Source: Candidatus Omnitrophota bacterium (GTDB taxonomy: Bacteria > Omnitrophota > Gorgyraeia > Zapsychrales > JANLHA01). Taken from it: a stretch of 64,000 nt of DNA. The stretch is taken from NCBI GenBank assembly GCA_031423615.1, contig JANPFV010000104.1, forward strand, positions 32,170 to 96,169, written 5' to 3'. The notes under the pieces are model-generated. The model worked only from the letters and a program-made list of their open reading frames with translations, was not told the origin of the DNA and ran no database searches. Shown here in pieces: positions 1-64,000 of this stretch; within the stretch, counting starts at the first letter, position 1, and each line of letters starts with the position of its first letter. The position numbers were made by a program, and so were the translations under genes.

Positions 1-6
1 CACATC

Positions 7-34
7 TTGACAAATTTTTTAAAAGTTTTAAAAT
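7..34 (+). promoter_or_regulatory. Putative sigma70 promoter for the Bat operon (TTGACA-16nt-TAAAAT)
   Basis: TTGACA at about 7-12 and TAAAAT at about 29-34 in an AT-rich region, about 85 nt upstream of the moxR start; AAGGAGG RBS at 104-110. Confidence 0.35.
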
Positions 35-118
35 ATTTTTTATCCTGCCTTATTAAATTTTTAAAAATTCCAATGTTGCTAAAATAAATTTTATTATTTC
101 CTTAAGGAGGAAGTGTTT

Positions 119-1114
119 ATGAGTGAAGTCAATATCAGCGCCATCACCGAAAAAGTAAAAAAAGAAAGCAGCTTCGTCGCGGCTTTGGTCATGGAAGTCG
201 ATAAAGTCTTGATCGGACAAAGATACCTGTTGGAACGTTTGCTCGTTGGACTTTTGGCCAATGGACACATTCTTGTTGAAGGGGTGCCCGGTCTCGCCAA
301 GACGACGGCCGTCAAGACCTTGGCGGCAACGATTCAGGCCAAATTTCAGCGTTTACAGTTTACTCCCGACATGTTGCCCGCGGATTTGACCGGCACCTTG
401 ATTTATGACCAGCATACGGGGCAGTTCAATGTGAAAAAAGGACCTTTGTTTGCCAACCTGATTCTGGCTGATGAAATCAACCGCGCGCCGGCGAAGGTCC
501 AAAGCGCTTTGCTGGAAGCCATGCAAGAACGTCAGATTACAATCGGCGCCGAAACATTGAAACTGGAAGATCCTTTCCTTGTTCTGGCCACGCAAAATCC
601 CATTGAGCAAGAAGGGACGTATCCTTTGCCCGAAGCCCAGGTTGACCGGTTTATGCTCAAAGTCAAAATCACCTATCCAACCAAGGAAGAGGAGCTTAAA
701 ATTTTACGCCGGATGTCTTTTACGAAAACCCATTTGAAAGTCCAGAATATTGTGACCACAGACGATATTCTGCGCGCTCGCAGTGTGGTCGACGAAATTT
801 ATATGGATGAAAAAATCGAAAAATATATTGTCGATATTGTCGAAGCGACCCGCCACCCGGAGCAATATAAGTTGGCGGATCTTAAAGGTTTGATCCAATA
901 CGGGGCTTCCCCGCGGGCCACGATTTATTTGGCGATTGCATCGAAAGCCTACGCCTTTTTGCAAGGCCGGGGATATGTGACGCCGCAGGATGTTAAGACC
1001 ATCGGCGCCGATGTTTTACGCCACCGGTTAATTGTCAGTTATGAAGCCGAAGCCGAAGAAAAAACGTCCGAGGACATCATTGCCCGTATATTTAGTGAAG
1101 TGGAAGTTCCTTAA
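119..1114 (+). CDS. moxR: MoxR-family AAA+ ATPase (first gene of the Bat aerotolerance-type operon)
   Basis: Walker A GVPGLAKT and MoxR-like sequence throughout; ORF track 113 (GTG) to 1114; ATG at 119 has an ideal AAGGAGG RBS 8 nt upstream. Confidence 0.9.
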   Translation: MSEVNISAITEKVKKESSFVAALVMEVDKVLIGQRYLLERLLVGLLANGHILVEGVPGLAKTTAVKTLAATIQAKFQRLQFTPDMLPADLTGTLIYDQHTGQFNVKKGPLFANLILADEINRAPAKVQSALLEAMQERQITIGAETLKLEDPFLVLATQNPIEQEGTYPLPEAQVDRFMLKVKITYPTKEEELKILRRMSFTKTHLKVQNIVTTDDILRARSVVDEIYMDEKIEKYIVDIVEATRHPEQYKLADLKGLIQYGASPRATIYLAIASKAYAFLQGRGYVTPQDVKTIGADVLRHRLIVSYEAEAEEKTSEDIIARIFSEVEVP

Positions 1115-1119
1115 ATGCC

Positions 1120-2016
1120 ATGATTCCCAAATATCTATTTAAGAAAGTCCGTCGCATTGAGATTATGACGTCCCGTCTGGTCACCGATGTTTTTGCCGGA
1201 CAATATCACAGTGTTTTCAAAGGTCGCGGCCTGGAATTCGATGAGGTGCGCGAATATTTTCCCGGGGACGATGTGCGCACCATCGACTGGAATGTCACCG
1301 CCCGCACCGGCAAGACCCATATCAAGAAATACGTTGAGGAACGCGAACTGACCGTCATGCTTTTAGTCGATGTTTCCCGTTCGTGCCGGTTTGCCAGCGT
1401 CAAAGAACTGAAAAGTCAATTGGCCGCCGAAATTGCCGCCCTCTTGGCTTTCTCAGCCATCCGCAACAATGATAAAATCGGCCTCATCATTTTTACTGAT
1501 AAAATTGAAAAATTTATCCCTCCCGTTAAAGGCCCCAAAAATGTTTTACGTTTGATTCGCGAGATCCTTTTTTTTAAGCCGCAGAATACCGGTACCGATA
1601 TGGCACTGGCTTTGGATTATTTGAGTAAGGTGAGCACGCGCAAAAGTGTGGCTTTTCTCATTTCCGATTTTCTTGCCGGGTCTGCGGACGCCAGCGGCCG
1701 TTTGAAAAAAGCCTTGGGGTTGGCCAATCGCCGCCACGATCTGATCGCCATTACCCTTAATGACCGCCGGGAAAAGGAATTTCCTGATTGCGGATTGTTA
1801 ATGCTCGAGGATGCAGAAACCGGCCGCGTGACTATGGTGGACACAAGTTCTTCGGCGGTGAGAGAGGAATACCGCGCCGCATCTCTGGTGCGTTTGAAAA
1901 ACCGCCAGCGCTTGTTTAGTTCCGTGGGAATGGACCATATCGATATTGCGACCGATGCGTCGTACAGTGATGAGATCGTAAAATTTTTTTTGAAACGCCG
2001 TAAAAGGAAAACTTAA
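1120..2016 (+). CDS. DUF58-family protein (MoxR partner, vWA-like fold)
   Basis: Conserved position immediately after moxR; DUF58-like motifs (VDWNVTARTGK, LLVDVSRS). Confidence 0.8.
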   Translation: MIPKYLFKKVRRIEIMTSRLVTDVFAGQYHSVFKGRGLEFDEVREYFPGDDVRTIDWNVTARTGKTHIKKYVEERELTVMLLVDVSRSCRFASVKELKSQLAAEIAALLAFSAIRNNDKIGLIIFTDKIEKFIPPVKGPKNVLRLIREILFFKPQNTGTDMALALDYLSKVSTRKSVAFLISDFLAGSADASGRLKKALGLANRRHDLIAITLNDRREKEFPDCGLLMLEDAETGRVTMVDTSSSAVREEYRAASLVRLKNRQRLFSSVGMDHIDIATDASYSDEIVKFFLKRRKRKT

Positions 2017-2017
2017 A

Positions 2018-2521
2018 ATGCCTGTCGCAGATTTAAAAGATGTCCGTCCACCGGTGGATTTGCCGCCCAATTATTTTTTGTTGTTTGTATTTTTGGGCCT
2101 TATCGTTTTGGCCGCGTTATTTTTCTTATTTTGTTGGCTTCTGCCCAGGCTTAAGTCAAAGACGGCCGTGCCGGTTGTGGTCCGTCCGGCGTGGGAAATC
2201 GCCAACGAAGAATTGGCGGCCCTGGAGAAAGAAAATCTTCCCGGGCGCGGCGAAGCCAAGGAATATTTCAGCCGTCTTTCCGACATTGTCCGTCATTATC
2301 TTGAACGCCGGTTTTCCGTTAGTGCTCCGGAAATGACGACGGATGAATTTTTGTTGCATGTCAAAACCATGGTCGTACTCCACGATCAACACAAGGAATC
2401 GTTAAAGGAATTTTTGATCGCAAGCGACATGGTAAAATTCGCGCGTTACGGTTCATCGGTTGGAGAAATGACCAAGGCTTTTACGGTCGCCAAACGTTTA
2501 GTAGATGAGACGATACCCTGA
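2018..2521 (+). CDS. Small membrane protein of the Bat operon (DUF4381-like position)
   Basis: N-terminal hydrophobic helix (LLFVFLGLIVLAALFFLFCWLL); sits between the DUF58 and BatA genes as in known Bat operons. Confidence 0.55.
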   Translation: MPVADLKDVRPPVDLPPNYFLLFVFLGLIVLAALFFLFCWLLPRLKSKTAVPVVVRPAWEIANEELAALEKENLPGRGEAKEYFSRLSDIVRHYLERRFSVSAPEMTTDEFLLHVKTMVVLHDQHKESLKEFLIASDMVKFARYGSSVGEMTKAFTVAKRLVDETIP

Positions 2522-3519
2522 TGATTTTTAAAGACCCTTTAGTTTTGGTTTTTGTTCCCGTCATGGTATTGCTGGCGTTGTGGTTTACACGCCGAAATCA
2601 AAACGCCGGCCTGCGTTTTCCTTCCGACGATTTAGTCCAGACGCTGACTAAGACATGGAAAATTCGTTTGGCCAAAACACCGTTTTATTTTCGTTTATTG
2701 GCCTTGGGCTTGTTGGTCGTGGCCTTGGCCGGTCCGCGTTCGGTTCTTGAAGAAACCAAGCACGAAAGCGAAGGGATTGATATCGTGCTGGCCATTGATG
2801 GTTCGGGTAGTATGGCGGCCTTAGATTTTACTTTGCATGGTCAGCGTTACAATCGTCTGGACGTGGTTAAGGATGTTGTTAAAGAATTTATCGATGCTCG
2901 CACTTCGGACCGCATCGGTCTGGTGGCTTTCGGCGGGCGGGCTTACACCGTGAGTCCATTGACGACCGATTATATTTGGCTGAAAACGAATTTGGAACGG
3001 ATCACGCTGAATATGATGGACGATGGCACGGCGATCGGTTCGGCGATCAGTGCATCCTTATCGCGTTTGGAAAAAAGCCAGGCCAAAAGTAAAATCATTA
3101 TTCTTCTGACTGATGGAATAAACAATCGCGGCAAGATTGATCCTTTGTCGGCGGCGAAAGCGGCACAGGCTTTGGGTGTAAAAATTTATACGATCGGCGC
3201 GGGAACCAACGGCGTGGCGCCTGTCCCGGTAGCGCAAGACATGTGGGGTCAGCAGGTCTATCAAAATATGGCGGTTGAAATTGACGAAGAGACCCTTAAA
3301 ACGGTGGCCTCGTTAACCGGCGGAAAATATTTTCGGGCGACGGACACAGATTCTTTGCGCCAGGTGTATAAAGAAATCGACCGTTTGGAAAAAACGAAGA
3401 TTGAGGAAACGGGTTATCGGGAATATAAGGAATTGTTTGGATATTTCCTTAGCGCCGCATGGCTCCTCTTGGTGGCGGCGCTTATTCTGGAAAACACTTT
3501 ACTTTTGAGGTTGCCTTAA
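2521..3519 (+). CDS. batA: BatA-like vWA-domain membrane protein
   Basis: N-terminal TM segments, vWA MIDAS motif (DGSGSM) and a C-terminal TM; TGATG overlap with the upstream gene. Confidence 0.8.
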   Translation: MIFKDPLVLVFVPVMVLLALWFTRRNQNAGLRFPSDDLVQTLTKTWKIRLAKTPFYFRLLALGLLVVALAGPRSVLEETKHESEGIDIVLAIDGSGSMAALDFTLHGQRYNRLDVVKDVVKEFIDARTSDRIGLVAFGGRAYTVSPLTTDYIWLKTNLERITLNMMDDGTAIGSAISASLSRLEKSQAKSKIIILLTDGINNRGKIDPLSAAKAAQALGVKIYTIGAGTNGVAPVPVAQDMWGQQVYQNMAVEIDEETLKTVASLTGGKYFRATDTDSLRQVYKEIDRLEKTKIEETGYREYKELFGYFLSAAWLLLVAALILENTLLLRLP

Positions 3520-4530
3520 ATGAAATTCGGCGCGGCGCAAAATTTTCTTTGGTTATGGAATTTTATTCCCTTGTTTGCTTTCTTGTGGTGGGCGGGACGT
3601 CATAAACTGCGCCGGCTAAAATTATTTTCTCAGCCTGAACTTTTGGCACACATCGCCCAAGGTTATGACACTCAACGCCAGCGGCTGCAAAGGTTATTTT
3701 TTATTCTTGCCGCTGTTTTTAGTATTCTGGCTTTGGTCCGTCCGCAATGGGGTTATGAAATCCGTGACATTAAGCGGCGGGGTAGCGACATTCTTCTTGT
3801 CGTCGATGTTTCGCGCAGTATGCTAACTGAGGACGTGAAGCCCAGCCGTCTTAAGCGGGCCAAGCTGGCGATAAAAGACCTTGTCAAGGAGCTCAAGGGC
3901 GACCGCATCGGTTTGATCGCTTTTGCGGGCGATGCTTTTTTGACCTGTCCTTTGACGGTTGATTATAACGGTTTTCTATTGAATTTAGAAGATCTCAGTC
4001 CTGATGCTGTGCCGCGGGGCGGAACAAATATCAGCGCCGCACTCAGGGAGGCGCTTAAAGAATACGACACTGCCTCCGGAAAATATAAGGCCCTGATCAT
4101 TATTACCGACGGTGAGAATTTGGAAGAGGACCCTCTGTCCACGGTCGAGAAGGCCAAGGACAAGGGGATCAAAATTTTTGCTGTGGGTGTGGGAACGAAG
4201 GAAGGGGAACTGATTCAGTTGACAAATGAAAAAGGCGAGACGGATTTTTTGAAGGACAGCCAGGGAAACTTTGTGAAATCCCGTTTGAATGAAGGGTTGT
4301 TACAGAAAATGGCTTTGGCCACCGGCGGAGTTTATGTGCGGGCCAGCGGAACGCAGTTTGGCTTGGACCTGATTTATGAACAGGAAATTTCCAAATTTGA
4401 AAAAAGGGAATTTCAGACTAAATCGGAGCGGCGCTATTTTGAGCGGTTTCAGTTTCCCTTGTCGGCTGCTATTTTATTTTTGATTTTGGAAATCACCTGG
4501 CCGCTGCGCAAAAGGATGCGAGACGTATGA
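3520..4530 (+). CDS. batB: BatB-like vWA-domain membrane protein
   Basis: vWA domain (VVDVSRSM ... LIIITDGE), TM segments at both ends. Confidence 0.8.
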   Translation: MKFGAAQNFLWLWNFIPLFAFLWWAGRHKLRRLKLFSQPELLAHIAQGYDTQRQRLQRLFFILAAVFSILALVRPQWGYEIRDIKRRGSDILLVVDVSRSMLTEDVKPSRLKRAKLAIKDLVKELKGDRIGLIAFAGDAFLTCPLTVDYNGFLLNLEDLSPDAVPRGGTNISAALREALKEYDTASGKYKALIIITDGENLEEDPLSTVEKAKDKGIKIFAVGVGTKEGELIQLTNEKGETDFLKDSQGNFVKSRLNEGLLQKMALATGGVYVRASGTQFGLDLIYEQEISKFEKREFQTKSERRYFERFQFPLSAAILFLILEITWPLRKRMRDV

Positions 4531-5456
4531 AAAAAATAACGCTGGCTTTGATTTTATTTTTCATAGGGGCCGGGCCGGGCTTTTGCGCTTCAAAGGAGTC
4601 GCTTGTCAAGAAGGGCAATGCCCTTTATCAGAAAAATAATTTTGCCGAATCGGTTAAGGAGTACGAGACGGCTTTAAAAAAAGATCCGGAATCACCGGCG
4701 ATCAATTTTGATTTGGGCACTGCCTTGTATAAAAACAAGAAATATGCCGAAGCGATTTCTTATTTACAAAAAGGACTTTTAAGCAAGGACCCGCTCTTAA
4801 AGAAGCAGGCCCATTTTAATTTAGGCGATGCCTTCTATAAAAAAGGGCGGGAGCTAGAGGGCAGTCGTCTGGATGAAGCTATTGCGGATTTGGAAGAATC
4901 GCTGCGCCAGTTTGAGGCCGTTAGGAATGTTGATGACAAGGATAATGACGCCAAGTATAATCATGACACTGTCAAAAAGGAATTGGAGCGTTTGAAAGAA
5001 AAGAAAGAACAGCGGCGGAAAAAAGGCGGCGATCAGTCAGAGAACGAGCCAGAGCAAAAGAAAAACCAAGGTTCGAAAGAAGATACTTCAACGTCGTCGC
5101 CGGAGAAAAACCAGCCGGATCAGAAGAAAGACCAAGGCTCAAAAGAAGATACTTCCCAGCCGTCGCTACAAAAAAGCCATACGGACAAAAACCTTTCGTA
5201 CGAGACGGCCCAGCACAGCGAAGAAAAAAAGGAAGAAAATAAAGCCGAGCAAGGTTTTTCCCAGAGCAAGGATAAAAAGACCGCATTAGAAAAAGATTCC
5301 CCGTTGCAGGCGGTTCAGATAAAGCCGGGGCAAATGAGTAAGGAAGAAGCCAAGGCGCTGTTAGAACATTTTGAACAGGGCGAAGAAGCCCCGGCCTTGT
5401 TAAATTTTGGCAAACGTAAGTCATCCGAAGAATCTGTGGTTTCGAAAGATTGGTAA
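4527..5456 (+). CDS. batC: BatC-like TPR-repeat protein with a K/E/Q/S-rich low-complexity tail
   Basis: Signal peptide or lipobox-like N-terminus (FCAS); TPR-like YxxALxxxP repeats; the C-terminal half is charged, low-complexity, and contains a tandem repeat. Confidence 0.7.
   Translation: MKKITLALILFFIGAGPGFCASKESLVKKGNALYQKNNFAESVKEYETALKKDPESPAINFDLGTALYKNKKYAEAISYLQKGLLSKDPLLKKQAHFNLGDAFYKKGRELEGSRLDEAIADLEESLRQFEAVRNVDDKDNDAKYNHDTVKKELERLKEKKEQRRKKGGDQSENEPEQKKNQGSKEDTSTSSPEKNQPDQKKDQGSKEDTSQPSLQKSHTDKNLSYETAQHSEEKKEENKAEQGFSQSKDKKTALEKDSPLQAVQIKPGQMSKEEAKALLEHFEQGEEAPALLNFGKRKSSEESVVSKDW
5056..5170 (+). repeat. Imperfect tandem direct repeat (about 66 nt unit, 2 copies) inside batC
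   Basis: Two related nucleotide copies encoding ...KKNQGSKEDTSTSSPEKNQPDQ / KKDQGSKEDTSQPSLQK... Confidence 0.5.
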
Positions 5457-5457
5457 A

Positions 5458-7299
5458 ATGAAGCTATTGGTAAAAGGGATTTTTATTGTGATTTGTGGAG
5501 TCTTGTCCGTCGGCAGCTTTTCAAATCCGGTGGACGCGGAAGATGTCTCAGTTAAGGCCGCCGTGAGTTCAAAAACGGTGGAATTAGGCTCGGCTTTGAC
5601 GCTGACGGTTACGATTGACGGTGCGCAGGAAGTGCCGCCGGTCCAATTACCAAAGATTGAAGGAGTCGAAACGCGCTATCTCGGCCCGAACATACGCGTC
5701 TCGACCATCAACGGTGCAAAGTTTCACTCGATGGGCGTGAGGTTTTCTGTGATCCCGCTTAAAACGGGACAGTTTCAGATTCCGGCGCTTACCATTTCCT
5801 TGGACGGTAAAGATTATACGACAACCCCCATTGATATTACGGTCATGGCCGCCACTGCGGGCCCACCGGGGCAGACCGGCGCAAAAGATAAAGATGCTGC
5901 ATCCTCTTTGCAGGACAAAATTTTTATTGTTCTGGGGACATCTAAAAAAGAGACCTATGTGAGTGAACCGATTCCCGTCGTGATAAAACTTTTTATCAAT
6001 GACCTGGCGGTCAAGAATGTGCAATATCCCTCCCTTGAGCATGATGGTTTTGCGGTGGAAGATTTTCCCGAACCGCGCCGCGGCCGGCAGACCTTGGGTG
6101 ATGTGAATTATCAGGTGATGGAATTTCGGACCTTTATTTATCCTACCCGTACTGGTGATCTGAATCTTGGCCCCGCCCATTTAGGCGCTAATATCATGAT
6201 TAAAAATTCCCGCCGCGAAGATATGCCGGGGGAATTTAACGATATCTTTACCGATGATCTTTTTGATAATTTTTTGGGCCGGTATGAAACCAAGACCATT
6301 ATGCTGGAAAGCGCCAATATCGGTCTTAAAGTTCTTCCTTTGCCGCCAGAAGGCCGACCCCAGGATTTTTCCGGCGGGGTAGGAAAATATAATTTTGATA
6401 TAACGGTCAGTCCGGCGGAAGTGAAAGTCGGCGACCCTTTGACCGTCCGCATGAAAATTGCGGGTGACGGAAATTTGCAGGCCGTGAATTTCCCGCTCTT
6501 TAAAACTTCTCCGGATTTTAAAGTTTACGATCCCAAGATTACGTCCCAAAACGGCGAAAAAGTCCTCGAGCAGGTCATCATTCCCAATCACGATCAAGTC
6601 AAGGAACTCCCCGCCGTAAGTTTTAGTTTTTTTGATCCTGCGGATAAGCAGTATCATACGATAACCAAGGGACCTTTTCCTTTGCTGGTCAGTCCTTTGG
6701 CAAAAGGGGAGGAATCGAAAGTGGTCGGTTTAACGGCTCCGGCCATGGGGGCAAAACCCGTCGCTGGCCCGGAGGAGTTAGGAAGGGACATCCGGTTTAT
6801 TAAGGAAAGCATCGGTCGGGTGCAAAGACAGGGGAACATTTTATACCGCCAGCCCGGATTTATTTTAAGTGTCATCTTGCTGGTGATGGTTTGGCTGGGG
6901 TTGTTTGTAAACTTTGAATACCGCAAAAGGATTATGACGGATGTCCGATGGGCGCGGCGTTTACAGGCTCCGCGGCAGGCCCAGGAGGGGCTGGCCCAAG
7001 CCGGAAATTTCTTGCGGCAGAATGACGTCCGCAATTTTTATGACCGCATTTATAAAACCCTGCAGGATTATTTTGGCAATAATTTCCATCTCTCGTCGGC
7101 TGATGTGACCCTCGGCGGGATTGAGACTCGTCTGAAACCCCAGCATAAAAATAATGCGGCGCTGGCCTCTTTGCGGGAAATTTTTGCGGAATGTGAATTG
7201 GTGCGTTTTGCTTGCGCCCAGGTCTCGGAAGAAAAAATGAAAAATATTTTTCAGAAAACCCAAGAAGTCATTGATTTTTTTGAACGGAATTACAAATGA
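5458..7299 (+). CDS. batD: BatD-like oxygen-tolerance protein
   Basis: Signal peptide, large periplasmic region, C-terminal TM helix plus TPR-like tail; position after BatC. The ORF track starts at 5407 inside batC; the ATG at 5458 lies just after the batC stop. Confidence 0.7.
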   Translation: MKLLVKGIFIVICGVLSVGSFSNPVDAEDVSVKAAVSSKTVELGSALTLTVTIDGAQEVPPVQLPKIEGVETRYLGPNIRVSTINGAKFHSMGVRFSVIPLKTGQFQIPALTISLDGKDYTTTPIDITVMAATAGPPGQTGAKDKDAASSLQDKIFIVLGTSKKETYVSEPIPVVIKLFINDLAVKNVQYPSLEHDGFAVEDFPEPRRGRQTLGDVNYQVMEFRTFIYPTRTGDLNLGPAHLGANIMIKNSRREDMPGEFNDIFTDDLFDNFLGRYETKTIMLESANIGLKVLPLPPEGRPQDFSGGVGKYNFDITVSPAEVKVGDPLTVRMKIAGDGNLQAVNFPLFKTSPDFKVYDPKITSQNGEKVLEQVIIPNHDQVKELPAVSFSFFDPADKQYHTITKGPFPLLVSPLAKGEESKVVGLTAPAMGAKPVAGPEELGRDIRFIKESIGRVQRQGNILYRQPGFILSVILLVMVWLGLFVNFEYRKRIMTDVRWARRLQAPRQAQEGLAQAGNFLRQNDVRNFYDRIYKTLQDYFGNNFHLSSADVTLGGIETRLKPQHKNNAALASLREIFAECELVRFACAQVSEEKMKNIFQKTQEVIDFFERNYK

Positions 7300-8018
7300 A
7301 GAAAATTATTTTTATCCTTATTTTTATAGCCACGGTGACGGGCCCGGCCCGCGCGCAGACCGTGGATTTTGCCCAGGCCAATACGGCTTACCGAGACGGA
7401 AAATATGCCGAGGCCATCAAGGGTTATGAAGGTATCCTCCACAGCGGAACGGAAAGCGGCGAAATTTTTTACAATCTGGGAAACAGTTACTATAAAAATA
7501 AGCAATTGGGCAAGGCAATCCTTAATTATGAACGGGCGCGACAGTTGCTGCCGCGCGATGCGGAAGTGGCGGCCAATTATAAACTGGCCTTGTCTGATGT
7601 TCCGTCGCGAATTGATGCAAAAGGGAAGGTGATAGACAAGCTTTTCGAAAGTCATATTTATTTTTATACCGTCAATGAAATGGTCTTGCTATTGAGCCTG
7701 CTTTTTTTTCTTTTTTTGGCCTGTCATCTGATGAGATTGTATGTCAAGTGGTCGCTTACGCCTCTGATGATTGTGGGAATAGTTTTTTTCATTTTTGCGG
7801 TCGGATTGGAAAGAAAATTACAGATAGAAAAGGATGCGGGTATTATGATTTTATCGGCACCGGCGAGGTTTGAACCAAACGACAAGGCCACGGTTTATTT
7901 TGAGCTTCCGGAAGGACAGAAAGTTAAAATGCAAGGCCGGGAAGGCGAATGGTCAAAAATTGAACGGCCTGACGGGAAGTCCGGGTGGGTGCCCACCGCA
8001 GCAGTGGAAAGAATTTAA
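7296..8018 (+). CDS. batE: BatE-like TPR + SH3b-domain protein
   Basis: Signal peptide, TPR repeats (YRDGKYAEAIKGYE, YNLGNSYYKNKQLGKAILNYERA), TM segment, C-terminal SH3-like motif (GWVPTAAVE). Confidence 0.7.
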   Translation: MKKIIFILIFIATVTGPARAQTVDFAQANTAYRDGKYAEAIKGYEGILHSGTESGEIFYNLGNSYYKNKQLGKAILNYERARQLLPRDAEVAANYKLALSDVPSRIDAKGKVIDKLFESHIYFYTVNEMVLLLSLLFFLFLACHLMRLYVKWSLTPLMIVGIVFFIFAVGLERKLQIEKDAGIMILSAPARFEPNDKATVYFELPEGQKVKMQGREGEWSKIERPDGKSGWVPTAAVERI

Positions 8019-8026
8019 GACAAGGG

Positions 8027-8563
8027 ATGAGAATGCGTTTTCTTTATTTTGTTTTTGCTGTTTTCGTTGCGGCTGTCATCCCCTTACCGGTAGGAGCAGA
8101 CCAAACGTTTTCTGAATTTTGTAGCCAGATATATGCGGAAAGTTCAAAATGCCCGCAAGCGGCTTGTCAATTGCAATGTGCTAGCGGAGTTTCTGTCCCG
8201 GATTGTCCGCAAATTTGTATTCCTAAAGAGTGCAAGTCCATTAGTCCGCAGAATTGTCCGCCAAAGTTTTGCAGTATTGTCGAAGACTGCTCGAAAAAAA
8301 AGATTTGCCTTCCAAAAATTCCTGCCGACCAAGTCCCGGAATGCGGCGCTTTGGCCTATAGTGCCCAGGATGTCGAATGCTGTAAGGGCTTAGTCAAGCG
8401 CTGCGGGTTCGATTATCTTGATGGAAAATGCAATATGGAAGGGAAAAATACGTCCTACCGTTTCCCCATCTGTATTCCCTGCGGCGACGGGATTTGCGCT
8501 AACTTTGAGAACCATTGCAACTGCCCCGAAGACTGCAAGAAAGATATTATCCCGTTAGATTAG
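8027..8563 (+). CDS. Cysteine-rich secreted protein (about 22 Cys in about 155 mature residues)
   Basis: Signal peptide MRMRFLYFVFAVFVAAVIPLPVGA followed by dense Cys spacing (CPQAACQLQC, CIPCGDGICANFENHCNCPEDC); AAGGG RBS; starts 9 nt after batE. The ORF-track 5' extension (7985) overlaps batE. Confidence 0.6.
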   Translation: MRMRFLYFVFAVFVAAVIPLPVGADQTFSEFCSQIYAESSKCPQAACQLQCASGVSVPDCPQICIPKECKSISPQNCPPKFCSIVEDCSKKKICLPKIPADQVPECGALAYSAQDVECCKGLVKRCGFDYLDGKCNMEGKNTSYRFPICIPCGDGICANFENHCNCPEDCKKDIIPLD

Positions 8564-8965
8564 GTCGATGATTTTTTTAACGCGCCAATGCGAGTTGACC
8601 CACAGTCCGGTAATGGGATAAGAAGGAAAGAGTTTTTTGATTTTCTTTGACCCGTCGATGATTTGAACTTTATGCGTTTCATAGGGGGCGGGATTCCCGC
8701 GGCAGTCGAAATGCCCCACGACAAAAATATGCGATGAATGGTTGATTGTCGTTGAGATTTTAATCCCCGTCAGGATGGCGTCCATCTGGGCGTGCGGGGT
8801 CGTCAGGATCTTGTCCATGCCCGGGCCTGAAATAATGTCTACGAATTTTACTTTGGAACTGCGACGGATCCAATTGATGACCGGAATTTGGATGCGGCCG
8901 TCCATGCACGTCAGGCACGTGGCGCGATGATCGTCGCGCAGGTGAGGTTTGGGAGCCCTGGTCAT
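8555..8965 (-). CDS. Minimal beta-class carbonic-anhydrase-like zinc-binding protein (136 aa)
   Basis: CxDxR motif (C20-M-D22-G-R24) and HxxC motif (VVGHFDCRG) at beta-CA-like spacing; SSHIFVVGHFDCRG resembles E. coli Can VEHIIICGHYGCGG. It is much shorter than canonical beta-CAs and its C-terminus abuts the convergent Cys-rich gene. Confidence 0.45.
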   Translation of the reverse strand: MTRAPKPHLRDDHRATCLTCMDGRIQIPVINWIRRSSKVKFVDIISGPGMDKILTTPHAQMDAILTGIKISTTINHSSHIFVVGHFDCRGNPAPYETHKVQIIDGSKKIKKLFPSYPITGLWVNSHWRVKKIIDLI

Positions 8966-10845
8966 GAATTATTGATGAAGCGTAAATAATCTTCGATTTT
9001 TCCGTCACGCATACAGCATTCAATGATTTGCTGACCCAGCGGATCGAGGCCCGGATCCTTAAGATAGACAGACAATTCCTTTTTAAAAAAGTCCGTTAAG
9101 ATTTTCGCGCCGATATCGTATGTTTCTTCGCCAACTTCCGGTTGCACTTCCACCTGCAGAAAGTCCCGGTTCAGGAAAAACCCTTCAATCTGCAAGGATT
9201 GGGCGGTGTAGCCTAAAAGCGGGCAGCGGGCGGGTTCTAATTGGTTTGGCTTAAAGAAGGCGCTTCCTCGACGGGCGAGATACTCGCGCACAATCCATTG
9301 CGGCATAAAGCCCACTTTCCACGCCCCAATATATTGATTGGGCGTGAGAGAATATTTGGTGCGCGGAGTTTGGATGATCTGTTTTAAAAGTAAATTGGCT
9401 TGATCCACACGGCGGCCCGTTGCGAAAGGCCAATAGGAACCGACCCCTTCGCTGGACATGCCTTCCGTCGCGGTAATGCTGGGATTGTCATACCCGCGCG
9501 GTGAAACCAAACGCCACAACCACGCTAAGGAACGCGGCAAAATATGAAGCATGCCGATGATTCCGTAGGTGGGATTTTCCGTCGTGCAAGGAGGGGTGCG
9601 GATCCCGAAACTGCGGATGTTGACTTCCACTGGATTGCGGACAATGCCCGGCACGATATCCCGAGGAATAATCACCCGCGGATTAGGGCACGGAATTCCG
9701 GGGGCATCTTCCGTGGGTTCCCAGATCAAGCAGGTGGCTTTGGGAACGGAATAAAGATTTAAAAAGACGAGGGGCTCTTTGGGGGCCATGGTCATTTCTT
9801 CCATAAAGCGGTCGGTGCCGTATTTGGTGATGTGGTTGACGCGCACAAACCAGCCTTGCTCCGCATCTTGGACGATCAATTTTCCGTTTTCACCTTGGAT
9901 CGACGGCGGGCAAAGAGCCATGTCATCGGTCACCGGATTTAAACGGCAGCCTTGAAAAAGAGGAATATATCGGCTTTTGCCGGTGACAATGTTGGTCCCG
10001 GTCAGTAAGCGGCCGTCGGGTTCGCGGTGCGGATACTGCAGCATTTCGCTTTTCCCGCCGCCGCTGGCCCCTTCGTGCATGATGACCAATTCATTATCAT
10101 AAGGTGTGGTGACAACAACGGTTGAACCGTGGGCCGTAATCCAGCCTTCCTTTTCACCGAGATTTAAAAGAACGCCGTAAATCCCTTTTTTAGCGCTGGG
10201 GCCGGGATAGAGGTTGAGAGAAAAAATTTCATGGATATTGTCTCCGCGGTGATGGACGACAATTTGCTTGCCCTGACAATGCGTATGGCGGAATGTGGGG
10301 GCCAAGAAAATGACAGCCTTGGGCGCCCAAATTTCGGGAAGGTCTTTTTTATTGACCATGCCCTGCAGGCTGGCCAGCGACGCGGCAAAGAAGGCGGCGT
10401 TTTTCGGGCCAATCAAAAGCGAGGTGTATCCGAGCTCCTTGCTGCCGGAATAAAACGGTACGATAAGAAGGTCCTGATCTTTGAGCCATTCAATGACTTC
10501 CTTGCGAAACTGCGGGAAAGGCGTTTTGAACCTGTCGCTGAAATGCGCCTTGTCCGTGGCTTTTCCGTCGGCAATGACCATAGTGTCCGGATCGCGGCGG
10601 CGCATATAAGATTCAGGATAGTTGGCGGCGATCCCGTTTTTACAACGGTCAACTGTGGCTTCAATCACGCGGCCATGCCCAGGAATATCATAGGCGACTT
10701 CGAAGCTGTCCGTTTCAGGGCTTCCTAAAGACAGGGAGGCCAATTCATGAAAATCCTTGGCAATTGTTACACTTTTGGCATTTTCGAATAATTCGGCCAA
10801 TTCGTTGTTGGCGAGAAATTTTTTCCAGTCCGTGGCTGCGATCAT
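8962..10845 (-). CDS. Large uncharacterised protein with a single PEPCK/HprK-superfamily P-loop (GASGGGKSE)
   Basis: 627-aa ORF; P-loop HEGASGGGKSEML at about residue 258 matches the GxSGxGKSE signature of HPr kinase, and its location resembles the ATP-dependent PEP carboxykinase P-loop (preceded by GEKEG, cf. PckA GEKGD); ATGA overlap with the downstream beta-CA-like gene. Confidence 0.55.
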   Translation of the reverse strand: MIAATDWKKFLANNELAELFENAKSVTIAKDFHELASLSLGSPETDSFEVAYDIPGHGRVIEATVDRCKNGIAANYPESYMRRRDPDTMVIADGKATDKAHFSDRFKTPFPQFRKEVIEWLKDQDLLIVPFYSGSKELGYTSLLIGPKNAAFFAASLASLQGMVNKKDLPEIWAPKAVIFLAPTFRHTHCQGKQIVVHHRGDNIHEIFSLNLYPGPSAKKGIYGVLLNLGEKEGWITAHGSTVVVTTPYDNELVIMHEGASGGGKSEMLQYPHREPDGRLLTGTNIVTGKSRYIPLFQGCRLNPVTDDMALCPPSIQGENGKLIVQDAEQGWFVRVNHITKYGTDRFMEEMTMAPKEPLVFLNLYSVPKATCLIWEPTEDAPGIPCPNPRVIIPRDIVPGIVRNPVEVNIRSFGIRTPPCTTENPTYGIIGMLHILPRSLAWLWRLVSPRGYDNPSITATEGMSSEGVGSYWPFATGRRVDQANLLLKQIIQTPRTKYSLTPNQYIGAWKVGFMPQWIVREYLARRGSAFFKPNQLEPARCPLLGYTAQSLQIEGFFLNRDFLQVEVQPEVGEETYDIGAKILTDFFKKELSVYLKDPGLDPLGQQIIECCMRDGKIEDYLRFINNS

Positions 10846-10863
10846 GTGAACTCCTAAGTCTGC

Positions 10864-12015
10864 TTAAATCGTTGAGTTGAGAAACTGCAGGATGTTTTTT
10901 GCTGCCCGGTGACTCGCCCCGTTTTCACCCAGTGAAGATTTGACTTTTCCCAAATCTTCCCGGATGCGGTCGAACTCCGCCGGGTCATGATATATCTTTT
11001 TCAGTGCCTCCGCGATGTTTTTTCCGTTCGCGTCATCTTGTAAACATTCGGGAACAATTTTTTTTCCGGCCACCACATTGACGAGCCCGATGTAAGGGAT
11101 CCGGATTAAGGCTTTGGCCAACACAAAAGTCAGGTAAGACGTTTTATAAACCACGACCATGGGTTTCAGCAAGAGAGCGGTCTCGAGCGTGGCCGTTCCG
11201 GACGCCACCATGCAGACGTCGCAGGCATTCAATCCATTATAAAAATGACCAGCAAGGATTTTAAGCGGTAAAGTCCGTTTTGTCAAAAATTTTTCAAACA
11301 ATCCATTGTCAAGATGAGGCGCCTTGAGAATTAAAAATTGAAAGCGCGAATCTTCCTTATTGATGATCTGGGCCGCATCGAGCATCGGCGGCAGCAAGGA
11401 CTCGACTTCCTTTTGTCGCGAGCCGGGAAGAAGGCCGATGGTGAATTTATCGGCGGACAGTCCGAGGTTTAATAATGTCCGTTCACGCTTAACGGTAATA
11501 TGGACCTCATCGGCCAAAGGGTGCCCCACAAAATCGACATCGACCCCCCGGTCAGCATAAAATTTCTTTTCAAAATCGAAAAGAACCAGCATGCGGTCGA
11601 CATTTTTCTTGATGAGGCTGATGCGGTTTTCTTTCCAGGCCCACACTTGCGGGCTGATGTAGTAAATGACCGTGACGCCCATTTTTTTTAAACGGGCGGC
11701 CAGGCGAAGATTGAATCCCGGATAGTCCACAAGGATAACGGCGCGCGGTTTGCGGACATCGACATTTTTTAGAAATGCTTCGAAACAGCGACGGAACTCT
11801 CCGTAATGTTTGAGGACTTCAAAGAAACCCACGACAGCAAATTTTGTGAAATCTTCATCGGTGGCGACACCTGCCGCCTGCATTTTGGGTCCGCCCAGTC
11901 CGGAAAAGGTGACGGAAGAATCCAGGTCTTTGATCGCTTTGACGAGTGCGGCGGCGTGGCTGTCCCCGGAAATTTCTCCGGCGACGATCATAATGTGAGA
12001 AGAAATTTTTGTCAT
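10864..12015 (-). CDS. lpxB: Lipid-A-disaccharide synthase
   Basis: N-terminal IMIVAGEISGDSHAAALVKAIK ... GGPKMQAAG is a classic LpxB signature; full length. Confidence 0.9.
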   Translation of the reverse strand: MTKISSHIMIVAGEISGDSHAAALVKAIKDLDSSVTFSGLGGPKMQAAGVATDEDFTKFAVVGFFEVLKHYGEFRRCFEAFLKNVDVRKPRAVILVDYPGFNLRLAARLKKMGVTVIYYISPQVWAWKENRISLIKKNVDRMLVLFDFEKKFYADRGVDVDFVGHPLADEVHITVKRERTLLNLGLSADKFTIGLLPGSRQKEVESLLPPMLDAAQIINKEDSRFQFLILKAPHLDNGLFEKFLTKRTLPLKILAGHFYNGLNACDVCMVASGTATLETALLLKPMVVVYKTSYLTFVLAKALIRIPYIGLVNVVAGKKIVPECLQDDANGKNIAEALKKIYHDPAEFDRIREDLGKVKSSLGENGASHRAAKNILQFLNSTI

Positions 12016-12019
12016 GATC

Positions 12020-12991
12020 TTAGGTTTTGACGAGGGCGGCCATTTTAATCCGCTGGGCGATCTGGGATTGGGCGGCGCTGATGCTGTCGCAGATTTTCAG
12101 AGCCAGTTTGAGCGCATCACGGCCCTCGACACCGGACACGACCGGTGTTCTATTCTCTCGGACACATTCAATGAAGGATTTGAGTTCTTCTTTCAAGGGT
12201 TCTTCTTTTTGGATAGGAAGAGCATGTTTGGAGATCAAGTCGCCATGTTTGCGGTAAATAAACGCTTCTTGTTTGACGTAGTCCAGCGAAATGTAGGAAT
12301 CGATGGTAAAAATACGGATTTTGCGCATCACCTCGTCGGACACGCGGCTGGCGGTCAAATTGCAGACGCAGCCATTGTCAAAAACCACGCGGACGCTGGC
12401 GATATCTTCCATCGGTGTGAGAACATTGATCCCTACGGCGTGAAAATCTTTGACAGGACTGTCGTCATTGATGCCAAGAATGATGTCTAAGTCATGAATC
12501 ATCAAGTCCATGACGACCCCGATGTCTAAAGAACGGTTGGGAAATTTATTGAGACGATGGCATTCAATAAAAAGAGGATGCTTGGTAAAATGTTTGATGG
12601 CCATAAATGCGGAATTGAAACGTTCCACATGCCCGACTTGCAATTTGAGATTGTTTTTTTCGGCGAGGGCAATGAGTTCATCGGCCTGGCCGACGTCCAT
12701 GGTTATGGGTTTTTCGATAAAAGTATGGATATTATTTTGGAGAAAGAATTTTCCGATTTCATAATGCAAAGTCGTGGGAACGCAAATATTGACCGCGTCG
12801 ATTTTCCCCACCAGATCGCGGTAATTTTCAAAAAAAGGGACGCGATAATGCCGGGCCAGGCGTTCGGTGCGATCTTCCTTAATATCGCAAACCCCAACCA
12901 CATTCACAATATTCTTAAGTTCACAATAGACTTTCAGATGACGGGACCCCAAATGACCGATACCGATAATGGCAACATTGACCTTTTTCAT
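12020..12991 (-). CDS. Gfo/Idh/MocA-family NAD(P)-dependent oxidoreductase (possible GnnA-type UDP-GlcNAc 3-dehydrogenase)
   Basis: Rossmann motif VAIIGIGHLGSRH at the N-terminus; sits 4 nt upstream of lpxB, a synteny typical of gnnA. ATG (MKKVNV) at 12989-12991 preferred over the TTG at 13048. Confidence 0.7.
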   Translation of the reverse strand: MKKVNVAIIGIGHLGSRHLKVYCELKNIVNVVGVCDIKEDRTERLARHYRVPFFENYRDLVGKIDAVNICVPTTLHYEIGKFFLQNNIHTFIEKPITMDVGQADELIALAEKNNLKLQVGHVERFNSAFMAIKHFTKHPLFIECHRLNKFPNRSLDIGVVMDLMIHDLDIILGINDDSPVKDFHAVGINVLTPMEDIASVRVVFDNGCVCNLTASRVSDEVMRKIRIFTIDSYISLDYVKQEAFIYRKHGDLISKHALPIQKEEPLKEELKSFIECVRENRTPVVSGVEGRDALKLALKICDSISAAQSQIAQRIKMAALVKT

Positions 12992-13082
12992 AGGCTTAAC
13001 ATTAACAAATCCCTCGACAAAAGTCAACCTGCATGCTAACATCACCAATTATTTCCTAACATATTCTAAGGTTATGACTTAA

Positions 13083-14879
13083 GTGAAGAATTATTTCAAG
13101 CTGTTGGGTTTTTTAAAAGACCACCGCCGTCTTTTTATTATTGCTATTGTGATGCTGGTGATTTCCAGCCTTTTTGAAGGTATCCAATATTCGCTTTTGA
13201 TCCCTTTGACTGACCGTATTTTTAATAAAAAGCAAATCGTTTTCCCTAATCAGAACCATCTTCCTCAGGTTATCCAACAGGTCATTGACAAACTCAATGC
13301 TATGGATCCGTCGGCATTGCTGCATATTTTGCCTTGGGCCATTGTGATTCTGGTGGTCATCAAACATGTTTTTGTTTATTTTAGTTCTTATTTGATGAAT
13401 GATTTGTCCCAACGGGTCATTCGCGACATCCGCAGTAAGTTGTATGCCAAAATCCAGAGTTTTTCATTGGATTATTTCAGCGAAAGACGAACAGGTGAAT
13501 TGTTGTCCCGCATTACCAATGATGTGTCGATTGTTGAAAACGCCGTCTCCTACGGCATCACCGATCTTTTTCGTCAGAGTTTTCTTATTTTGATGTATGT
13601 TTCTGTCGCCTTTACCATCCATTTTAAGGCCGCATGCGTGATATTTTTTATTCTGCCCTTGATTGGCCTGCCATTAAGCCGGATCGGTTCCCGTTTGCGG
13701 AAATTGTCCAAACGGACCCAGGAAAATATGGCCGATGTCAATTCGATCCTGCTGGAAACGATTTCCGGCGTGCGCGTGGTCAAGGCCTTTGGCACTGAGC
13801 AATTTGAAATCAACCGGTTCCGGATAAAAAATCAAGAGGCGTACAAACTCCGGCTAAAAGCCGTGAAACGGATTTTACTCATGAATCCTATTACTGAACT
13901 TTTTGGCCTTTTGTGCGGGATTGGGGTTATTCTCTGGATGGGTCAACAGGTGATGCATGACAAGTTGTCTTTCGGTGTTTTTGGTTATTTTCTTAGTTCA
14001 ATTTTATTGATTATCAGTCCTTTGAAAAAATTGGGAAATGTCCACGCGGCGACCCAGCAGGCTCTAGCCGCCAACGAACGTATTTATGATGTTCTGGATG
14101 AAATGCCCAGTGTCCAGGAAAAGGCGGATGCCTTGCTTTTGCCTTTAATCCAGAACAATATCAAATTGGACCACGTCGATTTTCGATATGAAAAAGAAGG
14201 CCAGGAAGTCCTTAAGAATATCAGTCTCGAAATCAAGGTCGGAGAATTGGTCGCCATTGTCGGCCCCACCGGAACAGGGAAAACGACCTTGGCGAATCTC
14301 ATTCCGCGTTTTTATGATGTCACGGCCGGAGTAGTCACCGTGGATGGAAAAGATGTGCGGGACGTCACCTTTCATTCTCTTCGACGGCAAATTGGGATTG
14401 TTTCTCAGGAAACATTTCTCTTCAATGATACGGTCGGCGCCAACATTTCTTATGGGACGCCGCAGGCGACGCAAAATGATATTGAAACGGCGGCCCAGCG
14501 GGCTTATGCGCATCAATTTATTGTGAGAATGCCGGAAGGGTATGAAACCATTATCGGCGATCGTGGCTTTCGTTTGTCAGGCGGGGAAAAGCAGCGCATT
14601 GCCATTGCCCGCGCGATTCTTCGCAATCCGCCGATTCTGATCCTTGATGAAGCGACATCCCAGCTGGATTCCGAATCGGAAAAATATGTTCAGGACGCCT
14701 TGGACAAATTGATGATTGGCCGCACGGTTATTGCCATAGCGCACCGGTTATCGACCATCAAAAAAGCTAACAAAATCGTCGTGCTGGACAAGGGCGGGAT
14801 CGTTGGTTTGGGCCGCCATGAGGAATTGTTGCAGGTCGGGGGCCTTTACAAGCGTCTTTACGAAACGCAGTTTCAATAA
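13083..14879 (+). CDS. msbA: Lipid A export ABC transporter (permease + ATPase)
   Basis: Six TM helices then Walker A GPTGTGKTT, ABC signature LSGGEKQRIAIARA and Walker B ILILDEATS; divergent from the lpxB operon; GTG start. Confidence 0.85.
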   Translation: MKNYFKLLGFLKDHRRLFIIAIVMLVISSLFEGIQYSLLIPLTDRIFNKKQIVFPNQNHLPQVIQQVIDKLNAMDPSALLHILPWAIVILVVIKHVFVYFSSYLMNDLSQRVIRDIRSKLYAKIQSFSLDYFSERRTGELLSRITNDVSIVENAVSYGITDLFRQSFLILMYVSVAFTIHFKAACVIFFILPLIGLPLSRIGSRLRKLSKRTQENMADVNSILLETISGVRVVKAFGTEQFEINRFRIKNQEAYKLRLKAVKRILLMNPITELFGLLCGIGVILWMGQQVMHDKLSFGVFGYFLSSILLIISPLKKLGNVHAATQQALAANERIYDVLDEMPSVQEKADALLLPLIQNNIKLDHVDFRYEKEGQEVLKNISLEIKVGELVAIVGPTGTGKTTLANLIPRFYDVTAGVVTVDGKDVRDVTFHSLRRQIGIVSQETFLFNDTVGANISYGTPQATQNDIETAAQRAYAHQFIVRMPEGYETIIGDRGFRLSGGEKQRIAIARAILRNPPILILDEATSQLDSESEKYVQDALDKLMIGRTVIAIAHRLSTIKKANKIVVLDKGGIVGLGRHEELLQVGGLYKRLYETQFQ

Positions 14880-14957
14880 AGTGATTTTTTTCTGGCAAAT
14901 CGCAATCTATCCGGTAATATTAATTAAAGCCCAAAATCGATCAGAGAGGTTTTTCAA

Positions 14958-15707
14958 ATGAAAAAGGTATATGTCTTTTTATTCGTTTTGTTGAGTTTTT
15001 CTCTCTCGGCTATTGCTGTGCGGGCCCAAGAAATTACGGCCGATGAAATTATTAAAAAAGTTGATGAGGTCAGAAATCCGGAACTGGACTATGAGTCCGA
15101 TGTCAAGGTTGTTTCCTACAAACCCAATCGGCCGGATCATGCCAGCCGGTATGAAGTTTTCATTAAGGGTAAGGACAAAACCATTGTCAAGACCATTGAG
15201 CCGGAGAATGAACGCGGACAATCGCTTTTAATGCGAGAAAACGATTTTTGGGCTTTTTTCCCCGAAGTCTCCAAACCGATCCGTATTTCTTTGCAGCAAC
15301 GTTTAAATGGTGATGTGGCTAACGGCGACATCGCTCGTACCAATTTCGTCGGAGATTATTCGGCAAAAATTTTGCGCAAAGATAACATATCGGGAAAAGA
15401 TTTTTATGTTTTGGAATTGCTTTCTTTGCGGGACTCGACGACCTATGGCAAGATTATTCTTTGGGTCATGGCCGAAAATTTCTGGCCCGTCAAGGCGGAA
15501 TTTTACGCCATCAGTGGACGTTTTTTGAAAACATGTTCGTATGAAAATTATAAAACCATGGCCGGCAAACTTCGTCCGTCGCGTTTGGTGCTCAAAGACG
15601 CGGTCATGAAAGGCCAGTACTCGACGATTGAATACAATGATATGAAGTTAGTCGATCTTCCGGAAAAGAATTTTACCAAAGAGTACATGAATAAATTGTC
15701 GCAATGA
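14958..15707 (+). CDS. LolA-like outer-membrane lipoprotein-sorting-family protein
   Basis: Signal peptide, about 250 aa, sequence features typical of LolA-like / outer membrane lipoprotein-sorting proteins. Confidence 0.5.
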   Translation: MKKVYVFLFVLLSFSLSAIAVRAQEITADEIIKKVDEVRNPELDYESDVKVVSYKPNRPDHASRYEVFIKGKDKTIVKTIEPENERGQSLLMRENDFWAFFPEVSKPIRISLQQRLNGDVANGDIARTNFVGDYSAKILRKDNISGKDFYVLELLSLRDSTTYGKIILWVMAENFWPVKAEFYAISGRFLKTCSYENYKTMAGKLRPSRLVLKDAVMKGQYSTIEYNDMKLVDLPEKNFTKEYMNKLSQ

Positions 15708-15735
15708 TTTTAAGATTTTTTTCTCTGGGGAAAGA

Positions 15736-17211
15736 ATGAACCTGCGTAAAAAAGTTTTTTGTTTGGTCGTTATTTTGATGTTCCTGCCCCGTTTTGTCGC
15801 CGCCGAGGAACAGTCCGGCGGTGGCGATGATTTTGTCATCCCGGTCATCGTTGATAAAAAAGTCCCCAAGACCTATATAGAGAAAATGCTCATCCGCCTA
15901 GATGAGTTTGAAAAGAACTTGCGTTTGCAGGAAAAGTATCTGATCGTTGAAGACAGTTTATCTGACGTTCATAAAAAATATGATGATTTTCAAAAATGGG
16001 CGCATATGGAAATCCATGGCCGTCTGCAAAATCATACGGCCCTGCAGGTTTATCAACCCGGTCGGGCGACGAAATTGGAAACGCAATTGTATCTGTCCGC
16101 TGCAGGAGAAGTCACCCCGGCGTTAAAATATTTTGTTTCCGGCCGTTATAAATATGATCCTGTGTTTGATATGTCAAGCCATTACAGCGACAGTGTCAAA
16201 TCCGATGAAAAGTCCGAGCTGGAACTGCGAGACACCTATGTTGATTATTCTTGGGGCGATGTGGATTTGCGATTGGGAAAACAGCAGGTGGTGTGGGGGG
16301 AAGCGGTCGGCCTTTTTTATGCCGACGTCGTTAACGCCAAAGATTTGCGGGAATATATTTTACCGGATTTTGAATTCATTCGTATTCCCGAGTGGGGGGT
16401 GAGCGGAGAATATTCAAAGAATAATTTTCATTCGCAATTGATTTTATTGCCGGGAGTGGAATTCGATAAAACCGGTTTAGCAACATCCAACTTTGTTTTT
16501 CCATTGCCGCTGCCCAATAACGTCACGCCTTTCACAATCCCCGACCCCCAGGAACCAAAATTCGGGTTAGACAACAGTAAAGCCGGCGGACGGTTGTCTT
16601 ATCTTTTTAATGGTTTAGACCTGGGGGCCTTTTTTCTGCACAGCTGGACGTCGTTGCCTGTTATGTATCGCACGATTAACGCCGGCGTTTATGATTTTCA
16701 TCCGGATTATAAAAGGCAAAATATTTTCGGCGGAACTTTTACCAAGGAGATCAATGATTACGTTTGCAAAGGTGAGGCTGTTTATTATCCCGAGGCTTAC
16801 TTCTCGGTCATTGACCCCAGCGATACCGACGGTGTTAAGCGAAGCGGCTATCTGGATTATTTGCTCGGTGTAGATCATGTTTTTTTTGATCGCTGGGATG
16901 TCAACGTTCAGTTGACTCAACGTTGGATTATGGATTTTGACAAGACATTCTGGCAGCAAGAAAAGTTTAGTAACGGTTTTTCCGTGCGCTTGAGTCATGA
17001 CTGGATTAGCAAGAAGCTGACGACGGAAATTTTAGCTATTGTCAATTTTAATGGACCCGATTATTTGTATCGTCCCAAAATCAGTTATAGCGTGACAAAC
17101 AGTTTGAAGGTCGGGTTGGGCGCTGATATTTTTGCGGGTGACCGTTTAGGTCAATTCGGTTATTTCCGCAATCAAAGCCGCTGGTATACTGAAGTAGCCT
17201 ACAAGTTCTAG
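15736..17211 (+). CDS. Outer-membrane beta-barrel protein, unknown function
   Basis: Signal peptide, alternating amphipathic strands, C-terminal ...VAYKF (terminal Phe, the OMP sorting signal). Confidence 0.55.
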   Translation: MNLRKKVFCLVVILMFLPRFVAAEEQSGGGDDFVIPVIVDKKVPKTYIEKMLIRLDEFEKNLRLQEKYLIVEDSLSDVHKKYDDFQKWAHMEIHGRLQNHTALQVYQPGRATKLETQLYLSAAGEVTPALKYFVSGRYKYDPVFDMSSHYSDSVKSDEKSELELRDTYVDYSWGDVDLRLGKQQVVWGEAVGLFYADVVNAKDLREYILPDFEFIRIPEWGVSGEYSKNNFHSQLILLPGVEFDKTGLATSNFVFPLPLPNNVTPFTIPDPQEPKFGLDNSKAGGRLSYLFNGLDLGAFFLHSWTSLPVMYRTINAGVYDFHPDYKRQNIFGGTFTKEINDYVCKGEAVYYPEAYFSVIDPSDTDGVKRSGYLDYLLGVDHVFFDRWDVNVQLTQRWIMDFDKTFWQQEKFSNGFSVRLSHDWISKKLTTEILAIVNFNGPDYLYRPKISYSVTNSLKVGLGADIFAGDRLGQFGYFRNQSRWYTEVAYKF

Positions 17212-17231
17212 GGCCACCCTAAAGAAACAGT

Positions 17232-17259
17232 TTGCCAAAAAGATTTTTTTTGTTATACT
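17232..17259 (+). promoter_or_regulatory. Putative sigma70 promoter for rpsB (TTGCCA-16nt-TATACT), followed by a long 5' leader
   Basis: Hexamers read directly; about 135 nt of leader before the rpsB ATG, consistent with the known S2 autoregulatory leader. Confidence 0.4.
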
Positions 17260-17394
17260 ACATCCCTGTAAATTAATCCGTGCTTTAAACTCCACAAAAA
17301 ATGAGAGGGTTTTAAGCGCATCAACCTAAAGCATTTGCGCTCATTTGGCACTTTTTTGTGCGCGTTCGCAAATGAAAGGAAAAGAGGAGCAGTC

Positions 17395-18189
17395 ATGCAA
17401 GATGAAGTCTTAAAGAAGTTGTTGGAATGTGGCACGCATTTCGGTCATCAAACCCGTCGTTGGAACCCCAAGATGAAGCGATTTATATTTGGCGACCGTG
17501 ACGGAATCTACATCATCGACCTTGAAAAAACTGTCCATCACTTGAACGAAGCCAGAGATTTTGCCCGCGATGTCGCCATGAAAGGCGGTTCAATCCTTTT
17601 TGTCGGGACAAAGAAACAAGCGCAGGATGTCGTAAAGTCGGAAGCGGAACGGGCCGGAATGCCGTATATCAATAACCGCTGGATGGGTGGTCTTTTGACC
17701 AATTTTCAGACTGTCCGTAAATCTATCCAAAAAATGATCAAGATTGAAAAAATGATCGAGGACGGCTCCATCAATAACCTGACCAAAAAAGAAGTCGCTC
17801 TGATGACCAAGGAAAAGGACAGACTTGTCCGTGACCTCGGCGGGATTCGCAATGTTATGGATCAGCCGAAAGCCATTTTTGTCGTTGATTCCAAGCGGGA
17901 AGAAATTGGAATCAAAGAAGCCAATCGTCTGGGCATCCCGATCATCGGTTTGATTGACACCAATTGCGATCCGGACGTGATTGATTATCCCATTCCCGGA
18001 AACGATGACGCTTTGAAATCGATCCGTTATATCATGACGGTCATCACCGACGCGATTATCGAGGGCCGTCAGGAATTTGCGCAGACCGAAAATGTCCGCC
18101 GCAAGAAGGACAGTCCTGCTGAAACGGAAATGGCTGCGGCCAAGACGGACGAAGTCCCCAGCGAAATTCCAACGACCGGCAAACAATAA
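17395..18189 (+). CDS. rpsB: 30S ribosomal protein S2
   Basis: MQDEVLKKLLECGTHFGHQTRRWNPKM... is S2; AAAGAGGAG RBS; the ORF-track start at 17335 is an upstream extension. Confidence 0.95.
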   Translation: MQDEVLKKLLECGTHFGHQTRRWNPKMKRFIFGDRDGIYIIDLEKTVHHLNEARDFARDVAMKGGSILFVGTKKQAQDVVKSEAERAGMPYINNRWMGGLLTNFQTVRKSIQKMIKIEKMIEDGSINNLTKKEVALMTKEKDRLVRDLGGIRNVMDQPKAIFVVDSKREEIGIKEANRLGIPIIGLIDTNCDPDVIDYPIPGNDDALKSIRYIMTVITDAIIEGRQEFAQTENVRRKKDSPAETEMAAAKTDEVPSEIPTTGKQ

Positions 18190-18205
18190 ATAAAGGGAAG
18201 GCAAG

Positions 18206-18736
18206 ATGAATATGACAGCTTCATTTGATGCAATTAAAGCCCTGCGGGATTTGACCTCCTGTGGTGTGATGGAATGCAAAAATGCTCTCGAAAAAGCGGG
18301 CGGGAATTTAGAGAAAGCCAAAGAGATTTTACAACAGCGCGGAATGGAAATGGCGGCCAAGAAAGGCGATCGTGTCGCCAAAGAGGGCCGTATTGAATCC
18401 TACGTGCACATGGGCAACAAAATTGCCGTTCTTGTCGAAGTCAATTGCGAAACCGATTTCGTCGGACGTAACGAAGATTTTATCAAATTCACCAAGGACG
18501 TGGCCATGCACATTGCCGCGATGAACCCCAAATATATCGGCGAGAAAGATGTCCCGACGGATGATTTGAATGCGGCTCAAGACAAAAAAAGTTTTTTGGC
18601 CGAGACGTGTTTGCTCAATCAACCTTTTGTCCGCGAGCCGAGCAAGACCATAGGGGAATATTTGAATTCCATCATCGCGAAGATCGGAGAAAATATTGTG
18701 ATTGGCCGATTTATCCGCTATAAGGCAGGGGAATGA
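18206..18736 (+). CDS. tsf: Elongation factor Ts (short form)
   Basis: UBA-like N-terminus ([26 protein letters not shown]) and EF-Ts core; 176 aa. Confidence 0.9.
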
Positions 18737-19455
18737 GTCAGGGCAAACCGGTTTATAAAAGCATTCTTTTGAAATTGAGCGGCGAAGCCATGATGGGCAA
18801 ATTTGATCACGGCATCGACGCAGAAATGTGCGCGGCTTTGGCGGGGCAAATCAAGGAAGTCGTCGGCATGGGAGTCACGGTCGCTTTGGTTGTTGGCGGA
18901 GGAAATATTTTTCGTGGGCAAGTGGCTTCTAAAAGTTTTGGTTTAGACCGGTCGGTGGCGGATTATATGGGCATGCTGGCGACTGTTTTAAATGGCTTGG
19001 CTTTACAAAACGCTTTGGAGAAAATCGGCGTCCAGACCCGAGTGATGTCGGCGATTCAAATGCACCAGGTGGCAGAACCGTATATCCGCCGTCGGGCTAT
19101 GCGGCATCTGGAAAAAAAGCGGGTGGTTATTTTCGTCGCCGGGACAGGAAACCCCTTTTTTACGACCGATACCACGGCCGCTCTGCGGGCTGCGGAAATG
19201 GAAGCGGATGTTATTATGAAAGCCACAAAAGTCGACGGCATTTATTCCGCAGACCCGATGGTCGATAAAAAAGCCACAAAGTTTCCCGAATTGAAGTTTA
19301 TAGACGTTTTAAAAAAGAAATTGAAAGTCATGGATTTGACGGCGATCAGTATGTGCATGGACAATAATGTGCCGATTGTGGTTTTTGATATCAATAAGCC
19401 GGGCAATATCAAGAGGGCTGTATTAGGCGAAAAAATTGGAACGATTGTTCATTAA
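18733..19455 (+). CDS. pyrH: UMP kinase
   Basis: [14 protein letters not shown] ... [10 protein letters not shown] motif. Confidence 0.95.
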
Positions 19456-19469
19456 AGAAGGATTTTGTT

Positions 19470-20030
19470 ATGATCAAAGACATTGTGAAAGAAACATCGG
19501 GTAAGATGCTCAAGGCTTTAGAGTCCGTCCAGCGGGAATTTATGGAAGTCCGCACGGGTCGCGCACATCCGGGTCTCATCGAAGGGATGCACATCGATTA
19601 TTATGGCACTCCTACGATGATCAAAACAATCGCTTCGATTTCTATTCCCGATCCCAAGACCATCATTATCCAGCCGTGGGACGCGAACGCTCTTCCCGAA
19701 ATTGAACGGGCGATCAATATGTCCAAGCTGGGAGTCTCTCCGATCATCGACGGTAAATTGGTCCGTTTGATGATCCCTTCGCTTTCTAAAGAACGGCGCG
19801 AGGAGCTGGTCAAGGTGGTTAAGGACATGGCTGAGCACGGGAGGATTTCTTTGCGGACCATCCGCCGCGATGCCAATGAGCGGATCAAAAAAGTGCAAAG
19901 TGAAGGAAAAGTCTCTGAGGATGATTCATTTCGTGCTCAGGAAGAAGTCCAGAAGTTGACGGATAAATATATTAAGGAAGTTGACCAGGTTCTTGAAGAA
20001 AAAAATAAAGAGCTGGCTGAGTTTAAATAA
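19470..20030 (+). CDS. frr: Ribosome recycling factor
   Basis: Full-length RRF similarity; conserved rpsB-tsf-pyrH-frr order. Confidence 0.95.
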   Translation: MIKDIVKETSGKMLKALESVQREFMEVRTGRAHPGLIEGMHIDYYGTPTMIKTIASISIPDPKTIIIQPWDANALPEIERAINMSKLGVSPIIDGKLVRLMIPSLSKERREELVKVVKDMAEHGRISLRTIRRDANERIKKVQSEGKVSEDDSFRAQEEVQKLTDKYIKEVDQVLEEKNKELAEFK

Positions 20031-20035
20031 ATTTT

Positions 20036-20111
20036 GACCCACTAGCTCATCAGGTAGAGCACAGCCCTTTTAAGGCTGGTGTGCCGCGTTCGAGTCGCGG
20101 GTGGGTCACCA
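20036..20111 (+). tRNA. tRNA-Lys (anticodon TTT), CCA encoded
   Basis: Acceptor GACCCAC/GTGGGTC, D-arm GCTCATCAGGTAGAGC, anticodon loop CTTTTAA, T-arm GTTCGAGTC, ends ACCA. Confidence 0.7.
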
Positions 20112-20219
20112 ATATTTTTATTGCGTGCCCGGGCCAGTGACGAAGCCCCTTTTGTGGGACGCATCAGATCAAGAGAAGTTTTAACGTTCGTAGAGTATTA
20201 ATTTTGTAGAGAGCTCCAC

Positions 20220-20300
20220 GGGCGGATGGCGGAATGGTAGACGCGCATGTCTTAGGAACATGTGAGGAGACTCGTGGAGGTTCAAGTCCTCTTCCGCCCA
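20220..20300 (+). tRNA. tRNA-Leu (anticodon TAG), long variable arm
   Basis: Acceptor GGGCGGA/TCCGCCC, D-arm GCGGAATGGTAGACGC, anticodon stem CATGT/ACATG with loop CTTAGGA, T-arm GGAGGTTCAAGTCCTCT. Confidence 0.65.
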
Positions 20301-20389
20301 TATGTGATTTAGGAAGGTCATCTAGGAATGTAATTTGGGAATGTGATTGAGGAGTGGAGGTTCTCCCAGAATTTAGTTCTTTCTATTTT

Positions 20390-20463
20390 GCGGCGGTAAT
20401 TCAGTTGGCTAGAATGCGACCTTGCCAAGGTCGATGTCATGGGTTCAAATCCCATCCGCCGCT
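20390..20463 (+). tRNA. tRNA-Gly (anticodon GCC)
   Basis: Acceptor GCGGCGG/CCGCCGC, anticodon stem CGACC/GGTCG with loop TTGCCAA, T-arm ATGGGTTCAAATCCCAT. Confidence 0.7.
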
Positions 20464-20495
20464 TATTTCTTTTTCTAAGTATTAAGGAGCCCCAC

Positions 20496-20966
20496 ATGAA
20501 GATCAGCGAATTTCTCTGCACCAAAGCCGTAACATCCGACCTCAAAGCGACGACCAAAAAAGAAGTAATAGAAGAACTCGTTGACCTCTTGGTCAAGGCT
20601 GGCGCAATTGAAAAGAAAATCCGGAACAAACTTGTTGAAACTCTCATGGTCCGCGAGGCCTTGGGCTCGACGGCCATTGGACAGGGTGTCGCCATTCCGC
20701 ACGGGAAATGTGAAAGTGTCACCAAGTTGACAGCCGCGTTGGGAATCAGCAAAAAAGGCATAGACTTTGATTCTTTGGACGGTGAGCCTGCTTATATCTT
20801 TTTTCTTTTAGCGGCGCCGATTGATTCAGCCGGACCTCACCTCAAAGCCTTGCAAAGGATCACCCGTCTGCTCAAAGACAAATACTTCCGGGAAAACTTT
20901 AAATCCGCTAAGGATGAGAAGGTCATTTTGGCGCTATTGACTCAAGACGACGGCCAGACCGTATAA
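20496..20966 (+). CDS. ptsN: PTS EIIA(Ntr)-type nitrogen-regulatory protein
   Basis: EIIA-2 family sequence with the active His (AIPHGKC); AAGGAG RBS. The ORF-track start at 20439 lies inside tRNA-Gly and is rejected. Confidence 0.8.
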   Translation: MKISEFLCTKAVTSDLKATTKKEVIEELVDLLVKAGAIEKKIRNKLVETLMVREALGSTAIGQGVAIPHGKCESVTKLTAALGISKKGIDFDSLDGEPAYIFFLLAAPIDSAGPHLKALQRITRLLKDKYFRENFKSAKDEKVILALLTQDDGQTV

Positions 20967-20973
20967 CTTTTCT

Positions 20974-22212
20974 ATGCCCAGCAATTTGTTAAAGTGGCTG
21001 TATCCCGGCATGAGAATAAAAAGGTGGCTTTCGATTGCCGCCAGCGGTGTTCTCATTGTGGCATTCGGATCATTGGCCGCCGGAGCTCCGTATTGGCAAG
21101 TGCGTAGTCTCGGCGTCATTATCCTCATTTGCGGAATCACTTTAATCGTTTTAGGAATAGGAAAGCTGATTGTTTCTTTTATCACGCTTTTTCTTCCTGA
21201 AGGAGAACGAGAACTCGTTAATATTTTGTACGAAAAGCGTTTTCTTGAGCGGGGCCCCAAAATTGTCACGGTTGGCGGCGGACATGGATTATCGAATCTT
21301 TTGTTGGGGTTAAAAGATTATACCGCTAATTTAACGGCGATTGTGACCGTAGCCGACAGCGGGGGATCTTCCGGACGATTGCGCGAGGAGTTTAATATTG
21401 TCGCCCCGGGTGATATTCGCAATTGTCTTGTGGCTTTGGCCGACGCTCCCAAATTGATGGGCGAGCTTTTTCAGTTTCGTTTTTCCACTGCCTCCCAGTT
21501 AGACGGGCATAATTTCGGAAATTTATTTTTGACGGCGATGGTGCAGGTCACCGGTGATTTTGAAATGGCCGTCAAGGAGTCGAGTAAGGTCCTGGCGATC
21601 CGGGGACATGTTGTTCCGGCGACGGTGAGCAATGTCCAGCTTGTCGCGGAATACGAAGACGGCAGCATTACGGAAGGCGAAGCCCAAATCCCTAAGCCGG
21701 GATTACGCATCAAACAGGTTTTTTTAAAACCGGATGATCCTTTGCCGACCCAGGACGCGCTGGATGCCATTGAACAGGCGGAAGTGATTATTCTTGGCCC
21801 GGGAAGTCTTTATACCAGTGTTATTCCAAATCTTTTGATCAAGAAAATTAGCGAATATATCTCCAAGTCCAAGGCATACAAAATTTATGTTTGCAATGTC
21901 ATGACCCAGCCCGGAGAAACGGATCATTATTCGGCCAATGAACACTTGGAAGCTATTGTCAACCATTCGAGCCCCCAGATATTAAATGCGTGCTTGGTGA
22001 ATTCCACGGAAGTGCCTTTGGAAGCCCGTGAACGTTACGAAATGGCGGGAGCTTCCCCGGTGACGGCCGATATGCAAAGAATTGAAGCCATGGGCATCAC
22101 GGCGGTGGGTACGGATCTTTTGAGTGTCAATGATTATGTCCGTCATGATTCGCAAAAGTTGACCAAGGCCTTGATCACGCTTATCGAAAAAAACCGCGTG
22201 ATCAAAAGGTAA
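20974..22212 (+). CDS. yvcK: YvcK/CofD-family gluconeogenesis factor (UPF0052) with an N-terminal two-TM extension
   Basis: VTVGGGHGLSNLLLGLK signature; about 80 aa hydrophobic N-terminal extension not present in classical YvcK. Confidence 0.75.
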   Translation: MPSNLLKWLYPGMRIKRWLSIAASGVLIVAFGSLAAGAPYWQVRSLGVIILICGITLIVLGIGKLIVSFITLFLPEGERELVNILYEKRFLERGPKIVTVGGGHGLSNLLLGLKDYTANLTAIVTVADSGGSSGRLREEFNIVAPGDIRNCLVALADAPKLMGELFQFRFSTASQLDGHNFGNLFLTAMVQVTGDFEMAVKESSKVLAIRGHVVPATVSNVQLVAEYEDGSITEGEAQIPKPGLRIKQVFLKPDDPLPTQDALDAIEQAEVIILGPGSLYTSVIPNLLIKKISEYISKSKAYKIYVCNVMTQPGETDHYSANEHLEAIVNHSSPQILNACLVNSTEVPLEARERYEMAGASPVTADMQRIEAMGITAVGTDLLSVNDYVRHDSQKLTKALITLIEKNRVIKR

Positions 22213-22219
22213 GACACTT

Positions 22220-22483
22220 ATGCCACGGATTGAAAAGGAGATTATTGTAAGAAGCCAACAGGGCCTGCATGCCCGGCCTGCCGCGCTTTTTGTCCAGACG
22301 GCCGTCAAATATGATGCCAGTCTCAATATTAAAAAGGACGAGGAGACCGTCAATGGGAAGTCTATCATGGGAATCTTGATGCTGGGTATTCAGTGCAACA
22401 CTCCTATTATCCTTATCGCCGAGGGAGACGATGCCGAAGCTTTGATCGCGGAGCTGGAAGCATTTTTAAGCAAAGATGAATGA
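22220..22483 (+). CDS. ptsH: Phosphocarrier protein HPr
   Basis: His15 motif GLHARPA and Ser46 motif GKSIMGI are both present. Confidence 0.9.
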   Translation: MPRIEKEIIVRSQQGLHARPAALFVQTAVKYDASLNIKKDEETVNGKSIMGILMLGIQCNTPIILIAEGDDAEALIAELEAFLSKDE

Positions 22484-24242
22484 ACTTGTTTTAAAAGGTG
22501 TTCCGGCCGCTCCGGGGATTGCTATCGGGTCCGCTTATATCATTGACAAGCAGGACGTGATTATCCCTCCGCGTGCGATTTTGGAAAAGGAAATTCCCAT
22601 TGAAATCGCCCGCTTTGAAGAAGCCCTTCTTAAGACCCGCGAGCAAATTTCCGCATTAAAGAAAAAAATCAGCGACGAAATCGGCAGTCAGCACGCCCAG
22701 ATTTTTGACGCCCACCTTTTGGTCCTTGAAGATCGCATGTTAATCGAAGACGTTGTCAAGAAAATCCGCACCGACAAGCAATCGGCGGAATATGTTTTTT
22801 CGAATGTTTTTAAAAAATACATCAAGGTTTTCGCCAATATTGAAGATGAATATTTGCGCGAGCGATCCAGCGATGTGAATGATATTGCTCGACGGGTGCT
22901 TAAAAATCTCATCGATGAAACGCGCTATACCCACGAGCTGGAAAATCTTTCCGAAGAACTGGTCATTATCGCCCACGATCTTTCTCCGTCGGATACGGCG
23001 AGCATGTTCAATAAAAATGTCCTGGCTTTTGCCACCGACATCGGCGGCCGCACGTCTCATACCGCGATCATGGCCAAATCCTTAGGGGTGCCTGCCGTAG
23101 TCGGCCTTAAGGACGCGACCTTGCGCATCAGTAATCAGGATATGGTCATTGTCGATGGTCGGATGGGTTTAGTCATTGTCCATCCGCAGGAGAAAACTTT
23201 AAACATCTATCGCGCGGAAAAAACCCGTATCCTTTCCATGCGTCACCGTTTTGACGACATTAAAGATTTGCCGTCGGAAACCAAGGACGGCCGGAAGCTG
23301 GACGTTTGTGCCAACCTTGAACTTCCGGAGGAAATCCCGATGATTCTGACTCGCGGCGCGGCCGGAATCGGATTGTATCGCACGGAATATTTTTATATGA
23401 ATCGGGTTGATCTTCCCAATGAGGAAGAGCAGTTTAATGCTTATAAGAAAGTCGCACAATCCATGTCGCCGCTTCCGGTCACAATCCGGACCCTTGATCT
23501 CGGCGGGGACAAATTCATTTCCAGTTTACAGATTCCCCGTGATATGTATCCTTTTTTGGGCTGGCGAGCTTTGAAATTTTGTCTGGAACGGCCTGATATT
23601 TTTGAGACCCAGCTGAGAGCTATTTTGCGGGCATCGTATTATGGTAAGGTACGGATGATGTATCCTATGGTTTCCGGCCCGGGAGAATTTAGAAGTGTCA
23701 ATGTTGTTTTAGAACGGGTGAAAAATAATTTACGAAAAGAGAAGGTCCCTTTCGATGAGGAAATGGAAGTCGGAGCGATGATCGAGGTCCCTTCTGCAGC
23801 GATGACATCCGATATTCTAGCCAAAGAGGCCAAATTCTTCAGTATCGGAACCAATGATCTTATTCAATACACCTTGGCCATCGACCGCGTCAATGAGCAG
23901 ACCGCGGCGTTTTATGAACCTTGTCATCCCGCTGTTTTGCGTTTGATCCAGCGTACGGTTGAGGCCGGACACAAGGAAAACATCAAGGTGGCTCTTTGCG
24001 GGGAAATGTCGAGTGAGCCGATTTATGCGCTTATTTTGCTGGGTTTGGAACTTGATGAATTCAGTATGTCGCCGGGAAATATTTTACAAGTCAAAAAGAT
24101 GATCCGCAGCGTCAGTTTTCATGACGCCAAGGAATTGGCGCAAAGGGCCTTGCAGCTGACCACCGGGCAAGAGATTGAGGAGCTTTGCCGGAGCCGGTTA
24201 CAGGAACTGGCCCCTAATATTTTTAACACCGACGGATCTTGA
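22476..24242 (+). CDS. ptsI: PTS enzyme I (PEP-protein phosphotransferase)
   Basis: Full-length EI similarity including the GGRTSHTAIMAKSLGVPAVVG phosphohistidine region and PEP-utilising domain. Confidence 0.9.
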   Translation: MNELVLKGVPAAPGIAIGSAYIIDKQDVIIPPRAILEKEIPIEIARFEEALLKTREQISALKKKISDEIGSQHAQIFDAHLLVLEDRMLIEDVVKKIRTDKQSAEYVFSNVFKKYIKVFANIEDEYLRERSSDVNDIARRVLKNLIDETRYTHELENLSEELVIIAHDLSPSDTASMFNKNVLAFATDIGGRTSHTAIMAKSLGVPAVVGLKDATLRISNQDMVIVDGRMGLVIVHPQEKTLNIYRAEKTRILSMRHRFDDIKDLPSETKDGRKLDVCANLELPEEIPMILTRGAAGIGLYRTEYFYMNRVDLPNEEEQFNAYKKVAQSMSPLPVTIRTLDLGGDKFISSLQIPRDMYPFLGWRALKFCLERPDIFETQLRAILRASYYGKVRMMYPMVSGPGEFRSVNVVLERVKNNLRKEKVPFDEEMEVGAMIEVPSAAMTSDILAKEAKFFSIGTNDLIQYTLAIDRVNEQTAAFYEPCHPAVLRLIQRTVEAGHKENIKVALCGEMSSEPIYALILLGLELDEFSMSPGNILQVKKMIRSVSFHDAKELAQRALQLTTGQEIEELCRSRLQELAPNIFNTDGS

Positions 24243-24257
24243 TTAAGGACGATACTC

Positions 24258-24998
24258 ATGAAAGCTCTCATTTTAGCTGCGGGTTACGGGACACGGTTGG
24301 CTTCCATCGCCGCAAATACACCTAAACCTTTATTGCCGGTTAACCATCAACCTTTGATCAATTACATCGTCGATAAATTGCGGGGCCTGCCGGATTTAAA
24401 CGAGCTGCTTGTTATCACCAATGAAAAGTTTCATACGCATTTTGAATTGTGGGCCAAGGGCCTGCAAAAAAATTTTCCCGTTCCTATTAAAATTATTAAT
24501 GATGGGACGACGACTCCCGAAGGTCGGCTGGGATCGGTGGGTGACATTAATTTTACGATCAAAAAAACCGGCTTAAGCGACGATTTGTTTGTCCTTGGGG
24601 GAGACAATCTATTTGATTATCAACTCAATGATTTTGTAACTTTTGCTTCAAAAAAACGTTCAGCGGTGACCATTGGGCTGTATGATATCCACGATTTGAA
24701 GGAAGCTCATATGTACGGGGTTGTAGAAATCGGACCCGACGGGAAATTGGTATCTTTTGAAGAAAAACCGGAAAAGCCAAAATCCACTTTGATTTCGATG
24801 TGTTGCTATTATTTTCCTAAGGGAACATTACCCTATCTTCCCCAGTATGAGAAAGTATCGGGCAAAATGGATAAGGCGGGAGAATATATTCGCTGGGTCA
24901 GTGAAGAAAAAGAGGTTTACGGTTTTACTTTTTCCGGAAAATGGTATGATATCGGAAGTATTGAATCCTATAAAGAAGCTCAAGAGAATTTTAAGTAG
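24258..24998 (+). CDS. Sugar-phosphate nucleotidyltransferase (NTP_transferase family; RmlA/HddC-like)
   Basis: MKALILAAGYGTRLxxxxxxxPKPLLPV N-terminal signature. Confidence 0.7.
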   Translation: MKALILAAGYGTRLASIAANTPKPLLPVNHQPLINYIVDKLRGLPDLNELLVITNEKFHTHFELWAKGLQKNFPVPIKIINDGTTTPEGRLGSVGDINFTIKKTGLSDDLFVLGGDNLFDYQLNDFVTFASKKRSAVTIGLYDIHDLKEAHMYGVVEIGPDGKLVSFEEKPEKPKSTLISMCCYYFPKGTLPYLPQYEKVSGKMDKAGEYIRWVSEEKEVYGFTFSGKWYDIGSIESYKEAQENFK

Positions 24999-25060
24999 TC
25001 CCCAGCCACAAGGGCGAGGGAATCCATTTAATGGCTGAACCATGAAAGGATGGTTGTCAG

Positions 25061-26263
25061 ATGAAAGGAAAGTATTTTATTACATCAGAATCCGTAGGGA
25101 ACGGTCACCCGGATAAAGTTTGCGATCAAATTTCAGATTCGATTTTGGATGCGGTTTTAAGGGAAGATCCCAAAGGCCGTGTGGCTTGCGAAACTTTTAT
25201 TACCGCCGGTTTGGTCATCGTGGGTGGTGAAATCACGACGTCGACCTATATCGATGTGCAAAAATTGGTTCGAAAGGTTTTAAGCGGCATCGGCTACACG
25301 GATATCAAATATGGTTTTAGCGCCGATACCTGCGCCATATTAAACGCTATTAACGCTCAATCTCCGGATATTTCCCAAGGGGTCGACACCGGCGGAGCCG
25401 GAGATCAAGGCATCATGATCGGTTATGCGTGTGATGAAACCCCGGAACTCATGCCGCTTCCTATCATGCTCGCCCACAAATTGGTTCGCCGCGTTGAAGA
25501 AGTTCGCACCAAGGGGATTTTGGATTATCTGGGCCCGGATTGTAAAAGTCAGGTCACCGTCGAGTATAAAGATGGAATTCCTCAGCGCATCGATACGGTT
25601 GTTTTAGCCTGCCAGCACTTAGAAAAAATCTTGGACAAAACCGGCAAGTTCATCACGCAAGAAGCTAAAAAGGAAATCATCAAAGTCATTGCTATGCCCA
25701 TCGTCGGCAAAATGATCGACGCCAAAACAAAATTCTTCGTCAATGAAACCGGCAAGTTCGTTGTCGGCGGGCCGCAGTCGGACACCGGTGTGACCGGCCG
25801 CAAGATCATTGTCGATACTTACGGCGGAGTTGTTTCACACGGCGGCGGGGCTTTTTCCGGTAAGGATCCGACCAAGGTTGACCGTTCCGCAACCTATATG
25901 GCCCGCTATGTGGCCAAAAACATTGTGGCGGCCGGTTTAGCGAAGCGTTGCTGGATACAAATCGGATACGCCATTGGTGTGGCTGAGCCGGTCAGCGTTA
26001 TGGTCGATACTTTCGGTACAGGGAACATTGCTGATGAGGCTTTGACCGATTTGGTCCGCAAGTATTTTGATATGACCCCGCGGGCCATTATTAAGGAATT
26101 GGATTTGCAAAAGCCAGTTTATCAAAGGACGGCCGCTTACGGCCATTTTGGGCGGGAAGAATTCACATGGGAAAAAACGGACAAGGCCGCTACGCTTAAA
26201 AAGGCGGCAAATCCAACACCCGTCGCTGCATCGTCTAAAAAAAAAGATAAAGTTTTAGTTTAG
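25061..26263 (+). CDS. metK: S-adenosylmethionine synthetase
   Basis: [25 protein letters not shown] and [16 protein letters not shown] motifs. Confidence 0.95.
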
Positions 26264-26271
26264 GAGAAATC

Positions 26272-27594
26272 ATGGAAGACACTCAAACCGTACCTGCGGC
26301 AAACCGGACCGCGAATTATACAAAAAGGGAAGTTCGCATGAAGTATGACGTCAAAGACATCAATTTAGCTAAAAAGGGGAAACTACGCATCGAATGGGCG
26401 TTTAAGGATATGCCGGTTTTGTCTTTGATTGAGCAGCGTTTTGAAAAAGAAAAACCTTTAAAGGGATTGCGAGTTGCGGCCTGTTTGCATGTCACGACGG
26501 AAACAGGAAATCTGGCCCGCGTTTTAAAAGCTGGCGGGGCGGATGTTTTTATTTGCGCCTCGAATCCTTTATCCACCCAAGACGACGTTGCCGCTTCTCT
26601 CGTCAAGGATTATGGTATTCCCACCTTTGCCATTAAAGGAGAAGATACCAAAACATATTACAGTCATTTGAACGCGGTGTTAGACAGCCGCCCGAATTTG
26701 ACGATGGATGATGGGGCAGACTTGGTTTCAGAAATCCATCAAAAGCGTAAAGATCTTTTAAAGGATATTCTGGCCGGAACCGAGGAAACCACGACGGGCG
26801 TTATCCGTTTAAAGAGTCTGGAAAAGAGTAAACTGTTGATGTATCCCATCATTGCGGTCAATGATGCCTTAACCAAACATTTTTTTGATAACCGTTATGG
26901 AACCGGCCAATCCACATTAGATGGAATCATCCGTGCAACCAATCGTTTGGTTGCCGGCTCCAGTTTTGTCGTTTGCGGTTACGGCTGGTGCGGCCGCGGT
27001 GTGGCGATGCGTGCGTCGGGTTTAGGGGCACGCGTTATTGTGACCGAGGTTGATCCGCTAAAGGCGTTGGAAGCGGTCATGGATGGTTATGATGTCATGC
27101 CGATCAAGGAGGCTGCAAAAATTGGTGATTTTTTTGTCACGGTAACAGGCGACATTAACGTCATCCGTGCCGAGCACATGGCGACAATGAAAGAAGGGGC
27201 CATTATGTGCAACTCCGGGCACTTCAATGCTGAACTTGATATCGCCGGTTTGGAAAGAATTACGAAATCTCGTCGGATGATCCGAGATTATGTGGAAGAA
27301 TTCTCGTTAAAGAATGGTAAAAATATTTATCTTTTAGGAGAGGGACGCCTGATTAACCTCGCATCGGCGGAAGGACATCCGGCTTCGGTCATGGACATGA
27401 GCTTTGCCAATCAAGCTTTGGCTTCGGAATTTGTCGCCATGAATTATAAAAAGCTTGACAAGAAAGTTTACAGTGTTCCCCAAGATATTGATCAAAATAT
27501 TGCGAAACTTAAGTTGAAGGCCTTGGGTATTAAGATCGACGTTTTGACGCCGGAACAAAAGAAATATCTTTCCAGCTGGGAGATGGGCACCTAA
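26272..27594 (+). CDS. ahcY: Adenosylhomocysteinase
   Basis: Full-length SAHH similarity (NAD-binding GYGWCGRG, catalytic regions); the true start may be the internal MKYDVKD at 26338. Confidence 0.9.
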
Positions 27595-27615
27595 AGGAGA
27601 GTTTTAGATTCAAAA

Positions 27616-27663
27616 ACACCGTTCTTGCGAGTCTGTATCGCGGGGGCGGTGTTTTCTTTAATT
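27616..27663 (+). terminator. Putative rho-independent terminator after ahcY
   Basis: Two-tier hairpin ACACCG...GCGA-gtctgta-TCGC...CGGTGT followed by TTTCTTTAATTT. Confidence 0.4.
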
Positions 27664-27705
27664 TCGCTACTACTCATTTTTCCATTTGAAATGAGGGATA
27701 AAAAA

Positions 27706-28383
27706 ATGAAGATTTTATTAGTTGAGGATGACAAACAAACGGCGCGATTTATCCTTAAGGGCCTGAAACAGGAAGGGTATTTTGTTAACCATGCTGAAAA
27801 TGGCGAAGATGGACTTTACTCTGCCGAGATGGAAAATTATGATTTAGCGATTGTTGACATCATGATACCCAAGCTCGATGGGCTCAAAATGGTTGAACAA
27901 TTACGCAAAAAGAAAATTCTTACCCCCGTTATTATTCTGAGTGCTAAAAATAGCGTCGATGACCGTATCCGCGGATTACAGATGGGCGGCGATGATTATT
28001 TAGTCAAGCCCTTTGCCTTTGCGGAATTATTGGCACGAATTAAGGCTATTGTTCGGCGGAGCAACTCCAAAGCAGAGACGACCATTCTGCAGGTTGGCGA
28101 TTTAATTCTAGATATCGTCAAACGGAAAGTTTTTCGCGAGAGTAAGGAAATCACCCTTCCTGTTGGAGAGTTTCTTTTGCTTGAATATTTGATGCAAAAT
28201 GCGGGAAGGGTCGTTTCCAAGACCATGATTATTGAAAATGTTTGGAGTTATCACTTTGACCCGGAAACAAATGTCATTGAAGCGCGTATCAGCCGATTGA
28301 GAAGCAAAATCGACCAGTCTTTTAAGAAAAAACTTTTGCACACCGTGCGGGGATTTGGATATGTTGTGGAAGAAAGGGAATAA
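27706..28383 (+). CDS. OmpR-family response regulator
   Basis: Receiver domain (MKILLVEDD ... D at DIMIPKLDG) plus winged-helix C-terminus; GAGGGA RBS; the ORF-track 5' extension is rejected. Confidence 0.85.
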   Translation: MKILLVEDDKQTARFILKGLKQEGYFVNHAENGEDGLYSAEMENYDLAIVDIMIPKLDGLKMVEQLRKKKILTPVIILSAKNSVDDRIRGLQMGGDDYLVKPFAFAELLARIKAIVRRSNSKAETTILQVGDLILDIVKRKVFRESKEITLPVGEFLLLEYLMQNAGRVVSKTMIIENVWSYHFDPETNVIEARISRLRSKIDQSFKKKLLHTVRGFGYVVEERE

Positions 28384-29806
28384 TATTCTTCATAGCGTGG
28401 TGTTTCGGCTGACCCTATGGTACGCCGTCTTTTTTACAGTCGCTTTAGTTGCGCTTTTTATTATTAGCCAGCGCATTCTTTTGTCTGATCTTATCAAAAT
28501 CACCGATCACGATTTGCTCATCAATTCTCAGAATTATGCCGTGGATATCAAAAAAGACACTTTGGAAGAAATCAAGGCCGATATCGTCGACGATGCCAAT
28601 CAGGAAGGGTTAAGCCGGGTTTTTTATCGCCTGCTATCTTCTGATTTAAAGGTTATCGCTTCTTCGGATTTGAGCCAGTGGGAGAATTTGAATTTCCTGG
28701 AATTAAATGAATGGGCCAAATTGTCAATGTCCCAGAATGTTGTTTATCGCACCATTAAGGCGGCAGACCATGGCGGGAAGGTGCGGGTTATTAATCGGGC
28801 CATCGGTGATGGAAAGTATCTTTTGCAGATTGGGAAAATCGTCCGGGATAATAAGGCCTTAATGGACCGCTACCAAACCATTCTGGGGAGTATTGTTCTG
28901 GTATCTTTGTTGTGCGGGATCGGATTAGGTTTAGGGATGATTAAAAAAACAATGGAAGGTGTGGAGCGGGTTACGGAAACTGCGCAGCGCATTGGCAAGG
29001 AAGGGTTGGGCCATCGGGTCCAGTCGGGTAAGGAAGGAATAGAAATTGAGCGCTTGGCGGAAACTTTTAATAATATGCTGGACCGGATAGAACGATTGAT
29101 GCTGGAGTTAAGGGATTTTACCAACAATGTGGCCCATGACTTGCGCACGCCGATTACGCGTATTCGCGGCTTTGCGGAGATGTCTTTATCAAACAAAGAC
29201 AAGACACCGAATGACACCGAAGGCTATGGGGTCATTATGGAAGAATGCAACAATCTTATTCATATCATCAATACGGTTCTGGAAATTGCCGAAACAGATG
29301 CCGGCCTTAGAAATTATCAAGAAATCCAGATGGACCTTAATGACCTTGTCAAAAAAGGATATGAGTTGTTCCTGCCTGTGGCCGAGGATAAGGAGATTGA
29401 ACTTACGTTCCAAGGACCTTTGGATCCGGTTATTATTTTTGGAAATGTTCCTCGGCTTCAGCGGATTGTTTCCAACCTTTTGGATAATGCTTTAAAATAT
29501 ACCGAAAGAAAAGGCGCAGTCCACGTCGAGGTCAAAACAAGTACGGATCATGCCCAAGTCTCCATTCGTGATACGGGCCTGGGAATGGATGAAGTCCATT
29601 TGAAACGGATTTTTGAAAAGTTTTACCGCATTGAATCCAGCCGTTCAACGCCGGGCCATGGTTTGGGTTTAGCCTGGGTCAAATCTGCTCTTACAACAAT
29701 GGGCGCAAGTATTACCGTCCACAGCGTTAAAGGAAGTGGCAGTATCTTTACTCTCTTAATTCCCTACCCTCCTTCTTCCAGTTCTCCCGACATTACAAAA
29801 ATGTAA
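28361..29806 (+). CDS. Sensor histidine kinase (two TM helices, HAMP, HisKA, HATPase)
   Basis: H-box VAHDLRTPIT, N/G-boxes (LLDNALKYT, DTGLGM, GHGLGL); overlaps the response regulator end. Confidence 0.85.
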   Translation: MLWKKGNNILHSVVFRLTLWYAVFFTVALVALFIISQRILLSDLIKITDHDLLINSQNYAVDIKKDTLEEIKADIVDDANQEGLSRVFYRLLSSDLKVIASSDLSQWENLNFLELNEWAKLSMSQNVVYRTIKAADHGGKVRVINRAIGDGKYLLQIGKIVRDNKALMDRYQTILGSIVLVSLLCGIGLGLGMIKKTMEGVERVTETAQRIGKEGLGHRVQSGKEGIEIERLAETFNNMLDRIERLMLELRDFTNNVAHDLRTPITRIRGFAEMSLSNKDKTPNDTEGYGVIMEECNNLIHIINTVLEIAETDAGLRNYQEIQMDLNDLVKKGYELFLPVAEDKEIELTFQGPLDPVIIFGNVPRLQRIVSNLLDNALKYTERKGAVHVEVKTSTDHAQVSIRDTGLGMDEVHLKRIFEKFYRIESSRSTPGHGLGLAWVKSALTTMGASITVHSVKGSGSIFTLLIPYPPSSSSPDITKM

Positions 29807-29816
29807 TCTCCGCGTC

Positions 29817-29850
29817 AGGATAACATAATAGTCCTGTGTTATCTTTTGTT
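29817..29850 (+). terminator. Rho-independent terminator after the histidine kinase
   Basis: Stem GGATAACA / TGTTATC(T), 11-nt loop, then TTTTGTTT. Confidence 0.5.
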
Positions 29851-29880
29851 TATAGTCATAGTGACTCAAGGAGGAGAATT

Positions 29881-30714
29881 ATGGGGAGAATCGCAAAGGT
29901 TGTATTCGCATTACTCTTTTTTTCGCTCATAGTGGGAAAAGCAAGCTTTTCTGGAAATGGGCCAACTCCCAGTCTGGTCACATGTGAAATTCCCGTGGGA
30001 ACAAAGGTCATTCCCTTGCCGACAAAATATTTATACTTTGAATATAATTCCACCGAAGGAGATACTGTCATTCATGGATATTTTGACAGTGATTCTTTAG
30101 CGGAACTTTGCGTTTATGATCCCAGCGGTAAGCAGATTCTCACCGTGAAACCGCAAAACCAATTAAAGGATTTGACCATGTCTGAAATTTTCTTTGAGTC
30201 GGGTGAGCTGGGACATAAAGGAGTTCCCTTGCCAAAACATTTTGAGAATTTCCCCGAGGGATTTTATAAAGTGCGCGCTGTGGCTTTCGATGGCACGGGC
30301 TACGACGGTGCGGCGTGGCTGACCCATAATATTCCTAAACCTCCTAAAATGATTTTCCCGCCGGAAATGGTTAATGAGGCGGAGATTAATAGCCTTCATA
30401 TTTCTCCTGATAATGTCATTTTTCGCTGGGAACCGGTTAAGACAACCATTTTTGCAAAGCCCGTCAAAATTGATGGATATGCGGTGAGTATAAAAAAACT
30501 CTCTTATGCCCACCCCCATGGTTTTGCGCATCCCGTCTATAACGTGTGGGTCTTGCCAACCGTAACAAGTTTGACCATTCCTGATGAATTTTGGGAATCT
30601 GACACAGATTATGAATTTGAGGTGCTGGCTATCGAAGAGAGCGGAAACCAAACATCGGTTTCGGGATTTTTTAAAACCGGCAAGAAAAAGTTGTCGTCAG
30701 GAAACCCGATTTGA
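29881..30714 (+). CDS. Hypothetical secreted protein (278 aa)
   Basis: AAGGAGGAG RBS; signal peptide MGRIAKVVFALLFFSLIVGKASFS; no recognisable motifs. Confidence 0.5.
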   Translation: MGRIAKVVFALLFFSLIVGKASFSGNGPTPSLVTCEIPVGTKVIPLPTKYLYFEYNSTEGDTVIHGYFDSDSLAELCVYDPSGKQILTVKPQNQLKDLTMSEIFFESGELGHKGVPLPKHFENFPEGFYKVRAVAFDGTGYDGAAWLTHNIPKPPKMIFPPEMVNEAEINSLHISPDNVIFRWEPVKTTIFAKPVKIDGYAVSIKKLSYAHPHGFAHPVYNVWVLPTVTSLTIPDEFWESDTDYEFEVLAIEESGNQTSVSGFFKTGKKKLSSGNPI

Positions 30715-30767
30715 AGACAAAAGGAAGCAATTTTTAAAAAACAAAATCAGAATAGGGGGTAGGTGTA

Positions 30768-31076
30768 ATGATTGCACATCGAAAAATACCTTATGAAAGC
30801 ATTCAATTCCAGTATCTTATTGATATTCCCCATTGCCATTGCTTGTATGGGTCAGCCCGCGAAAGTGATACGGGTCTTTCTGTGCTTTTTCTCGTTTTTA
30901 GCCAAGAGAAAAAGATTTACCGACGCAATGGCTTGAAAGAAACGTGGGTTGAGCTTGACAACCCACAAGAGCATGCCCACATTCGCCGGCACCTTCTGCG
31001 GGCCATGGAAGATTCGGTTCCTCTTTATACCCTTAACGAAAATATTGTCTCCTTAGACCGGAACTTTTCTTTATGA
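30768..31076 (+). CDS. Hypothetical protein (102 aa)
   Basis: ORF with GGGGGTAGGTG RBS-like upstream; 4-nt ATGA overlap with the next gene. Confidence 0.4.
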   Translation: MIAHRKIPYESIQFQYLIDIPHCHCLYGSARESDTGLSVLFLVFSQEKKIYRRNGLKETWVELDNPQEHAHIRRHLLRAMEDSVPLYTLNENIVSLDRNFSL

Positions 31077-32182
31077 ATCGGGCAACAACTCTTTCGCCTG
31101 ATAAAGTGGACGCCCATCTTTCCGTTGTCAACCGCGGTGCGCAATCCGTAAAATGTCGTACTCCCTTGGTGCGTGAATTTTTTGGAAGGACAATGGAAGA
31201 TTTAGAGGCGTGTAGGACAGACTTAAGACTCTCTCATGTGGACAAGGAAGAAATGAATTTATTGTTGATGACGTTTACTCGCTTGCTTGGCCAAGAGGCG
31301 CTCTTTTTGGATCGGTTAATCGCGCGAAACGTCATTTCTCCTTATACGTCATTGGAATTCTGCAGTGATCCTCAATACGCGCGTAAAATACCCCGAGGAG
31401 TCACCGTTAAAACCGGAACAAAGGACAATCCCATTCGCTTTGCGGTATTTTCTTCATGGGTCGCTCCCGCCAGTTGGCTGCATTTTATTTTACAGTTGAT
31501 TGTCATGAATCGTAATAAGGTGGACACGTCGTTTTTGTTATCGACAATATCGGAGGAGACCAAGGTCGGATTAACGAATTCAAAGCAGTGGAGATATGAT
31601 ATGGCGGCCAATTATGTCATTCCTTTATTCGCCCCTTTTATCAGGTTTTCCGATTTCGGAAATTTGCATTCCGAAGAAATAGAGTCAGCTCCGTGGGAAT
31701 TTCAGGGAAGGGTCTTTGACGGTGAAAAGGCGCGGAAATTAAATAGCGGAGAAGATGCCAGTTTTAAGTTTTTTGAACGTAATCCGAAACGCTACATCAC
31801 GATGTTTTACATCGTCGGATCGGATCATCAGCGCTGTGAGAGTCGCTATGATAGTTATGGAAAGATCCGTGATAATATTCGCGCCAGACGATTCGGTTTT
31901 GATCCGCAATATCACAAAGCCGTGATTGTTTTTGTAGGCCGCCCGGGTTTTTACGAAAAGGTAGAAAAGATAGCCGTCCCCGAAGATTTAAGGAAGGTGT
32001 TGTCCATTCAATTCCTGCCCGCGCCCATCAATATTGCCGTGGCGTCACGATTAATCCGCGAAGCCTTCTTAGGTCAACATCCGCATCAAATGGTCATGGC
32101 TCCGCATGCGGCCTTGAATTATATTTTGGACCATCCGCATGTTTTAGCCGCCTTAAAGCAAGCCGGTCAAATAGGTTCTTGA
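31073..32182 (+). CDS. Hypothetical protein (369 aa)
   Basis: Long ORF translationally coupled to the 102-aa ORF; no recognisable motifs. Confidence 0.45.
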   Translation: MNRATTLSPDKVDAHLSVVNRGAQSVKCRTPLVREFFGRTMEDLEACRTDLRLSHVDKEEMNLLLMTFTRLLGQEALFLDRLIARNVISPYTSLEFCSDPQYARKIPRGVTVKTGTKDNPIRFAVFSSWVAPASWLHFILQLIVMNRNKVDTSFLLSTISEETKVGLTNSKQWRYDMAANYVIPLFAPFIRFSDFGNLHSEEIESAPWEFQGRVFDGEKARKLNSGEDASFKFFERNPKRYITMFYIVGSDHQRCESRYDSYGKIRDNIRARRFGFDPQYHKAVIVFVGRPGFYEKVEKIAVPEDLRKVLSIQFLPAPINIAVASRLIREAFLGQHPHQMVMAPHAALNYILDHPHVLAALKQAGQIGS

Positions 32183-32326
32183 GTTTTTCCTTCGAAATAT
32201 TTTAATTTTCGCTGCTTTTAAATATCTGTGAAGTTAATTCCCAACCCCATAAATTTAAGTTATAGTTAAAAAGATTTGAGATCAATTAAACAGATTTTAT
32301 TTGCATCGGATTCTTAAGAGGCCCGT

Positions 32327-33292
32327 ATGACAATTAAAAAAATTGGTGTTTTGACGTCGGGTGGAGACGGGCCGGGGATGAATGCCGCTCTCCGGAGTGT
32401 TGTCCGGGCGGGGCTGGCGGCCCAATTAGAGGTCGCAGGAATCATCCGCGGCTATCAGGGCTTGATCGATGATGAAGTTGTTGCGATGGATCACCGTTCG
32501 GTTTCCAATATCATCAATCGCGGCGGCACCATTCTTAAAACTGCGCGCTCCAAAAAATTTGCCACCCCGGAAGGCAAGGACATTGCCTTTGCGACGTTAA
32601 AAAAACACAATATCGACGCGCTGGTTGTCATCGGCGGAGACGGCACATACAAAGGCGCCGTAGATTTAATGACCCGGCACAATTTCCCTGTGGTGGGTGT
32701 TCCCGGATCGATTGACAATGACATTTGTGGCACCGATGAAACCATCGGTTGCGCGACGGCGATCAACACGGCCTTGGATTCCATTGATAAAATTCGCGAC
32801 ACCGCGCAAAGCATGGAACGTATTTTTATTATTGAAGTGATGGGCAACCAAAGCGGATATATCGCTTTGCGCGTGGCCATGGCCGCGGGCGCGGAAACCG
32901 TCATCATTCCGGAAAGGACATTCGATTATAAAACATTGTGTCAGGAAATTCAGGAAGGCAATAAACGCGGTAAAATCAACTGGATCATTGTGACGGCGGA
33001 AGGGGCGGCGAAAGCCCCGGACGTTGCGCAATCCTTGACCATGATGACCGGTTTGCAAACGCGTTTTGTCGTCTTGGGCCATGTTCAGCGGGGAGGATCA
33101 CCCGTTGCGGCCGACCGGATTTTGGCCACCCGTTTAGGCGCGGCGGCCGTCGATTTGCTTTTAAAAGGGCAATACGGAAAGGCCGTGGGTGTTATGAATG
33201 AGCATATCCATGTGGTTGATTTGACACAAGCGTTGAGCCGGCCGGACAGCCGCACCGACGAATATCTGCATTTGATGAAGACCCTCAGTTAG
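32327..33292 (+). CDS. pfkA: ATP-dependent 6-phosphofructokinase
   Basis: KIGVLTSGGDGPGMNAALRSVVR and GGDGT motifs. Confidence 0.9.
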   Translation: MTIKKIGVLTSGGDGPGMNAALRSVVRAGLAAQLEVAGIIRGYQGLIDDEVVAMDHRSVSNIINRGGTILKTARSKKFATPEGKDIAFATLKKHNIDALVVIGGDGTYKGAVDLMTRHNFPVVGVPGSIDNDICGTDETIGCATAINTALDSIDKIRDTAQSMERIFIIEVMGNQSGYIALRVAMAAGAETVIIPERTFDYKTLCQEIQEGNKRGKINWIIVTAEGAAKAPDVAQSLTMMTGLQTRFVVLGHVQRGGSPVAADRILATRLGAAAVDLLLKGQYGKAVGVMNEHIHVVDLTQALSRPDSRTDEYLHLMKTLS

Positions 33293-33397
33293 ACTTTCTC
33301 CTCTAAAAAATTCCTGTCATTTTAAAACTTTGTGATAAAATGTTTGGAATTTTCCACGCCAATCTTGTACACGGGAATAATAACGAAGGGAATTTTT

Positions 33398-34390
33398 ATG
33401 ACCAAGATTTATTATGACAAGGATGCGGATTTAAACCGATTGAAAAAGCGGACCATAGCTATTGTTGGATACGGTATTCAAGGGCGCGGGCAGGCTTTGA
33501 ACTTGCGCGATAGCGGATTAAACGTCTTGATCGCCCAGCGACCGGGCGGGCCGAATTATGAACAAGCCATCAAGGACGGCTTTAAACCCGTCGATGTAAA
33601 GACGGCCGCACAACAGGCGGAGATTATTTTCATTTTGACCCAGGATCATTTGCAGGCTGATATTTATAATGACTCCATAAAAAAGTATATGAAAAAAGGC
33701 AAGACATTGGCTTTTTCTCATGGTTTCAATATTCATTTCAAACTGATCAAGCCTTCTAAGAATATTGATGTTTGGATGATCGCGCCTAAAGGACCGGGGG
33801 CCTTGGTCCGTCGTCAATTTGAGGAAGGTAAAGGCGTTCCGTGTCTGGTCGCGGTCCATCAAGACGCCTCAGGACACGCCCTGAAGGATGCTTTAGCTTA
33901 TGCCAAGGGTTTGGGCGGCACGCGCGGCGGTGTTCTTGAAACGACATTTAAAGAGGAAACGGAAACCGATCTTTTTGGGGAACAAGCCGTTCTCTGCGGC
34001 GGGGCCAGTGAACTGGTCAAAGCGGGTTTCGAAACCTTAACCAAAGCGGGTTATCAACCCGAAATTGCTTATTTTGAATGTCTGCATGAATTAAAACTTA
34101 TCGTTGATCTTATGTATGAAGGCGGGATTACCGGAATGCGCAAACGGGTGTCGGATACCGCCGAGTATGGTGATCTTACGCGCGGAAAGCGGATTGTTAA
34201 TGAGCGCACCCGTAAAGAAATGCAAAAAATTCTCAAAGAAATTCAAAAGGGAAAATTCGCAAAGGAATGGATGGCTGAAAATAAAAGCGGACGTAAGATT
34301 TTTATTAAAATGCGCAAAGAAGGAGAGAATCATCCCATTGAAAAAGTGGGTGAGAAGTTGCGTGGTTTGATGTCGTGGATGAAGAAATAA
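33398..34390 (+). CDS. ilvC: Ketol-acid reductoisomerase
   Basis: [21 protein letters not shown] Rossmann motif plus conserved KARI core; start moved to MTKIYYD with an AAGGGA RBS. Confidence 0.9.
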
Positions 34391-34394
34391 ATTG

Positions 34395-34480
34395 CTTTGT
34401 GCTGGGTCCTGTCCCTGCGGCACCCTGCCGGCATCGCTCCGCTGCTGGCGGCAGGGGACCCGCCTACGGGCCACCCAGTC
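34395..34480 (+). promoter_or_regulatory. GC-rich structured element between ilvC and leuA (terminator without U-tract, or leader RNA)
   Basis: Long imperfect hairpin GGGTCCTG-TCCCTGCC...GGCAGGG-GACCC plus small GCC-TAC-GGC hairpin; about 75% GC in an otherwise AT-rich spacer. Confidence 0.3.
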
Positions 34481-34531
34481 GAAGCATAATTGCAACCAAA
34501 ACCGGATATTTACCAAAGCTTATTTTTTATT

Positions 34532-36064
34532 ATGAAAACCGATAAAGTCTTAATTTTTGATACGACATTGCGTGACGGAGAGCAGGCTCCCGGCGCATCC
34601 ATGAACAAGGATGAAAAGCTGGAAATCGCTTATGCTCTGGAACGTTTGGGGGTCGATATTATTGAAGCTGGTTTTGCGGTCAGTTCGCCCGGAGATTTTG
34701 AATCCGTGCGTCAGGTGGCCCGGGCTGTCAAAAGTTCCACGGTCTGCAGTTTGGCCCGCGCCATTCGCAAGGATATCGATGCGGCCTATGATGCGGTCAA
34801 AATCGCCAAGAGCGGACGCATCCATGTTTTTTTAGCCACTTCCAAAATCCATTTGGAACATAAATTCAAAAAAACTCAGGACGAGATTTTGGCCATGGCC
34901 GTTGATGCGGTCAAATACGCCAAGTCCAAAATCCATAACGTCGAATTTTCCCCGGAAGACGCCAGCCGCAGTGAGAAGGAATTTTTGTACCGTATCTTGG
35001 AGGCGGTGATCAAGGCCGGGGCTACGACCGTCAATATTCCGGATACCGTCGGGTACAAGACCCCGGATGAATACGGAAAACTTTTTAGCGATATCCGCGA
35101 AAATGTTTCTAATATTCATAAGGCCGTCATTTCCACCCATTGCCACGATGATTTAGGTATGGGTGTGGCCAATTCTTTGGCCGCGATTAAGAACGGCGCG
35201 CGTCAGGTGGAATGCACAATCAACGGGATCGGTGAGCGGGCGGGTAACGCCGCGATGGAGGAGATCGTCATGGCTTTGCACACCCGGTCGGATTTTTATC
35301 ACTGTAGCACCAACATCAATACTAGAGAAATTTATAAAACTTCCCGTTTGGTCAGCAAGATGACCGGATTTTTGGTTCCGCCCAATAAAGCCATCGTCGG
35401 AGCTAATGCTTTCCGTCATGAAAGTGGGATCCATCAAGACGGGGTCCTAAAGGAAAAGTCCACCTATGAAATTATGAGCCCGGAATCTGTGGGGGTGCCC
35501 GTCGGAAATTTGTTTTTAGGAAAGCATTCCGGACGCCACGCATTTAAAGTCCGTTTGAAGGCTTTGGGAATTGAATTGAAGGAAGATGAATTGGACAAAG
35601 CCTTTGCGGAATTCAAGAAATTAGCTGACCAGAAAAAGCAGGTTTTTGATGAGGACTTGCTCGCCATCGTTGATGATGAAGTGAAAGTTTTTAAGCCTCT
35701 CTGGGAACTGGCGGATTTTAAGAATACCAGCGGCATGAACATCAAGCCGAAAGTCGAAGTGATATTAAAAAAGAAAGGCCAGAAAATCGCTGAATCTTCG
35801 TCGGGTGATGGCCCGGTGGATGCTTGTTATAAAGCGATCGATAAGATCACCGGTGTCAGGGGAGAATTGTTGGATTATGCTATTCAATCCGTCACCCGGG
35901 GTCAAGATGCCTTAGGCGAAGTCACGGTTAAGGTCATGGTCAATGGCAAAAGTGTCATCAGCCGGGCGTCCAGCACCGATATTGTTGTTGCTTCCGCCAA
36001 GGCCTATTTGAATGCAATCAATAAAATCATTTCGACAGCGGACGCAACGTCCCCGGATGTATGA
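34532..36064 (+). CDS. leuA: 2-isopropylmalate synthase
   Basis: LIFDTTLRDGEQAPGASM and HCHDDLGMGVANSLAAI motifs; C-terminal LeuA dimerisation domain. Confidence 0.9.
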   Translation: MKTDKVLIFDTTLRDGEQAPGASMNKDEKLEIAYALERLGVDIIEAGFAVSSPGDFESVRQVARAVKSSTVCSLARAIRKDIDAAYDAVKIAKSGRIHVFLATSKIHLEHKFKKTQDEILAMAVDAVKYAKSKIHNVEFSPEDASRSEKEFLYRILEAVIKAGATTVNIPDTVGYKTPDEYGKLFSDIRENVSNIHKAVISTHCHDDLGMGVANSLAAIKNGARQVECTINGIGERAGNAAMEEIVMALHTRSDFYHCSTNINTREIYKTSRLVSKMTGFLVPPNKAIVGANAFRHESGIHQDGVLKEKSTYEIMSPESVGVPVGNLFLGKHSGRHAFKVRLKALGIELKEDELDKAFAEFKKLADQKKQVFDEDLLAIVDDEVKVFKPLWELADFKNTSGMNIKPKVEVILKKKGQKIAESSSGDGPVDACYKAIDKITGVRGELLDYAIQSVTRGQDALGEVTVKVMVNGKSVISRASSTDIVVASAKAYLNAINKIISTADATSPDV

Positions 36065-36924
36065 CAAAGGAAATTGCGACTTACGGCATTATTGGGAATC
36101 CCGTCAAGCACAGTCTTTCGCCCTTGATGCACAATGCCGCATTTAAAGAATTACGTGTTAAAGCTATTTATAAATTGTTTCTCCTTGAAGAGGAAGAACT
36201 GGAACCTTTCTTTAAAAGTCTGCGCGACAAGGAGTCCCCTATTTTTGGACTGAATGTAACGGTGCCCTACAAAGAAGCCGTCATCCCGCATTTGGACAGC
36301 ATCAGCGCTTTTGCCAAAAAGGCCATGGCGGTTAATACGATTGTGATTGATGAGAATCGCCGATTGACAGGGTATAATACCGACGGGCCGGGATTTTTGG
36401 CGCACCTGGTCGATCTGAAATTTAATACGCGGGGAAAACGAGTGGCTATTTTGGGAGCCGGAGGCACCACCCGGTCGATCTTAGCGTCGTTATGCCTTAT
36501 TCCAGAAAGACCGGAATCCATCAAGATTTATAATCGGACATCGGAAAAGGCCAGTCAAATGGTCAAGGATTTGTCTTTCCACATGGATGTCAGTTTGGTG
36601 ACTGTCGTCCCCTCAATCGATGATCTTAACATTGAGATTTCCGATCTTTTAATCAATACGACATCCGTGGGGCTTAATGATCCGCAGAGCTCCTTAGTCG
36701 ACGATGATCTTTTGCATCCGAATATGTTGGTGTATGATGTGGTCTACGAACCGAAGGAAACCTTACTTTTAAAACTTGCGGCCGCCAAGGGTGCTACGAC
36801 GGCCAATGGTTTGGGGCTTTTATTTTATCAGGGAATGCTTTCTTTACAGCATTGGGCGGGCCAGGAATTGCCGCAGAATGTTAAGGATAACGTTCGGGAA
36901 ACTTTAGAAGGGAAGGTCGAATGA
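36061..36924 (+). CDS. aroE: Shikimate dehydrogenase
   Basis: YGIIGNPVKHSLSPLMHNAAF signature. Confidence 0.85.
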   Translation: MTKEIATYGIIGNPVKHSLSPLMHNAAFKELRVKAIYKLFLLEEEELEPFFKSLRDKESPIFGLNVTVPYKEAVIPHLDSISAFAKKAMAVNTIVIDENRRLTGYNTDGPGFLAHLVDLKFNTRGKRVAILGAGGTTRSILASLCLIPERPESIKIYNRTSEKASQMVKDLSFHMDVSLVTVVPSIDDLNIEISDLLINTTSVGLNDPQSSLVDDDLLHPNMLVYDVVYEPKETLLLKLAAAKGATTANGLGLLFYQGMLSLQHWAGQELPQNVKDNVRETLEGKVE

Positions 36925-37745
36925 CAGAAATTGTGCTTCTTCAAGTTTTCATTGTTTTTTTAGGCGCTTGCGTGGGCAGTTTTTTAAACGTCTGTATTGT
37001 TCGAATGCCCAAAGAAGAATCGATTATAACTCCCCCCTCCCATTGTGTGGCCTGCAAAAAGACCGTGGCGTGGTACGATAATATTCCCCTCGTGAGTTAC
37101 TTAGTCCTCGGCGGAAAATGCCGTCATTGCTCAGCCAGATATTCCATGCGTTATTTTTGGGTTGAACTTTTGACGGCGTTTACTTTTTGGGGATTTTATA
37201 AAATTTTTGGGCTGACCCCTATGACCGCCGCTTACATAGTCATGGCCTGCGGATTTATCGTGGCAACGTTTGTAGATTTTGAATACCGGATCATTCCCGA
37301 TGAAATCAGTATCGGAGGGATGATGGCGGGACTCCTTTTTAGTTTTTTTGTCCCGGAATTGCATGGTGTTGCATCGTCGGGATGGGTCTGGGCGGATCAT
37401 TTTAAAGCCTTGGGTTTTTCTTTGATCGGGGTTTTGGTGGGAGGCGGATCCATCTATTTGATGGGCCTGCTTGGCGACGTTATTTTTAAAAAGGAATCAA
37501 TGGGCGGAGGCGATGTGAAACTCATGGCCATGGTCGGAGCATTCATGGGTTGGAAACTGGCTTTATTGACATTTTTCTTGGCGCCGTTTTTCGGCGCGTT
37601 TTATGGGATTGTCGAAAAAGTCCGCACCAAGGACAGCGCTATCGCTTACGGACCTTTTTTAGTTTTGGGCGCATTGCTCAGTCTTTTTTACGGGAACCTT
37701 ATCATCAATTGGATCATGCACGGGTATGGCCTCAGGTCATGGTAA
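36921..37745 (+). CDS. pilD: Type IV prepilin-like leader peptidase (A24 family)
   Basis: N-terminal zinc-ribbon CxxC...CxxC (HCVACKK...CRHCSARY) and polytopic membrane body with GGGDVKL. Confidence 0.85.
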   Translation: MTEIVLLQVFIVFLGACVGSFLNVCIVRMPKEESIITPPSHCVACKKTVAWYDNIPLVSYLVLGGKCRHCSARYSMRYFWVELLTAFTFWGFYKIFGLTPMTAAYIVMACGFIVATFVDFEYRIIPDEISIGGMMAGLLFSFFVPELHGVASSGWVWADHFKALGFSLIGVLVGGGSIYLMGLLGDVIFKKESMGGGDVKLMAMVGAFMGWKLALLTFFLAPFFGAFYGIVEKVRTKDSAIAYGPFLVLGALLSLFYGNLIINWIMHGYGLRSW

Positions 37746-38257
37746 AAAATATTGTCCTTATCGGTTTTATGGGTGTGGGAAAATCTTTGGCGGCCAAGCA
37801 TCTTGCCGCTAAACTGGAGTGCACCATTATTTCCACCGATGAAAGGGTTGTAGAGCAAGAGGGAAAAAGTATTGCGCAAATTTTTCAGGACCATGGTGAA
37901 GAATATTTTCGGACAGCTGAGGCCAACATCGTCGCTGCCATTGCCGATCAAAGAAATAAGATCATCGATTGCGGCGGCGGAGTCGCCTTAAATCCCCGCA
38001 ATCTGGAATTGTTGAAAAAAAACGGCATTATTTTTTATCTTTCCGCATCAACGGAAGAAATTTATCAGAACGTCAAAGACCAAAAAAACCGTCCCCTCCT
38101 CAATACCCCGAATCCTAAAAACAAAATCAGGGAATTGCTCGAACAGCGCCGTCCGTTTTATGAAAAGGCGGACTATCAAATCGACGCTGACGGCAAGACC
38201 GGCGAACAGCTTTGCGTCGATATTTTGACGCTGTTTAAAAAAGCTTCCGCAAAGTAA
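37739..38257 (+). CDS. aroK: Shikimate kinase
   Basis: MVKNIVLIGFMGVGKS Walker A; ATGGTAA overlap with the pilD stop; the ORF-track 5' extension is rejected. Confidence 0.85.
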   Translation: MVKNIVLIGFMGVGKSLAAKHLAAKLECTIISTDERVVEQEGKSIAQIFQDHGEEYFRTAEANIVAAIADQRNKIIDCGGGVALNPRNLELLKKNGIIFYLSASTEEIYQNVKDQKNRPLLNTPNPKNKIRELLEQRRPFYEKADYQIDADGKTGEQLCVDILTLFKKASAK

Positions 38258-38282
38258 GGCCCGGGTGGGGCGGGAGGGTGAA

Positions 38283-39395
38283 ATGACGGAACAAGAAGCC
38301 CTTGTTGTTTTAAGCGCTATATTGGGTTTAGGCAGTGTGCGCCTGCGTTCGCTCGTCGGACATTTTGGTTCCGGGGTGCAGGTTTTGCAGGCCAAAGAAG
38401 CGGAATTGGTTGAGGCCGGAATTGTGGCCCGCCACCTGGTGCAAAAAATTCTTGAATTCGACCGCGACAATTTTTTACAAAGTGAATATAATCTAATCCG
38501 GCAAAATGACGTTAACGTCGTTACGATCTTTGATGAAAATTATCCGGTGGCTTTGCGTAGCATCTATGACCCGCCCGTGGTTCTTTATATCAAGGGGCAT
38601 TGGCCTGGCGATCACGGGTTGGCGATCGGGGTCGTCGGTTCTCGCAATGCTTCAGTTTACGGGTTAAAGATTGCAGAAAAATTTTCCAGTCAACTGGCTG
38701 AATTGGGGATCACCGTGGTTTCCGGTTTGGCCCGCGGTGTGGACGCCGCCAGTCACCGCGGTTGTTTACGCACCGGCGGACAGACGGTGGCGGTTGTGGG
38801 TTGTGGTCTTTGTCATGTTTATCCTGAGCAGAATAGAGAATTGTATAAGGAGATCGGACAAAAAGGCGCGATCCTCTCGGAGTTCCCAATGTCGGTTCCG
38901 CCCATTTCTGGAAATTTTCCTGCCCGCAATCGCATCATCAGTGGATTATCTTTGGCCGTCCTGGTGGTGGAAGCTTCTCTTAAGAGCGGTGCTCTGATCA
39001 CCAGTCGCTTTGCTCTCGAGCAGGGGCGCGATGTTTTTGCCGTTCCGGGCCAGATCGACCAATCCAATAGCCAAGGTGTCAATCAACTGATCAAGGATGG
39101 CGCGAAGCTGGTCACGTGTTTTGAAGATATTTTACAGGAACTGGAGCCGCAACTCCGCCGGGATTTTGTAAAAACAGGGAAAACAGAAGAGGAATTTTTG
39201 CCGGAGAGAACGACGCATGATTTGAGTGAACAGGAATGGTCCGTCGTTAAATGTGTCAATAAAGAGCCGTTATATATCGATGAGGTTGTGGCCAAATCAG
39301 GTCAACCTCAACTGGAAGTTGCGGGTGTTTTGTTGAAACTGGAATTAAAAAAAGTCATCAAACAATTGCCGGGAAAATATTTTGTCCGGGCATAG
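38283..39395 (+). CDS. dprA: DNA processing protein DprA (Smf)
   Basis: GVVGSRNASVYG...VVSGLARGVDAASHRG Rossmann-like DprA core; GGAGG RBS. Confidence 0.85.
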   Translation: MTEQEALVVLSAILGLGSVRLRSLVGHFGSGVQVLQAKEAELVEAGIVARHLVQKILEFDRDNFLQSEYNLIRQNDVNVVTIFDENYPVALRSIYDPPVVLYIKGHWPGDHGLAIGVVGSRNASVYGLKIAEKFSSQLAELGITVVSGLARGVDAASHRGCLRTGGQTVAVVGCGLCHVYPEQNRELYKEIGQKGAILSEFPMSVPPISGNFPARNRIISGLSLAVLVVEASLKSGALITSRFALEQGRDVFAVPGQIDQSNSQGVNQLIKDGAKLVTCFEDILQELEPQLRRDFVKTGKTEEEFLPERTTHDLSEQEWSVVKCVNKEPLYIDEVVAKSGQPQLEVAGVLLKLELKKVIKQLPGKYFVRA

Positions 39396-39418
39396 CTTTC
39401 TGAAAGCGGGAATATTTT

Positions 39419-41395
39419 ATGGCCAGAGCCTTAGTGATTGTGGAGTCCCCCACCAAAGTCAAGACCATTAATAAAATTTTAGGTTCGAAATACAAGGTCC
39501 TGTCTTCCATGGGTCATTTGATTGATTTACCAAAGTCCAAACTGGGTGTGGATGTAGATCATGATTTTTCCGCCCAGCTTATCGTCATGCGCGCGAAACA
39601 AAAAACACTGACCGCGCTGAAAAAGGAAGCAAAAACCAAGGACGAGATTTATTTTGCGACCGACCCCGATCGTGAGGGTGAGGCGATCGGCTGGAATATC
39701 CGTCCGTATCTCGGCGAGGATAAGAAAGTTTTTCGGGTCACATTTCAGGAAATCACCAAAACGGCGGTCCTAAAGGCTTTTGAGCATCCTCGCAAGTTCG
39801 ACGGCAAAAAGATTGAATCCCAAATGGCGCGTCGCGTCCTTGACCGGATCGTCGGGTATATGATCAGTCCTTTGTTATGGAAAAAAGTGGGTTCGCGTCT
39901 GAGCGCCGGCCGCGTACAGTCCGTGGCTTTGCGCCTGATTGTCGACCGCGAACGGGCGATCAAGAATTTCCTGCCGCAGGAGTACTGGCTTATTGCCGTC
40001 GATTTGCAAAAAGCCGGCCACAAAGATGTCCTCACCGCCAATTTAGAGAAGATCAATAATGAAAAATTTGAGCTCGCGGAAAAAAACGCCACGGAAAATA
40101 TTGTTGAAGAAATCAAAAAGGAAGAATTTGTCATTTCCGATGTCATAGAAAAAGATATCAAACGCAATTCTGCCCCACCGTTTATTACCTCAACACTGCA
40201 ACAGGAGGCTTTCAACAAGCTGGGGTTTAATGCCAACCGCACGATGAAGATTGCCCAGGAGCTTTATGAGGGGATTGAATTAGGCGAAGGAGACCCCGTT
40301 GGTTTGATCACCTATATGCGGACCGACTCGGTTAATATCTCCAATGATGCTTTAAGTGCGGTCCGGGATTTTATTGAAAAAGAATACGGCGTTCGCTATC
40401 TTCCCGAAACGGCGAACCGTTATAAGTCTAAAAAATCGGCGCAAGAAGCGCATGAAGCGATCCGGCCTGCGGATGTCTTAAAGAAACCCGAAGACCTCAA
40501 GTCCTTTCTCGACGAAGACCAGTTTAAATTGTATTCTCTGATTTGGCGGCGATTTGTCAGTTCACAAATGATGCCGGCGATTTTTCGCAATAAACGTGTC
40601 GAAATTATGGCTGGACGCTTTCTTTTTTCAACATCGGGCTCGACCTTGGTTTTTGCCGGTTTCTTGACACTCGATCCGTCCGGGAATGACGCCGAAGGCA
40701 AGGTCGATCTATCGGTGTATTTTAAAAACGATCCATTGGACTTAAAGGAAGTCAAGCCCACCCAGCATTTTACCAAGCCGCCGCCACGTTTTTCGGAAGC
40801 CAGTTTGGTCAAAACACTCGAAGAGGAAGGGATCGGCCGGCCGAGTACATACGCGTCGATCATTTCGACGATTGTAGCGCGCAATTATGTTTTGCGCGAA
40901 CGCGGTTATTTTAGCGCGACCGAATTGGGAATGCGGATTTGTGATCTTCTTGTCGAATATTTTCCTACGATTATGGACATCGGGTTTACCGCCGGCATGG
41001 AAGAGCGCCTGGATCTCGTTGAGGAAGGGGAGTTGGAATATGCCCTTCTTCTGAAGGATTTTTACGGTCCCTTTAAAAAAGAGCTCGATCACGCCATGGC
41101 CACAATCGAGAAGACGCAGGAATTTATAGACGAGAAATGTCCGGAATGCGGCAAGCAAATGGTCATGAAGTGGGGCCGCCGTGGAAAATTTCTGAGCTGT
41201 TCCGATTTTCCCGCTTGCAAATTCGCTAAGCCTATTACAACGGGAATCAAATGCCCTCAGCCGGAGTGTGGCGGGGAACTTGTCAAGCGGCGGGGTAAAA
41301 GCGGGCGCGCATTTTATGGGTGCAGTAAATATCCTGCGTGTACATTTACGGCCAATGCTTTACCCGAAACCCCGGCCCCGGCCAATCCGGAATAG
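39419..41395 (+). CDS. topA: DNA topoisomerase I with C-terminal zinc ribbons
   Basis: TOPRIM N-terminus (ALVIVESPTKVKTI), catalytic region (ITYMRTDS), C-terminal CPECG / CPQPECGG zinc fingers. Confidence 0.95.
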   Translation: MARALVIVESPTKVKTINKILGSKYKVLSSMGHLIDLPKSKLGVDVDHDFSAQLIVMRAKQKTLTALKKEAKTKDEIYFATDPDREGEAIGWNIRPYLGEDKKVFRVTFQEITKTAVLKAFEHPRKFDGKKIESQMARRVLDRIVGYMISPLLWKKVGSRLSAGRVQSVALRLIVDRERAIKNFLPQEYWLIAVDLQKAGHKDVLTANLEKINNEKFELAEKNATENIVEEIKKEEFVISDVIEKDIKRNSAPPFITSTLQQEAFNKLGFNANRTMKIAQELYEGIELGEGDPVGLITYMRTDSVNISNDALSAVRDFIEKEYGVRYLPETANRYKSKKSAQEAHEAIRPADVLKKPEDLKSFLDEDQFKLYSLIWRRFVSSQMMPAIFRNKRVEIMAGRFLFSTSGSTLVFAGFLTLDPSGNDAEGKVDLSVYFKNDPLDLKEVKPTQHFTKPPPRFSEASLVKTLEEEGIGRPSTYASIISTIVARNYVLRERGYFSATELGMRICDLLVEYFPTIMDIGFTAGMEERLDLVEEGELEYALLLKDFYGPFKKELDHAMATIEKTQEFIDEKCPECGKQMVMKWGRRGKFLSCSDFPACKFAKPITTGIKCPQPECGGELVKRRGKSGRAFYGCSKYPACTFTANALPETPAPANPE

Positions 41396-41405
41396 TTATA
41401 GGAAA

Positions 41406-42284
41406 ATGGCCATGAACCGGTATGTTGAAAAATTTCTTTCTTTTCTAGATATTGAAAAGAACTATTCGCCGCACACGGTCCTGAATTATAAATCCGATCT
41501 TATAGAATTTATTGATTTTATCGCGGACAAACCTCTTGAGAAAGTTGAGTATAATGATTTTCGCCGCTTTTTAGCGCAAATGCGTTCCAACCAGTTTAAG
41601 CCCCGAACTCTGGCCCGCAAACTTTCAGCGATCCGCAGTCTTTTTAAATTTCTCCAGCGGGAAGGTTATCTAAAAGAAAATCCGTCCATCCTTTTAATGA
41701 CGCCGAAATTGGACAAAACTCTCCCAAAATTTCTTTCCGAGACTGAGATCACCCAGCTCATCGAAGCGCCGGAGATTACAATGTCCGCCGGTGCGCGGGA
41801 TCGCGCTATTTTTGAGACCCTTTACAGTTCCGGTCTGCGCGTGAGTGAATTGGTGGGACTCAACGTGGAGCATATTGATTTTATCGGTAATGTCATCAAG
41901 GTCATGGGAAAGGGCAAGAAAGAGCGCGTTGTTCCCATCGGCGACAAAGCTTTAAAAGAAATTCGCGGCTATTTGGCCGCGCGCCCGACGAAAGAAGGCG
42001 TTAATGAGCGGGCTGTTTTTTTGAATAAAAATGGTAAACGTTTGACGGACCGCAGTATCAGGAATATTATTAATAAGCATCTTCTGGCTACCAGTGTCAA
42101 GATGAAGGTGTCGCCGCATGTCCTTCGCCATTCTTTTGCGACACATTTGTTGGACCGGGGCGCCGACTTGCGCTCGGTGCAGGAACTTTTAGGGCATGTG
42201 AATTTATCCACGACGCAGATTTATACGCATCTGACGACGGAACGGTTGAAAAGCGTTTATGATAAAGCCCATCCTCATGCCTGA
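41406..42284 (+). CDS. xerC: Tyrosine recombinase XerC/XerD
   Basis: N-terminal SAM-like domain and C-terminal catalytic R...HxxR...Y (HVLRHSFATHLL...TQIYTH); ATG at 41406. Confidence 0.85.
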   Translation: MAMNRYVEKFLSFLDIEKNYSPHTVLNYKSDLIEFIDFIADKPLEKVEYNDFRRFLAQMRSNQFKPRTLARKLSAIRSLFKFLQREGYLKENPSILLMTPKLDKTLPKFLSETEITQLIEAPEITMSAGARDRAIFETLYSSGLRVSELVGLNVEHIDFIGNVIKVMGKGKKERVVPIGDKALKEIRGYLAARPTKEGVNERAVFLNKNGKRLTDRSIRNIINKHLLATSVKMKVSPHVLRHSFATHLLDRGADLRSVQELLGHVNLSTTQIYTHLTTERLKSVYDKAHPHA

Positions 42285-42305
42285 TCTTTCCCGGCGAGTC
42301 TCCTT

Positions 42306-43589
42306 ATGATATTTTTTTATAATATTCTTTATTTTTTGGCTTTTATTTTTTATGTTCCCGTTTTATTCATTCGCGGGAAACTCCACCGCGGTTTTGTCCA
42401 AAGGTTGGGATTTCTGGGGCAGGAATTGCCTTATCGGTTTTATCAAAAAAAGAATATCTGGTTTCATGCGGTGAGTGTCGGCGAAATTTTAGCGATTGTC
42501 GGATTAGTCGAAAGAATCCGCTCAACTCATCCGGACCATCAGATTGTGATTTCCACGGTAACGCCGACGGGTTACGCCTTAGCGCAAAAACGGTTTAGAA
42601 AAGAGGACATTGTGATTTTTGCGCCGTTGGATTTTGGCTGGGCCGTAAAAAGTTTTATCAAGAGAATGAGGCCCGAGATTTTTATTGCCGCGGAAACTGA
42701 GATATGGCCTAATCTTTTAACGGTTTTGGCTCGTGCCGATGTCCCGATGGTCATGGTCAATGGCCGCATTTCTAACAAATCTTTTTATGGTTATCGCCGT
42801 TTTCAATTCTTTATCAGAAAGGTTTTACGTCCTTTCCGGGCTTTTTGCATGCAAAGCGCTTGCGACGCGGACCGTATTATCAATTTGGGCGCTTCAGCCA
42901 AAAATGTTTTTGTTTTAGGTAGTATGAAATTTGATGAGGGGGTTTCTGGCGAAGAAATCACGCTGGCCCGCTGCGGTTTTAAAAATGAAGCTTTAGTCTG
43001 GGTGGCGGGAAGCACTCATCCCGGCGAAGAAAAGATAGTGCTGGATATTTTTAAGAAATTGAAAAAGAAATTTTTTTTGCTGTCGTTAGTCATCGCACCG
43101 CGTCATATCGAGCGCTCGCCGGAGATTTGTGATTTGATTAAGGCGGAAGGTTTGACCGCGGCGGTTTTTTCGCGGATCAATCCGCCGGGGAGCGACCCGC
43201 AGGCCGTCGTGGTTGTCGACACGATTGGACACTTGAAATCCCTCTACCGTTTAGCCACGGTGGTTTTTGTGGGCAAAAGCCTCACGGGAAACGGCGGCCA
43301 GAACATCATTGAACCGGCTTTTTTTGCGAAACCGGTTATTGTCGGGCCGCATATGCAAAATTTTGCGGATATTGCCGAAATATTTTTAGAAGCGGGGGCG
43401 ATTTTACAAATCGAAACACCCGATGAGCTGCGAGAGGCTGTGAGCAAACTTTTAGCGTCGCCGGAATTGAGAACATCCTTGGGGGAGCGGGCTTTAGCCA
43501 CGATCAAGAAAAATGCCGGAGCGACCCACGGTACTGAGCGTATCATTTCCGGAATCCTCGGAGAAATCCATTTTCACAAACCGCAATAA
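42306..43589 (+). CDS. waaA: 3-deoxy-D-manno-octulosonic acid (Kdo) transferase
   Basis: N-terminal membrane anchor and GFxxRLG...HAVSVGE WaaA signature. Confidence 0.85.
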   Translation: MIFFYNILYFLAFIFYVPVLFIRGKLHRGFVQRLGFLGQELPYRFYQKKNIWFHAVSVGEILAIVGLVERIRSTHPDHQIVISTVTPTGYALAQKRFRKEDIVIFAPLDFGWAVKSFIKRMRPEIFIAAETEIWPNLLTVLARADVPMVMVNGRISNKSFYGYRRFQFFIRKVLRPFRAFCMQSACDADRIINLGASAKNVFVLGSMKFDEGVSGEEITLARCGFKNEALVWVAGSTHPGEEKIVLDIFKKLKKKFFLLSLVIAPRHIERSPEICDLIKAEGLTAAVFSRINPPGSDPQAVVVVDTIGHLKSLYRLATVVFVGKSLTGNGGQNIIEPAFFAKPVIVGPHMQNFADIAEIFLEAGAILQIETPDELREAVSKLLASPELRTSLGERALATIKKNAGATHGTERIISGILGEIHFHKPQ

Positions 43590-43669
43590 GCTTTCTTATA
43601 TAATATTAATAATAATCTTAATGGGACATTTTTCATTTTAGTGTAAAATAGGGGCACTTAAAATGAGGT

Positions 43670-44734
43670 TTGTCTTCAATGCGAGACTATTTATATCGCG
43701 TGGTAACCGATCAGCAAGGCGGTAGATGCGCCGGGTTTATCCGTTTTATTTTACTGATTTTATCATTTTTCTATCGCGGAGTCGTGGCCGTGAGGAATTT
43801 CTTTTATCGGAAGGGCATTTTGCGTTCGGTTGATTTGGGAAAGATCGTAATCAGCGTCGGAAATATCACATGGGGCGGGGTTGGCAAAACTCCTTTTGTT
43901 ATTTTGCTTGTAAAGCATTTGCACAGTCGCGGATTCAATCCTGCGGTTTTAACCCGCGGATATATGAAAAACGCCGCGTCTTCTTGCAGCGATGAAGCCG
44001 CCATGATGCGGCAATATATTCCCGGCGTGGCTATCGGTGTAGGCGGCGACCGAATCCAAGCGAGCAAAAGAATTTTGTCCGTTTACCCTGTGGATGTTTT
44101 CATCCTCGATGATGGTTTTCAACACCGCAGAGTGAGACGTCATTTGGAAATTGTTCTTGTGGATTCGGCTAATCCTTTCGGGAATGGCCAGCTGATTCCC
44201 GCCGGCATTCTGCGCGAGCCGCTGAGCGCTTTAAAACGGGCCCACATTATTGTTTTGACGAAGTCGGATTTTAATCCCTCAATGACGCAGGTCTTAGAAG
44301 AGCGTATCCGGCGGATCAACCCGGTTTGCGTTATTGGCTGGGCCGCGCACGCCCCGCAAGCCTTAGAAGAAATTTTTTCCGGGCGTCAAGAGCCCCTTGC
44401 GTATTTGCGCGATTGCAAAATTTTTATTTTTTGCGCCGTGGGAGACCCGCAGAGTTTTACAGAAACCTTGCTGGGGACGGGGGCGGTTGTTGAAAAGGGT
44501 TTTGTTTTTCAGGACCATTATGTTTATTCTGCCAAAGATATTCGGATGATGGTTGAACAGGCAGAAAAGTCGGGGGTCAGGAACTTTGTGACGACGGCAA
44601 AAGACGCCATAAAAGTTATCCCGTTAAAAGAGCATTTTGGCATCTGCCGTTTTTGGGTTTTGAAAATTGAAATTGAACTGCGAAATGGAAAGGACAAAGT
44701 TTTTGGGCGAATTGATCATTTATTGGGCCGTTAG
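43670..44734 (+). CDS. lpxK: Tetraacyldisaccharide 4'-kinase
   Basis: VISVGNITWGGVGKTP P-loop. Confidence 0.9.
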   Translation: MSSMRDYLYRVVTDQQGGRCAGFIRFILLILSFFYRGVVAVRNFFYRKGILRSVDLGKIVISVGNITWGGVGKTPFVILLVKHLHSRGFNPAVLTRGYMKNAASSCSDEAAMMRQYIPGVAIGVGGDRIQASKRILSVYPVDVFILDDGFQHRRVRRHLEIVLVDSANPFGNGQLIPAGILREPLSALKRAHIIVLTKSDFNPSMTQVLEERIRRINPVCVIGWAAHAPQALEEIFSGRQEPLAYLRDCKIFIFCAVGDPQSFTETLLGTGAVVEKGFVFQDHYVYSAKDIRMMVEQAEKSGVRNFVTTAKDAIKVIPLKEHFGICRFWVLKIEIELRNGKDKVFGRIDHLLGR

Positions 44735-46667
44735 GATATTGGGTCTTTTTGTCCAGGTTTTGCCCATCGGGCTTTCTTTGCGATTGGGAAAAATTATGGG
44801 CATGACCGCGTATTATCTAAACGGTAAGCATCGGCGGATTGTTTATTCCAACTTGCGGATCGCTTTTGCTAAGAGCAAATCTCCCGAAGAAATTCGCCGC
44901 ATCGCCAAAGAAACTTTTGCAAATTATGGACAAAATGTGATTGAACTGTTTCGTTTTCCTATGCTGGATACGGTCAAATTTCATGAATTTGTTGAGGTTA
45001 AAGGTCAAGAACATGTGGATGAAGCGATCAAACAAGAGAAAGGCGTTATTTTGCTGGCTATGCATTTTGGCTCTTGGGAAATGGCCAATCTGATCGGTTC
45101 GACGCTCCGCCACCCTTATAAAGTATTGGTTAAAGCGCAAACCAAGAATTCCCGCTTGGGGGAATTGCTCAACTCTTTTCGTCGCAGCGGCGGCACGACG
45201 GTGATCAAAAGGGGTTTGGGCACGCGCGAACTTTTAAAGAGTTTGAAAAATAATGAAGTTGCGGCTTTGGTCGTAGACCAAGGGGGAAGAGACGGGGTTT
45301 TGGTCCCATTTTTCGGGAAAGAAGCCAGTATGTCGTCGGGTGCAATCCGTATCGGATTGAAGATGGGTGTGCCGCTGTGCTTTGTCACCATTGTCCGCAA
45401 GCAAGGGCCGTATCATCTTTTAGTCATTGAAAAACCTTTGGTTTTGAGCCATACGGGAAATGAAGAGCGGGATGTTGTCGCCAACTTGATTAGAATTACG
45501 GCCCTCATGGAAAAAGCCATTTTACAAAATCCTGCGGAATACATGTGGTTTTATAAAATTTGGAAATATTCCCGTGATTCTGTCGTCGGTATTTTGACCG
45601 ACGGGAAGGCTGGACACTTGCGTCAATCGGAAGCGGTAGGCGGGCTTTTGTCACAGGCCCTCAAAGAGCGGGGGAGTAACACTCAACGGCCTATTTTACA
45701 TGTCCATTTTAAAAGTCAATGGCGGGGAAAATTTTGTGCGCTGGCGGCTTGTGTCGGCAATCTTTTACAGCACCGCGGCCGGATATGGCTTTTGCGTTTT
45801 TGTTTGACTAAGGATTCTTTCCGCCAGTTGATGTCGGTCAAACCCGATTTTCTGGTCTCCTGCGGTTCGGCGGTCGCCGGGGTCAATTATCTTTTGTCTT
45901 TGGAGCATGGGGCCAAGAATGTGGTTATTCTCAAGCCGGGGATGTTAAACATCCGGCATTTCGATATGGTCATTTTACCCCGTCATGACACGCTCCGACG
46001 TCAACATTGGCCCGCGAATGTTATCGTGACTGAGGGTGCTCCCAATTTGATTACCCCCAGCTATCTGGCCGAACAAACAGCGGCGCTTTTAAAACGTTTT
46101 TCTCATCTTAAGAGCGGGGATAATTTTAAAATCGGCGTCCTTTTGGGTGGCGACACACCGGAATTTGTTTTAAGCGAACAGCGGGTCAGGATTTTGATCC
46201 ACCAGTTGATCGAGACGGCTGAAGAAACTCAGGCGGATATTCTTTTGACAACTTCCCGTCGCACGTCGGCAAAAATAGAAAATATGATTATGCGGGAATT
46301 GAGTAAATATCGCCGCTGTAAATTTCTAGTCATTGCTAATCGGGAAGATGTCCCGCAAGCTGTGGGCGGAATTTTGGGGCTGGCGGATGTTATTGTGGTT
46401 TCCGGTGACAGTATTTCTATGATTTCGGAAGCGGCCAGCGCCGGGAAAAAAGTTGCGGCCTTTTTTGTGGAACACCGCCGTGGCGTTCCTTTTGAAAGGA
46501 CCAAGCACGGCCGTTTCTTGGAACGGCTCAACAAAGACGGGCATATCCTTTCCGCGGATGTCAAATATATGAAGGACTCCCTGTATAAGCTGATTAAGAA
46601 TAAAGTCCAAACCAGGAAAATAGATGATGATGCGGTGATTCTGGAGAGCTTACAGAAATTTATTTAA
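44685..46667 (+). CDS. Fusion protein: LpxL/LpxM-type lipid A late acyltransferase (N) + ELM1/DUF1022-like domain (C)
   Basis: The first ~300 aa have LPLAT features (TM helix, MHFGSWEMA HX4D-like motif); the last ~350 aa begin ILTDGKAGHLRQSEAVGGLL, typical of ELM1-family proteins; one continuous ORF. ATG at 44685 preferred over the TTG at 44667. Confidence 0.7.
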   Translation: MERTKFLGELIIYWAVRILGLFVQVLPIGLSLRLGKIMGMTAYYLNGKHRRIVYSNLRIAFAKSKSPEEIRRIAKETFANYGQNVIELFRFPMLDTVKFHEFVEVKGQEHVDEAIKQEKGVILLAMHFGSWEMANLIGSTLRHPYKVLVKAQTKNSRLGELLNSFRRSGGTTVIKRGLGTRELLKSLKNNEVAALVVDQGGRDGVLVPFFGKEASMSSGAIRIGLKMGVPLCFVTIVRKQGPYHLLVIEKPLVLSHTGNEERDVVANLIRITALMEKAILQNPAEYMWFYKIWKYSRDSVVGILTDGKAGHLRQSEAVGGLLSQALKERGSNTQRPILHVHFKSQWRGKFCALAACVGNLLQHRGRIWLLRFCLTKDSFRQLMSVKPDFLVSCGSAVAGVNYLLSLEHGAKNVVILKPGMLNIRHFDMVILPRHDTLRRQHWPANVIVTEGAPNLITPSYLAEQTAALLKRFSHLKSGDNFKIGVLLGGDTPEFVLSEQRVRILIHQLIETAEETQADILLTTSRRTSAKIENMIMRELSKYRRCKFLVIANREDVPQAVGGILGLADVIVVSGDSISMISEAASAGKKVAAFFVEHRRGVPFERTKHGRFLERLNKDGHILSADVKYMKDSLYKLIKNKVQTRKIDDDAVILESLQKFI

Positions 46668-46683
46668 CGATAAGGATCCTAAG

Positions 46684-48783
46684 ATGAGGGTTTTGCAAAT
46701 ATTGCCGGAATTGCGTGTCGGCGGAGTGGAAACGGGCACGGTCGATTTTGCCAAATATCTGCGGGAAAATGGCCATCACGCTGTTGTTGTTTCTCATGGC
46801 GGACCTCTCGTGCAGGAACTGGCCGTAGCCGGTGTTACTCATTACGCCTTGCCAGTGCATAAAAAAAATATTTTTATCATTTTAAATTGTATCAAATCTT
46901 TGCGCGACATTATTTTGACGGAAAAAATTGACATTGTTCATGCCCGTTCGCGCGTGCCGGCGTGGATTGCTTTTTTTGCTTGCCGCAAAACACCCGCCGA
47001 ATTTATAACGACATGCCATGGCTATTATTCTAAGCATATGTTTAGCAAAATCATGGGTTGGAGCAAATTGATCATCGTCCCCAGCCAGGTTATTGGTCGG
47101 CACATGGTCGACGACTTTAAAGTGGCGGCAGAAAATGTCCGTTGTATCCCGCGCAGTGTGGACTTGCAGAGATTTGCTCCGGCTTTGCGGGGACGCTCCC
47201 CTTCACAAGCCAACCCCGTGATTTCAATTGTGGGACGGATCACGCCCTTAAAGGGCCACGTGCATTTTTTAAGGGCCATGGCCACGGTGGTCAGAAAAAT
47301 GCCTCAGGTGAAGATTTGGATTATCGGGGATGCGCCGGTGGGCAAGGAAGCGTACCGCGAAGAATTGCAGGTCTTGGTCCGCAGGCTGGGCCTTTCCGAC
47401 TCTGTCGATTTTTTGGGCACGCGGCAAGATGTCCCGCAGCTTTTAGCTAAAACGGACCTACTCGTTTTGTCGACCATTGTGCCGGAAGCTTTCGGACGCG
47501 TCATTCTGGAGGCGCAGGCGGTAGGGGTTCCGGTTGTCGCTACATCCGTCGGGGGAGTTGTTGAAATTATCGACCAAGAAAAGACCGGCCTTTTGGTCAT
47601 GCCCAAAGACAGTGACGCGATGGCCGAGGCCTGCCTAAGGATTTTGTCCGACAAAAAACTGGCCCAACAAATCATTGTCGGCGCCCGGCAAAAATTAGAA
47701 ACCCAATTTACCTTGCGTCACATGGCAGAAAGCACAATCAAGGTTTATGAAGAACTTTTGCGGTCTTTGCGGATTTTGGTGATCAAGATCAGTTCGGTGG
47801 GAGATGTGATTTTGATCACCGCGTCCTTAAAGGCGCTGCGCCAAAAATTTCCCCAGGCACGGATTTGTGTGTTAGTCGGTGAAGCGTCCCGCAAGATTTT
47901 GAGCCGTTGTCCTTATGTAGATGAATTGATCGTCGTGGATTTTAAAAAACGCGACCGGGGAATTAAAGGGCTTTGGCAGTTGGGACGGAAACTGTCCCAT
48001 TATAAGTTTGATAAAGTTATTGATTTGCAAAATAATAATCGCAGTCATTGGCTTTCTTTCCTAAGTTTTCCCAAGGAAAGTTATGGTTTTAAGCGCGGGC
48101 GTTTTGGTTTTCTTTTGACCCATCCCGTTAAGCAGATCAATCCTAACCTTCCTCCTGTTGAGCACCAGTACCAAATTCTCAATCTTTTAGGATTGAATTA
48201 TAACAGCGAGAACCTTCTTGAATTATGGCCCTCAGCAAAGGAATCAGAAAGTGCTTTACGTCTTTTGGAATCGGAGTGGGTCGGGGCCAAGACAAATGTC
48301 GTTGGCGTTAACATCGCCGCATCACAACGCTGGCCAACCAAAAATTGGCCCGTTGAATATATAGCGCGGCTTTGTGATATTCTCGCGGCAAAAAATATCC
48401 GTGTTCTCGTGACCGGTATGGAAAAAGACCGGAACATGGCTAAACAACTTTCGTTGCTCACGAAAACAAAGCCAGCTATACTGATAGGTAAAACCGAATT
48501 GATGGAACTCGCGGCCGTAATCAAGCATTGCAAGGTTTTTATTTCGCCCGATTCTGCACCACTTCATATTGCGGCGGCCATGAATGTTCCCCTCATAGCG
48601 CTCTTCGGTCCGACGTCGTCTCAGAGGCATAGGCCTCCGGCCAAGACGGCGGTGATCATGGAAAAGAAACCACCGTGCGCTCCCTGCTACAGCACGCAAT
48701 GTAAGGTGAAGACCCATCTTTGTATGCGCGATATTACTCCCGAGGAAATTGCCGAGCGCGTTTATCAGCTGATAAATCTATGA
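46684..48783 (+). CDS. Fusion protein: GT4 glycosyltransferase (N) + GT9 ADP-heptose:LPS heptosyltransferase (C)
   Basis: N-terminal MRVLQILPELRVGGVETGTVDFAKYL... GT4 fold with EAFGRVILEAQAVGVPVVA motif; from about residue 360 RILVIKISSVGDVILITASLKALRQKFP is a heptosyltransferase N-terminus. Confidence 0.7.
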   Translation: MRVLQILPELRVGGVETGTVDFAKYLRENGHHAVVVSHGGPLVQELAVAGVTHYALPVHKKNIFIILNCIKSLRDIILTEKIDIVHARSRVPAWIAFFACRKTPAEFITTCHGYYSKHMFSKIMGWSKLIIVPSQVIGRHMVDDFKVAAENVRCIPRSVDLQRFAPALRGRSPSQANPVISIVGRITPLKGHVHFLRAMATVVRKMPQVKIWIIGDAPVGKEAYREELQVLVRRLGLSDSVDFLGTRQDVPQLLAKTDLLVLSTIVPEAFGRVILEAQAVGVPVVATSVGGVVEIIDQEKTGLLVMPKDSDAMAEACLRILSDKKLAQQIIVGARQKLETQFTLRHMAESTIKVYEELLRSLRILVIKISSVGDVILITASLKALRQKFPQARICVLVGEASRKILSRCPYVDELIVVDFKKRDRGIKGLWQLGRKLSHYKFDKVIDLQNNNRSHWLSFLSFPKESYGFKRGRFGFLLTHPVKQINPNLPPVEHQYQILNLLGLNYNSENLLELWPSAKESESALRLLESEWVGAKTNVVGVNIAASQRWPTKNWPVEYIARLCDILAAKNIRVLVTGMEKDRNMAKQLSLLTKTKPAILIGKTELMELAAVIKHCKVFISPDSAPLHIAAAMNVPLIALFGPTSSQRHRPPAKTAVIMEKKPPCAPCYSTQCKVKTHLCMRDITPEEIAERVYQLINL

Positions 48784-49880
48784 AAATACTTCTTCTTTCC
48801 ACTCATCTGAATGTCGGCGGGATCACCACCTATCTTTTTGCGCTTTCCCGTCAATATCTTGACAAAGGGCATGATGTTTTTTTAGGTACGGCCGGCGGGG
48901 CCAGGGCCGAAGAATTTTCGAAATTAGGAGTACATCTTATTGATGCGCCGGTTGGGACCAAGGTGGAAGTTCACCCCCAGATTTATAAAGCTGTGCCCCG
49001 CTTGCTGAAAGTGATCCGCAAAGAGCAAATCGATATTATCCATTCCCATACAAGGGTGACGCAATTTTTAGGGCAAGTGTTGAGTTTCTTTTCTGGTGTG
49101 CCCTATGTTGCTACATCTCACGGATTTTATAAAACGCATTGGTTCCGCCGGACTTTTCCCTGTTGGGGGCGTGCGGTCATCGCGATCAGTCAGCCGGTGA
49201 AGGACCATTTGATCAATGATTTCAAAGTGCCTGCCGACCGGGTTTTTCTGGTACCCAACGGTATAGACTTACAATCTTTTCAACAGGTTGATCAGCTCGC
49301 CAAAGAACGAGCCCGGAAAAAATTTAATATTACGCAAACCCCGGTTATTGGAATGGTTTCGCGTTTAGCGGATGTGAAAGGTCACAGTGTATTGATTGAT
49401 GCTATGCCGAACATCATCAAATCTTTTCCAAAAGCCTTGCTGTTTCTCGCCGGAGAAGGGAAGATTAAAGACCAACTTAAGGCGCAGGTGAAACATATGG
49501 GTCTTGAGAATAATGTGACCTTTGCGGCGGTCTTTAATTCCAGCGGTTCTGTTCTTATGCTTTTTGATGTGTTTGTGATGCCGTCTCTAGATGAAGGGTT
49601 TGGTCTCTCGGGGATGGAAGCGCAATTGTGTGGTTTGCCTATCGTGGCTTCCAATGTCGGCGGTATTCCTTTCTTTGTGTTTCATGAAGAAACCGGCCTC
49701 TTGGTCCCGCCTAAGGATCCACAGGCCTTAGCGCAAGCTATCCTCCGATTTTTAAAAGATCCGCAATTTTCTGAAAGGATTGGACAACAGGCGCGCAAAT
49801 TTATTCAGGAAAATTTTTCTTCTGAAATCATGGCCAGAAAAACTTTACAGATGTACGAAAAGGTTTTAGCCGGGAAATGA
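48780..49880 (+). CDS. GT4-family glycosyltransferase
   Basis: MKILLLSTHLNVGGITTYL N-terminus, EGFGLSGMEAQLCGLPIVAS C-terminal motif; ATGA overlap with the upstream gene. Confidence 0.8.
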   Translation: MKILLLSTHLNVGGITTYLFALSRQYLDKGHDVFLGTAGGARAEEFSKLGVHLIDAPVGTKVEVHPQIYKAVPRLLKVIRKEQIDIIHSHTRVTQFLGQVLSFFSGVPYVATSHGFYKTHWFRRTFPCWGRAVIAISQPVKDHLINDFKVPADRVFLVPNGIDLQSFQQVDQLAKERARKKFNITQTPVIGMVSRLADVKGHSVLIDAMPNIIKSFPKALLFLAGEGKIKDQLKAQVKHMGLENNVTFAAVFNSSGSVLMLFDVFVMPSLDEGFGLSGMEAQLCGLPIVASNVGGIPFFVFHEETGLLVPPKDPQALAQAILRFLKDPQFSERIGQQARKFIQENFSSEIMARKTLQMYEKVLAGK

Positions 49881-50908
49881 GCATCCCTTCACAAGATTTA
49901 AAGCGTATTCTCGTCGTCAATGTGAATTGGCTGGGGGATGTTATTTTTTCTATTCCCGTCTTTAAGGCGCTACGTCAATATTATCCTGCGGCCCGCATCA
50001 GTTGCTTTGCGGTCCCGCGGGTCGTCGAGATTTTGCAGTGTGTCCCGCAGATTGATGACATTATTGTTTATGATGAAAAAGGGAAGGACCGCGGCTTCTT
50101 GGCTAAAATGATTATGGTTCACCACATCCGACAACAAAAATTCGACGCGGTTTTTTTATTGCATGGCTCTGGTTCGCGGGCGTGGTTAATGGTGTTGGCC
50201 GGGATTCCGGTCCGGGTGGGATACGCCAGCAAGAAAATGAAATTTTTAACGCATGCGATTGAACCGCTCAGCGATGACATTCACAAAGCGGATGTTTATT
50301 CAAATCTGATTGCCGCATATGGTTTGCCAGTTGCGGACAAAACTTCTTCTTTGTGTGTCCCGCAAGAAGCTCGGGAACAAACCGACAAAATTCTTGGCGC
50401 CGCCGGGATTCTTTTAAACGAGCCTTTTATTGTTGTCCATACCAGCGGCAATTGGGATTTGAAACGCTGGCCGCCGGAGAATTGGGCGCAATTGATTCGT
50501 ACGGTGGTGAGAAATCTTAAGATGAAAGTGGTTATTTCCGAAGGTCCGAAAGAAATCGGCTGGGCCCATGACATTGCGGTAAAATCCGGAGTCAATCCCG
50601 TTGTCTTGGCCGGCCAAACCAATTTGCTTCAACTCTTGGCGTTGTTAGAAAAAGCCGTGATAGTCATCAGCGCGGATTCCGGACCATTACATATGGCCAG
50701 TTGTGTCAGCCAAAATATTTTGGGGCTTTACGGACCGACAATGCCGGCTACAACCGGTCCGCGCGGGAAGGCCAAGGCATTAATTTTGCATAAAGACGTC
50801 TCTTGCAACCGCGCGTCTTGTTATTTTCTTCAATGTCCTAACAATGTGTGCATGAAAGCCATCACCGTTGAGGAAGTCGTTGAAAGCTTAAGGCCCTATG
50901 TTCGATAA
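49877..50908 (+). CDS. ADP-heptose:LPS heptosyltransferase (GT9)
   Basis: KRILVVNVNWLGDVIFSIPVFKALRQYYP signature; C-terminal SADSGPLHMA. Confidence 0.8.
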   Translation: MSIPSQDLKRILVVNVNWLGDVIFSIPVFKALRQYYPAARISCFAVPRVVEILQCVPQIDDIIVYDEKGKDRGFLAKMIMVHHIRQQKFDAVFLLHGSGSRAWLMVLAGIPVRVGYASKKMKFLTHAIEPLSDDIHKADVYSNLIAAYGLPVADKTSSLCVPQEAREQTDKILGAAGILLNEPFIVVHTSGNWDLKRWPPENWAQLIRTVVRNLKMKVVISEGPKEIGWAHDIAVKSGVNPVVLAGQTNLLQLLALLEKAVIVISADSGPLHMASCVSQNILGLYGPTMPATTGPRGKAKALILHKDVSCNRASCYFLQCPNNVCMKAITVEEVVESLRPYVR

Positions 50909-51869
50909 AAGCAAAATAAAAAAGATCCTCGTTGTTTCTCTGAGTAATATCGGCGATGTGATTTTGACTTTTCCGGTCATTGATATTTTAATGCGTGATT
51001 TCCCCGACACACAAATCGATGTGGTTGTCGGTCCCAAAGCTGAAAATTTAATTAAGGGACATCCTGGTTTGAGAAAAGTTTCTCTTTACCGCCGTGAACA
51101 GTCTCCTGTCGATACCTTGAAATGGTTGCAGGAGATGAAGACTCAACACTATGATCTGGCGGTAGATTTACGAAATTCCGCCATTCCTTTTTTGGTTTTC
51201 GCGAAACATAAAACGCCACTTATGATAGCGCGGCCCAAAGGCCATATGCGTCAGCAGCATTTATCGCGGTTAAAATTGGTATACGATTACTCCTCGGAGT
51301 CCCGCCCTAAAGAGGCCTTTTTTATTTCAGAGAATGACAAAAATGTTGTGGGAAAACTTTTAAATGCGATAGGAAGTTTTGTCGTTATCGCTCCGGGGTC
51401 GCGGGCTGAAAACAAGCGCTGGCGCGAAGATGGTTTTGCCAAGCTCGCTGACTATCTGGGGGATCAGTACAACGTAAAGATTGTGTTTGTGGGGGATGAA
51501 AACGATATTGAAGTTGTGGCCCGCATCAAGAGTTTAATGAAAAATCATTCTTTGGATTTGACCAACCAGTTGACGCTTGCACAATTGGGAGGGGTGTTAA
51601 CATTGTCCCGTCTGGCGGTGGTCAATGACAGTGCGCCCATGCATTTGGCGAGTTATCTGGATGTTCCCGTGGCTGCATTTTTCGGTCCCACCGATCCCAA
51701 GAAATATGGGCCGTGGGGTAAAGAAAATATTGTCATTCAAAAAAATGGCGATTGCGCGGCTTGCCACGGTAAAAAGAATTATCTTCATGACTGCATGCAG
51801 GCCATTGGTTTTGAAGATGCGTTTTCTATTTTAGAGTCGTGGCTTAAAGGGACTTTAAATGGGAAATAA
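50898..51869 (+). CDS. ADP-heptose:LPS heptosyltransferase (GT9)
   Basis: KKILVVSLSNIGDVILTFPVIDIL signature; VNDSAPMHLA. Confidence 0.8.
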   Translation: MFDKSKIKKILVVSLSNIGDVILTFPVIDILMRDFPDTQIDVVVGPKAENLIKGHPGLRKVSLYRREQSPVDTLKWLQEMKTQHYDLAVDLRNSAIPFLVFAKHKTPLMIARPKGHMRQQHLSRLKLVYDYSSESRPKEAFFISENDKNVVGKLLNAIGSFVVIAPGSRAENKRWREDGFAKLADYLGDQYNVKIVFVGDENDIEVVARIKSLMKNHSLDLTNQLTLAQLGGVLTLSRLAVVNDSAPMHLASYLDVPVAAFFGPTDPKKYGPWGKENIVIQKNGDCAACHGKKNYLHDCMQAIGFEDAFSILESWLKGTLNGK

Positions 51870-52902
51870 AAAAATGAACATTCTTGTCGTGCGGACCGAC
51901 CGGATCGGGGATGTGGTTTTGACCACCGCCGCCGTGCGCGCCTTGCGTAAAAATTATCCCGACAGCCGCATTGCCATATTGGTCGCTCCCGGAACGCAGG
52001 ATTTGGTGGAGGGTAATCCCGACATTGACGAAGTCATTGTCCATGACCGTAGGATCCAGTGGAGCTTGTTTAAGCAGGCGATGAATTTGCGCCAGCATAA
52101 ATTTGACTGGGCGATCATTTTTCATACCAAGAAGTGGACGAATCTTTTGTGTTTTTTCGCGGGCATTCCCCGTCGAACCGGTTATTGCAATGAAAAGCTG
52201 GGATTTCTTTTGACGGAGCGTGTTCCCGATGATCGCGCAGCCGGAATCAAGCATGAAGCGCAATACTGTTTAGACATTCTCAATTATGTGGGTGTGCCCG
52301 CGCCCTTGTCGGAAATGCAATGTGTCATTCCTATAAATGCTCAATCGGACGCATGGGCGCAGAAGTGGTTTGCGGATCATAATGTCAACCCCAAGGAATT
52401 CATTATTGTCAATCCTTCGGCCAGCGATCCGGGACGGCAATGGCCGGCGGAACGTTTTGCTAAGATTATTGAAATTCTTCAATCCAAAAATATCGGTCCA
52501 ATTGCGGTCATCGGTACAAAAAAAGATGTGGCCGCGGAAAAAGTCCTCTCCTTAGTCAAGTCAACCGATACGATCCGGGTTCTTGACTTACGAGGGCAGA
52601 CGACTATGACGCAGCTCATTGCCCTTCTGCGCCAATGCCGGATGCTTATTTCCAACGATACCGGTCCGGTCCATATTGCCGCCGCTCTGAAAAAACCCGT
52701 GGTCTCGATCTTTACCCGCGATGAACCAGGTATAAACCCCGAAAGATGGCGGCCATTGGGTTCAACGGTCAAGGTTGTTATAACTCCTGTTAAGGGAATG
52801 ATTTCCAATTATAAAGCAAAGGCCATCGATTATAGTTATTTGAACGCCATTCCCGTTGAGAGTGTCTGGGAAGCTGTTGACGCCCTCTTGAAACTGTGTT
52901 AA
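51859..52902 (+). CDS. ADP-heptose:LPS heptosyltransferase (GT9)
   Basis: MNILVVRTDRIGDVVLTTAAVRALRKNYP signature; SNDTGPVHIA. Confidence 0.8.
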   Translation: MGNKKMNILVVRTDRIGDVVLTTAAVRALRKNYPDSRIAILVAPGTQDLVEGNPDIDEVIVHDRRIQWSLFKQAMNLRQHKFDWAIIFHTKKWTNLLCFFAGIPRRTGYCNEKLGFLLTERVPDDRAAGIKHEAQYCLDILNYVGVPAPLSEMQCVIPINAQSDAWAQKWFADHNVNPKEFIIVNPSASDPGRQWPAERFAKIIEILQSKNIGPIAVIGTKKDVAAEKVLSLVKSTDTIRVLDLRGQTTMTQLIALLRQCRMLISNDTGPVHIAAALKKPVVSIFTRDEPGINPERWRPLGSTVKVVITPVKGMISNYKAKAIDYSYLNAIPVESVWEAVDALLKLC

Positions 52903-52944
52903 AATCCACACTTCATTTTAGATCAATCAATCTTCTCTATTATT

Positions 52945-53982
52945 ATGACTGCATACAAACAGTTAATATCCAATTTTAAGCGGAAAAGGATTTTGGTCGT
53001 GGGAGATGTTATTCTTGACCAGCATATCCGCGGGACAGTTAGCCGGATTTCTCCCGAAGCGCCGGTGCCCATTGTTCTGCAAAATGGGGAAACGACATTC
53101 AGTCCGGGCGGGGCCGCCAATGTGGCCAGCAATCTTCGCAGTTTGGGAGCCCGTGTCACCTTGGTGGGACGTATCGGGAAAGACAGCGATGGAAAACTTT
53201 TTCTTCAGTGTCTCAAAAAGGGCGGTATTTCCACCAAAGGAATTTTTCAAGATTCGCAGATTCCGACGATTGTCAAAACACGAATTGTTGTCCAGCATCA
53301 GCAGGTTTTGCGTTTAGACCGCGAAAAGGTCGAAAATAGTTTGAATGAAAGATTTTTAGCCAGGATAAAAAAATTTTTGCAAAAGTCTATTGCCGCTTAT
53401 GACGCCGTTATTTTGTCGGATTATGGGAAAGGTTTGTTGTGTAAAGAACTTTTGGAATTTATTTTTAATCTGGCGCGCGAGCACGATAAAATCTTGACCG
53501 TCGACCCTAAGGTAGAACATTTTTCCTATTATCAGGGGGCGACGTCGATTACGCCGAATCGCAAAGAAGCAGAAAATGCCATCCGCAATATCAAGATTAC
53601 CCACTCCCTAAGTCATCGTTTGGGCTTAAACAGTGACCGATTAGACACTTTAGCCGACGTGGAACGCGCCGGAGAGCAGCTCCTTAAATTTCTTAAACTT
53701 CAATCGCTTTTGATCACTTTAGGCGAGCAGGGAATGTGCATTTTTGAAAAGGGTAAGAAGTCGATCCAGATTTCGACGCGGGCGCGGGAAGTTTTTGATG
53801 TCACCGGCGCCGGGGACACGGTCATTGCGGTCTTTACTCTCGCTTTGAGTACGGGCGCGACCAAGTTTCAGGCCGCGGATCTGGCCAACTACGCGGCTGG
53901 CATTGTCGTCGGGAAAATGGGGGCGGTCGCGGTCAGCCGTAAAGAATTGTTGGATGCTATAAAACATCATGGGACAAAATAA
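52945..53982 (+). CDS. hldA: D-glycero-beta-D-manno-heptose-7-phosphate kinase (HldE domain I / RfaE1; PfkB family), kinase-only
   Basis: KRILVVGDVILDQHIRGTVSRISPEAPVPIV N-terminus and DVTGAGDT motif; no fused adenylyltransferase domain. Confidence 0.8.
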   Translation: MTAYKQLISNFKRKRILVVGDVILDQHIRGTVSRISPEAPVPIVLQNGETTFSPGGAANVASNLRSLGARVTLVGRIGKDSDGKLFLQCLKKGGISTKGIFQDSQIPTIVKTRIVVQHQQVLRLDREKVENSLNERFLARIKKFLQKSIAAYDAVILSDYGKGLLCKELLEFIFNLAREHDKILTVDPKVEHFSYYQGATSITPNRKEAENAIRNIKITHSLSHRLGLNSDRLDTLADVERAGEQLLKFLKLQSLLITLGEQGMCIFEKGKKSIQISTRAREVFDVTGAGDTVIAVFTLALSTGATKFQAADLANYAAGIVVGKMGAVAVSRKELLDAIKHHGTK

Positions 53983-53985
53983 TTC

Positions 53986-54720
53986 ATGAAGGCCATGGGT
54001 GTCATCCCGGCACGTTGGGCTTCGACCCGTTTCGAAGGGAAAATGCTCGCCGTTTTAAATGGACGTCCCTTGATTGAACACGTTTGGCGGCAGGCCAAAC
54101 GGTGCCATGTTCTTGAAGATATTCTCATTGCCTGCGACGACGACCGGATTTTAAAAACGGCCCGGAGTTTTGGTGCCAACGCCGTGAGGACAGCTTCCGA
54201 TCATGAGTCGGGAACGGATCGCATTGCCGAAGCAGTGACAAGAATTTCTACGGATGTGGTGATAAATATTCAAGGTGATGAACCCTTGATCGATCCGTCC
54301 GTGATCGACCGCTTGGCCAAAGTATTGCTCGCTGACCCAGCGCTTCCCATGGCGACGGTGATCAAACGGATCACAAAGGAAGACGATCTTGAAAATCCTA
54401 ATGTCGTCAAAGTGGTGATTGATCTTCAGCAGAACGCTCTGTATTTTTCTCGCTCGCCGATGCCCTTTCAGCGAGAGAAGAAGCCGTTTCAAGACAGTAT
54501 TTATTATAAGCACTTGGGTCTCTATGGTTATCATAAAGATTTTTTGTTAGGGTTTAAAACATTGCCTTATTCCGCATTGGAAGCAACAGAAAAATTAGAG
54601 CAGCTTCGCGTTTTGGATGCGGGTTATAAAATTAAAACGATTGAAACCGATCATGACAGCATCGGCGTTGACACCCCGGAAGATCTTCAGCGCGTCGCAG
54701 GGATGATGAAAGGCAAATAG
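53986..54720 (+). CDS. kdsB: 3-deoxy-manno-octulosonate cytidylyltransferase
   Basis: GVIPARWASTRFEGK ... NIQGDEPLI signature. Confidence 0.9.
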   Translation: MKAMGVIPARWASTRFEGKMLAVLNGRPLIEHVWRQAKRCHVLEDILIACDDDRILKTARSFGANAVRTASDHESGTDRIAEAVTRISTDVVINIQGDEPLIDPSVIDRLAKVLLADPALPMATVIKRITKEDDLENPNVVKVVIDLQQNALYFSRSPMPFQREKKPFQDSIYYKHLGLYGYHKDFLLGFKTLPYSALEATEKLEQLRVLDAGYKIKTIETDHDSIGVDTPEDLQRVAGMMKGK

Positions 54721-55548
54721 ATGGTCAAGAAAATCAAATTGGGAAAAATTATTTTCGGCGGGAGCAATCCCTTTGTTCTTATCGCGGGACCGTGCGTTAT
54801 TGAAAGCAAGGATATTGTTTTTAAGATTGCCGAAAAATTGCTCAAGATGACGCGTCAACTGGATATTCCTTTTGTTTTTAAGGCCAGCTATGACAAAGCC
54901 AATCGTACGTCGATGGGGTCTTTCCGCGGCCCGGGTCTGTCCGCGGGTTTGAAAATTTTAGCGCAAGTAAAAAAAGAATTTGGCGTGGCGGTTTTAAGCG
55001 ATGCTCACAGCGCTGAAGAAATGCCTTGTGCCGGCGAAGTTTTGGATATTATCCAGATCCCGGCGTTTCTCTGCCGGCAAACCGACATTGTTGTTGCGGC
55101 CGGAAAAACCGGTAAAATCATTAATGTTAAAAAAGGGCAATTCCTTGCTCCGTGGGATATGGCATCCGTCGTAAAAAAGCTGGAAAAAACCGGTAATGAT
55201 AAAATTCTTTTAACGGAGCGGGGAGTAAGTTTTGGTTATAATAATTTAGTCACAGATTTTCGTTCGCTGGCGATCATGCGTTCGTTAGGTTATCCCGTCG
55301 TTTTTGACGCGTCGCACAGCGTCCAGCAGCCGGGCGGATTGGGTGAAACATCGGGCGGCAAAAGCGAATTCATTCCCCTTTTGGCGCGTTGCGCTGTCGC
55401 CGCAGGATGCGATGCCATTTTTACCGAAACCCATTTGGACCCTTCGCGGGCCCTTTCCGACGGGCCCAACATGATCCCGTTAGGCCAATTGGCCAGCCTT
55501 TTAAAAAAATTAAAGGAAATAGATGCGATCGTGAAGAAATCCATTTAA
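54721..55548 (+). CDS. kdsA: 2-dehydro-3-deoxyphosphooctonate aldolase (Kdo8P synthase)
   Basis: Full-length KdsA similarity (FVLIAGPCVIES, FKASYDKANRTS). Confidence 0.9.
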   Translation: MVKKIKLGKIIFGGSNPFVLIAGPCVIESKDIVFKIAEKLLKMTRQLDIPFVFKASYDKANRTSMGSFRGPGLSAGLKILAQVKKEFGVAVLSDAHSAEEMPCAGEVLDIIQIPAFLCRQTDIVVAAGKTGKIINVKKGQFLAPWDMASVVKKLEKTGNDKILLTERGVSFGYNNLVTDFRSLAIMRSLGYPVVFDASHSVQQPGGLGETSGGKSEFIPLLARCAVAAGCDAIFTETHLDPSRALSDGPNMIPLGQLASLLKKLKEIDAIVKKSI

Positions 55549-55581
55549 TGACCAACGCTTAAATACCATTTGAATATATTT

Positions 55582-56538
55582 ATGTTAAACAAAGCCAAAG
55601 AAGTTATTGAGATTGAAGCGCAGGCTGTGCGGGCCTTGGCCCAGCGCCTCGATAAGAATTTTATTAAAGCCATCGATGTGATCGTCAAGTGCCAAGGGCG
55701 GGTCATTGTGGTGGGAATGGGCAAGACCGGTCTCATCGGCCGGAAGATTGCGGCCACATTATCATCGACGGGAACGCCCAGTATTTTTATTCACAGCGCG
55801 GAAGCTGTGCATGGCGATTTGGGGCAGGTCACCCCGGCGGATGTTTTGATCATCATTTCCAACAGCGGTGAGACCGAAGAGACAAATCGTCTTTTGCCGT
55901 TATTAAAAAAGATCGGGGCGATAGCGATTGCCATGACGGGAAATCGCAAATCCAGTTTGGCAAAATTCAGCGATGTCGTTCTGGATGTTTCCGTCGAGAA
56001 AGAAGGTTGTCCTCTGGGATTGGCTCCGATGGCCTCGACGACGACGACCTTGGTCATGGGCGATGCTTTGGCGGCCTGTTTGATTGTCAAAAAGGGTTTT
56101 CGCAAAGAGGATTTTGCATTTTATCATCCGGGGGGAGCGTTAGGCCGCCGTTTGCTGCTCAAGGTCGAAGACTTGATGCGCAAGGGTGAGCATTTCCCGA
56201 AAGTGGGAAAGGAAAGAAAAGTCCAAGATGTGCTTTTGGCGATCACCAAGGCGCGCTGCGGCTCGGCGTGCATTGTCGACGCCAAAGGTCGATTGCTGGG
56301 TATTTTTACCGACGGCGATCTGCGCCGGCATTTGGAAGAAGGCTCGGATGTCTTGCAGAAAACTGTCAAAGGGGTTATGACCAAGAACCCGACAACGATT
56401 TTGCAAAGCAAACTGGCCGCGGAAGCTTTTGCTCTTTTGAAAGAAAAGAAGATCGATGAGCTTCCTGTCGTCGATGACAAAGGACGGGCCGTGGGGCTCT
56501 TGGATATTCAGGATCTTTTGAAAGCGGGGTTAATTTAA
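55582..56538 (+). CDS. kdsD: Arabinose-5-phosphate isomerase (SIS + tandem CBS)
   Basis: SIS domain (VIVVGMGKTGLIGRKIAATLSSTGTPS) plus two CBS domains; ATG at 55582 preferred over the TTG at 55570. Confidence 0.85.
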   Translation: MLNKAKEVIEIEAQAVRALAQRLDKNFIKAIDVIVKCQGRVIVVGMGKTGLIGRKIAATLSSTGTPSIFIHSAEAVHGDLGQVTPADVLIIISNSGETEETNRLLPLLKKIGAIAIAMTGNRKSSLAKFSDVVLDVSVEKEGCPLGLAPMASTTTTLVMGDALAACLIVKKGFRKEDFAFYHPGGALGRRLLLKVEDLMRKGEHFPKVGKERKVQDVLLAITKARCGSACIVDAKGRLLGIFTDGDLRRHLEEGSDVLQKTVKGVMTKNPTTILQSKLAAEAFALLKEKKIDELPVVDDKGRAVGLLDIQDLLKAGLI

Positions 56539-57059
56539 TGGATTCCATGTTGAAGGAAAGAATTAAGAAAATTAAAGTTCTGGCCCTGGATATCGATGGC
56601 GTTTTAACCGACGGCAAAATTATCGTGGACAGTCAAGGTGGGGAAATAAAGAATTTTGATGTGCAGGACGGGTTTGGCATGGTGGTGATGCGTAAGGCGG
56701 GATTTAAAATTGCGATCATCACGGCGCGCAATTCCCGGCCGGTGGATTTTCGCGCCCGGGATTTGCACGTCGACAAAGTTTATCAGGATGCTTTTCCTAA
56801 GATAGAATATTACAAGCGTATGCTAAAAGACTTGGGTGTTTCCGACGAAGACGTTTGTTATATGGGGGATGATCTTCCCGACCTGGGTGTTTTAAAACAA
56901 GTCGGTTTTGCCGTCAGTGTCCCCAATGGTGTCGAAGAAGTCAAAAGAACCGTGCACTATATCACGCATAAAGCTGGCGGCCATGGTGCGGTCAGGGAAG
57001 TCATTGAGATCATTTTAAAAACGCAGGACAAATGGGACGGGATTTTAGCGGCCTTATGA
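56538..57059 (+). CDS. kdsC: Kdo-8-phosphate phosphatase (HAD family)
   Basis: LALDIDGVLTDGKI motif. Confidence 0.85.
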   Translation: MDSMLKERIKKIKVLALDIDGVLTDGKIIVDSQGGEIKNFDVQDGFGMVVMRKAGFKIAIITARNSRPVDFRARDLHVDKVYQDAFPKIEYYKRMLKDLGVSDEDVCYMGDDLPDLGVLKQVGFAVSVPNGVEEVKRTVHYITHKAGGHGAVREVIEIILKTQDKWDGILAAL

Positions 57060-57877
57060 AAAAACTATTCCCTTTTTTATTTTTTATTTTTCTTGCCGCG
57101 CCCGCATCGGCCCAGCGGGGTGCTCAGCAATTCGAAAAATTCAATCTCCAGGGCTATACCGACGCCGGGGTCAAGGCCTGGGATGTCAAGGGCGACACGG
57201 CGCAGATCGAAGGAAACAAGGTCAACATGAACAATGTCGACGCCAACCGGTATGGCGAACAGCGGGTTAATCTGACCGCGGCCAGAGGGACATTGGATAA
57301 AGCGAACGGCAATGTCCATTTGGAGCAGGATGTTGTCATTACTTCCCAAAACAACGGTGGCCAACTTAAGACGGATTATTTAGACTGGGACAAAAATAAG
57401 GACATCGTAAAAACTGATGCACCGGTTGTCATTACTGATCCGGCCCAGGGCATGACCGCGACGGGCATTGGATTGAAAGCTCATCCGGGATTGCAGACCG
57501 CGCAGATGCAGGAAGATGTTAAGGTCACGGTTGTTTCCCAAAAAACGAATGTCCAGACCGTTACCATCACTTGCGACGGCCCGATGGAAATCGATCAAAA
57601 AAAGAACAAAGCCACTTTTACCAAGAATGTTGTTGCTGTCGAAACGGATCGGACATTGAAGGCGGACTTGATGGAAGTCTTTTTTGATCCGGTGACTAAT
57701 AAAATTAAAGAAGCCGTGTGTACGGGCCATGTGCAAATTCTTCAAGGAGGCAATATTACCTATTCGGACAAAGCGGTTTACAACGGCACGGATCAAACTT
57801 TGACCTTGGTCGGCCGGCCGAAGCTCATTATGGTCACGGGTGACAAGGGAATCATGCCGAATTTAAAGGAAAAATAA
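57056..57877 (+). CDS. LptA/LptC-family (OstA-like) periplasmic LPS transport protein
   Basis: Signal peptide; OstA-like beta-jellyroll motifs (TGHVQILQGGNITYSDKAVYNGTDQTLTLVGRPKL); position between kdsC and lptB as in the kdsD-kdsC-lptC-lptA-lptB arrangement. Confidence 0.65.
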   Translation: MKKLFPFLFFIFLAAPASAQRGAQQFEKFNLQGYTDAGVKAWDVKGDTAQIEGNKVNMNNVDANRYGEQRVNLTAARGTLDKANGNVHLEQDVVITSQNNGGQLKTDYLDWDKNKDIVKTDAPVVITDPAQGMTATGIGLKAHPGLQTAQMQEDVKVTVVSQKTNVQTVTITCDGPMEIDQKKNKATFTKNVVAVETDRTLKADLMEVFFDPVTNKIKEAVCTGHVQILQGGNITYSDKAVYNGTDQTLTLVGRPKLIMVTGDKGIMPNLKEK

Positions 57878-58042
57878 ACGCGATATGTAAGTTTTGCTGA
57901 TTCGACTAGTCAGCAAGCATCAATCATCAATCATAACGATAGATTAAAACTTGCACAGGGCGTAAAATAATTTTTCCCCCTATTTTAAGTTTAAAGAATT
58001 TCTAGAATCCGTTAGGCAGGGCCCTTTTTCTTTAAGAAAGTA

Positions 58043-58072
58043 TTGCGAAATTTTTGAAACGCGGTATATAAT
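58043..58072 (+). promoter_or_regulatory. Putative promoter for lptB (TTGCGA ... TATATAAT)
   Basis: Strong -10 TATAAT at about 58067-58072 with a TTGCGA -35-like hexamer 16-18 nt upstream. Confidence 0.35.
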
Positions 58073-58098
58073 CACTTCTTTGTTGGTTAAAGGACAAA

Positions 58099-58827
58099 AT
58101 GTCGCTTCATCTTCTTGAAACGCGGAGTCTCACGAAAAGTTATGGCGGCCGCAAAGTCGTTGACGGCTTGAGCATTTCGGTGGGACGTTCCGAGATCGTC
58201 GGTATTTTGGGTCCTAATGGCGCGGGAAAAACCACATCATTTTATATGATCGTGGGGATAATCCAGCCGGATTTGGGTCAGATCCATTTTGACCAGATGG
58301 ACATCACCAAGAAACCGATCCATGAGCGTTGCAAGCTGGGCATGGGATATTTGGCCCAGGAATCATCGATCTTTCGTAAATTAACTGTTCAGGAAAATAT
58401 TCTCGCGGTTTTAGAAACCCTGGATATTAGCCCGCGCGAACGTAAGAAACGGCTTAACAGTTTGCTTGAAGAATTGAATATCGGGCATTTGGCTAAATCG
58501 AAAGCGTATACATTGTCCGGCGGAGAACGCCGCCGTTTGGAAATTACGCGGGCCTTGGTCACCAATCCATCATTTTTACTGTTGGATGAACCGTTTTCCG
58601 GTATCGATCCTATTGTCGTCGCAGAAGCTCAGGACATTATCCGCGATTTGAAGAAAAAGGGCTTGGGGATTTTGTTGACCGATCACAATGTCCGCGAAAC
58701 TCTTTCGATCACCGACCGGGCTTATCTCGTCGCCGACGGCAAGCTTTTGATTTCCGGCACCGCGGAGGATTTGATCAATAATCCCAAGGCCAAGCAGATT
58801 TATTTGGGTGAAAAATTTAGGATGTAG
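58099..58827 (+). CDS. lptB: LPS export ABC transporter ATPase
   Basis: Walker A GPNGAGKTT, signature LSGGERRRLEITRAL, Walker B LLLDEPFSGID. Confidence 0.9.
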   Translation: MSLHLLETRSLTKSYGGRKVVDGLSISVGRSEIVGILGPNGAGKTTSFYMIVGIIQPDLGQIHFDQMDITKKPIHERCKLGMGYLAQESSIFRKLTVQENILAVLETLDISPRERKKRLNSLLEELNIGHLAKSKAYTLSGGERRRLEITRALVTNPSFLLLDEPFSGIDPIVVAEAQDIIRDLKKKGLGILLTDHNVRETLSITDRAYLVADGKLLISGTAEDLINNPKAKQIYLGEKFRM

Positions 58828-58920
58828 AATAAGTCGTAATGAGAACCCCTCGTCCCGTGCAGGGATTCGGGTTTGGGTGTACTTAACGGTATAAACCAGA
58901 TAAAAAAGAGGACATCAATA

Positions 58921-59880
58921 ATGAAAGTTGCTGTAAAGAAAGTCGATGCTATAAAACGTGAATTGTCATTTGAAATTCCCAAGGACCGCGTCGCCGCGGC
59001 CCATGCGCAAGTCATGAGTGAAATCACCCGAGTCGCTAAGGTGAAAGGTTTTCGTCCGGGTAAAGCTCCCCGTCAAATGATTGAAGCCCAGCATGGCCCT
59101 TTAGCGCGTGAGGAAGTTATTAAAAAACTTATTCCCGAAGTTTATCATGAGGGGATTGCCCAAGAAAAGATTGATGCTTTGGACCTTCCGGAAATCCACG
59201 ATGTGGAGTATAAAGATGGGTTGATTCGTTTTAAGGCCCATGTGGACATCAAACCGGAAATTAAACTCGGTCATTATAAGGGACTGAAAGTCACCCGCCG
59301 AAGTTCCAAAGTGACCGACGAAGAATTGGAAAAAACCCTGGAGTATTTCAAGAAAGGTCAAGGCGGTGAAAAGGAAGGGACTGTTGGCTCTCATGCCGGG
59401 CACTCGCCGCAGCTTGACGATGATTTTGCTAAAAGTCTGGGTTATCCCAGTTTGGCGCAATACAAAGAATCTTTGACCCGGCAGATAGAAATAGAAAAGG
59501 ACAGGCAGAATCGTATCGACATCGAGAACCAAATTATTGATGCCTTGATCAAGGATGCTCAATTGGCTGTTCCGGAAATTTTGGTCAAACGCCAACTGGA
59601 TCATCGACTTCACGATATGCAGCATCGCCTCAAGGACCAAGGCTTTCCGGAAACTGAAATCAAAAAGCGCGAAGACGAAATGCGCAAAGAATTTGCCGCG
59701 ACCGCAGAGAAGGACGTGAAGGTTTATTTGATTCTGGACGCCATTGCCAAGGCGGAAGGTATTCACACCCATTCGGAAAATGAAAGTCTGCCGGCAAAAG
59801 TCATGGCCTTCTTATTAAAGGAAGCTAAATGGGAAGAAGCCAAGGACGAAAAAGAAACTCACGATTTAAAGAAGAAATAG
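58921..59880 (+). CDS. tig: Trigger factor lacking the central PPIase domain (320 aa)
   Basis: N-terminal ribosome-binding domain with GFRPGKAPRQMIE signature, then directly the C-terminal chaperone arm; about 100 aa FKBP domain absent; tig-clpP synteny; RBS AAAGAGGA. Confidence 0.75.
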   Translation: MKVAVKKVDAIKRELSFEIPKDRVAAAHAQVMSEITRVAKVKGFRPGKAPRQMIEAQHGPLAREEVIKKLIPEVYHEGIAQEKIDALDLPEIHDVEYKDGLIRFKAHVDIKPEIKLGHYKGLKVTRRSSKVTDEELEKTLEYFKKGQGGEKEGTVGSHAGHSPQLDDDFAKSLGYPSLAQYKESLTRQIEIEKDRQNRIDIENQIIDALIKDAQLAVPEILVKRQLDHRLHDMQHRLKDQGFPETEIKKREDEMRKEFAATAEKDVKVYLILDAIAKAEGIHTHSENESLPAKVMAFLLKEAKWEEAKDEKETHDLKKK

Positions 59881-59955
59881 TTTGCGGCTGTCCGAGAGAT
59901 TTTTGCGCTACCGGCAGCCTGCTAAGATTTTTAAAATATAACTAAAGGAGCGACA

Positions 59956-60570
59956 ATGGATGTGATATCTCAATACCTGGTTCCGATGGTCGTTGAAAAA
60001 AGTGGACACGGAGAACGGGCTTATGACATTTACTCGCGTCTTCTGAAGGACCGGATCATTTTTATCGGTACGGCCATCGATGATAATGTGGCGAATCTGA
60101 TCATTGCCCAACTGCTGTTTTTGCAAAGCGAAGATGCCAGCAAGGATATTAATATTTATGTCAATAGCCCGGGCGGTTCGGTCACTGCGGGGCTGGCCAT
60201 TTATGACACCATTCAATTTATTAAACCGGATGTCAGCACTTACTGCATTGGTCAGGCCGCCAGTATGGGGGCTGTTCTCCTCGCGGCGGGGACCAAGGGA
60301 AAAAGATATTCTCTTCCTTATTCGCGGATCATGATCCATCAACCTTGGGGCGGGGCGCAGGGGACGGCCAGCGATATTTCTATTCAAGCCAAGGAAATTT
60401 TGCGTATGAAGGAAGAATTGACAAAACTTTTGGCCCATCATACGGGTCAAAGTGTCGAAAAGATCGCCGCCGATACCGACCGTGATTTTTTCATGTCCGC
60501 TCAAGAAGCCAAAGCCTATGGTCTTGTCGACGAGGTTTTGTATACCGTCAAAGATATTAAAAAGAAGTAA
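59956..60570 (+). CDS. clpP: ATP-dependent Clp protease proteolytic subunit
   Basis: Full-length ClpP with catalytic Ser (GQAASMGA), His (MIHQP), Asp. Confidence 0.95.
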
Positions 60571-60591
60571 TTTTTTTGAAAGGAAAGTAAA

Positions 60592-61731
60592 ATGAAACGC
60601 ACCTTGCTTTTGACACCCGGTCCGACACAAGTCCCTGCCCGTTTGTGCGAAGTTCTGGGTCGTCCCATCATCCATCACCGTACCCCGCAGTTTCAGGCTT
60701 TGCTTAAAGAAGCGGTCGAGGGACTGAAGTATGTTTTGCAGACTCAAAATGAAGTTTATATTTTGGCTTCGTCGGGAACGGGGGCGATGGAGGCGAGTGT
60801 GGTTTCTTTTTTATCTCCTGGCGATAAAGTCGTTATCGCGGAAGCGGGAAAGTTCGGTGAACGCTGGGGTGAGATGTGCAAAGCTTATGGTATTCACGCG
60901 CAAATTCTTAAGGCCCCGTGGGGACAGAATGTTTCGCTGGTTGACATTAAAAAAGCCCTCGATGCTGACCAAAGCATTAAGGCCGTTTTTGCCACTCATA
61001 GCGAAACATCGACGGGGACTAATGCCGATATTCAAGGCCTCGGCCGGCTGGTCAAAGATTATCCCGCAGTTTTGATTGTTGACGCCGTGAGCGGTTTGGG
61101 CGTTCAGGATTTACAAACCGATCAATGGCACGTCGATGTCGTCTGCTCGGCTTCGCACAAAGGTTTGATGCTTCCACCCGGAGTGGCTTTCTTGTCGGTT
61201 TCGCCCAAAGCGGACGCCTTATTGGAAACATCCAAAACCCCTAAATTTTATTTTGATATTCGTAAATATAAAAAGGCCTGGATGCAAGTTGATACGCCAT
61301 TTACACCGTCGATTGGCATTGTGATTGCGCTGGTGGAAAGTTTGAAAATGGTCAAAGAAACCGGCATCGACACTATGTTCTCCCGCTATGCTCGTTTAGC
61401 GAAAGGCACCCGTGCGGCGGCGTTGGCCTTAGGCTTGTCGCTTTTTGCGGAGGAGAGTGCCATTTCCAATGTCTTGACTGCAATCCGTGTTCCCGATAAT
61501 ATCGACGGAGAAAAGGTCCTCAAAATGATGCGCGACACCCACGGCATTTCCGTTGCGCCAGGGCAAGATGCGGTCAAAGGAAAAATCATCCGCATTGCCC
61601 ATATGGGAGTCATTGATGAATACGACATTCTGACCGGCATTGCCTGTTTGGAAAAAGTTTTGCAACAGCTCGGCCACAAATTTGAAATGGGTGCCGGTGT
61701 GGCCGCGGCCCAAAAAGTTTTTAATCCCTGA
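60592..61731 (+). CDS. Class V aminotransferase (archaeal-type phosphoserine aminotransferase / AGXT family)
   Basis: LLTPGPTQVPARL N-terminus, PLP lysine region SASHKGLMLPPG; adjacent to serA. Confidence 0.75.
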   Translation: MKRTLLLTPGPTQVPARLCEVLGRPIIHHRTPQFQALLKEAVEGLKYVLQTQNEVYILASSGTGAMEASVVSFLSPGDKVVIAEAGKFGERWGEMCKAYGIHAQILKAPWGQNVSLVDIKKALDADQSIKAVFATHSETSTGTNADIQGLGRLVKDYPAVLIVDAVSGLGVQDLQTDQWHVDVVCSASHKGLMLPPGVAFLSVSPKADALLETSKTPKFYFDIRKYKKAWMQVDTPFTPSIGIVIALVESLKMVKETGIDTMFSRYARLAKGTRAAALALGLSLFAEESAISNVLTAIRVPDNIDGEKVLKMMRDTHGISVAPGQDAVKGKIIRIAHMGVIDEYDILTGIACLEKVLQQLGHKFEMGAGVAAAQKVFNP

Positions 61732-61742
61732 AAGGTCCTGTC

Positions 61743-63326
61743 ATGAAAATTCTCGTCAGCGATAAACTCGCTAATGAAGGTTTAGATATTTTAAGAGCGG
61801 TAAAAGAATTCCAGGTCGACTTAAAGCCGGGAATGACTCCGGCGGAACTGAAAGCCATTATCAAAGATTATGATGCTTTAATCGTCCGCAGTGAAACCAA
61901 GGTCACGGCGGAAATTCTCGAAGCCGCTGATAAATTGAAAGTCATTGGCCGGGCCGGTGTCGGGTTGGATAATATTGATCTTCCTGCCGCCACAAAAAAA
62001 GGTGTCGTGGCCATGAATACACCGGCGGGGAACACGACTTCGACGGCCGAACATACTTTGAGTCTGATTTTGGCATTGTCGCGTAACATCGCCCAAGCCG
62101 CGTCATCGATGAAGGCGGGAAAGTGGGACCGATCTAAATTTAGCGGGGTTGAGCTTTACGGAAAAACTTTAGGGATCATCGGTCTGGGACGTATTGGGGC
62201 CACGGTCGCCGGTTTTGCAAAAGCCTTCGGAATGAAAGTTTTTGCTTTTGATCCTTTTTTGTCCAAGGACGTCGCGGCCAAAATGGGCATCGAAATTGTC
62301 GAGTTTGAGAAATTGATCAAGGAATCCGATTATATCACCGTCCATATTCCTAAAACGCCCGAAACAACCGACATCATTTCCGAAAAAGAATTTACCCTGA
62401 TGAAGAAAAGCGTTCGCGTTCTCAATTGCGCGCGCGGCGGGATCATCAATGAAAAAGCATTGATTAAAGCTTTGGAAGAAAAGCGGATTGCCGGATGCGC
62501 TTTGGATGTTTTTGAAGTTGAGCCTTTGCCGGTGGATTCGCCGCTTTTAAAATTTGATAATTGCATTATGACGCCGCATTTAGGAGCCTCGACGAGCGAA
62601 GCCCAGGTCAATGTCGCCATTGAAATTGCCGAAACGGTAAAAAATGCGCTATTAGGTCACGGCATTATGAACGCGGCTAACTTTCCGTCGTTAAGCGGTG
62701 AAGCATACAAAGTTTTAGCACCCTACATCGACCTTGCTGAACGCATCGGGAAATTTGCCGGTCAATTAATTAACGGCCGACTCAGTGGTGTAAAGATAAC
62801 TTGTAGTGGAGTCATGACCGAATACAAAGTCGCACCCATTACTTTAGCGACGCTTAAAGGTCTTTTAACACCTATTCTGGGTGAAACTGTGAATTCCATT
62901 AATTCTTACGAGGTTGCTCGTCAACGCGGGATTAATGTTCAGGAAATTCAATCTACGGAAAAGACAGAGTTTGTAAATCTGCTAAGTATTGAAATCGCGA
63001 CCGATAAGGAAACATTTACGGTGTGGGGGACGCTTTCTGCAAATTTACAGCCACGCATCGTTCGCGTAAACAATGTTTATGTGGAAACGAACCCGGATGG
63101 TTACATGCTTTTTATCAATAACAATGACAAGCCGGGTATCGTCGGCGGCGTGGGAATGGTCTTGGCTGAGAATCATGTCAATATTGCCAGCATTACTCTG
63201 GGACGTGAGTCGGCGGGTAAACTGGCGGTCAGTGTTGTCAACGTCGACAGCGAAGTCTCGCCGGCCGTCATTGAGAAAATTAAAAAGATGCCCAATATTT
63301 TATTTGTGAAATTGATCAAGATTTAA
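61743..63326 (+). CDS. serA: D-3-phosphoglycerate dehydrogenase with C-terminal ACT domain
   Basis: NAD-binding GIIGLGRIG, catalytic His/Glu region, C-terminal ACT. Confidence 0.9.
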   Translation: MKILVSDKLANEGLDILRAVKEFQVDLKPGMTPAELKAIIKDYDALIVRSETKVTAEILEAADKLKVIGRAGVGLDNIDLPAATKKGVVAMNTPAGNTTSTAEHTLSLILALSRNIAQAASSMKAGKWDRSKFSGVELYGKTLGIIGLGRIGATVAGFAKAFGMKVFAFDPFLSKDVAAKMGIEIVEFEKLIKESDYITVHIPKTPETTDIISEKEFTLMKKSVRVLNCARGGIINEKALIKALEEKRIAGCALDVFEVEPLPVDSPLLKFDNCIMTPHLGASTSEAQVNVAIEIAETVKNALLGHGIMNAANFPSLSGEAYKVLAPYIDLAERIGKFAGQLINGRLSGVKITCSGVMTEYKVAPITLATLKGLLTPILGETVNSINSYEVARQRGINVQEIQSTEKTEFVNLLSIEIATDKETFTVWGTLSANLQPRIVRVNNVYVETNPDGYMLFINNNDKPGIVGGVGMVLAENHVNIASITLGRESAGKLAVSVVNVDSEVSPAVIEKIKKMPNILFVKLIKI

Positions 63327-63335
63327 GGAAAATTT

Positions 63336-64000
63336 ATGCCAAAAGCAAAAAAAAAGATTGAGAATATTGTTGTCGTCGGTGCCCAATGGGGTGATGAAGG
63401 AAAGGGAAAATTGATCGATTTCCTTTCTCAGGATGTGGACATCATTGCCCGTTATCAGGGCGGGAACAATGCCGGGCACACGGTCGTTGTGGGCGAGAAG
63501 GAATATATCTTTCATCTTTTGCCGTCAGCGATTTTACACAAGAAAAAAGTGTGTGTCATCGGCAATGGGGTCGTCGTTGATCCTAAAGCTTTATTAGGAG
63601 AAATCGAAGACCTTAAGCAGAAAAAGATCCATGTGACAACCCGCCAGCTCAAGGTCTCGGGGTTGTGTCATATTGTTATGCCCTATCACCGTATTCTCGA
63701 CGGTTTACGCGAATCGGTCCGTAAAAATAAAATCGGTACGACAGGGCGCGGGATTGGGCCGTGCTATTCCGATAAAGTGGCCCGCTGCGGGATCCGCATG
63801 ATTGATCTTTTAAACCCCGCTGTTCTCAAAGTCAAGCTGGAAGACAATCTCACGGAAAAGAATGAAATCTTCAGTAAGGTTTTTAAGCAAAAGGATTTTG
63901 ATTTCACGACGGTGTATGAAGAATATTTAAATTATGGGAAATTGCTGGGGCCGTATGTTTGTGATACGACGATATTTTTAAATCGCGCCATCGCGGCTAA
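63336..64000 (+). CDS. purA: Adenylosuccinate synthetase (5' partial, runs off the window)
   Basis: VVVGAQWGDEGKGKLIDFLS ... GGNNAGHTV signature. Confidence 0.9.
   Translation, partial: MPKAKKKIENIVVVGAQWGDEGKGKLIDFLSQDVDIIARYQGGNNAGHTVVVGEKEYIFHLLPSAILHKKKVCVIGNGVVVDPKALLGEIEDLKQKKIHVTTRQLKVSGLCHIVMPYHRILDGLRESVRKNKIGTTGRGIGPCYSDKVARCGIRMIDLLNPAVLKVKLEDNLTEKNEIFSKVFKQKDFDFTTVYEEYLNYGKLLGPYVCDTTIFLNRAIAA

Follow-up and report, generated by a model that had tools for sequence, protein, structure and literature searches.

We analysed a 64,000-nt stretch of DNA (the window) whose forward strand carries, close to its beginning, a bat cluster followed by a short ORF very rich in Cys, the 3' end of which meets a convergent gene. 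The features on which the analysis rests are the following.

113..8018 (+): bat cluster, complete from moxR to batE, assigned with Pfam
113..1114 (+): moxR (AAA_3, E 2e-65)
1120..2016 (+): DUF58 gene (DUF58)
2018..2521 (+): TM protein of 167 aa, without Pfam match
2521..3519 (+): batA (BatA and VWA)
3520..4530 (+): batB (VWA)
4527..5456 (+): batC (TPR)
5407(5458)..7299 (+): batD (BatD)
7296..8018 (+): batE (TPR and SH3_3)
8022..8026 (+): AAGGG Shine-Dalgarno-like element read from the sequence, 3 nt past the batE stop
8033..8563 (+): Cys-rich ORF, 176 aa plus stop, with an alternative upstream ATG at 8027
8033..8098 (+): Sec-type signal peptide MRFLYFVFAVFVAAVIPLPVGA, predicted cleavage after VGA, next residues DQ
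8120..8308 (+): N-terminal Cys module, residues 30-92, 11 Cys
8324..8536 (+): C-terminal Cys module, residues 98-168, 11 Cys, from profile hits and alignment A5
8480..8536 (+): 19-residue mini-repeat CGDGICANFENHCNCPEDC
8555..8965 (-): Pro_CA_2 (PF20393) gene, convergent, its 3' end overlapping the Cys-rich ORF by 9 nt

With moxR, the DUF58 gene, the TM protein and batA-E all in place, the canonical Bat operon that a sequence-only reading of this DNA had reported is indeed complete. The Bat (Bacteroides aerotolerance) operon is given as moxR, DUF58 and batA-E (Tang et al. 1999, as summarised in PMC3557215); the idea that it exports reducing power is unconfirmed, Leptospira bat mutants show no oxidative-stress defect, and the function of Bat is still unresolved (PMC3557215). 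Several details of the cluster and its counterparts can be recorded here. The listed TTG start of batD (5407) overlaps batC by 50 nt, and ATG 5458 (MKLLVKG...) is likelier; the C-terminal half of batC is a long K/E/Q/S-rich low-complexity tail with an internal duplication (...KKNQGSKEDTSTSSPEKNQPDQKKDQGSKEDTSQPS...). For the TM protein (2018-2521), NCBIfam shows a weak likeness to LB_053 of Leptospira (E 2.4e-5, far short of the cut-off), and DUF4381 is matched faintly or weakly by the corresponding proteins of relatives. At the P0033 locus (ENA ERZ27297570, genes 2373-2726), an otherwise canonical bat operon holds a 117-aa gene between moxR and DUF58, with 23S_rRNA_IVP and weak bAvd Pfam matches. 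Further along the window lies a tRNA cluster (20036-20463, +; Lys-TTT, Leu-TAG, Gly-GCC), and an Rfam search of the whole window found only three tRNAs.

The batE stop ends at 8018 and two ATGs follow, one 8 nt further on at 8027 (from which the ORF, 8027..8563 on the + strand, has 178 aa and 22 Cys) and one after a 14-nt gap at 8033. Because the AAGGG element abuts the first ATG and stands 6 nt from the second, because database entry P0001 (176 aa) is identical to the protein read from 8033, and because the N-termini of homologues (MRF/MRL/MRY starts) align with this Met, the second ATG is the probable start, and residues are numbered from it throughout. The AAGGG ribosome-binding site earlier credited to the gene is thus present, but it is properly spaced only from 8033. 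At its 3' end the ORF overlaps the Pro_CA_2 gene convergently, as had been noticed for what was then called a beta-CA-like gene, and the overlap is likewise 9 nt at locus L008. GC content of the ORF is 0.46, the same as in neighbouring genes, and so gives no sign of recent transfer.

Cys accounts for 12.5% of the encoded protein, against a median of 0.9% and a runner-up of 2.6% among the 55 gene-like ORFs of the window, and all 22 Cys are located after a hydrophobic N-terminus (Kyte-Doolittle mean 2.2-2.6 over the first 20 residues). The leader MRFLYFVFAVFVAAVIPLPVGA is of the Sec/SPase I kind in its charge, its hydrophobic core and the small residues at its cleavage site, equivalent n/h/c regions are found in all orthologues, and no conserved twin-arginine was found in the leaders of these orthologues; the protein is predicted to be exported. 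Its mature form would have ~154 residues with 22 Cys, in agreement with the earlier description of a signal-peptide protein with about 22 Cys in about 155 mature residues. CxxC, CxC and CC motifs are present, and the Cys motifs quoted in that description can all be found. The N-terminal module includes three units of the form CP-x(2-3)-C-x(3-5)-C (CPQAACQLQC, CPQICIPKEC and CPPKFCSIVEDC), and the C-terminal module follows the pattern C...CC.GLVKRCG...DG.C...C..CGDG.C...EN.CNCPEDC. Past the last Cys (8537-8560, +), the closest orthologues have a short conserved tail, KK[DE]I[IF]PL[DE], in place of which more distant orthologues carry long extensions rich in K/E/P; this C-terminal tail showed no recognisable sorting signal of a known kind.

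Protein-level conservation shows the Cys-rich ORF to be a genuine gene under constraint. Among 5.8 billion proteins searched there were 47 homologue clusters (E 1e-115 to 3e-8), those with a name being Candidatus Omnitrophota MAGs, at 35-67% protein identity and with the signal peptide intact. The 47-sequence alignment has 22 invariant columns, of which 14-15 are Cys (C67, C75, C80, C92, C104, C116, C117, C124, C133, C147, C150, C155, C162, C164, C168), the others being G119, G125, G151, G153, E159, P165 and D167, and D152, N163 and E166 are nearly invariant. That the ORF arose by chance and is not a gene, for which only its missing annotation and family name speak, is refuted by this conservation, with 47+ clusters retaining the invariant Cys and the leader, and we give the idea practically no credence.

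The Cys also show a tendency to come in pairs. The number of Cys in the domain is even in 125 of 137 near-full-length relatives (22 in 94, 20 in 21, 24 in 9 and 16 in 1), and joint loss of Cys, counted over 157 aligned sequences, was as follows.

C49-C58: both lost 26, only C49 lost 8, only C58 lost 4
C86-C124: both lost 7, only C86 lost 1, only C124 lost 3
C45-C62: both lost 4, only C45 lost 2, only C62 lost 2
C133-C162: both lost 2, only C133 lost 3, only C162 lost 1

Where Cys serve as metal ligands no parity constraint is expected, and cofactor-bearing proteins are exported via Tat. Cys parity and pairwise loss therefore argue for structural disulfides and against redox thiols or 3-4-ligand metal sites, and we infer that the 22 Cys make up about 11 such disulfides, with the individual pairs assigned from co-loss statistics only. 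A C86-C124 disulfide would bridge both halves of the protein, which suggests a single integrated fold.

These observations bear directly on the possibility that the protein binds metal (Zn, Cu, Fe or Ca) in the periplasm, or that it buffers redox state with its thiols in connection with oxygen tolerance. Its Cys content with CxxC, CxC and CC motifs would suit such a function, as would its place beside an 'aerotolerance' operon once proposed to export reducing power (PMC3557215), and the conserved D/E/N in CGDG.C...EN.CNCPEDC could bind Ca2+. However, even Cys counts and pairwise loss fit disulfides and not clusters or free thiols, the leader is Sec-like and not Tat-like, the predicted fold is rigid and of high confidence with nothing of metallothionein-like disorder, and no metal-binding family was matched. 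Both roles that had been suggested at the outset, redox buffer and metal chaperone, are thereby disfavoured, through Cys parity and pairwise loss and through the Sec-like rather than twin-arginine leader, and we consider a metal or redox function decidedly improbable. The disulfide signature makes a thiol redox buffer in particular unlikely, and Ca2+ could bind besides the disulfides, via the conserved D/E/N of the last repeat.

AlphaFold2 run on the alignment gave a mean pLDDT of 93.3 and a pTM of 0.76 for the Cys-rich protein, with one helix past the leader and a set of short strands, those of the N-terminal module being predicted at pLDDT 93-98. Of the two properties that the sequence-only reading had proposed to predict, structure was thus predicted with confidence and the disulfide pattern in part, as parity and four candidate pairs. 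No significant fold relative of the model was found in PDB or BFVD, the top matches, weak and insignificant, being follistatin, IGFBP and knottin toxins, and a sequence-profile search of PDB with the family reached a best E of 0.24. The protein matched nothing in Pfam (E<=10) or NCBIfam (E<=1), Pfam matched none of the 47 family members, and the literature search found no paper with the family motif and none of relevance on cysteine-rich Omnitrophota proteins. Without HMM, structure or literature match, the family is undescribed.

A profile search of 1.84 billion representative proteins extended the family to 692 matches at E<=1e-3, 143 at E<=1e-10 and 36 at E<=1e-30, many of which cover only profile positions ~100-170, often several times per protein. 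The ~65-residue C-terminal module occurs in eight tandem copies in P0068 and P0193, and in P0115 and P0186 only the 19-residue CG[DN]G.C...E...NCP.DC unit is repeated, 7-9 times. Module partners include SLH (P0067), Kre9_KNH/CARDB/Gmad2 Ig-like domains (P0064, P0166, P0167), a NosD beta-helix (P0186) and a Kazal domain adjoining the module in P0167, such that all architectures are of extracytoplasmic or surface type; Pfam and NCBIfam matched the partner domains of these multi-repeat relatives and never the Cys module. Alignment A5, built from 38 diverse modules, has 11 invariant columns (C19, C20, L23, C50, C53, C58, E62, C65, C67, D70, C71), 8 of them Cys, and its profile retrieved small stand-alone proteins that belong, where named, to Aenigmatarchaeota, Diapherotrites, Altiarchaeota, Polyangiaceae and Bacillota MAGs. 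We framed the family as CC-x-[GSN]-L ... C ... C-x2-C-[GP]-[DN]-G-x-C ... E ... C-x-C-x3-C plus an export signal. The protein of the window has both this framework and a signal peptide, and by that pattern its C-terminal half is a bona fide copy of the CC.GL...CGDG.C...EN.CNCP.DC module. The earlier impression that its final motif resembles CGDGxC...CPxDC repeats of secreted proteins is borne out, since the motif recurs, often in tandem (P0115, P0186), although no Pfam or NCBIfam repeat model matched it.

Distant full-length relatives (P0044-P0047, L124-L140) lie in unrelated contexts, some with lipoprotein-type leaders and high GC. On contigs of GC 0.59-0.61 (L130/L131:8831-10492 and L134:5937-10042) there are two paralogous 218-aa two-module copies with LLLSC lipoprotein-like leaders, and these paralogues adjoin a very large (1372-1609 aa) secreted protein. 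A distant locus outside Omnitrophota, L163:6123-8355, encodes two Cys-rich proteins in tandem, one with 30 Cys (profile E 5e-05) and one with 29 (2e-10), and a thioredoxin-like ORF (WAPWCGPC) comes after them in the same orientation.

To place the gene in its genomic setting, we assembled 32 distinct loci with informative upstream DNA from homologue look-ups, a metagenome family-profile scan and annotation. The Cys gene lies downstream of batE in 27 of them (84%). It follows batE directly in 21, at gaps of -11 to 159 nt (19 nt being the commonest and 14 nt that of the window). In five others (L010:10778-11200; L098:3796-4239; L100:941-1375; L101:9429-9947; L102:506-940) a ~140-147-aa DUF4288 gene (Pfam E 8e-16, without signal peptide) stands between the two, and in one (L097) they are separated by 378 nt with no intact ORF inside. 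At the remaining five loci (L007, L099, L105, L111, L115) the Cys gene is present and the whole moxR-to-batE cassette is absent, these being bat-less at the locus, as a bat operon could exist elsewhere in those five genomes. They do not form a single tight clade in an NJ tree of orthologues, which is too poorly resolved to count independent losses.

What precedes the Cys gene at these bat-less loci is, in four (L007, L099, L105, L115), a gene for a ~1090-aa protein without Pfam match, directly upstream, and in L111 the same gene followed by exbB, exbD, a cyclophilin gene, a pqiA-like gene and then the Cys gene (L099:6644-9925; L105:6667-9969; L115:559-3828; L111:4528-7773). The ~1090-aa gene also lies directly upstream of moxR in L097, L101 and L114 and, seen there as fragments, in L003, L012, L014, L092, L103, L108 and L116, and it is a conserved left neighbour of the Omnitrophota bat cassette. 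Since it precedes moxR, or the Cys gene if bat is absent, the cassette is found or missing as a whole between two fixed neighbours, and its absence does not take the Cys gene with it. On the other side, a convergent lpxB is almost always found downstream of the Cys gene; a Pro_CA_2 and DUF4914 pair (8555-10845, -, in the window) comes before lpxB only in the closest relatives (L001, L008, L089), and lpxB directly follows the Cys gene in most other loci, so this slot is variable.

The converse view, from bat loci, was obtained with a BatE scan over one genome per GTDB species, which yielded 80 BatE loci. The family HMM matched only three (L008, L009, L010), and these have the BatE proteins most similar to that of the window (55, 51 and 38% identity). 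Nine of the 11 Omnitrophota-labelled bat loci with enough downstream DNA have no Cys gene, in each case within 10 kb and with at least 1 kb of downstream DNA (L012, L013, L014, L015, L017, L021, L022, L062, L081). It is absent from all sampled bat loci of Bacteroidota, Poribacteria, Endomicrobiales and KSB1, and likewise from the sampled Deltaproteobacteria-labelled, Verrucomicrobia, Gemmatimonadota and other-phylum bat loci. A Cys-rich ORF after batE in related genomes, which the first reading had looked to for confirmation, is therefore the rule among loci that carry the gene but not among Omnitrophota-labelled bat loci at large.

With these distributions in hand, we asked how far the Cys-rich protein belongs to Bat. 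In the window, a motif scan of 7200-9200 detected no terminator and no more promoter-like sites than chance would give, so the clear independent promoter and terminator that would have set the gene apart from the operon did not appear. Given the 14-nt gap, the gene's own Shine-Dalgarno-like element and the absence of promoter or terminator motifs above chance, co-transcription with bat is the simplest reading of this sequence. A Bat component might be expected at the cluster end, co-directional and with operon-like spacing, as is found here and in the 27 loci; it might also be expected wherever Bat occurs, and the gene is found at three of 80 BatE loci, and never without Bat genes, and five loci carry it so at the locus level. 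Bat without the gene, the gene without bat and a cytoplasmic gene at their junction together argue against an integral Bat subunit. The ninth Bat gene of the earlier reading is accordingly appended to a complete operon in 27 of the 32 loci but is missing from most bat loci, stands alone in the five bat-less ones and is parted from batE in the five with DUF4288. The accompanying statement that it is no part of the described Bat system was right, the protein having no homology to Bat proteins and being absent from Bacteroidota bat loci. The gene is best read as a lineage-restricted addition at the bat 3' end in one Omnitrophota subclade and not as a core Bat component.

Adjacency to batE in 84% of loci nevertheless keeps an accessory or partner role alive, including the structural partner of BatA-E that the earlier reading had offered as one option. 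In this role the protein would serve the periplasmic Bat complex (MoxR/VWA/TPR/BatD/BatE) of its clade as an accessory subunit, a ligand or a client, bound for example by TPR/SH3 domains or a VWA MIDAS via an invariant acidic residue. Consistent with this, the gene is on the same strand downstream of batE, often at 0-30 nt gaps or with overlaps, and the linkage persists while downstream genes vary (Pro_CA_2/DUF4914, a TPR protein, lpxB); the protein would be in one compartment with those parts of BatC-E that are predicted to be periplasmic, and acidic residues are among its most conserved (E159 and D167 invariant; D152, N163 and E166 nearly so). Yet five loci keep the gene with the whole cassette missing, nine of 11 Omnitrophota-labelled and all other-phylum bat loci do without it, DUF4288 is inserted at the junction in five loci, and distant full-length relatives sit in unrelated contexts, such that we hold an accessory role to be possible and on balance doubtful. 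A bolder form, in which the MoxR-VWA-TPR machinery of Bat in this subclade has the protein as its dedicated client or partner in the periplasm, and in which the protein is also the first structured representative of a new family of disulfide-rich folds, we regard as unlikely; if true, it would supply the first concrete candidate substrate for Bat, whose function has been elusive since 1999, and a new fold family spanning Omnitrophota, DPANN archaea and other uncultured bacterial lineages.

Our main reading, to which we give roughly even odds (about 0.5), is that the gene encodes a Sec-exported, disulfide-locked, rigid envelope protein acting as a binding or scaffold module. The gene would be translated, probably, from the 3' end of the bat transcript with its own Shine-Dalgarno sequence in the 14-nt gap after batE, and the product, a Sec-exported protein of ~154 residues, would reach the periplasm or cell surface, where 22 Cys forming ~11 disulfides would lock a compact, beta-rich, two-module fold. 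It would be the Omnitrophota member of a family of extracytoplasmic Cys-rich modules, and its placement after bat would be a lineage-specific passenger arrangement, gene and cassette each occurring alone. Related modules build surface proteins together with SLH, Ig-like and NosD beta-helix domains, and a rigid envelope element for binding or scaffolding is therefore the role that we infer as most likely. Two observations sit less easily with this reading, namely that batE adjacency is more frequent than a purely accidental neighbour might show, and that the segment GQDVECC.GLVKRCG...DG.C.MEGKN is conserved beyond what scaffolding alone would demand, a hint of some specific partner. Host-dependent Omnitrophota might alternatively secrete the protein as an effector against or on host or prey cells, in the form of a knottin-like inhibitor, toxin or adhesin; its small size, secretion and disulfide richness, the weak best fold matches to follistatin, IGFBP and knottin toxins, and the Kazal domain beside the module in P0167 would all suit such a use, which we think quite improbable.

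Under the envelope-module reading the kind of object is familiar, a small disulfide-rich extracytoplasmic repeat module, and this family is the new part: 692 representative clusters without a Pfam or NCBIfam model and without a solved or predicted-viral fold relative. The family and its confident predicted structure should be useful for annotating 'hypothetical' Cys-rich surface proteins in Omnitrophota, DPANN archaea and other uncultured lineages. The result is also a modest lead for Bat, this being the only extra exported protein recurrently attached to the bat operon in a defined clade; by the evolutionary record each of the two can do without the other, and the protein therefore does not speak for Bat having a redox or metal function.

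Several known systems invite comparison. Among them are the Myxococcus cysteine-rich repeat (TIGR02232) and DUF4215, which we take to be secreted CGDG-start repeats of ~20-40 residues, rich in Cys and Asp/Glu. The present family differs in its spacing, C-G-D-G-x-C-x(3-5)-E-N-x-C-N-C-P-x-D-C, and neither HMM matched the window protein or its multi-repeat relatives (NCBIfam E<=1, Pfam E<=10). EGF, LDL-receptor class A, Kazal/follistatin, IGFBP N-domain and knottins are alike in being small disulfide modules repeated extracellularly, and the acidic cluster of the Cys-rich protein is reminiscent of Ca2+-binding EGF/LDLa; comparison with EGF, LDLa, Kazal, IGFBP and knottins gave no significant sequence or structure similarity, members of this group being the top but insignificant fold matches. 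Within its own family, the Omnitrophota protein fuses one module copy to a specific N-terminal 11-Cys module, whereas elsewhere in the family the modules form tandem arrays or are appended to large surface proteins. With the Bat operon it shares orientation, a position 14 nt after a complete cluster and a predicted extracytoplasmic location like that of BatC-E, but it has no Bat homology, neither Bacteroidota nor most Omnitrophota bat loci carry it, and it is present where bat is not.

Follow-up and report, generated by a model that had tools for sequence, protein, structure and literature searches.

Between ahcY and pfkA, the 64,000-nt stretch of Candidatus Omnitrophota DNA analyzed here (hereafter “the window”) carries five genes which, judging from alignments with related genomes, are one insert specific to a single Omnitrophota lineage. 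They encode an OmpR-family response regulator (RR), a membrane sensor histidine kinase (HK), an exported protein (A), a small orphan protein (ORF B), and a protein with a predicted NMNAT-type fold (C). In the model that we favor, and to which we give slightly better than an even chance, A, B, and C are the distal part of this 4.7-kb insert, which would combine an envelope-signaling cassette, RR-HK-A, with a translationally coupled pair, B-C. No new principle follows from this, and its value is that of a better annotation. The initial annotation had described A, B, and C as a single accessory block with no recognizable homology, lying downstream of a two-component system (TCS). The three same-strand ORFs after the RR/HK pair are indeed present (Table 1), and the lack of homology holds for B in the collections searched. 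It does not hold for A, which has 48 protein relatives and 186 matches among GTDB species genomes, nor for C, which can be linked to NadD.

Table 1. Position of the insert and of its elements, in window coordinates.
Feature	Position	Strand	Description	Basis
Insert	27596..32325	.	lineage-specific, 4.7 kb (RR, HK, A, B, C)	blastn against three collinear Omnitrophota contigs
Hairpin 3′ of ahcY	27613..27655	+	18 pairs, then T-run, directly 3′ of the ahcY stop; likely ahcY terminator	terminator scan and inverted repeat I11
RR	27706..28383	+	OmpR-family response regulator, 225 aa	Pfam Response_reg and Trans_reg_C
HK	28355..29806	+	membrane sensor histidine kinase, 483 aa, HAMP-HisKA-HATPase_c	Pfam
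HK-A stem-loop	29812..29853	+	AT-rich stem-loop and U-run in the 74-nt HK-A spacer	fold energy; stem conservation in L098
Shine-Dalgarno of A	29868..29876	+	AAGGAGGAG	read from sequence
Gene A	29881..30714	+	exported, 277 aa; signal peptide, predicted pair of FN3-like beta-sandwich domains; FFE(S/G)xEP and AIEESGNQT motifs, both invariant	
ORF B	30768..31076	+	102 aa, orphan, no signal peptide; TGA overlaps the ATG of C (ATGA)	
Gene C	31073..32182	+	369 aa; N-terminal three-helix extension (~1-90), NMNAT/NadD-fold core (~115-369); S134-W-L-H137, V-A-S-R-L-I-R329	
Spacer before pfkA	32183..32326	+	144 nt, 29% GC; presumed pfkA promoter region	

A Lineage-Specific Insert at the ahcY/pfkA Junction

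Three Omnitrophota contigs (L092, L094, and L096) are collinear with the window, at 73–78% nucleotide identity in blastn, and the proteins encoded on the flanks are 77–94% identical to their counterparts there. The match ends at window positions 27593–27595, at the ahcY stop (27594), and restarts at 32326, next to the pfkA start (32327). Because collinearity breaks exactly at these two points, RR-HK-A-B-C (about 27596–32325) is one lineage-specific insert. All three relatives lack it at this slot, which is 254 bp long in L094 and holds a DUF4140/DUF4139 gene in L092 and L096; no DUF4139 remnant was found in the window. The junction, found in three different states across four related genomes, is a small hot spot. 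A Logan contig from a separate assembly has the identical gene order, so the insert is not a binning chimera.

Since the TCS itself lies inside the insert, the variable unit extends beyond the A-B-C block. The block is therefore not placed downstream of a resident sensor; it and the TCS arrived, or were retained, together. The accessory character ascribed to the block is borne out by its absence from the three collinear relatives. The three proteins do not all fall into housekeeping families, and the block is not universally conserved at this position with ordinary composition.

The block had also been called more AT-rich than its surroundings, and the difference is real and mild. GC content is 0.433 over the whole insert vs. 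0.471 ± 0.020 for the 52 other genes of the window, relative to which A, B, and C have z scores of −1.9, −1.9, and −0.8 for GC and of −2.7, −2.7, and −1.5 for GC3. All five genes of the insert fall under the window mean on both counts. This lower GC and the presence/absence polymorphism are its only island-like traits, and it does not qualify as a mobile genomic island: the window ORF list shows no integrase, transposase, or mobility gene among the insert ORFs, a search for flanking direct repeats or att sites returned short chance-level repeats only, and the nearest tRNAs are 7 kb away. The AT-rich spacer reported before pfkA is present at the length stated, and no alignment with the relatives' spacer was possible. 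At the other end, the first ~45 nt after ahcY show weak similarity to the relatives and are perhaps ancestral.

A Response Regulator, a Kinase, and an Exported Candidate Partner

The best NCBIfam models for the two signaling proteins are those of heavy-metal systems such as CopRS, CusRS, and CzcRS, both falling below the cut-off: RR just misses that of TIGR01387 (274.1 bits vs. 279.2) and HK is well under that of TIGR01386 (204 bits vs. 292.55). By sequence, the PDB yields generic transmitter and receiver matches for HK and RR, and nothing for the HK sensor domain.

Homologues of A are recurrently found beside such systems. A TCS lies within 2.5 kb of the A homologue in 22 of 80 genome loci, and in 14 of the 46 that have full flanks; no neighbor clusters of A other than HK and RR recur strongly. 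These loci span at least five phyla (Chloroflexota, Acidobacteriota, Actinomycetota, Deinococcota, and Planctomycetota) and show three arrangements: RR-HK-A, A-RR-HK, and HK-RR divergent from A. The RRs within 2.5 kb of A are 40–48% identical to that of the window in all loci except L081 (35%), vs. about 30–32% for full-length RR matches more than 5 kb away; L014 and L065 each have a 46–47% identical RR at 3.6–4.6 kb from A, adjoining a kinase. In the closest relative, L098, a kinase fragment (74% identical to HK over 273 aa) precedes an A homologue (70%), and RR-HK-A is also kept in the close relative L099. The window itself combines both A-family motifs and an export signal with an adjoining OmpR-type RR and HK, the RR being of the same kind. 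As far as gene neighborhoods tell, RR-HK-A is a conserved cassette, because a TCS with a similar RR recurs near A across phyla. The sensor link suggested by the initial annotation thus stands for A. About 70% of the A loci with full flanks have no nearby TCS, so A can work in the absence of a kinase dedicated to it. In some alphaproteobacterial MAGs, A adjoins a small HTH protein of GerE/sigma-70 region 4 type (below Pfam cut-offs) with apparent transmembrane segments.

The 74-nt spacer between HK and A was said to hold a clean rho-independent terminator. What it holds is a hairpin of ~11 pairs (29817–29845; −10.6 kcal/mol, z = −2.4 vs. shuffles) followed by UUUUGUUUAU, which the consensus terminator scan does not call. 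L098 retains the stem, one compensatory change included, and lacks the T-run, so the element is better described as a conserved RNA or DNA stem-loop, at best a leaky terminator. Its GATAACA/TGTTATC half-sites were considered as an RR-box and rejected, as neither RR nor B has copies of them upstream, and no shared RR-box-like repeat was found.

Two kinds of known systems offer a comparison. In gene content and order, the cassette resembles DbfQRS of Vibrio cholerae and BqsPQRS of Pseudomonas aeruginosa, where an OmpR-type RR and a membrane HK go together with a small or medium-sized Sec-exported protein; like these, A-TCS loci occur in variable gene orders (upstream, downstream, divergent) and in many phyla. 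PepSY-HK-RR modules are widespread, and the PepSY protein DbfQ directly binds the sensor domain of the DbfS kinase (PMC12714742). Among the 80 loci, 17 encode a PepSY protein within 1 kb of A; of the 25 whose examined flanks contain a TCS, 11 do so. The analogy with DbfQ is nevertheless indirect because the window cassette has no PepSY gene: neither A nor B matches PepSY, no further ORF fits in the insert, and A is, by its predicted fold, a 277-aa tandem FN3-like protein. ORF B, which has no signal peptide, was ruled out as a PepSY substitute. The second comparison is with heavy-metal TCSs and their periplasmic metal-handling targets, to which an exported neighbor with many invariant acidic residues would correspond. 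Unlike the loci of CopRS, CusRS, and CzcRS, the insert carries no efflux pump, multicopper oxidase, or CopC- or CusF-like gene, and unlike Cu/Ag binders A has no His- or Met-rich motif.

Protein A

The strong ribosome-binding site reported before A is confirmed, with a GGAGG core lying 6 nt upstream of the ATG start codon at 29881; counted from this codon the protein has 277 residues, not 278. The signal peptide is also confirmed, the N-terminus resembling a Sec signal peptide (MGRIAKVVFALLFFSLIVGKA) and the AF2 model placing a helix at residues 2–24, with a disordered linker after it. Lipoboxes or C-terminal transmembrane anchors are found in relatives. The family is uncharacterized and absent from Pfam: scans of A, B, and C against Pfam, NCBIfam, PADLOC, and PHROGs gave no significant family match, the sub-threshold ones (Mucin_bdg, RavA_C, ParBc_2) being noise, and the A-family profile found nothing meaningful in the PDB by sequence. 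Structural comparison with Foldseek relates the model to bacterial tandem FN3/BIg structures (E about 1e-6, TM-scores 0.2–0.3, identity 11–14%). Like V. cholerae RbmA and the Ca-binding BIg repeats of SiiE, A is predicted to be an exported protein with two consecutive beta-sandwich domains; unlike them, it bears the AIEESGNQT and FFE(S/G)xEP signatures specific to its family, and in terms of the model the resemblance is generic to the fold.

How might the cassette work? The membrane kinase, of a CopS/CusS-like subfamily with a periplasmic sensor domain (residues ~41–175), would phosphorylate the OmpR-type regulator, which in turn may control A. Exported via Sec, A would act outside the cytoplasm, either as the dedicated periplasmic output of the cassette or as a co-sensor or modulator of the kinase. 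The reading that we favor, by analogy with the DbfQ-DbfS and BqsPQ-BqsS modules, is that A may be a cation- or ligand-binding periplasmic partner; it is suggested by an invariant acidic cluster (E55, D62, D70, E107, E110, E248, and E253) and by the frequent PepSY neighbor in relatives. Any such binding, like the function of A as a whole, is put forward as a proposal. PepSY proteins were recently shown to bind and control kinases of this type, which makes A, too, a good candidate for interaction with the sensor domain. What was a “hypothetical” gene thus receives a testable annotation, as the recurrent partner of one TCS lineage, often with PepSY too. A bolder idea, which we consider quite improbable, makes the A family a new class of extracytoplasmic co-sensors or feedback modulators of a specific lineage of CopRS/DbfRS-like TCSs, acting with PepSY or replacing it, and has the cassette of this Omnitrophota lineage capture a new pair of cytoplasmic effectors, B and a re-purposed nucleotide-binding protein of NMNAT fold, C. 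If true, envelope signaling would be coupled to nucleotide or NAD-related chemistry.

ORF B and the Origin of the B-C Pair

The overlap reported between the stop of the 102-aa ORF and the start of the 369-aa ORF is exact, the TGA of B running into the C ATG at 31073. Is B then a gene at all? It has no relative in the fetched loci or proteins, nor among plasmids, phages, or IMG/VR, its 90% cluster contains B itself only, and its coding score (0.062) lies 2.9 standard deviations under that of same-size chunks of other genes (0.373 ± 0.109). Chance alone can produce ORFs as long as this, as antisense shadow ORFs of 115–162 aa in the region show. The 358 nt between A and C could accordingly be a leader or regulatory region, and C a solitary gene, an alternative that we take seriously and still find doubtful. 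The B frame is the best of the six, a ribosome-binding-like site (GGGGGTAGGTG) stands 3 nt upstream, and the ATGA junction serves a gene, C, which has no good Shine-Dalgarno sequence itself. The scores of A and C are low as well (0.167 and 0.15), so that low coding scores characterize the insert as a whole. An Rfam scan of 27400–32500 found no family, and hence no riboswitch (NAD classes, for example) in the A-C gap. Taken from these sequence features, it is plausible that B is a real gene. The idea that it might be a fragment of the multi-repeat C relatives (P0050, P0052) was ruled out (phmmer E > 1).

Whether A, B, and C belong together is a separate matter. They share a strand, with small gaps (74 nt for HK-A, 53 for A-B, and −4 for B-C), they were inserted together and have similarly low GC3, and the terminator scan found no convincing terminator between A and B; the weakness of the HK-A hairpin makes read-through from the RR-HK transcript likely. 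Shared strand, close spacing, composition, and the lack of a strong A-B terminator make co-transcription, and hence co-regulation, possible. It would be a further step to see in them one accessory operon governed by the adjoining TCS and acting jointly in one function, as the initial annotation implied, and we hold this to be unlikely. B-C accompanies A in none of the 86 other A loci, including L099, where RR-HK-A ends with an opposite-strand ORF overlapping the end of the A gene. This count gives the proposed three-gene unit no support. Conversely, C relatives sit in unrelated contexts, without A, a linked TCS, or B. The 102/369 pair does not recur at other A loci, nor is B present beside the seven distant C relatives, and a JGI metagenome scan for the C subfamily gave four distant loci, none with B. 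One product would also be periplasmic and two cytoplasmic, with no obvious shared chemistry. Because B-C is absent from the 86 other A loci, and B from beside the seven distant C relatives, we lean toward two modules of different origin within the insert, RR-HK-A and B-C, as somewhat the likelier case.

Protein C, a Highly Diverged Long NadD-Like Protein

Taken alone, C matches nothing in the PDB by sequence, reaches no cut-off in Pfam or NCBIfam (PF01467, TIGR00482, and cytidylyltransferase models included), and retrieves only itself in a word-indexed search of 5.8 billion proteins; the closest relative in a set of about 15 billion proteins is only 33–36% identical to it. The profile of a “long NadD-like” family (P0061, P0106–P0125), built without C, does match it, with 140 bits and E = 1.7e-42. 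This match runs over the full length and takes in the N-terminal helical extension, which closes with a conserved proline (P90), and many core residues of the family are conserved in C. In a library of 1.8 billion proteins, phmmer gives E-values of 1e-7 to 6e-65. The family profile also matches NadD structures (E = 1.8e-8), and the predicted fold of C is the Rossmann-like nucleotidyltransferase fold of NMNAT type, a match not fully independent of the sequence link because the alignment behind the AF2 model is dominated by NadD-like relatives. On profile and model grounds C, in which no motif had been recognized, is a very diverged NadD/NMNAT-fold protein and a member of the long NadD-like family.

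The ATP-binding motif of NadD is T/HxGH, and the H19A substitution, by which the second histidine is lost, cuts E. coli NadD to 0.62% activity (PMC1249556). At this site C has S134-W-L-H137, with the second histidine kept and the glycine changed to leucine; position 134 is His in 27 of 29 relatives, and the serine of C may mimic the threonine of the motif. At ISSTxxR it reads V-A-S-R-L-I-R, with S325 and R329 kept and S324 changed to alanine, and the G-x-D-H motif is kept.

Could C be a functional NaMN/NMN adenylyltransferase, an isozyme of NAD biosynthesis that would make the block metabolic and housekeeping-type? TIGR00482 is matched by 26 of 30 aligned relatives (E up to 0.01, 5e-12 at best), JGI gives some family members the name NaMN adenylyltransferase, and the Ser resembles the Thr variant of the motif, with the second His in place. 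We think such a role improbable, since C itself matches no NadD, cytidylyltransferase, or other model, is remote from even its nearest relative, and has lost residues conserved in its family (H134S, N131A, G124A, P127S, S324A, and G159I). The gene is absent at this site in three close relatives, and so is not needed there. Canonical NadD, of about 190–220 aa, is far shorter than the 369 aa of C and has no counterpart to the ~100-aa N-terminal helical extension found across the long family. The typical context of nadD is nadD-yqeK-rsfS, and C lies outside any of this type. In our preferred reading, B-C would be a translationally coupled cytoplasmic pair with B as the orphan partner subunit of C; most likely C would still bind ATP or a mononucleotide, of the pyridine type or another, and its chemistry as an adenylyltransferase may be altered, with S-W-L-H replacing T/H-x-G-H.

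The remaining alternative casts B-C as a conflict module on a small genomic islet, a toxin-antitoxin or anti-phage system sensing or altering NAD-pathway nucleotides. A lineage-specific insertion of deviant composition in a variable slot would suit it, as would the translational coupling of a small ORF to a gene for a larger, enzyme-like protein, and some C relatives that lack both motif histidines and have long C-terminal fusions or a STAND-like neighbor. We nonetheless regard it as very unlikely: there is no PADLOC match (E up to 1) or PHROGs match, plasmids, phages, and IMG/VR contain nothing resembling B or C, the insert has no integrase, transposase, or flanking repeats, and the STAND neighbor is identified by eye from its sequence.

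The long NadD-like family, with C as an extreme outlier bearing a variant ATP motif, should be useful for the annotation of NAD metabolism in Omnitrophota and other candidate phyla. Some of the relatives that lack both motif histidines are fused to long uncharacterized C-terminal regions, and others adjoin a 1336-aa protein (at locus L102) whose sequence, read by eye, looks like a STAND-type NTPase.

A lineage-specific segment between ahcY and pfkA

Between 15 and 40 kb, the window is collinear with three related contigs (L092, L094 and L096) at 73-78% nucleotide identity, and the flanking proteins are 77-94% identical. In all three relatives this homology breaks at 27593-27595, the ahcY stop, and restarts at 32326, where pfkA begins. 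What varies is therefore the entire stretch of about 27596-32325, which carries an OmpR-type regulator (RR), a histidine kinase (HK), gene A (an exported protein with two predicted FN3-like domains), the orphan ORF B and gene C (a diverged NadD/NMNAT-fold-like protein). The initial annotation had singled out A, B and C as an accessory block: its accessory nature is borne out by the three collinear relatives, which lack it at this slot, but the lineage-specific unit is the five-gene segment, RR and HK included. The slot is 254 bp long and devoid of genes in L094, and holds one DUF4140/DUF4139 gene in L092 and L096. At 90% identity, the MetK protein encoded in the window clusters with proteins bearing the name Candidatus Omnitrophota/Omnitrophica. 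A Logan contig of 7.5 kb, assembled separately, has an identical gene order, which speaks against a chimera created by binning.

About 25 kb around the junction is strictly collinear in the four related Omnitrophota genomes, among which the junction itself occurs in three states (empty, DUF4140/DUF4139 or RR-HK-A-B-C). No remnant of the DUF4139 gene was found in the window, and the ORF map and the tRNA and repeat searches revealed no integrase, transposase, flanking repeats or adjacent tRNA for the insert. Segment GC is 0.433, versus 0.471 +/- 0.020 in the 52 other window genes, and all five genes lie below the window mean (GC3 z -0.9 to -2.7); the AT-richness reported initially is thus real and mild. 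Elsewhere in the window, a tRNA cluster (Lys-TTT, Leu-TAG, Gly-GCC) includes a tRNA-Leu stretch about 99% identical to two relatives, versus about 76% for the surrounding genes.

Features of the segment and its surroundings (window coordinates unless a contig is named)
Feature	Position	Strand	Details
tRNA cluster	20036-20463
ahcY/pfkA junction, window	27594-32327
ahcY/pfkA junction, L092	12623-14323		from GCA_020632535.1
ahcY/pfkA junction, L094	12543-12795		labelled Omnitrophota
ahcY/pfkA junction, L096	12681-14411		from JGI metagenome
Hairpin 3' of ahcY	27613-27655
RR, OmpR-type regulator	27706-28383	+	ORF map and sequence; 225-aa start matches independent gene call
HK, HAMP/HisKA/HATPase_c kinase	28355-29806	+	Pfam
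Ribosome-binding site of A	29868-29876	+	AAGGAGGAG
Gene A	29881-30714	+	ATG at 29881; 277 aa
ORF B	30768-31076	+	102 aa; ORF map and sequence
Gene C	31073-32182	+	369 aa; ORF map and sequence
Spacer ahead of pfkA (32327)	32183-32326		144 nt, 29% GC

Gene organization and signals

What the initial annotation had observed here is largely right, with some details to be corrected. The AAGGAGGAG site, the exact ATGA overlap between the B stop and the C start, and the AT-rich spacer before pfkA are all present in the sequence, while A is one residue shorter than the 278 claimed. The "clean terminator" described after the kinase does exist as a hairpin, whose AT-rich stem has about 11 pairs and is followed by UUUUGUUUAU, but it is weaker than claimed (-10.6 kcal/mol, z -2.4) and is not called by the consensus terminator scan. 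The nearest relative has kept the stem, with a compensatory change, and lost the T-run. The left end of the segment, immediately 3' of ahcY, has a longer hairpin of 18 pairs with a T-run; it is probably the ahcY terminator, and it has weak similarity to the L094 spacer.

Since the gaps within A-B-C are short and the terminator scan detects no strong terminator between the genes, the three could be co-transcribed in this genome. If so, this is a local and recent arrangement. At no other A locus examined are B and C found beside A. The region is a composite, made of a conserved RR-HK-A cassette and an unrelated, essentially unique B-C pair, and the initial interpretation was half right, in that the region is accessory and sensor-linked but probably does not act as a single unit. 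This is no new kind of system. What the analysis offers is a useful re-annotation together with a modest lead: the A family as a new partner in signalling modules of a known type, and C as an outlier of a NadD-like family.

Gene A and its two-component neighbours

A matches nothing in the profile libraries and had been described as without recognisable homology, yet 48 homologues were found in the protein collection, along with 186 tblastn-confirmed matches among 185,579 species-representative genomes. The aligned family is strongly conserved over about 265 aa, with signal peptides or lipoboxes at the N-termini, a C-terminal membrane anchor in the closest clade, and the signatures FFE(S/G)xEP and AIEESGNQT. 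Residues E55, D62, D70, E107, E110, E248 and E253 are invariant, an acidic cluster that suggests cation or ligand binding. Tandem or nearby paralogues occur at four A loci (L012, L018, L084 and L087).

The proposed link to a sensor system is real for A, as two-component systems recur beside its homologues. They lie within 2.5 kb of A in 22 of the 80 fetched genome loci, and in 14 of the 46 with full 2.5-kb flanks (p ~3e-8 against a 5% background, itself a rough assumption). By record title, these A loci span Chloroflexota, Acidobacteriota, Actinomycetota, Deinococcota and Planctomycetota, and three arrangements are seen: RR-HK-A as in the window, A-RR-HK, and HK-RR divergent from A. The closest A homologues are found at L098, where an HK (74% identity) precedes A (70%) as in the window, and at L099, where an opposite-strand ORF comes after RR-HK-A. 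Compared with the RR of the window, those encoded no more than 2.5 kb from A share 40-48% identity, with a single exception (L081, 35%), versus about 30-32% for full-length matches more than 5 kb away; L014 and L065 have kinase-adjacent RRs, 46-47% identical, at 3.6-4.6 kb. In all-against-all clustering of neighbours, HK and RR are the only strongly recurrent families. Both window proteins best match heavy-metal subfamily models, below cut-off (RR 274.1 vs 279.2; HK 204 vs 292.6), and sequence search returned no solved relative of the HK sensor domain.

A weaker companion is PepSY, a small exported protein found within 1 kb of A in 17/80 loci; among the 25 loci with a two-component system in the examined flanks, the figure is 11. 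PepSY-HK-RR modules are reported to be widespread; in one of them, from V. cholerae, DbfQ is the PepSY protein, and it binds the sensor domain of DbfS and shifts DbfS towards phosphatase activity (PMC12714742). No link between an FN3-type protein and such modules was found in the literature. Given these known modules and the recurrent neighbours of A, our reading is that RR-HK-A forms a conserved cassette for envelope signalling, in which A would be the extracytoplasmic partner, either output or co-sensor.

In four alphaproteobacterial MAGs, a protein of about 188 aa stands in place of the two-component system, within about 250 bp of A in L064, L070 and L085 and within about 1.4 kb in L012. 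Its N-terminus has apparent TM segments, and it carries an HTH of the GerE/sigma-70 region 4 type, under Pfam gathering cut-offs.

ORF B

No relative of B was found in its own 90% cluster, in all fetched proteins and loci, or in plasmids, phages and IMG/VR, and an Rfam scan of the region matched no family. Its frame is the best of six with a low coding score (0.062); A (0.167) and C (0.15) are also low, versus 0.373 +/- 0.109 in typical gene chunks. The ribosome-binding-like GGGGGTAGGTG of B, the exact ATGA coupling and the lack of a Shine-Dalgarno sequence for C itself make it plausible that B is a real gene coupled to C. Around residues 20-26 and 68-75 (window 30780-30850), B has an H-C-H-C run (IPHCHCLYG) and an H-x-H-x-x-x-H stretch (EHAHIRRH), which could, speculatively, provide metal ligands.

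Gene C, an outlier of the NadD-like family

A word-indexed protein search with C returned only C itself, whereas exhaustive phmmer against 1.84 billion representatives yielded 39 proteins at E <=1e-3, the nearest 33-36% identical; more distant matches bear the Pfam cytidylyltransferase-like domain. Family alignments display the motifs FPxAANPxHWGH, GxDH and SSTxIR, and the profile of this long NadD-like family, in which a helical extension precedes the NMNAT fold, matches NadD crystal structures with E down to 1.8e-8. TIGR00482 is matched by 26 of the 30 aligned members and C itself matches nothing, though it scores 140 bits against a family profile built without it. Judged by sequence, C is an outlier of the family, departing from conserved residues (notably H134S, N131A and S324A). 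Its ATP motif reads S-W-L-H, versus T/HxGH in the superfamily, where loss of the second histidine cripples E. coli NadD (PMC1249556). As the motif is so defined and the second histidine is the critical one, C cannot be called inactive.

Relatives of C occur in unrelated genomic contexts, often beside giant ORFs, and some have neither motif histidine or carry other, fused domains. The closest, P0050 (909 aa) and P0052 (876 aa), each contain two or three tandem long NadD-like units; by eye, the C-terminal region of P0052 resembles an HD-type (YqeK-like) segment, with no match in Pfam. At L088, L089 and L091, members with intact motifs adjoin opposite-strand ORFs of 811 to >3000 aa without strong Pfam domains. 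At L102 (530-5798), a relative without both motif histidines (FTPANPPNMIEF) is divergent from a 1336-aa protein with the P-loop GESGGGKSAL and, by eye, a domain order like that of STAND/NLR-type NTPases, making a conflict-system context possible.

Follow-up and report, generated by a model that had tools for sequence, protein, structure and literature searches.

A lipid A late acyltransferase and a glycosyltransferase of the ELM1 family are joined in one polypeptide in Candidatus Omnitrophota, and the fusion is a real gene that has long been conserved in this phylum. The protein is probably a bifunctional enzyme, anchored in the membrane, that adds both an acyl chain and a sugar, probably Kdo, to Kdo2-lipid IVA; the donor sugar and any kinetic coupling of the two steps are what we infer. 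In the window, the stretch of 64,000 nucleotides that was analysed, a plus-strand frame runs without interruption from a TTG at 44667 or an ATG at 44685 to the stop codon at 46665-46667. The ATG yields a protein of 660 residues whose N-terminus aligns with those of its homologues, and the first 50 nt of the gene are also the last 50 nt of lpxK. A sequence-only reading of the window had described a single polypeptide with an N-terminal membrane anchor, an LpxL/LpxM acyltransferase motif and an ELM1-type start sequence. All of this was recovered: the frame is one stop-free ORF with two Pfam domains, one in each half, AMHFGSWEMA lies at residues 125-134 and ILTDGKAGHLRQSEAVGGLL at residues 303-322, and the only strongly hydrophobic 19-residue stretch falls at residues 8-30 (Kyte-Doolittle 2.0), with the N-terminal helix of the AF2 model at residues 2-25 (Table 1).

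Table 1. Positions of the fusion gene, its domains and motifs, and neighbouring genes of the same operon in the window
Feature	Position (nt)	Strand	Basis
waaA/kdtA, upstream, same operon	42306..43589	+	
lpxK, upstream, same operon	43670..44734	+	
Fused LpxL-like acyltransferase and ELM1/KdoT-like GT-B glycosyltransferase, 660 aa	44685..46667	+	ORF, Pfam
N-terminal hydrophobic helix, aa 8-30, GELIIYWAVRILGLFVQVLPIGL, predicted inner-membrane anchor	44706..44774	+	Kyte-Doolittle, AF2
Lipid A late acyltransferase domain PF03279, aa 12-294	44718..45566	+	Pfam, 5KN7 profile match, Foldseek
HFGSWE, HX4E catalytic dyad H127 and E132	45063..45080	+	Alignment with HFGTWE of 5KN7
Junction YMWFYKIWKYSRDSVVGILTDGKAGH	45540..45617	+	Alignment of 78 sequences, AF2
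ELM1/GtrOC1-family GT-B domain (structural aa 298-660; Pfam PF06258 aa 309-625)	45576..46664	+	
SRRT motif S524-T527	46254..46265	+	Alignment with KdoT
GnaT/LpsB-like GT4 (aa 1 to ~360, nt 46684-47775) fused to GT9 heptosyltransferase, next gene	46684..48783	+	
kdsB, kdsA, kdsD, kdsC (CMP-Kdo supply), same co-directional gene string	53986..57059	+	

Related genes were collected by scanning genomes with the clade-specific peptide patterns WFYKIWK and AMH[FSY]GSWE, a scan that covers loci bearing the fusion, not Omnitrophota lacking it nor other phyla. The fusion is encoded in one frame in all 81 related loci, every one from an Omnitrophota MAG and at 36-72% identity; among the matches listed, 120 of 120 homologues are 521-670 residues long and contain both Pfam domains, and at least about 130 clusters at 50% identity have the fusion. 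At one locus (L094), from a MAG labelled Omnitrophica, a free-standing PF03279 gene adjoins lptC and lptB. At the junction, the acyltransferase ends in WFYKIWKY, followed by 10 residues and then by the first GT-B strand with the DGKxGH motif. None of the 78 sequences departs from this junction length of 10, the flanking residues are invariant and the junction sequence itself is nearly so; AF2 modelled residues 281-310 with a pLDDT of 88-91 in a full-length model with a pTM of 0.80. The joining of two genes by a sequencing frameshift or an assembly error at about 45580-45620 was excluded because the stop-free frame is conserved in 81 of 81 independent loci; the uniformly two-domain homologues and the junction sequence argue likewise, nothing in the window speaks for such an error, and its probability is negligible. 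That such breaks can occur is seen in two related metagenome contigs of another fusion clade (L089, L090), in which the gene calls are split in a low-complexity linker and the ELM1 part is without its N-terminus.

This second clade of LpxL-ELM1 fusions is deeply divergent. It never groups with the Omnitrophota fusion in the ELM1 tree (NJ, 0 of 400 bootstraps), probably arose independently of it and derives from an adjacent lpxL-elm1 arrangement. Its linker is long, variable and of low complexity, and its lineage is taken as Poribacteria-type solely because its nearest relatives without the fusion are Poribacteria MAGs. On all four contigs of the Poribacteria-type lineage lpxL is directly followed by an unfused elm1, and such separate genes overlap by 8-34 nt. 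The Poribacteria-type pairs and fusions (L088-L092) contain the same two families in the same order as the window, and their ELM1 parts belong to the same subfamily, including its insertion and its C-terminal extension. They differ from the window protein in sequence (about 29% identity), in being separate overlapping genes or having the long variable linker, and in their neighbourhood, where two methyltransferases lie upstream and waaA-lpxK is absent. The standalone ELM1 genes of three large/Poribacteria genomes (L085-L087) have no adjoining lpxL; linkage of the two genes is thus confined to certain lineages. The ELM1 gene on pSymB of S. meliloti adjoins a kdsB paralogue. The survey of other genomes that the sequence-only reading had proposed yielded more than that reading expected, namely a phylum-wide fusion in Omnitrophota, a second clade, the Poribacteria-type adjacency and a GnaT-like GT4 downstream.

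The N-terminal half was assigned to the lipid A acyltransferases (LPLAT superfamily) by Pfam (PF03279 Lip_A_acyltrans, 158 bits against a cutoff of 22.3, E 4e-46, profile positions 15-294 of 295), by a profile match to LpxM of A. baumannii (5KN7, E 3.6e-19) and by Foldseek (PatA/LpxM fold, E 1e-13, target-normalised TM-score 0.66-0.83). The two residues of the HX4E dyad are invariant in 78 of 78 sequences and align with H122/E127 of LpxM, in which E127A is the catalytic-residue mutant of structure 5KNK. In common with LpxL, LpxM and LpxP (E. coli LpxL; A. baumannii LpxM, 5KN7) the half has the PF03279 domain, the N-terminal anchor, a C-terminal aromatic W..K.WK motif and adjoining waaA and lpxK genes; it is only 21-28% identical to the characterised enzymes and, unlike them, bears a glycosyltransferase at its C-terminus. 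None of the NCBIfam equivalog cutoffs was reached (PRK08419, the best match, 153.9 bits against 248; TIGR02207, 103.5 bits against 297.8), which leaves LpxL, LpxM and LpxP unassigned by score, and for the same reason the acyl-chain and position specificity cannot be assigned. The best matches, LpxL_Ab in A. baumannii and lpxL in E. coli, are the one line of evidence that favours LpxL over LpxM or LpxP.

The C-terminal half matches PF06258 (Mito_fiss_Elm1) with 169.7 bits against a cutoff of 27 (E 1e-49), compared with 203.5 bits for KdoT and 254.7 bits for the S. meliloti homologue in the same model; an NCBIfam search with this half gave no match. It has a GT-B fold with two Rossmann-like halves. 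As at the acyltransferase dyad, none of the 78 sequences varies at D198, G310, H311, Q314, H434, S524-R525-R526-T527 or E582, and the SRRT, DGKxGH, HD and DSxSMxxEA motifs are invariant or nearly so at an overall identity of 36-72%. These comparisons strongly support the view that each half is an intact and conserved representative of its family. The SRRT motif aligns with S178-T181 of KdoT, R526 corresponding to R180. Because SRRT and DGKxGH are shared by almost every ELM1-family protein examined, they mark an active enzyme, not a Kdo donor; SRRT is necessary but non-specific for KdoT function. A role of the ELM1 domain as a substitute for LpxB was rejected, as a normal lpxB (PF02684, E 2e-94) is encoded at 10864-12015 on the minus strand.

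In 2024-2025, GtrOC1/A1S_2903 of A. baumannii was shown to be KdoT, a CMP-Kdo:Kdo2-lipid IVA KdoIII transferase (PMC10936431; PMC12856342). KdoT depends on CMP-Kdo and acts preferentially on Kdo2-lipid IVA. It associates with the membrane although it has no TM helix, and R180, the second arginine of SRRT, is required for its function; a Rickettsia homologue complements it (PMC12856342). Its substrate, Kdo2-lipid IVA, is shared by LpxL of E. coli (PMC10936431, PMC12856342). This later biochemistry agrees with the proposal of the sequence-only reading that lipid A/Kdo is the substrate of the ELM1 half. Its hope of assigning a function to an orphan family is overtaken in one respect, since with KdoT known the family is no longer orphan, and stands in another, since the fusion corroborates and extends the existing assignment. 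With the KdoT sequence of an A. baumannii replicon in PLSDB, the ELM1 half of the window protein is 28% identical over 297 columns (E 2e-19); both are PF06258 GT-B proteins that share DGKAGH, (R/E)HD, LTTSRRT and DS(I/V)SM..EA, and the window domain retains every residue highlighted in the KdoT study. KdoT is the only match to the ELM1 half on A. baumannii chromosomes, and Omnitrophota group with KdoT in just 51% of the NJ bootstraps. Both belong to an LPS core context, each with a GnaT/LpsB-type GT4 next in the pathway or operon. The differences are that KdoT is a free-standing peripheral protein of 296 residues whose gene opens the outer-core locus, whereas the window domain has 360 residues and is covalently joined to LpxL, and that the lpxL-linked ELM1 subfamily possesses two elements absent from KdoT, an insertion within the N-terminal Rossmann half and about 64 additional residues at the C-terminus. 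Unlike the setting of KdoT, the core genes around the fusion include four GT9 domains. In classical cores, heptose is attached to O5 of KdoI, where Acinetobacter has KdoIII; given the four GT9 domains of this operon, the linkage may differ from that in Acinetobacter.

The order waaA-lpxK-fusion is kept in nearly all loci whose contig extends that far, and the products of the first two genes make Kdo2-lipid IVA. The gene that begins 16 nt downstream of the fusion is a second conserved fusion. Its GT4 domain is the reciprocal best match of Acinetobacter GnaT/LpsB (34% identity over the full length, 218 bits, versus 100 bits for the other GT4 of the operon), LpsB is its top match across PLSDB, and it keeps the EX7E motif. 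The KdoT-like and GnaT-like genes are linked, and they may act jointly; a Gna-like UDP-sugar dehydrogenase was not found in the 64-kb window. In A. baumannii, lpxL and lpsB(gnaT) are adjacent (A1S_0431/A1S_0430) and possibly co-transcribed (PMC4442142), so that there, as in Omnitrophota, late acylation and the KdoIII/GlcNAcA branch are physically linked at the gene level. The arrangement differs in that Acinetobacter LpxL is unfused beside GnaT and KdoT is encoded elsewhere, whereas the Omnitrophota fusions pair LpxL with the KdoT-like domain and a GT9 with the GnaT-like one. Dual-module KpsC and multi-module O-antigen enzymes likewise unite consecutive glycolipid-pathway enzymes in one polypeptide, but these enzymes join glycosyltransferase modules to one another. 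In the literature, no example of a lipid A acyltransferase joined to a core glycosyltransferase was found; searches on this fusion, Omnitrophota LPS and PF06258 gave no description of the fusion, and a search for DUF1022 gave nothing.

Based on these comparisons, the following sequence of events can be proposed. The enzyme would sit at the cytoplasmic face of the inner membrane, held by its single N-terminal helix. WaaA and LpxK, encoded just upstream, would provide Kdo2-lipid IVA, to which the N-terminal half, a predicted LpxL-type late acyltransferase, would transfer a secondary acyl chain from acyl-ACP. The ELM1 half, by analogy with KdoT, would glycosylate Kdo2-lipid IVA, probably with Kdo, and the GT4 domain encoded by the next gene, which resembles GnaT, might then extend the added residue, in the way that GnaT follows KdoT in Acinetobacter. 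The fusion would serve as a membrane tether for an otherwise anchorless glycosyltransferase and would keep the two activities, which use the same substrate, in equal amounts (1:1). Since KdoT has no anchor of its own, tethering by fusion would be an obvious benefit. A further-reaching view, which we consider decidedly unlikely, holds either that the protein is a rigid two-site enzyme in which acylation and glycosylation are obligatorily coupled on one bound Kdo2-lipid IVA, with no release between the steps, or that the ELM1 subfamily catalyses an undescribed reaction, for example decoration of lipid A itself or transfer of the second Kdo where WaaA is monofunctional.

Does the fusion itself matter? 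It may have arisen neutrally from the dense packing of operons in small genomes, when a stop codon between overlapping adjacent genes was lost, with halves that work independently and without kinetic or structural coupling; we consider this less likely than not. Where lpxL and elm1 are separate, their overlap is such that a single mutation can fuse them. Moreover, neighbouring genes are fused too (GT4-GT9 everywhere, WaaA-LpxK in L066, GT9-GT9 in L066, L067 and L070), so these genomes may simply tend to fuse adjacent pathway genes, without any special coupling being implied; the linker of the second clade shows that a fixed geometry is not required. Arguing against neutrality are the constant length of the Omnitrophota junction with its invariant flanks, which together with the AF2 confidence values points to a constrained interface, the fusion of the same pair in two clades that do not group in the ELM1 tree, and the usefulness of a tether for an enzyme that, like KdoT, is anchorless. 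This explanation concerns why the genes fused, not what the halves do, and is partly compatible with the bifunctional enzyme proposed here.

The function of the ELM1 domain allows other readings. It is rather unlikely that the domain is active and transfers something other than a third Kdo, be it the sugar of another nucleotide donor, placed on lipid A or the inner core, or the second Kdo alongside a monofunctional Omnitrophota WaaA. The low identity to KdoT, together with the insertion and the C-terminal extension, would allow for this, as would the family-wide occurrence of the shared motifs, the four GT9 domains, which suggest a heptose-containing core unlike that of the characterised KdoT, and the further ELM1-family transferases of unknown specificity in Acinetobacter outer-core loci (GtrOC14, 19, 22). 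Weighing in favour of Kdo, the only biochemically characterised members, KdoT and the complementing Rickettsia homologue, use CMP-Kdo, the whole CMP-Kdo pathway is encoded in the operon, the reciprocal best match of GnaT lies directly downstream, and another member of the family is linked to a kdsB paralogue. Very improbable is a catalytically dead domain that acts as a scaffold or regulator of LpxL. Plant ELM1 does have such a non-enzymatic role in recruiting dynamin, and the authors of the mBio 2024 study weighed a non-catalytic role for A1S_2903 before its biochemistry was known; KdoT later proved to be an enzyme, however, and the four motifs have been kept (nearly) invariant in the 78 divergent sequences.

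To our knowledge, no LPS structure or chemistry is known for any Omnitrophota. Public databases name the protein automatically after one of its halves, either 'ELM1/GtrOC1 family putative glycosyltransferase' or 'KDO2-lipid IV(A) lauroyltransferase', and its recognition as bifunctional would correct this annotation. The fusion provides independent evidence of the Rosetta-stone type for the KdoT assignment, namely that the bacterial ELM1 family acts on the lipid of LpxL, and supports the recent claim that Kdo is not always added to the inner core by WaaA alone. KdoT-like and GnaT-like domains side by side, each fused to an LPS enzyme (LpxL and GT9, respectively), would represent a physically organised assembly line of the inner core. 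KdoT and GnaT of A. baumannii show a puzzling mutual dependence in vivo, for which the neighbouring fusions are natural probing constructs. For the LPS of Omnitrophota, an additional Kdo-type residue with a GnaT-type substituent is predicted. If the coupled reaction or the undescribed reaction were true, uncultivated phyla would possess a distinct, widespread inner-core pathway defined by the ELM1 subfamily. The findings extend the claim about Kdo addition beyond Acinetobacter and Rickettsia, so that it takes in Omnitrophota and a Poribacteria-type lineage, and suggest that the unusual inner LPS core route of Acinetobacter also operates in uncultivated phyla.

The sequence-only reading had proposed that a lipid A late acyltransferase and an ELM1-like domain are joined in one polypeptide. 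A single stop-free frame on the + strand extends from 44667 (TTG) or 44685 (ATG) to a stop at 46665-46667 and encodes 660 residues if the ATG is the start. It contains the quoted strings AMHFGSWEMA (aa 125-134) and ILTDGKAGHLRQSEAVGGLL (aa 303-322), and the frame and the Pfam assignments of its two halves, Lip_A_acyltrans and Mito_fiss_Elm1, confirmed the fusion. The sole strongly hydrophobic stretch, aa 8-30, is a helix in the AlphaFold2 model of the full-length protein (pTM 0.80), and pLDDT is 88-91 over the junction.

A sequencing frameshift is excluded by the occurrence of both halves in one stop-free frame in 81/81 loci, one of them on a 3.36-Mb contig, and in database homologues. A search of 5.8 billion proteins yielded 697 matches to the fusion protein; among the matches listed, 120/120 are 521-670 aa long with both Pfam domains and 48-72% identity, and all those with organism names are from Candidatus Omnitrophota/Omnitrophica. 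When GTDB genomes were scanned, one per species, 80 loci were found to match residues ~1-660 with 36-71% identity, in Omnitrophota MAGs or in coarsely labelled MAGs such as 'uncultured Planctomycetales'. When 1.84 billion representatives were searched exhaustively with HMMER, full-length fusions formed the majority of the best 150 clusters at 50% identity, and in the most divergent clusters those members with names were again Omnitrophota. An alignment of 78 full-length fusions (median identity to the window protein 53% in the N-terminal and 45% in the C-terminal half) identified as invariant H127 and E132 (the HX4E dyad), D198, G310/H311/Q314, H434, S524-R525-R526-T527 and E582. In 78/78, exactly 10 residues separate the acyltransferase end motif WFYKIWKY from the first DGKxGH residue, and this fixed length, together with the pTM and junction pLDDT of the model, suggests that the halves are held in a defined relative orientation. 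The Omnitrophota fusion is one conserved polypeptide with one N-terminal hydrophobic helix, in which an LpxL-type acyltransferase domain and a GT-B domain of the ELM1/KdoT type are each intact. In a MAG labelled Omnitrophica (L094, 5001-5933), a free-standing PF03279 acyltransferase gene is located immediately 5' of lptC and lptB; either the fusion is absent from some lineages, or there is a second late acyltransferase.

The N-terminal half is closest to LpxL_Ab of A. baumannii chromosomes and to E. coli lpxL. Its profile matches A. baumannii LpxM (5KN7, E 3.6e-19), whose HFGTWE is paired with HFGSWE in the alignment and whose catalytic mutant E127A is the entry 5KNK, and Foldseek assigned it the PatA/LpxM fold (E ~1e-13). 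In the NCBIfam profile search it remained below every equivalog cutoff.

The ELM1 family had been taken for an orphan, which it is not, as a member from A. baumannii has been characterized as KdoT (PMC10936431, PMC12856342). The protein, A1S_2903 or GtrOC1, is ELM1-like and encoded by the first gene of the outer-core locus. [quoted passage not shown] KdoT is membrane-associated without a transmembrane helix, needs a conserved SRRT motif in which R180 is dominant, and is complemented by a Rickettsia homologue; the GT4 enzyme GnaT (LpsB) then attaches GlcNAcA (PMC12856342). The KdoT gene was taken from an A. baumannii replicon in PLSDB (L082, 5986-6876, directly 3' of ilvE), and the numbering of D8, H13, H109, D110, R179 and R180 agrees with the published one (PMC12856342). 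PLSDB contains whole chromosomes filed as plasmids (NZ_CP077849.1, NZ_CP064203.1 and NZ_CP104448.1, 3.7-4.1 Mb, and several E. coli and Proteus records); they are the source of KdoT, LpxL and LpsB here and a trap for plasmid statistics.

The C-terminal half is 28% identical to KdoT over 297 columns (E 2e-19) and shares with it DGKAGH, P(R/E)HD, (I)LTTSRRT and DS(I/V)SM..EA. Compared with KdoT, its first Rossmann half contains an insertion, and its C-terminus is extended by ~64 aa. Because SRRT and DGKxGH occur in nearly every ELM1-family member among those compared, and because the Acinetobacter outer core involves other ELM1-family transferases of unknown specificity, these motifs indicate an active enzyme rather than a Kdo donor. 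On S. meliloti pSymB (L083, 3767-6771), an ELM1/GtrOC1-family gene with SRRS instead of SRRT shares a glycosyltransferase cluster with a paralogue of kdsB (CMP-Kdo synthetase), which suggests that the family may also use CMP-Kdo for capsule-type polysaccharide. DUF3108_like (PF21347) is a second recurrent partner of the ELM1 family: two such genes lie immediately 5' of a standalone ELM1 gene in a Poribacteria MAG (L087, 4103-7131), and the 640-aa metagenomic protein P0326 is a DUF3108_like-ELM1 fusion.

The fusion gene is part of a long co-directional LPS operon with the order WaaA, LpxK, LpxL-ELM1, GT4-GT9, GT4 and three GT9, which is near-universal among related loci. The GT4 domain of the next gene begins 16 nt 3' of the fusion gene and is 34% identical to full-length A. 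baumannii LpsB/GnaT (218 bits, E 2e-72) with EX7E retained, against only 100 bits for the other GT4 of the operon. In tblastn with this domain over the whole of PLSDB, several complete chromosomes included, LpsB was the top match and the single best site in each A. baumannii chromosome. By sequence comparison the domain is the reciprocal best match of LpsB/GnaT, so that the operon encodes [LpxL::KdoT-like][GnaT-like::GT9]. Genes for the synthesis of Kdo2-lipid IVA precede the fusion gene, and that of the GnaT-like GT4 follows it. In A. baumannii, lpxL (A1S_0431) adjoins lpsB (A1S_0430) and is possibly co-transcribed with it (PMC4442142); this adjacency was also found at the A. baumannii locus L093.

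The GT9 half of the following gene passes the TIGR02195 heptosyltransferase II cutoff, and wherever the contig of a related locus extends to the GT4-GT9 gene, this gene is almost always one frame. Measured from stop to stop, the Omnitrophota locus L066 has WaaA and LpxK in one 814-codon stop-free frame (about 1-2500), and two GT9 domains share a frame in L066 (436 codons), L067 (589) and L070 (611). E. coli HldE is bifunctional with an adenylyltransferase half, which the PfkB kinase of the operon, a kinase of the heptose pathway, lacks; a separate NTP_transferase gene is located far from it.

Features of the window and of related loci (window positions unless a locus is named)
Feature	Position	Strand	Remark
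Bat/MoxR-type cluster	113-8018	+	complete; MoxR AAA ATPase, DUF58, BatA-like and VWA proteins, TPR protein, BatD, TPR-SH3 protein
Putative carbonic anhydrase (Pro_CA_2)	8555-8965	-	small; follows DUF4914 gene
DUF4914	8962-10845	-	full-length match, E 6e-301
lpxB	10864-12015	-	normal; next to MsbA-like ABC transporter
GFO_IDH_MocA oxidoreductase	12020-13048	-	directly beside lpxB
MsbA-like ABC transporter	13083-14879		divergent from the oxidoreductase
NTP_transferase	24258-24998		
xerC-like recombinase	41268-42284		operon
waaA/kdtA	42306-43589		operon
lpxK	43670-44734		50-nt overlap with fusion gene
Lip_A_acyltrans (PF03279)	aa 12-294 of fusion	+	E 3.8e-46, 158 bits (cutoff 22.3)
Mito_fiss_Elm1 (PF06258)	aa 309-625 of fusion	+	E 1.1e-49, 169.7 bits (cutoff 27)
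GT4-GT9 fusion protein	46684-48783	+	699 aa; next gene after LpxL-ELM1
Second GT4	48720-49880		operon
Three GT9 genes	49877-52902		operon
PfkB kinase	52945-53982	+	PfkB domain alone, 345 aa
kdsB, kdsA, kdsD, kdsC			operon, 3' of PfkB kinase gene
LptC/LptA-like gene; ABC ATPase gene, probably lptB			operon, 3' of kds genes
~270-aa conserved protein	L088 10104-10907; L091 4795-5628; L092 7935-8771; L090 3136-4029		Poribacteria-type lineage

A survey for LpxL-ELM1 adjacency or fusion elsewhere, as proposed earlier, uncovered a second fusion clade (P0251, P0293 and others, 660-714 aa). It is collinear with the window protein, including the insertion and the C-terminal extension, at about 29% identity; it has a long and variable low-complexity linker and a gene neighborhood unlike that of the Omnitrophota fusion. 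Each half resembles free-standing proteins far more closely than it does the Omnitrophota fusion: the ELM1 half has a mean identity of 45% to standalone proteins versus 32% to the ELM1 half of the window protein, and LpxL proteins of ~300 aa, several of them encoded in Candidatus Poribacteria MAGs, match the LpxL half at 40-66% identity. In 4/4 contigs elm1 is located immediately 3' of free-standing lpxL on the same strand, with gaps of +98, +23, -34 and -8 nt. In L091 (a Poribacteria MAG) and L092 the two genes are complete and overlap; the remaining two pairs are perhaps fusions that have been broken. The linkage is not universal: standalone elm1 was not adjacent to lpxL in three further genomes that are large or from Poribacteria. 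In the Poribacteria-type lineage, the gene after elm1 or after the fusion gene always encodes a conserved ~270-aa protein without a Pfam match (56-73% identity between loci).

The second-clade fusion appears to have arisen in place from adjacent genes, because fused L088 and unfused L091 have flanking genes in common (62-70% identity). The pair was probably fused twice, since neighbor-joining trees of the ELM1 domain never united all fusions (0/100 and 0/300 bootstraps); these are simple distance trees, and one ancient fusion followed by several fissions may instead account for the distribution.

It is very probable from the sequences that the fusion is real and that both halves are active. 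Judged by family knowledge, the N-terminal half would acylate Kdo2-lipid IVA at the cytoplasmic face of the inner membrane with a secondary chain taken from acyl-ACP, the C-terminal half would glycosylate this lipid in its Kdo region with a sugar supplied by a nucleotide donor, and the next protein would then lengthen the core through its GT4 and GT9 domains. The C-terminal half is likely an inner-core transferase that acts on Kdo2-lipid IVA or Kdo2-lipid A, and we lean slightly towards CMP-Kdo as its donor. The likely benefit of the fusion is that an anchorless glycosyltransferase becomes tethered to the membrane and that two enzymes with a common substrate are kept at a 1:1 ratio. It is also plausible that the fusion arose neutrally, from adjacent genes that overlapped, because genes next to it are fused as well. 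The rigidity and invariance of the Omnitrophota junction speak for a structural constraint of some kind. In the second clade, the flexibility of the linker speaks for proximity being sufficient.

The normal lpxB in the window rules out the ELM1 domain as a stand-in for LpxB. The GFO_IDH_MocA family, of which a member is encoded beside lpxB, includes GnnA, an enzyme that supplies lipid A synthesis with its GlcN3N precursor, so 2,3-diamino sugars might be present in the lipid A backbone. The DUF4914 and carbonic anhydrase genes lie just downstream of lpxB, and the Bat/MoxR-type cluster occupies the beginning of the window.

Both domain families and the KdoT/GnaT pathway are already known, and the fused protein is present in public databases under automatic names that cover one half only; literature searches found no description of the fusion or of Omnitrophota LPS biosynthesis. 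New are the architecture, in which a core glycosyltransferase is fused to a lipid A acyltransferase, the conservation of this architecture across Omnitrophota, the second fusion clade and the unfused lpxL-elm1 pairs of the Poribacteria-type lineage, and the adjacent GnaT-like domain. The LpxL-ELM1 fusion overturns nothing; it backs and widens the 2025 KdoT finding and yields testable predictions.
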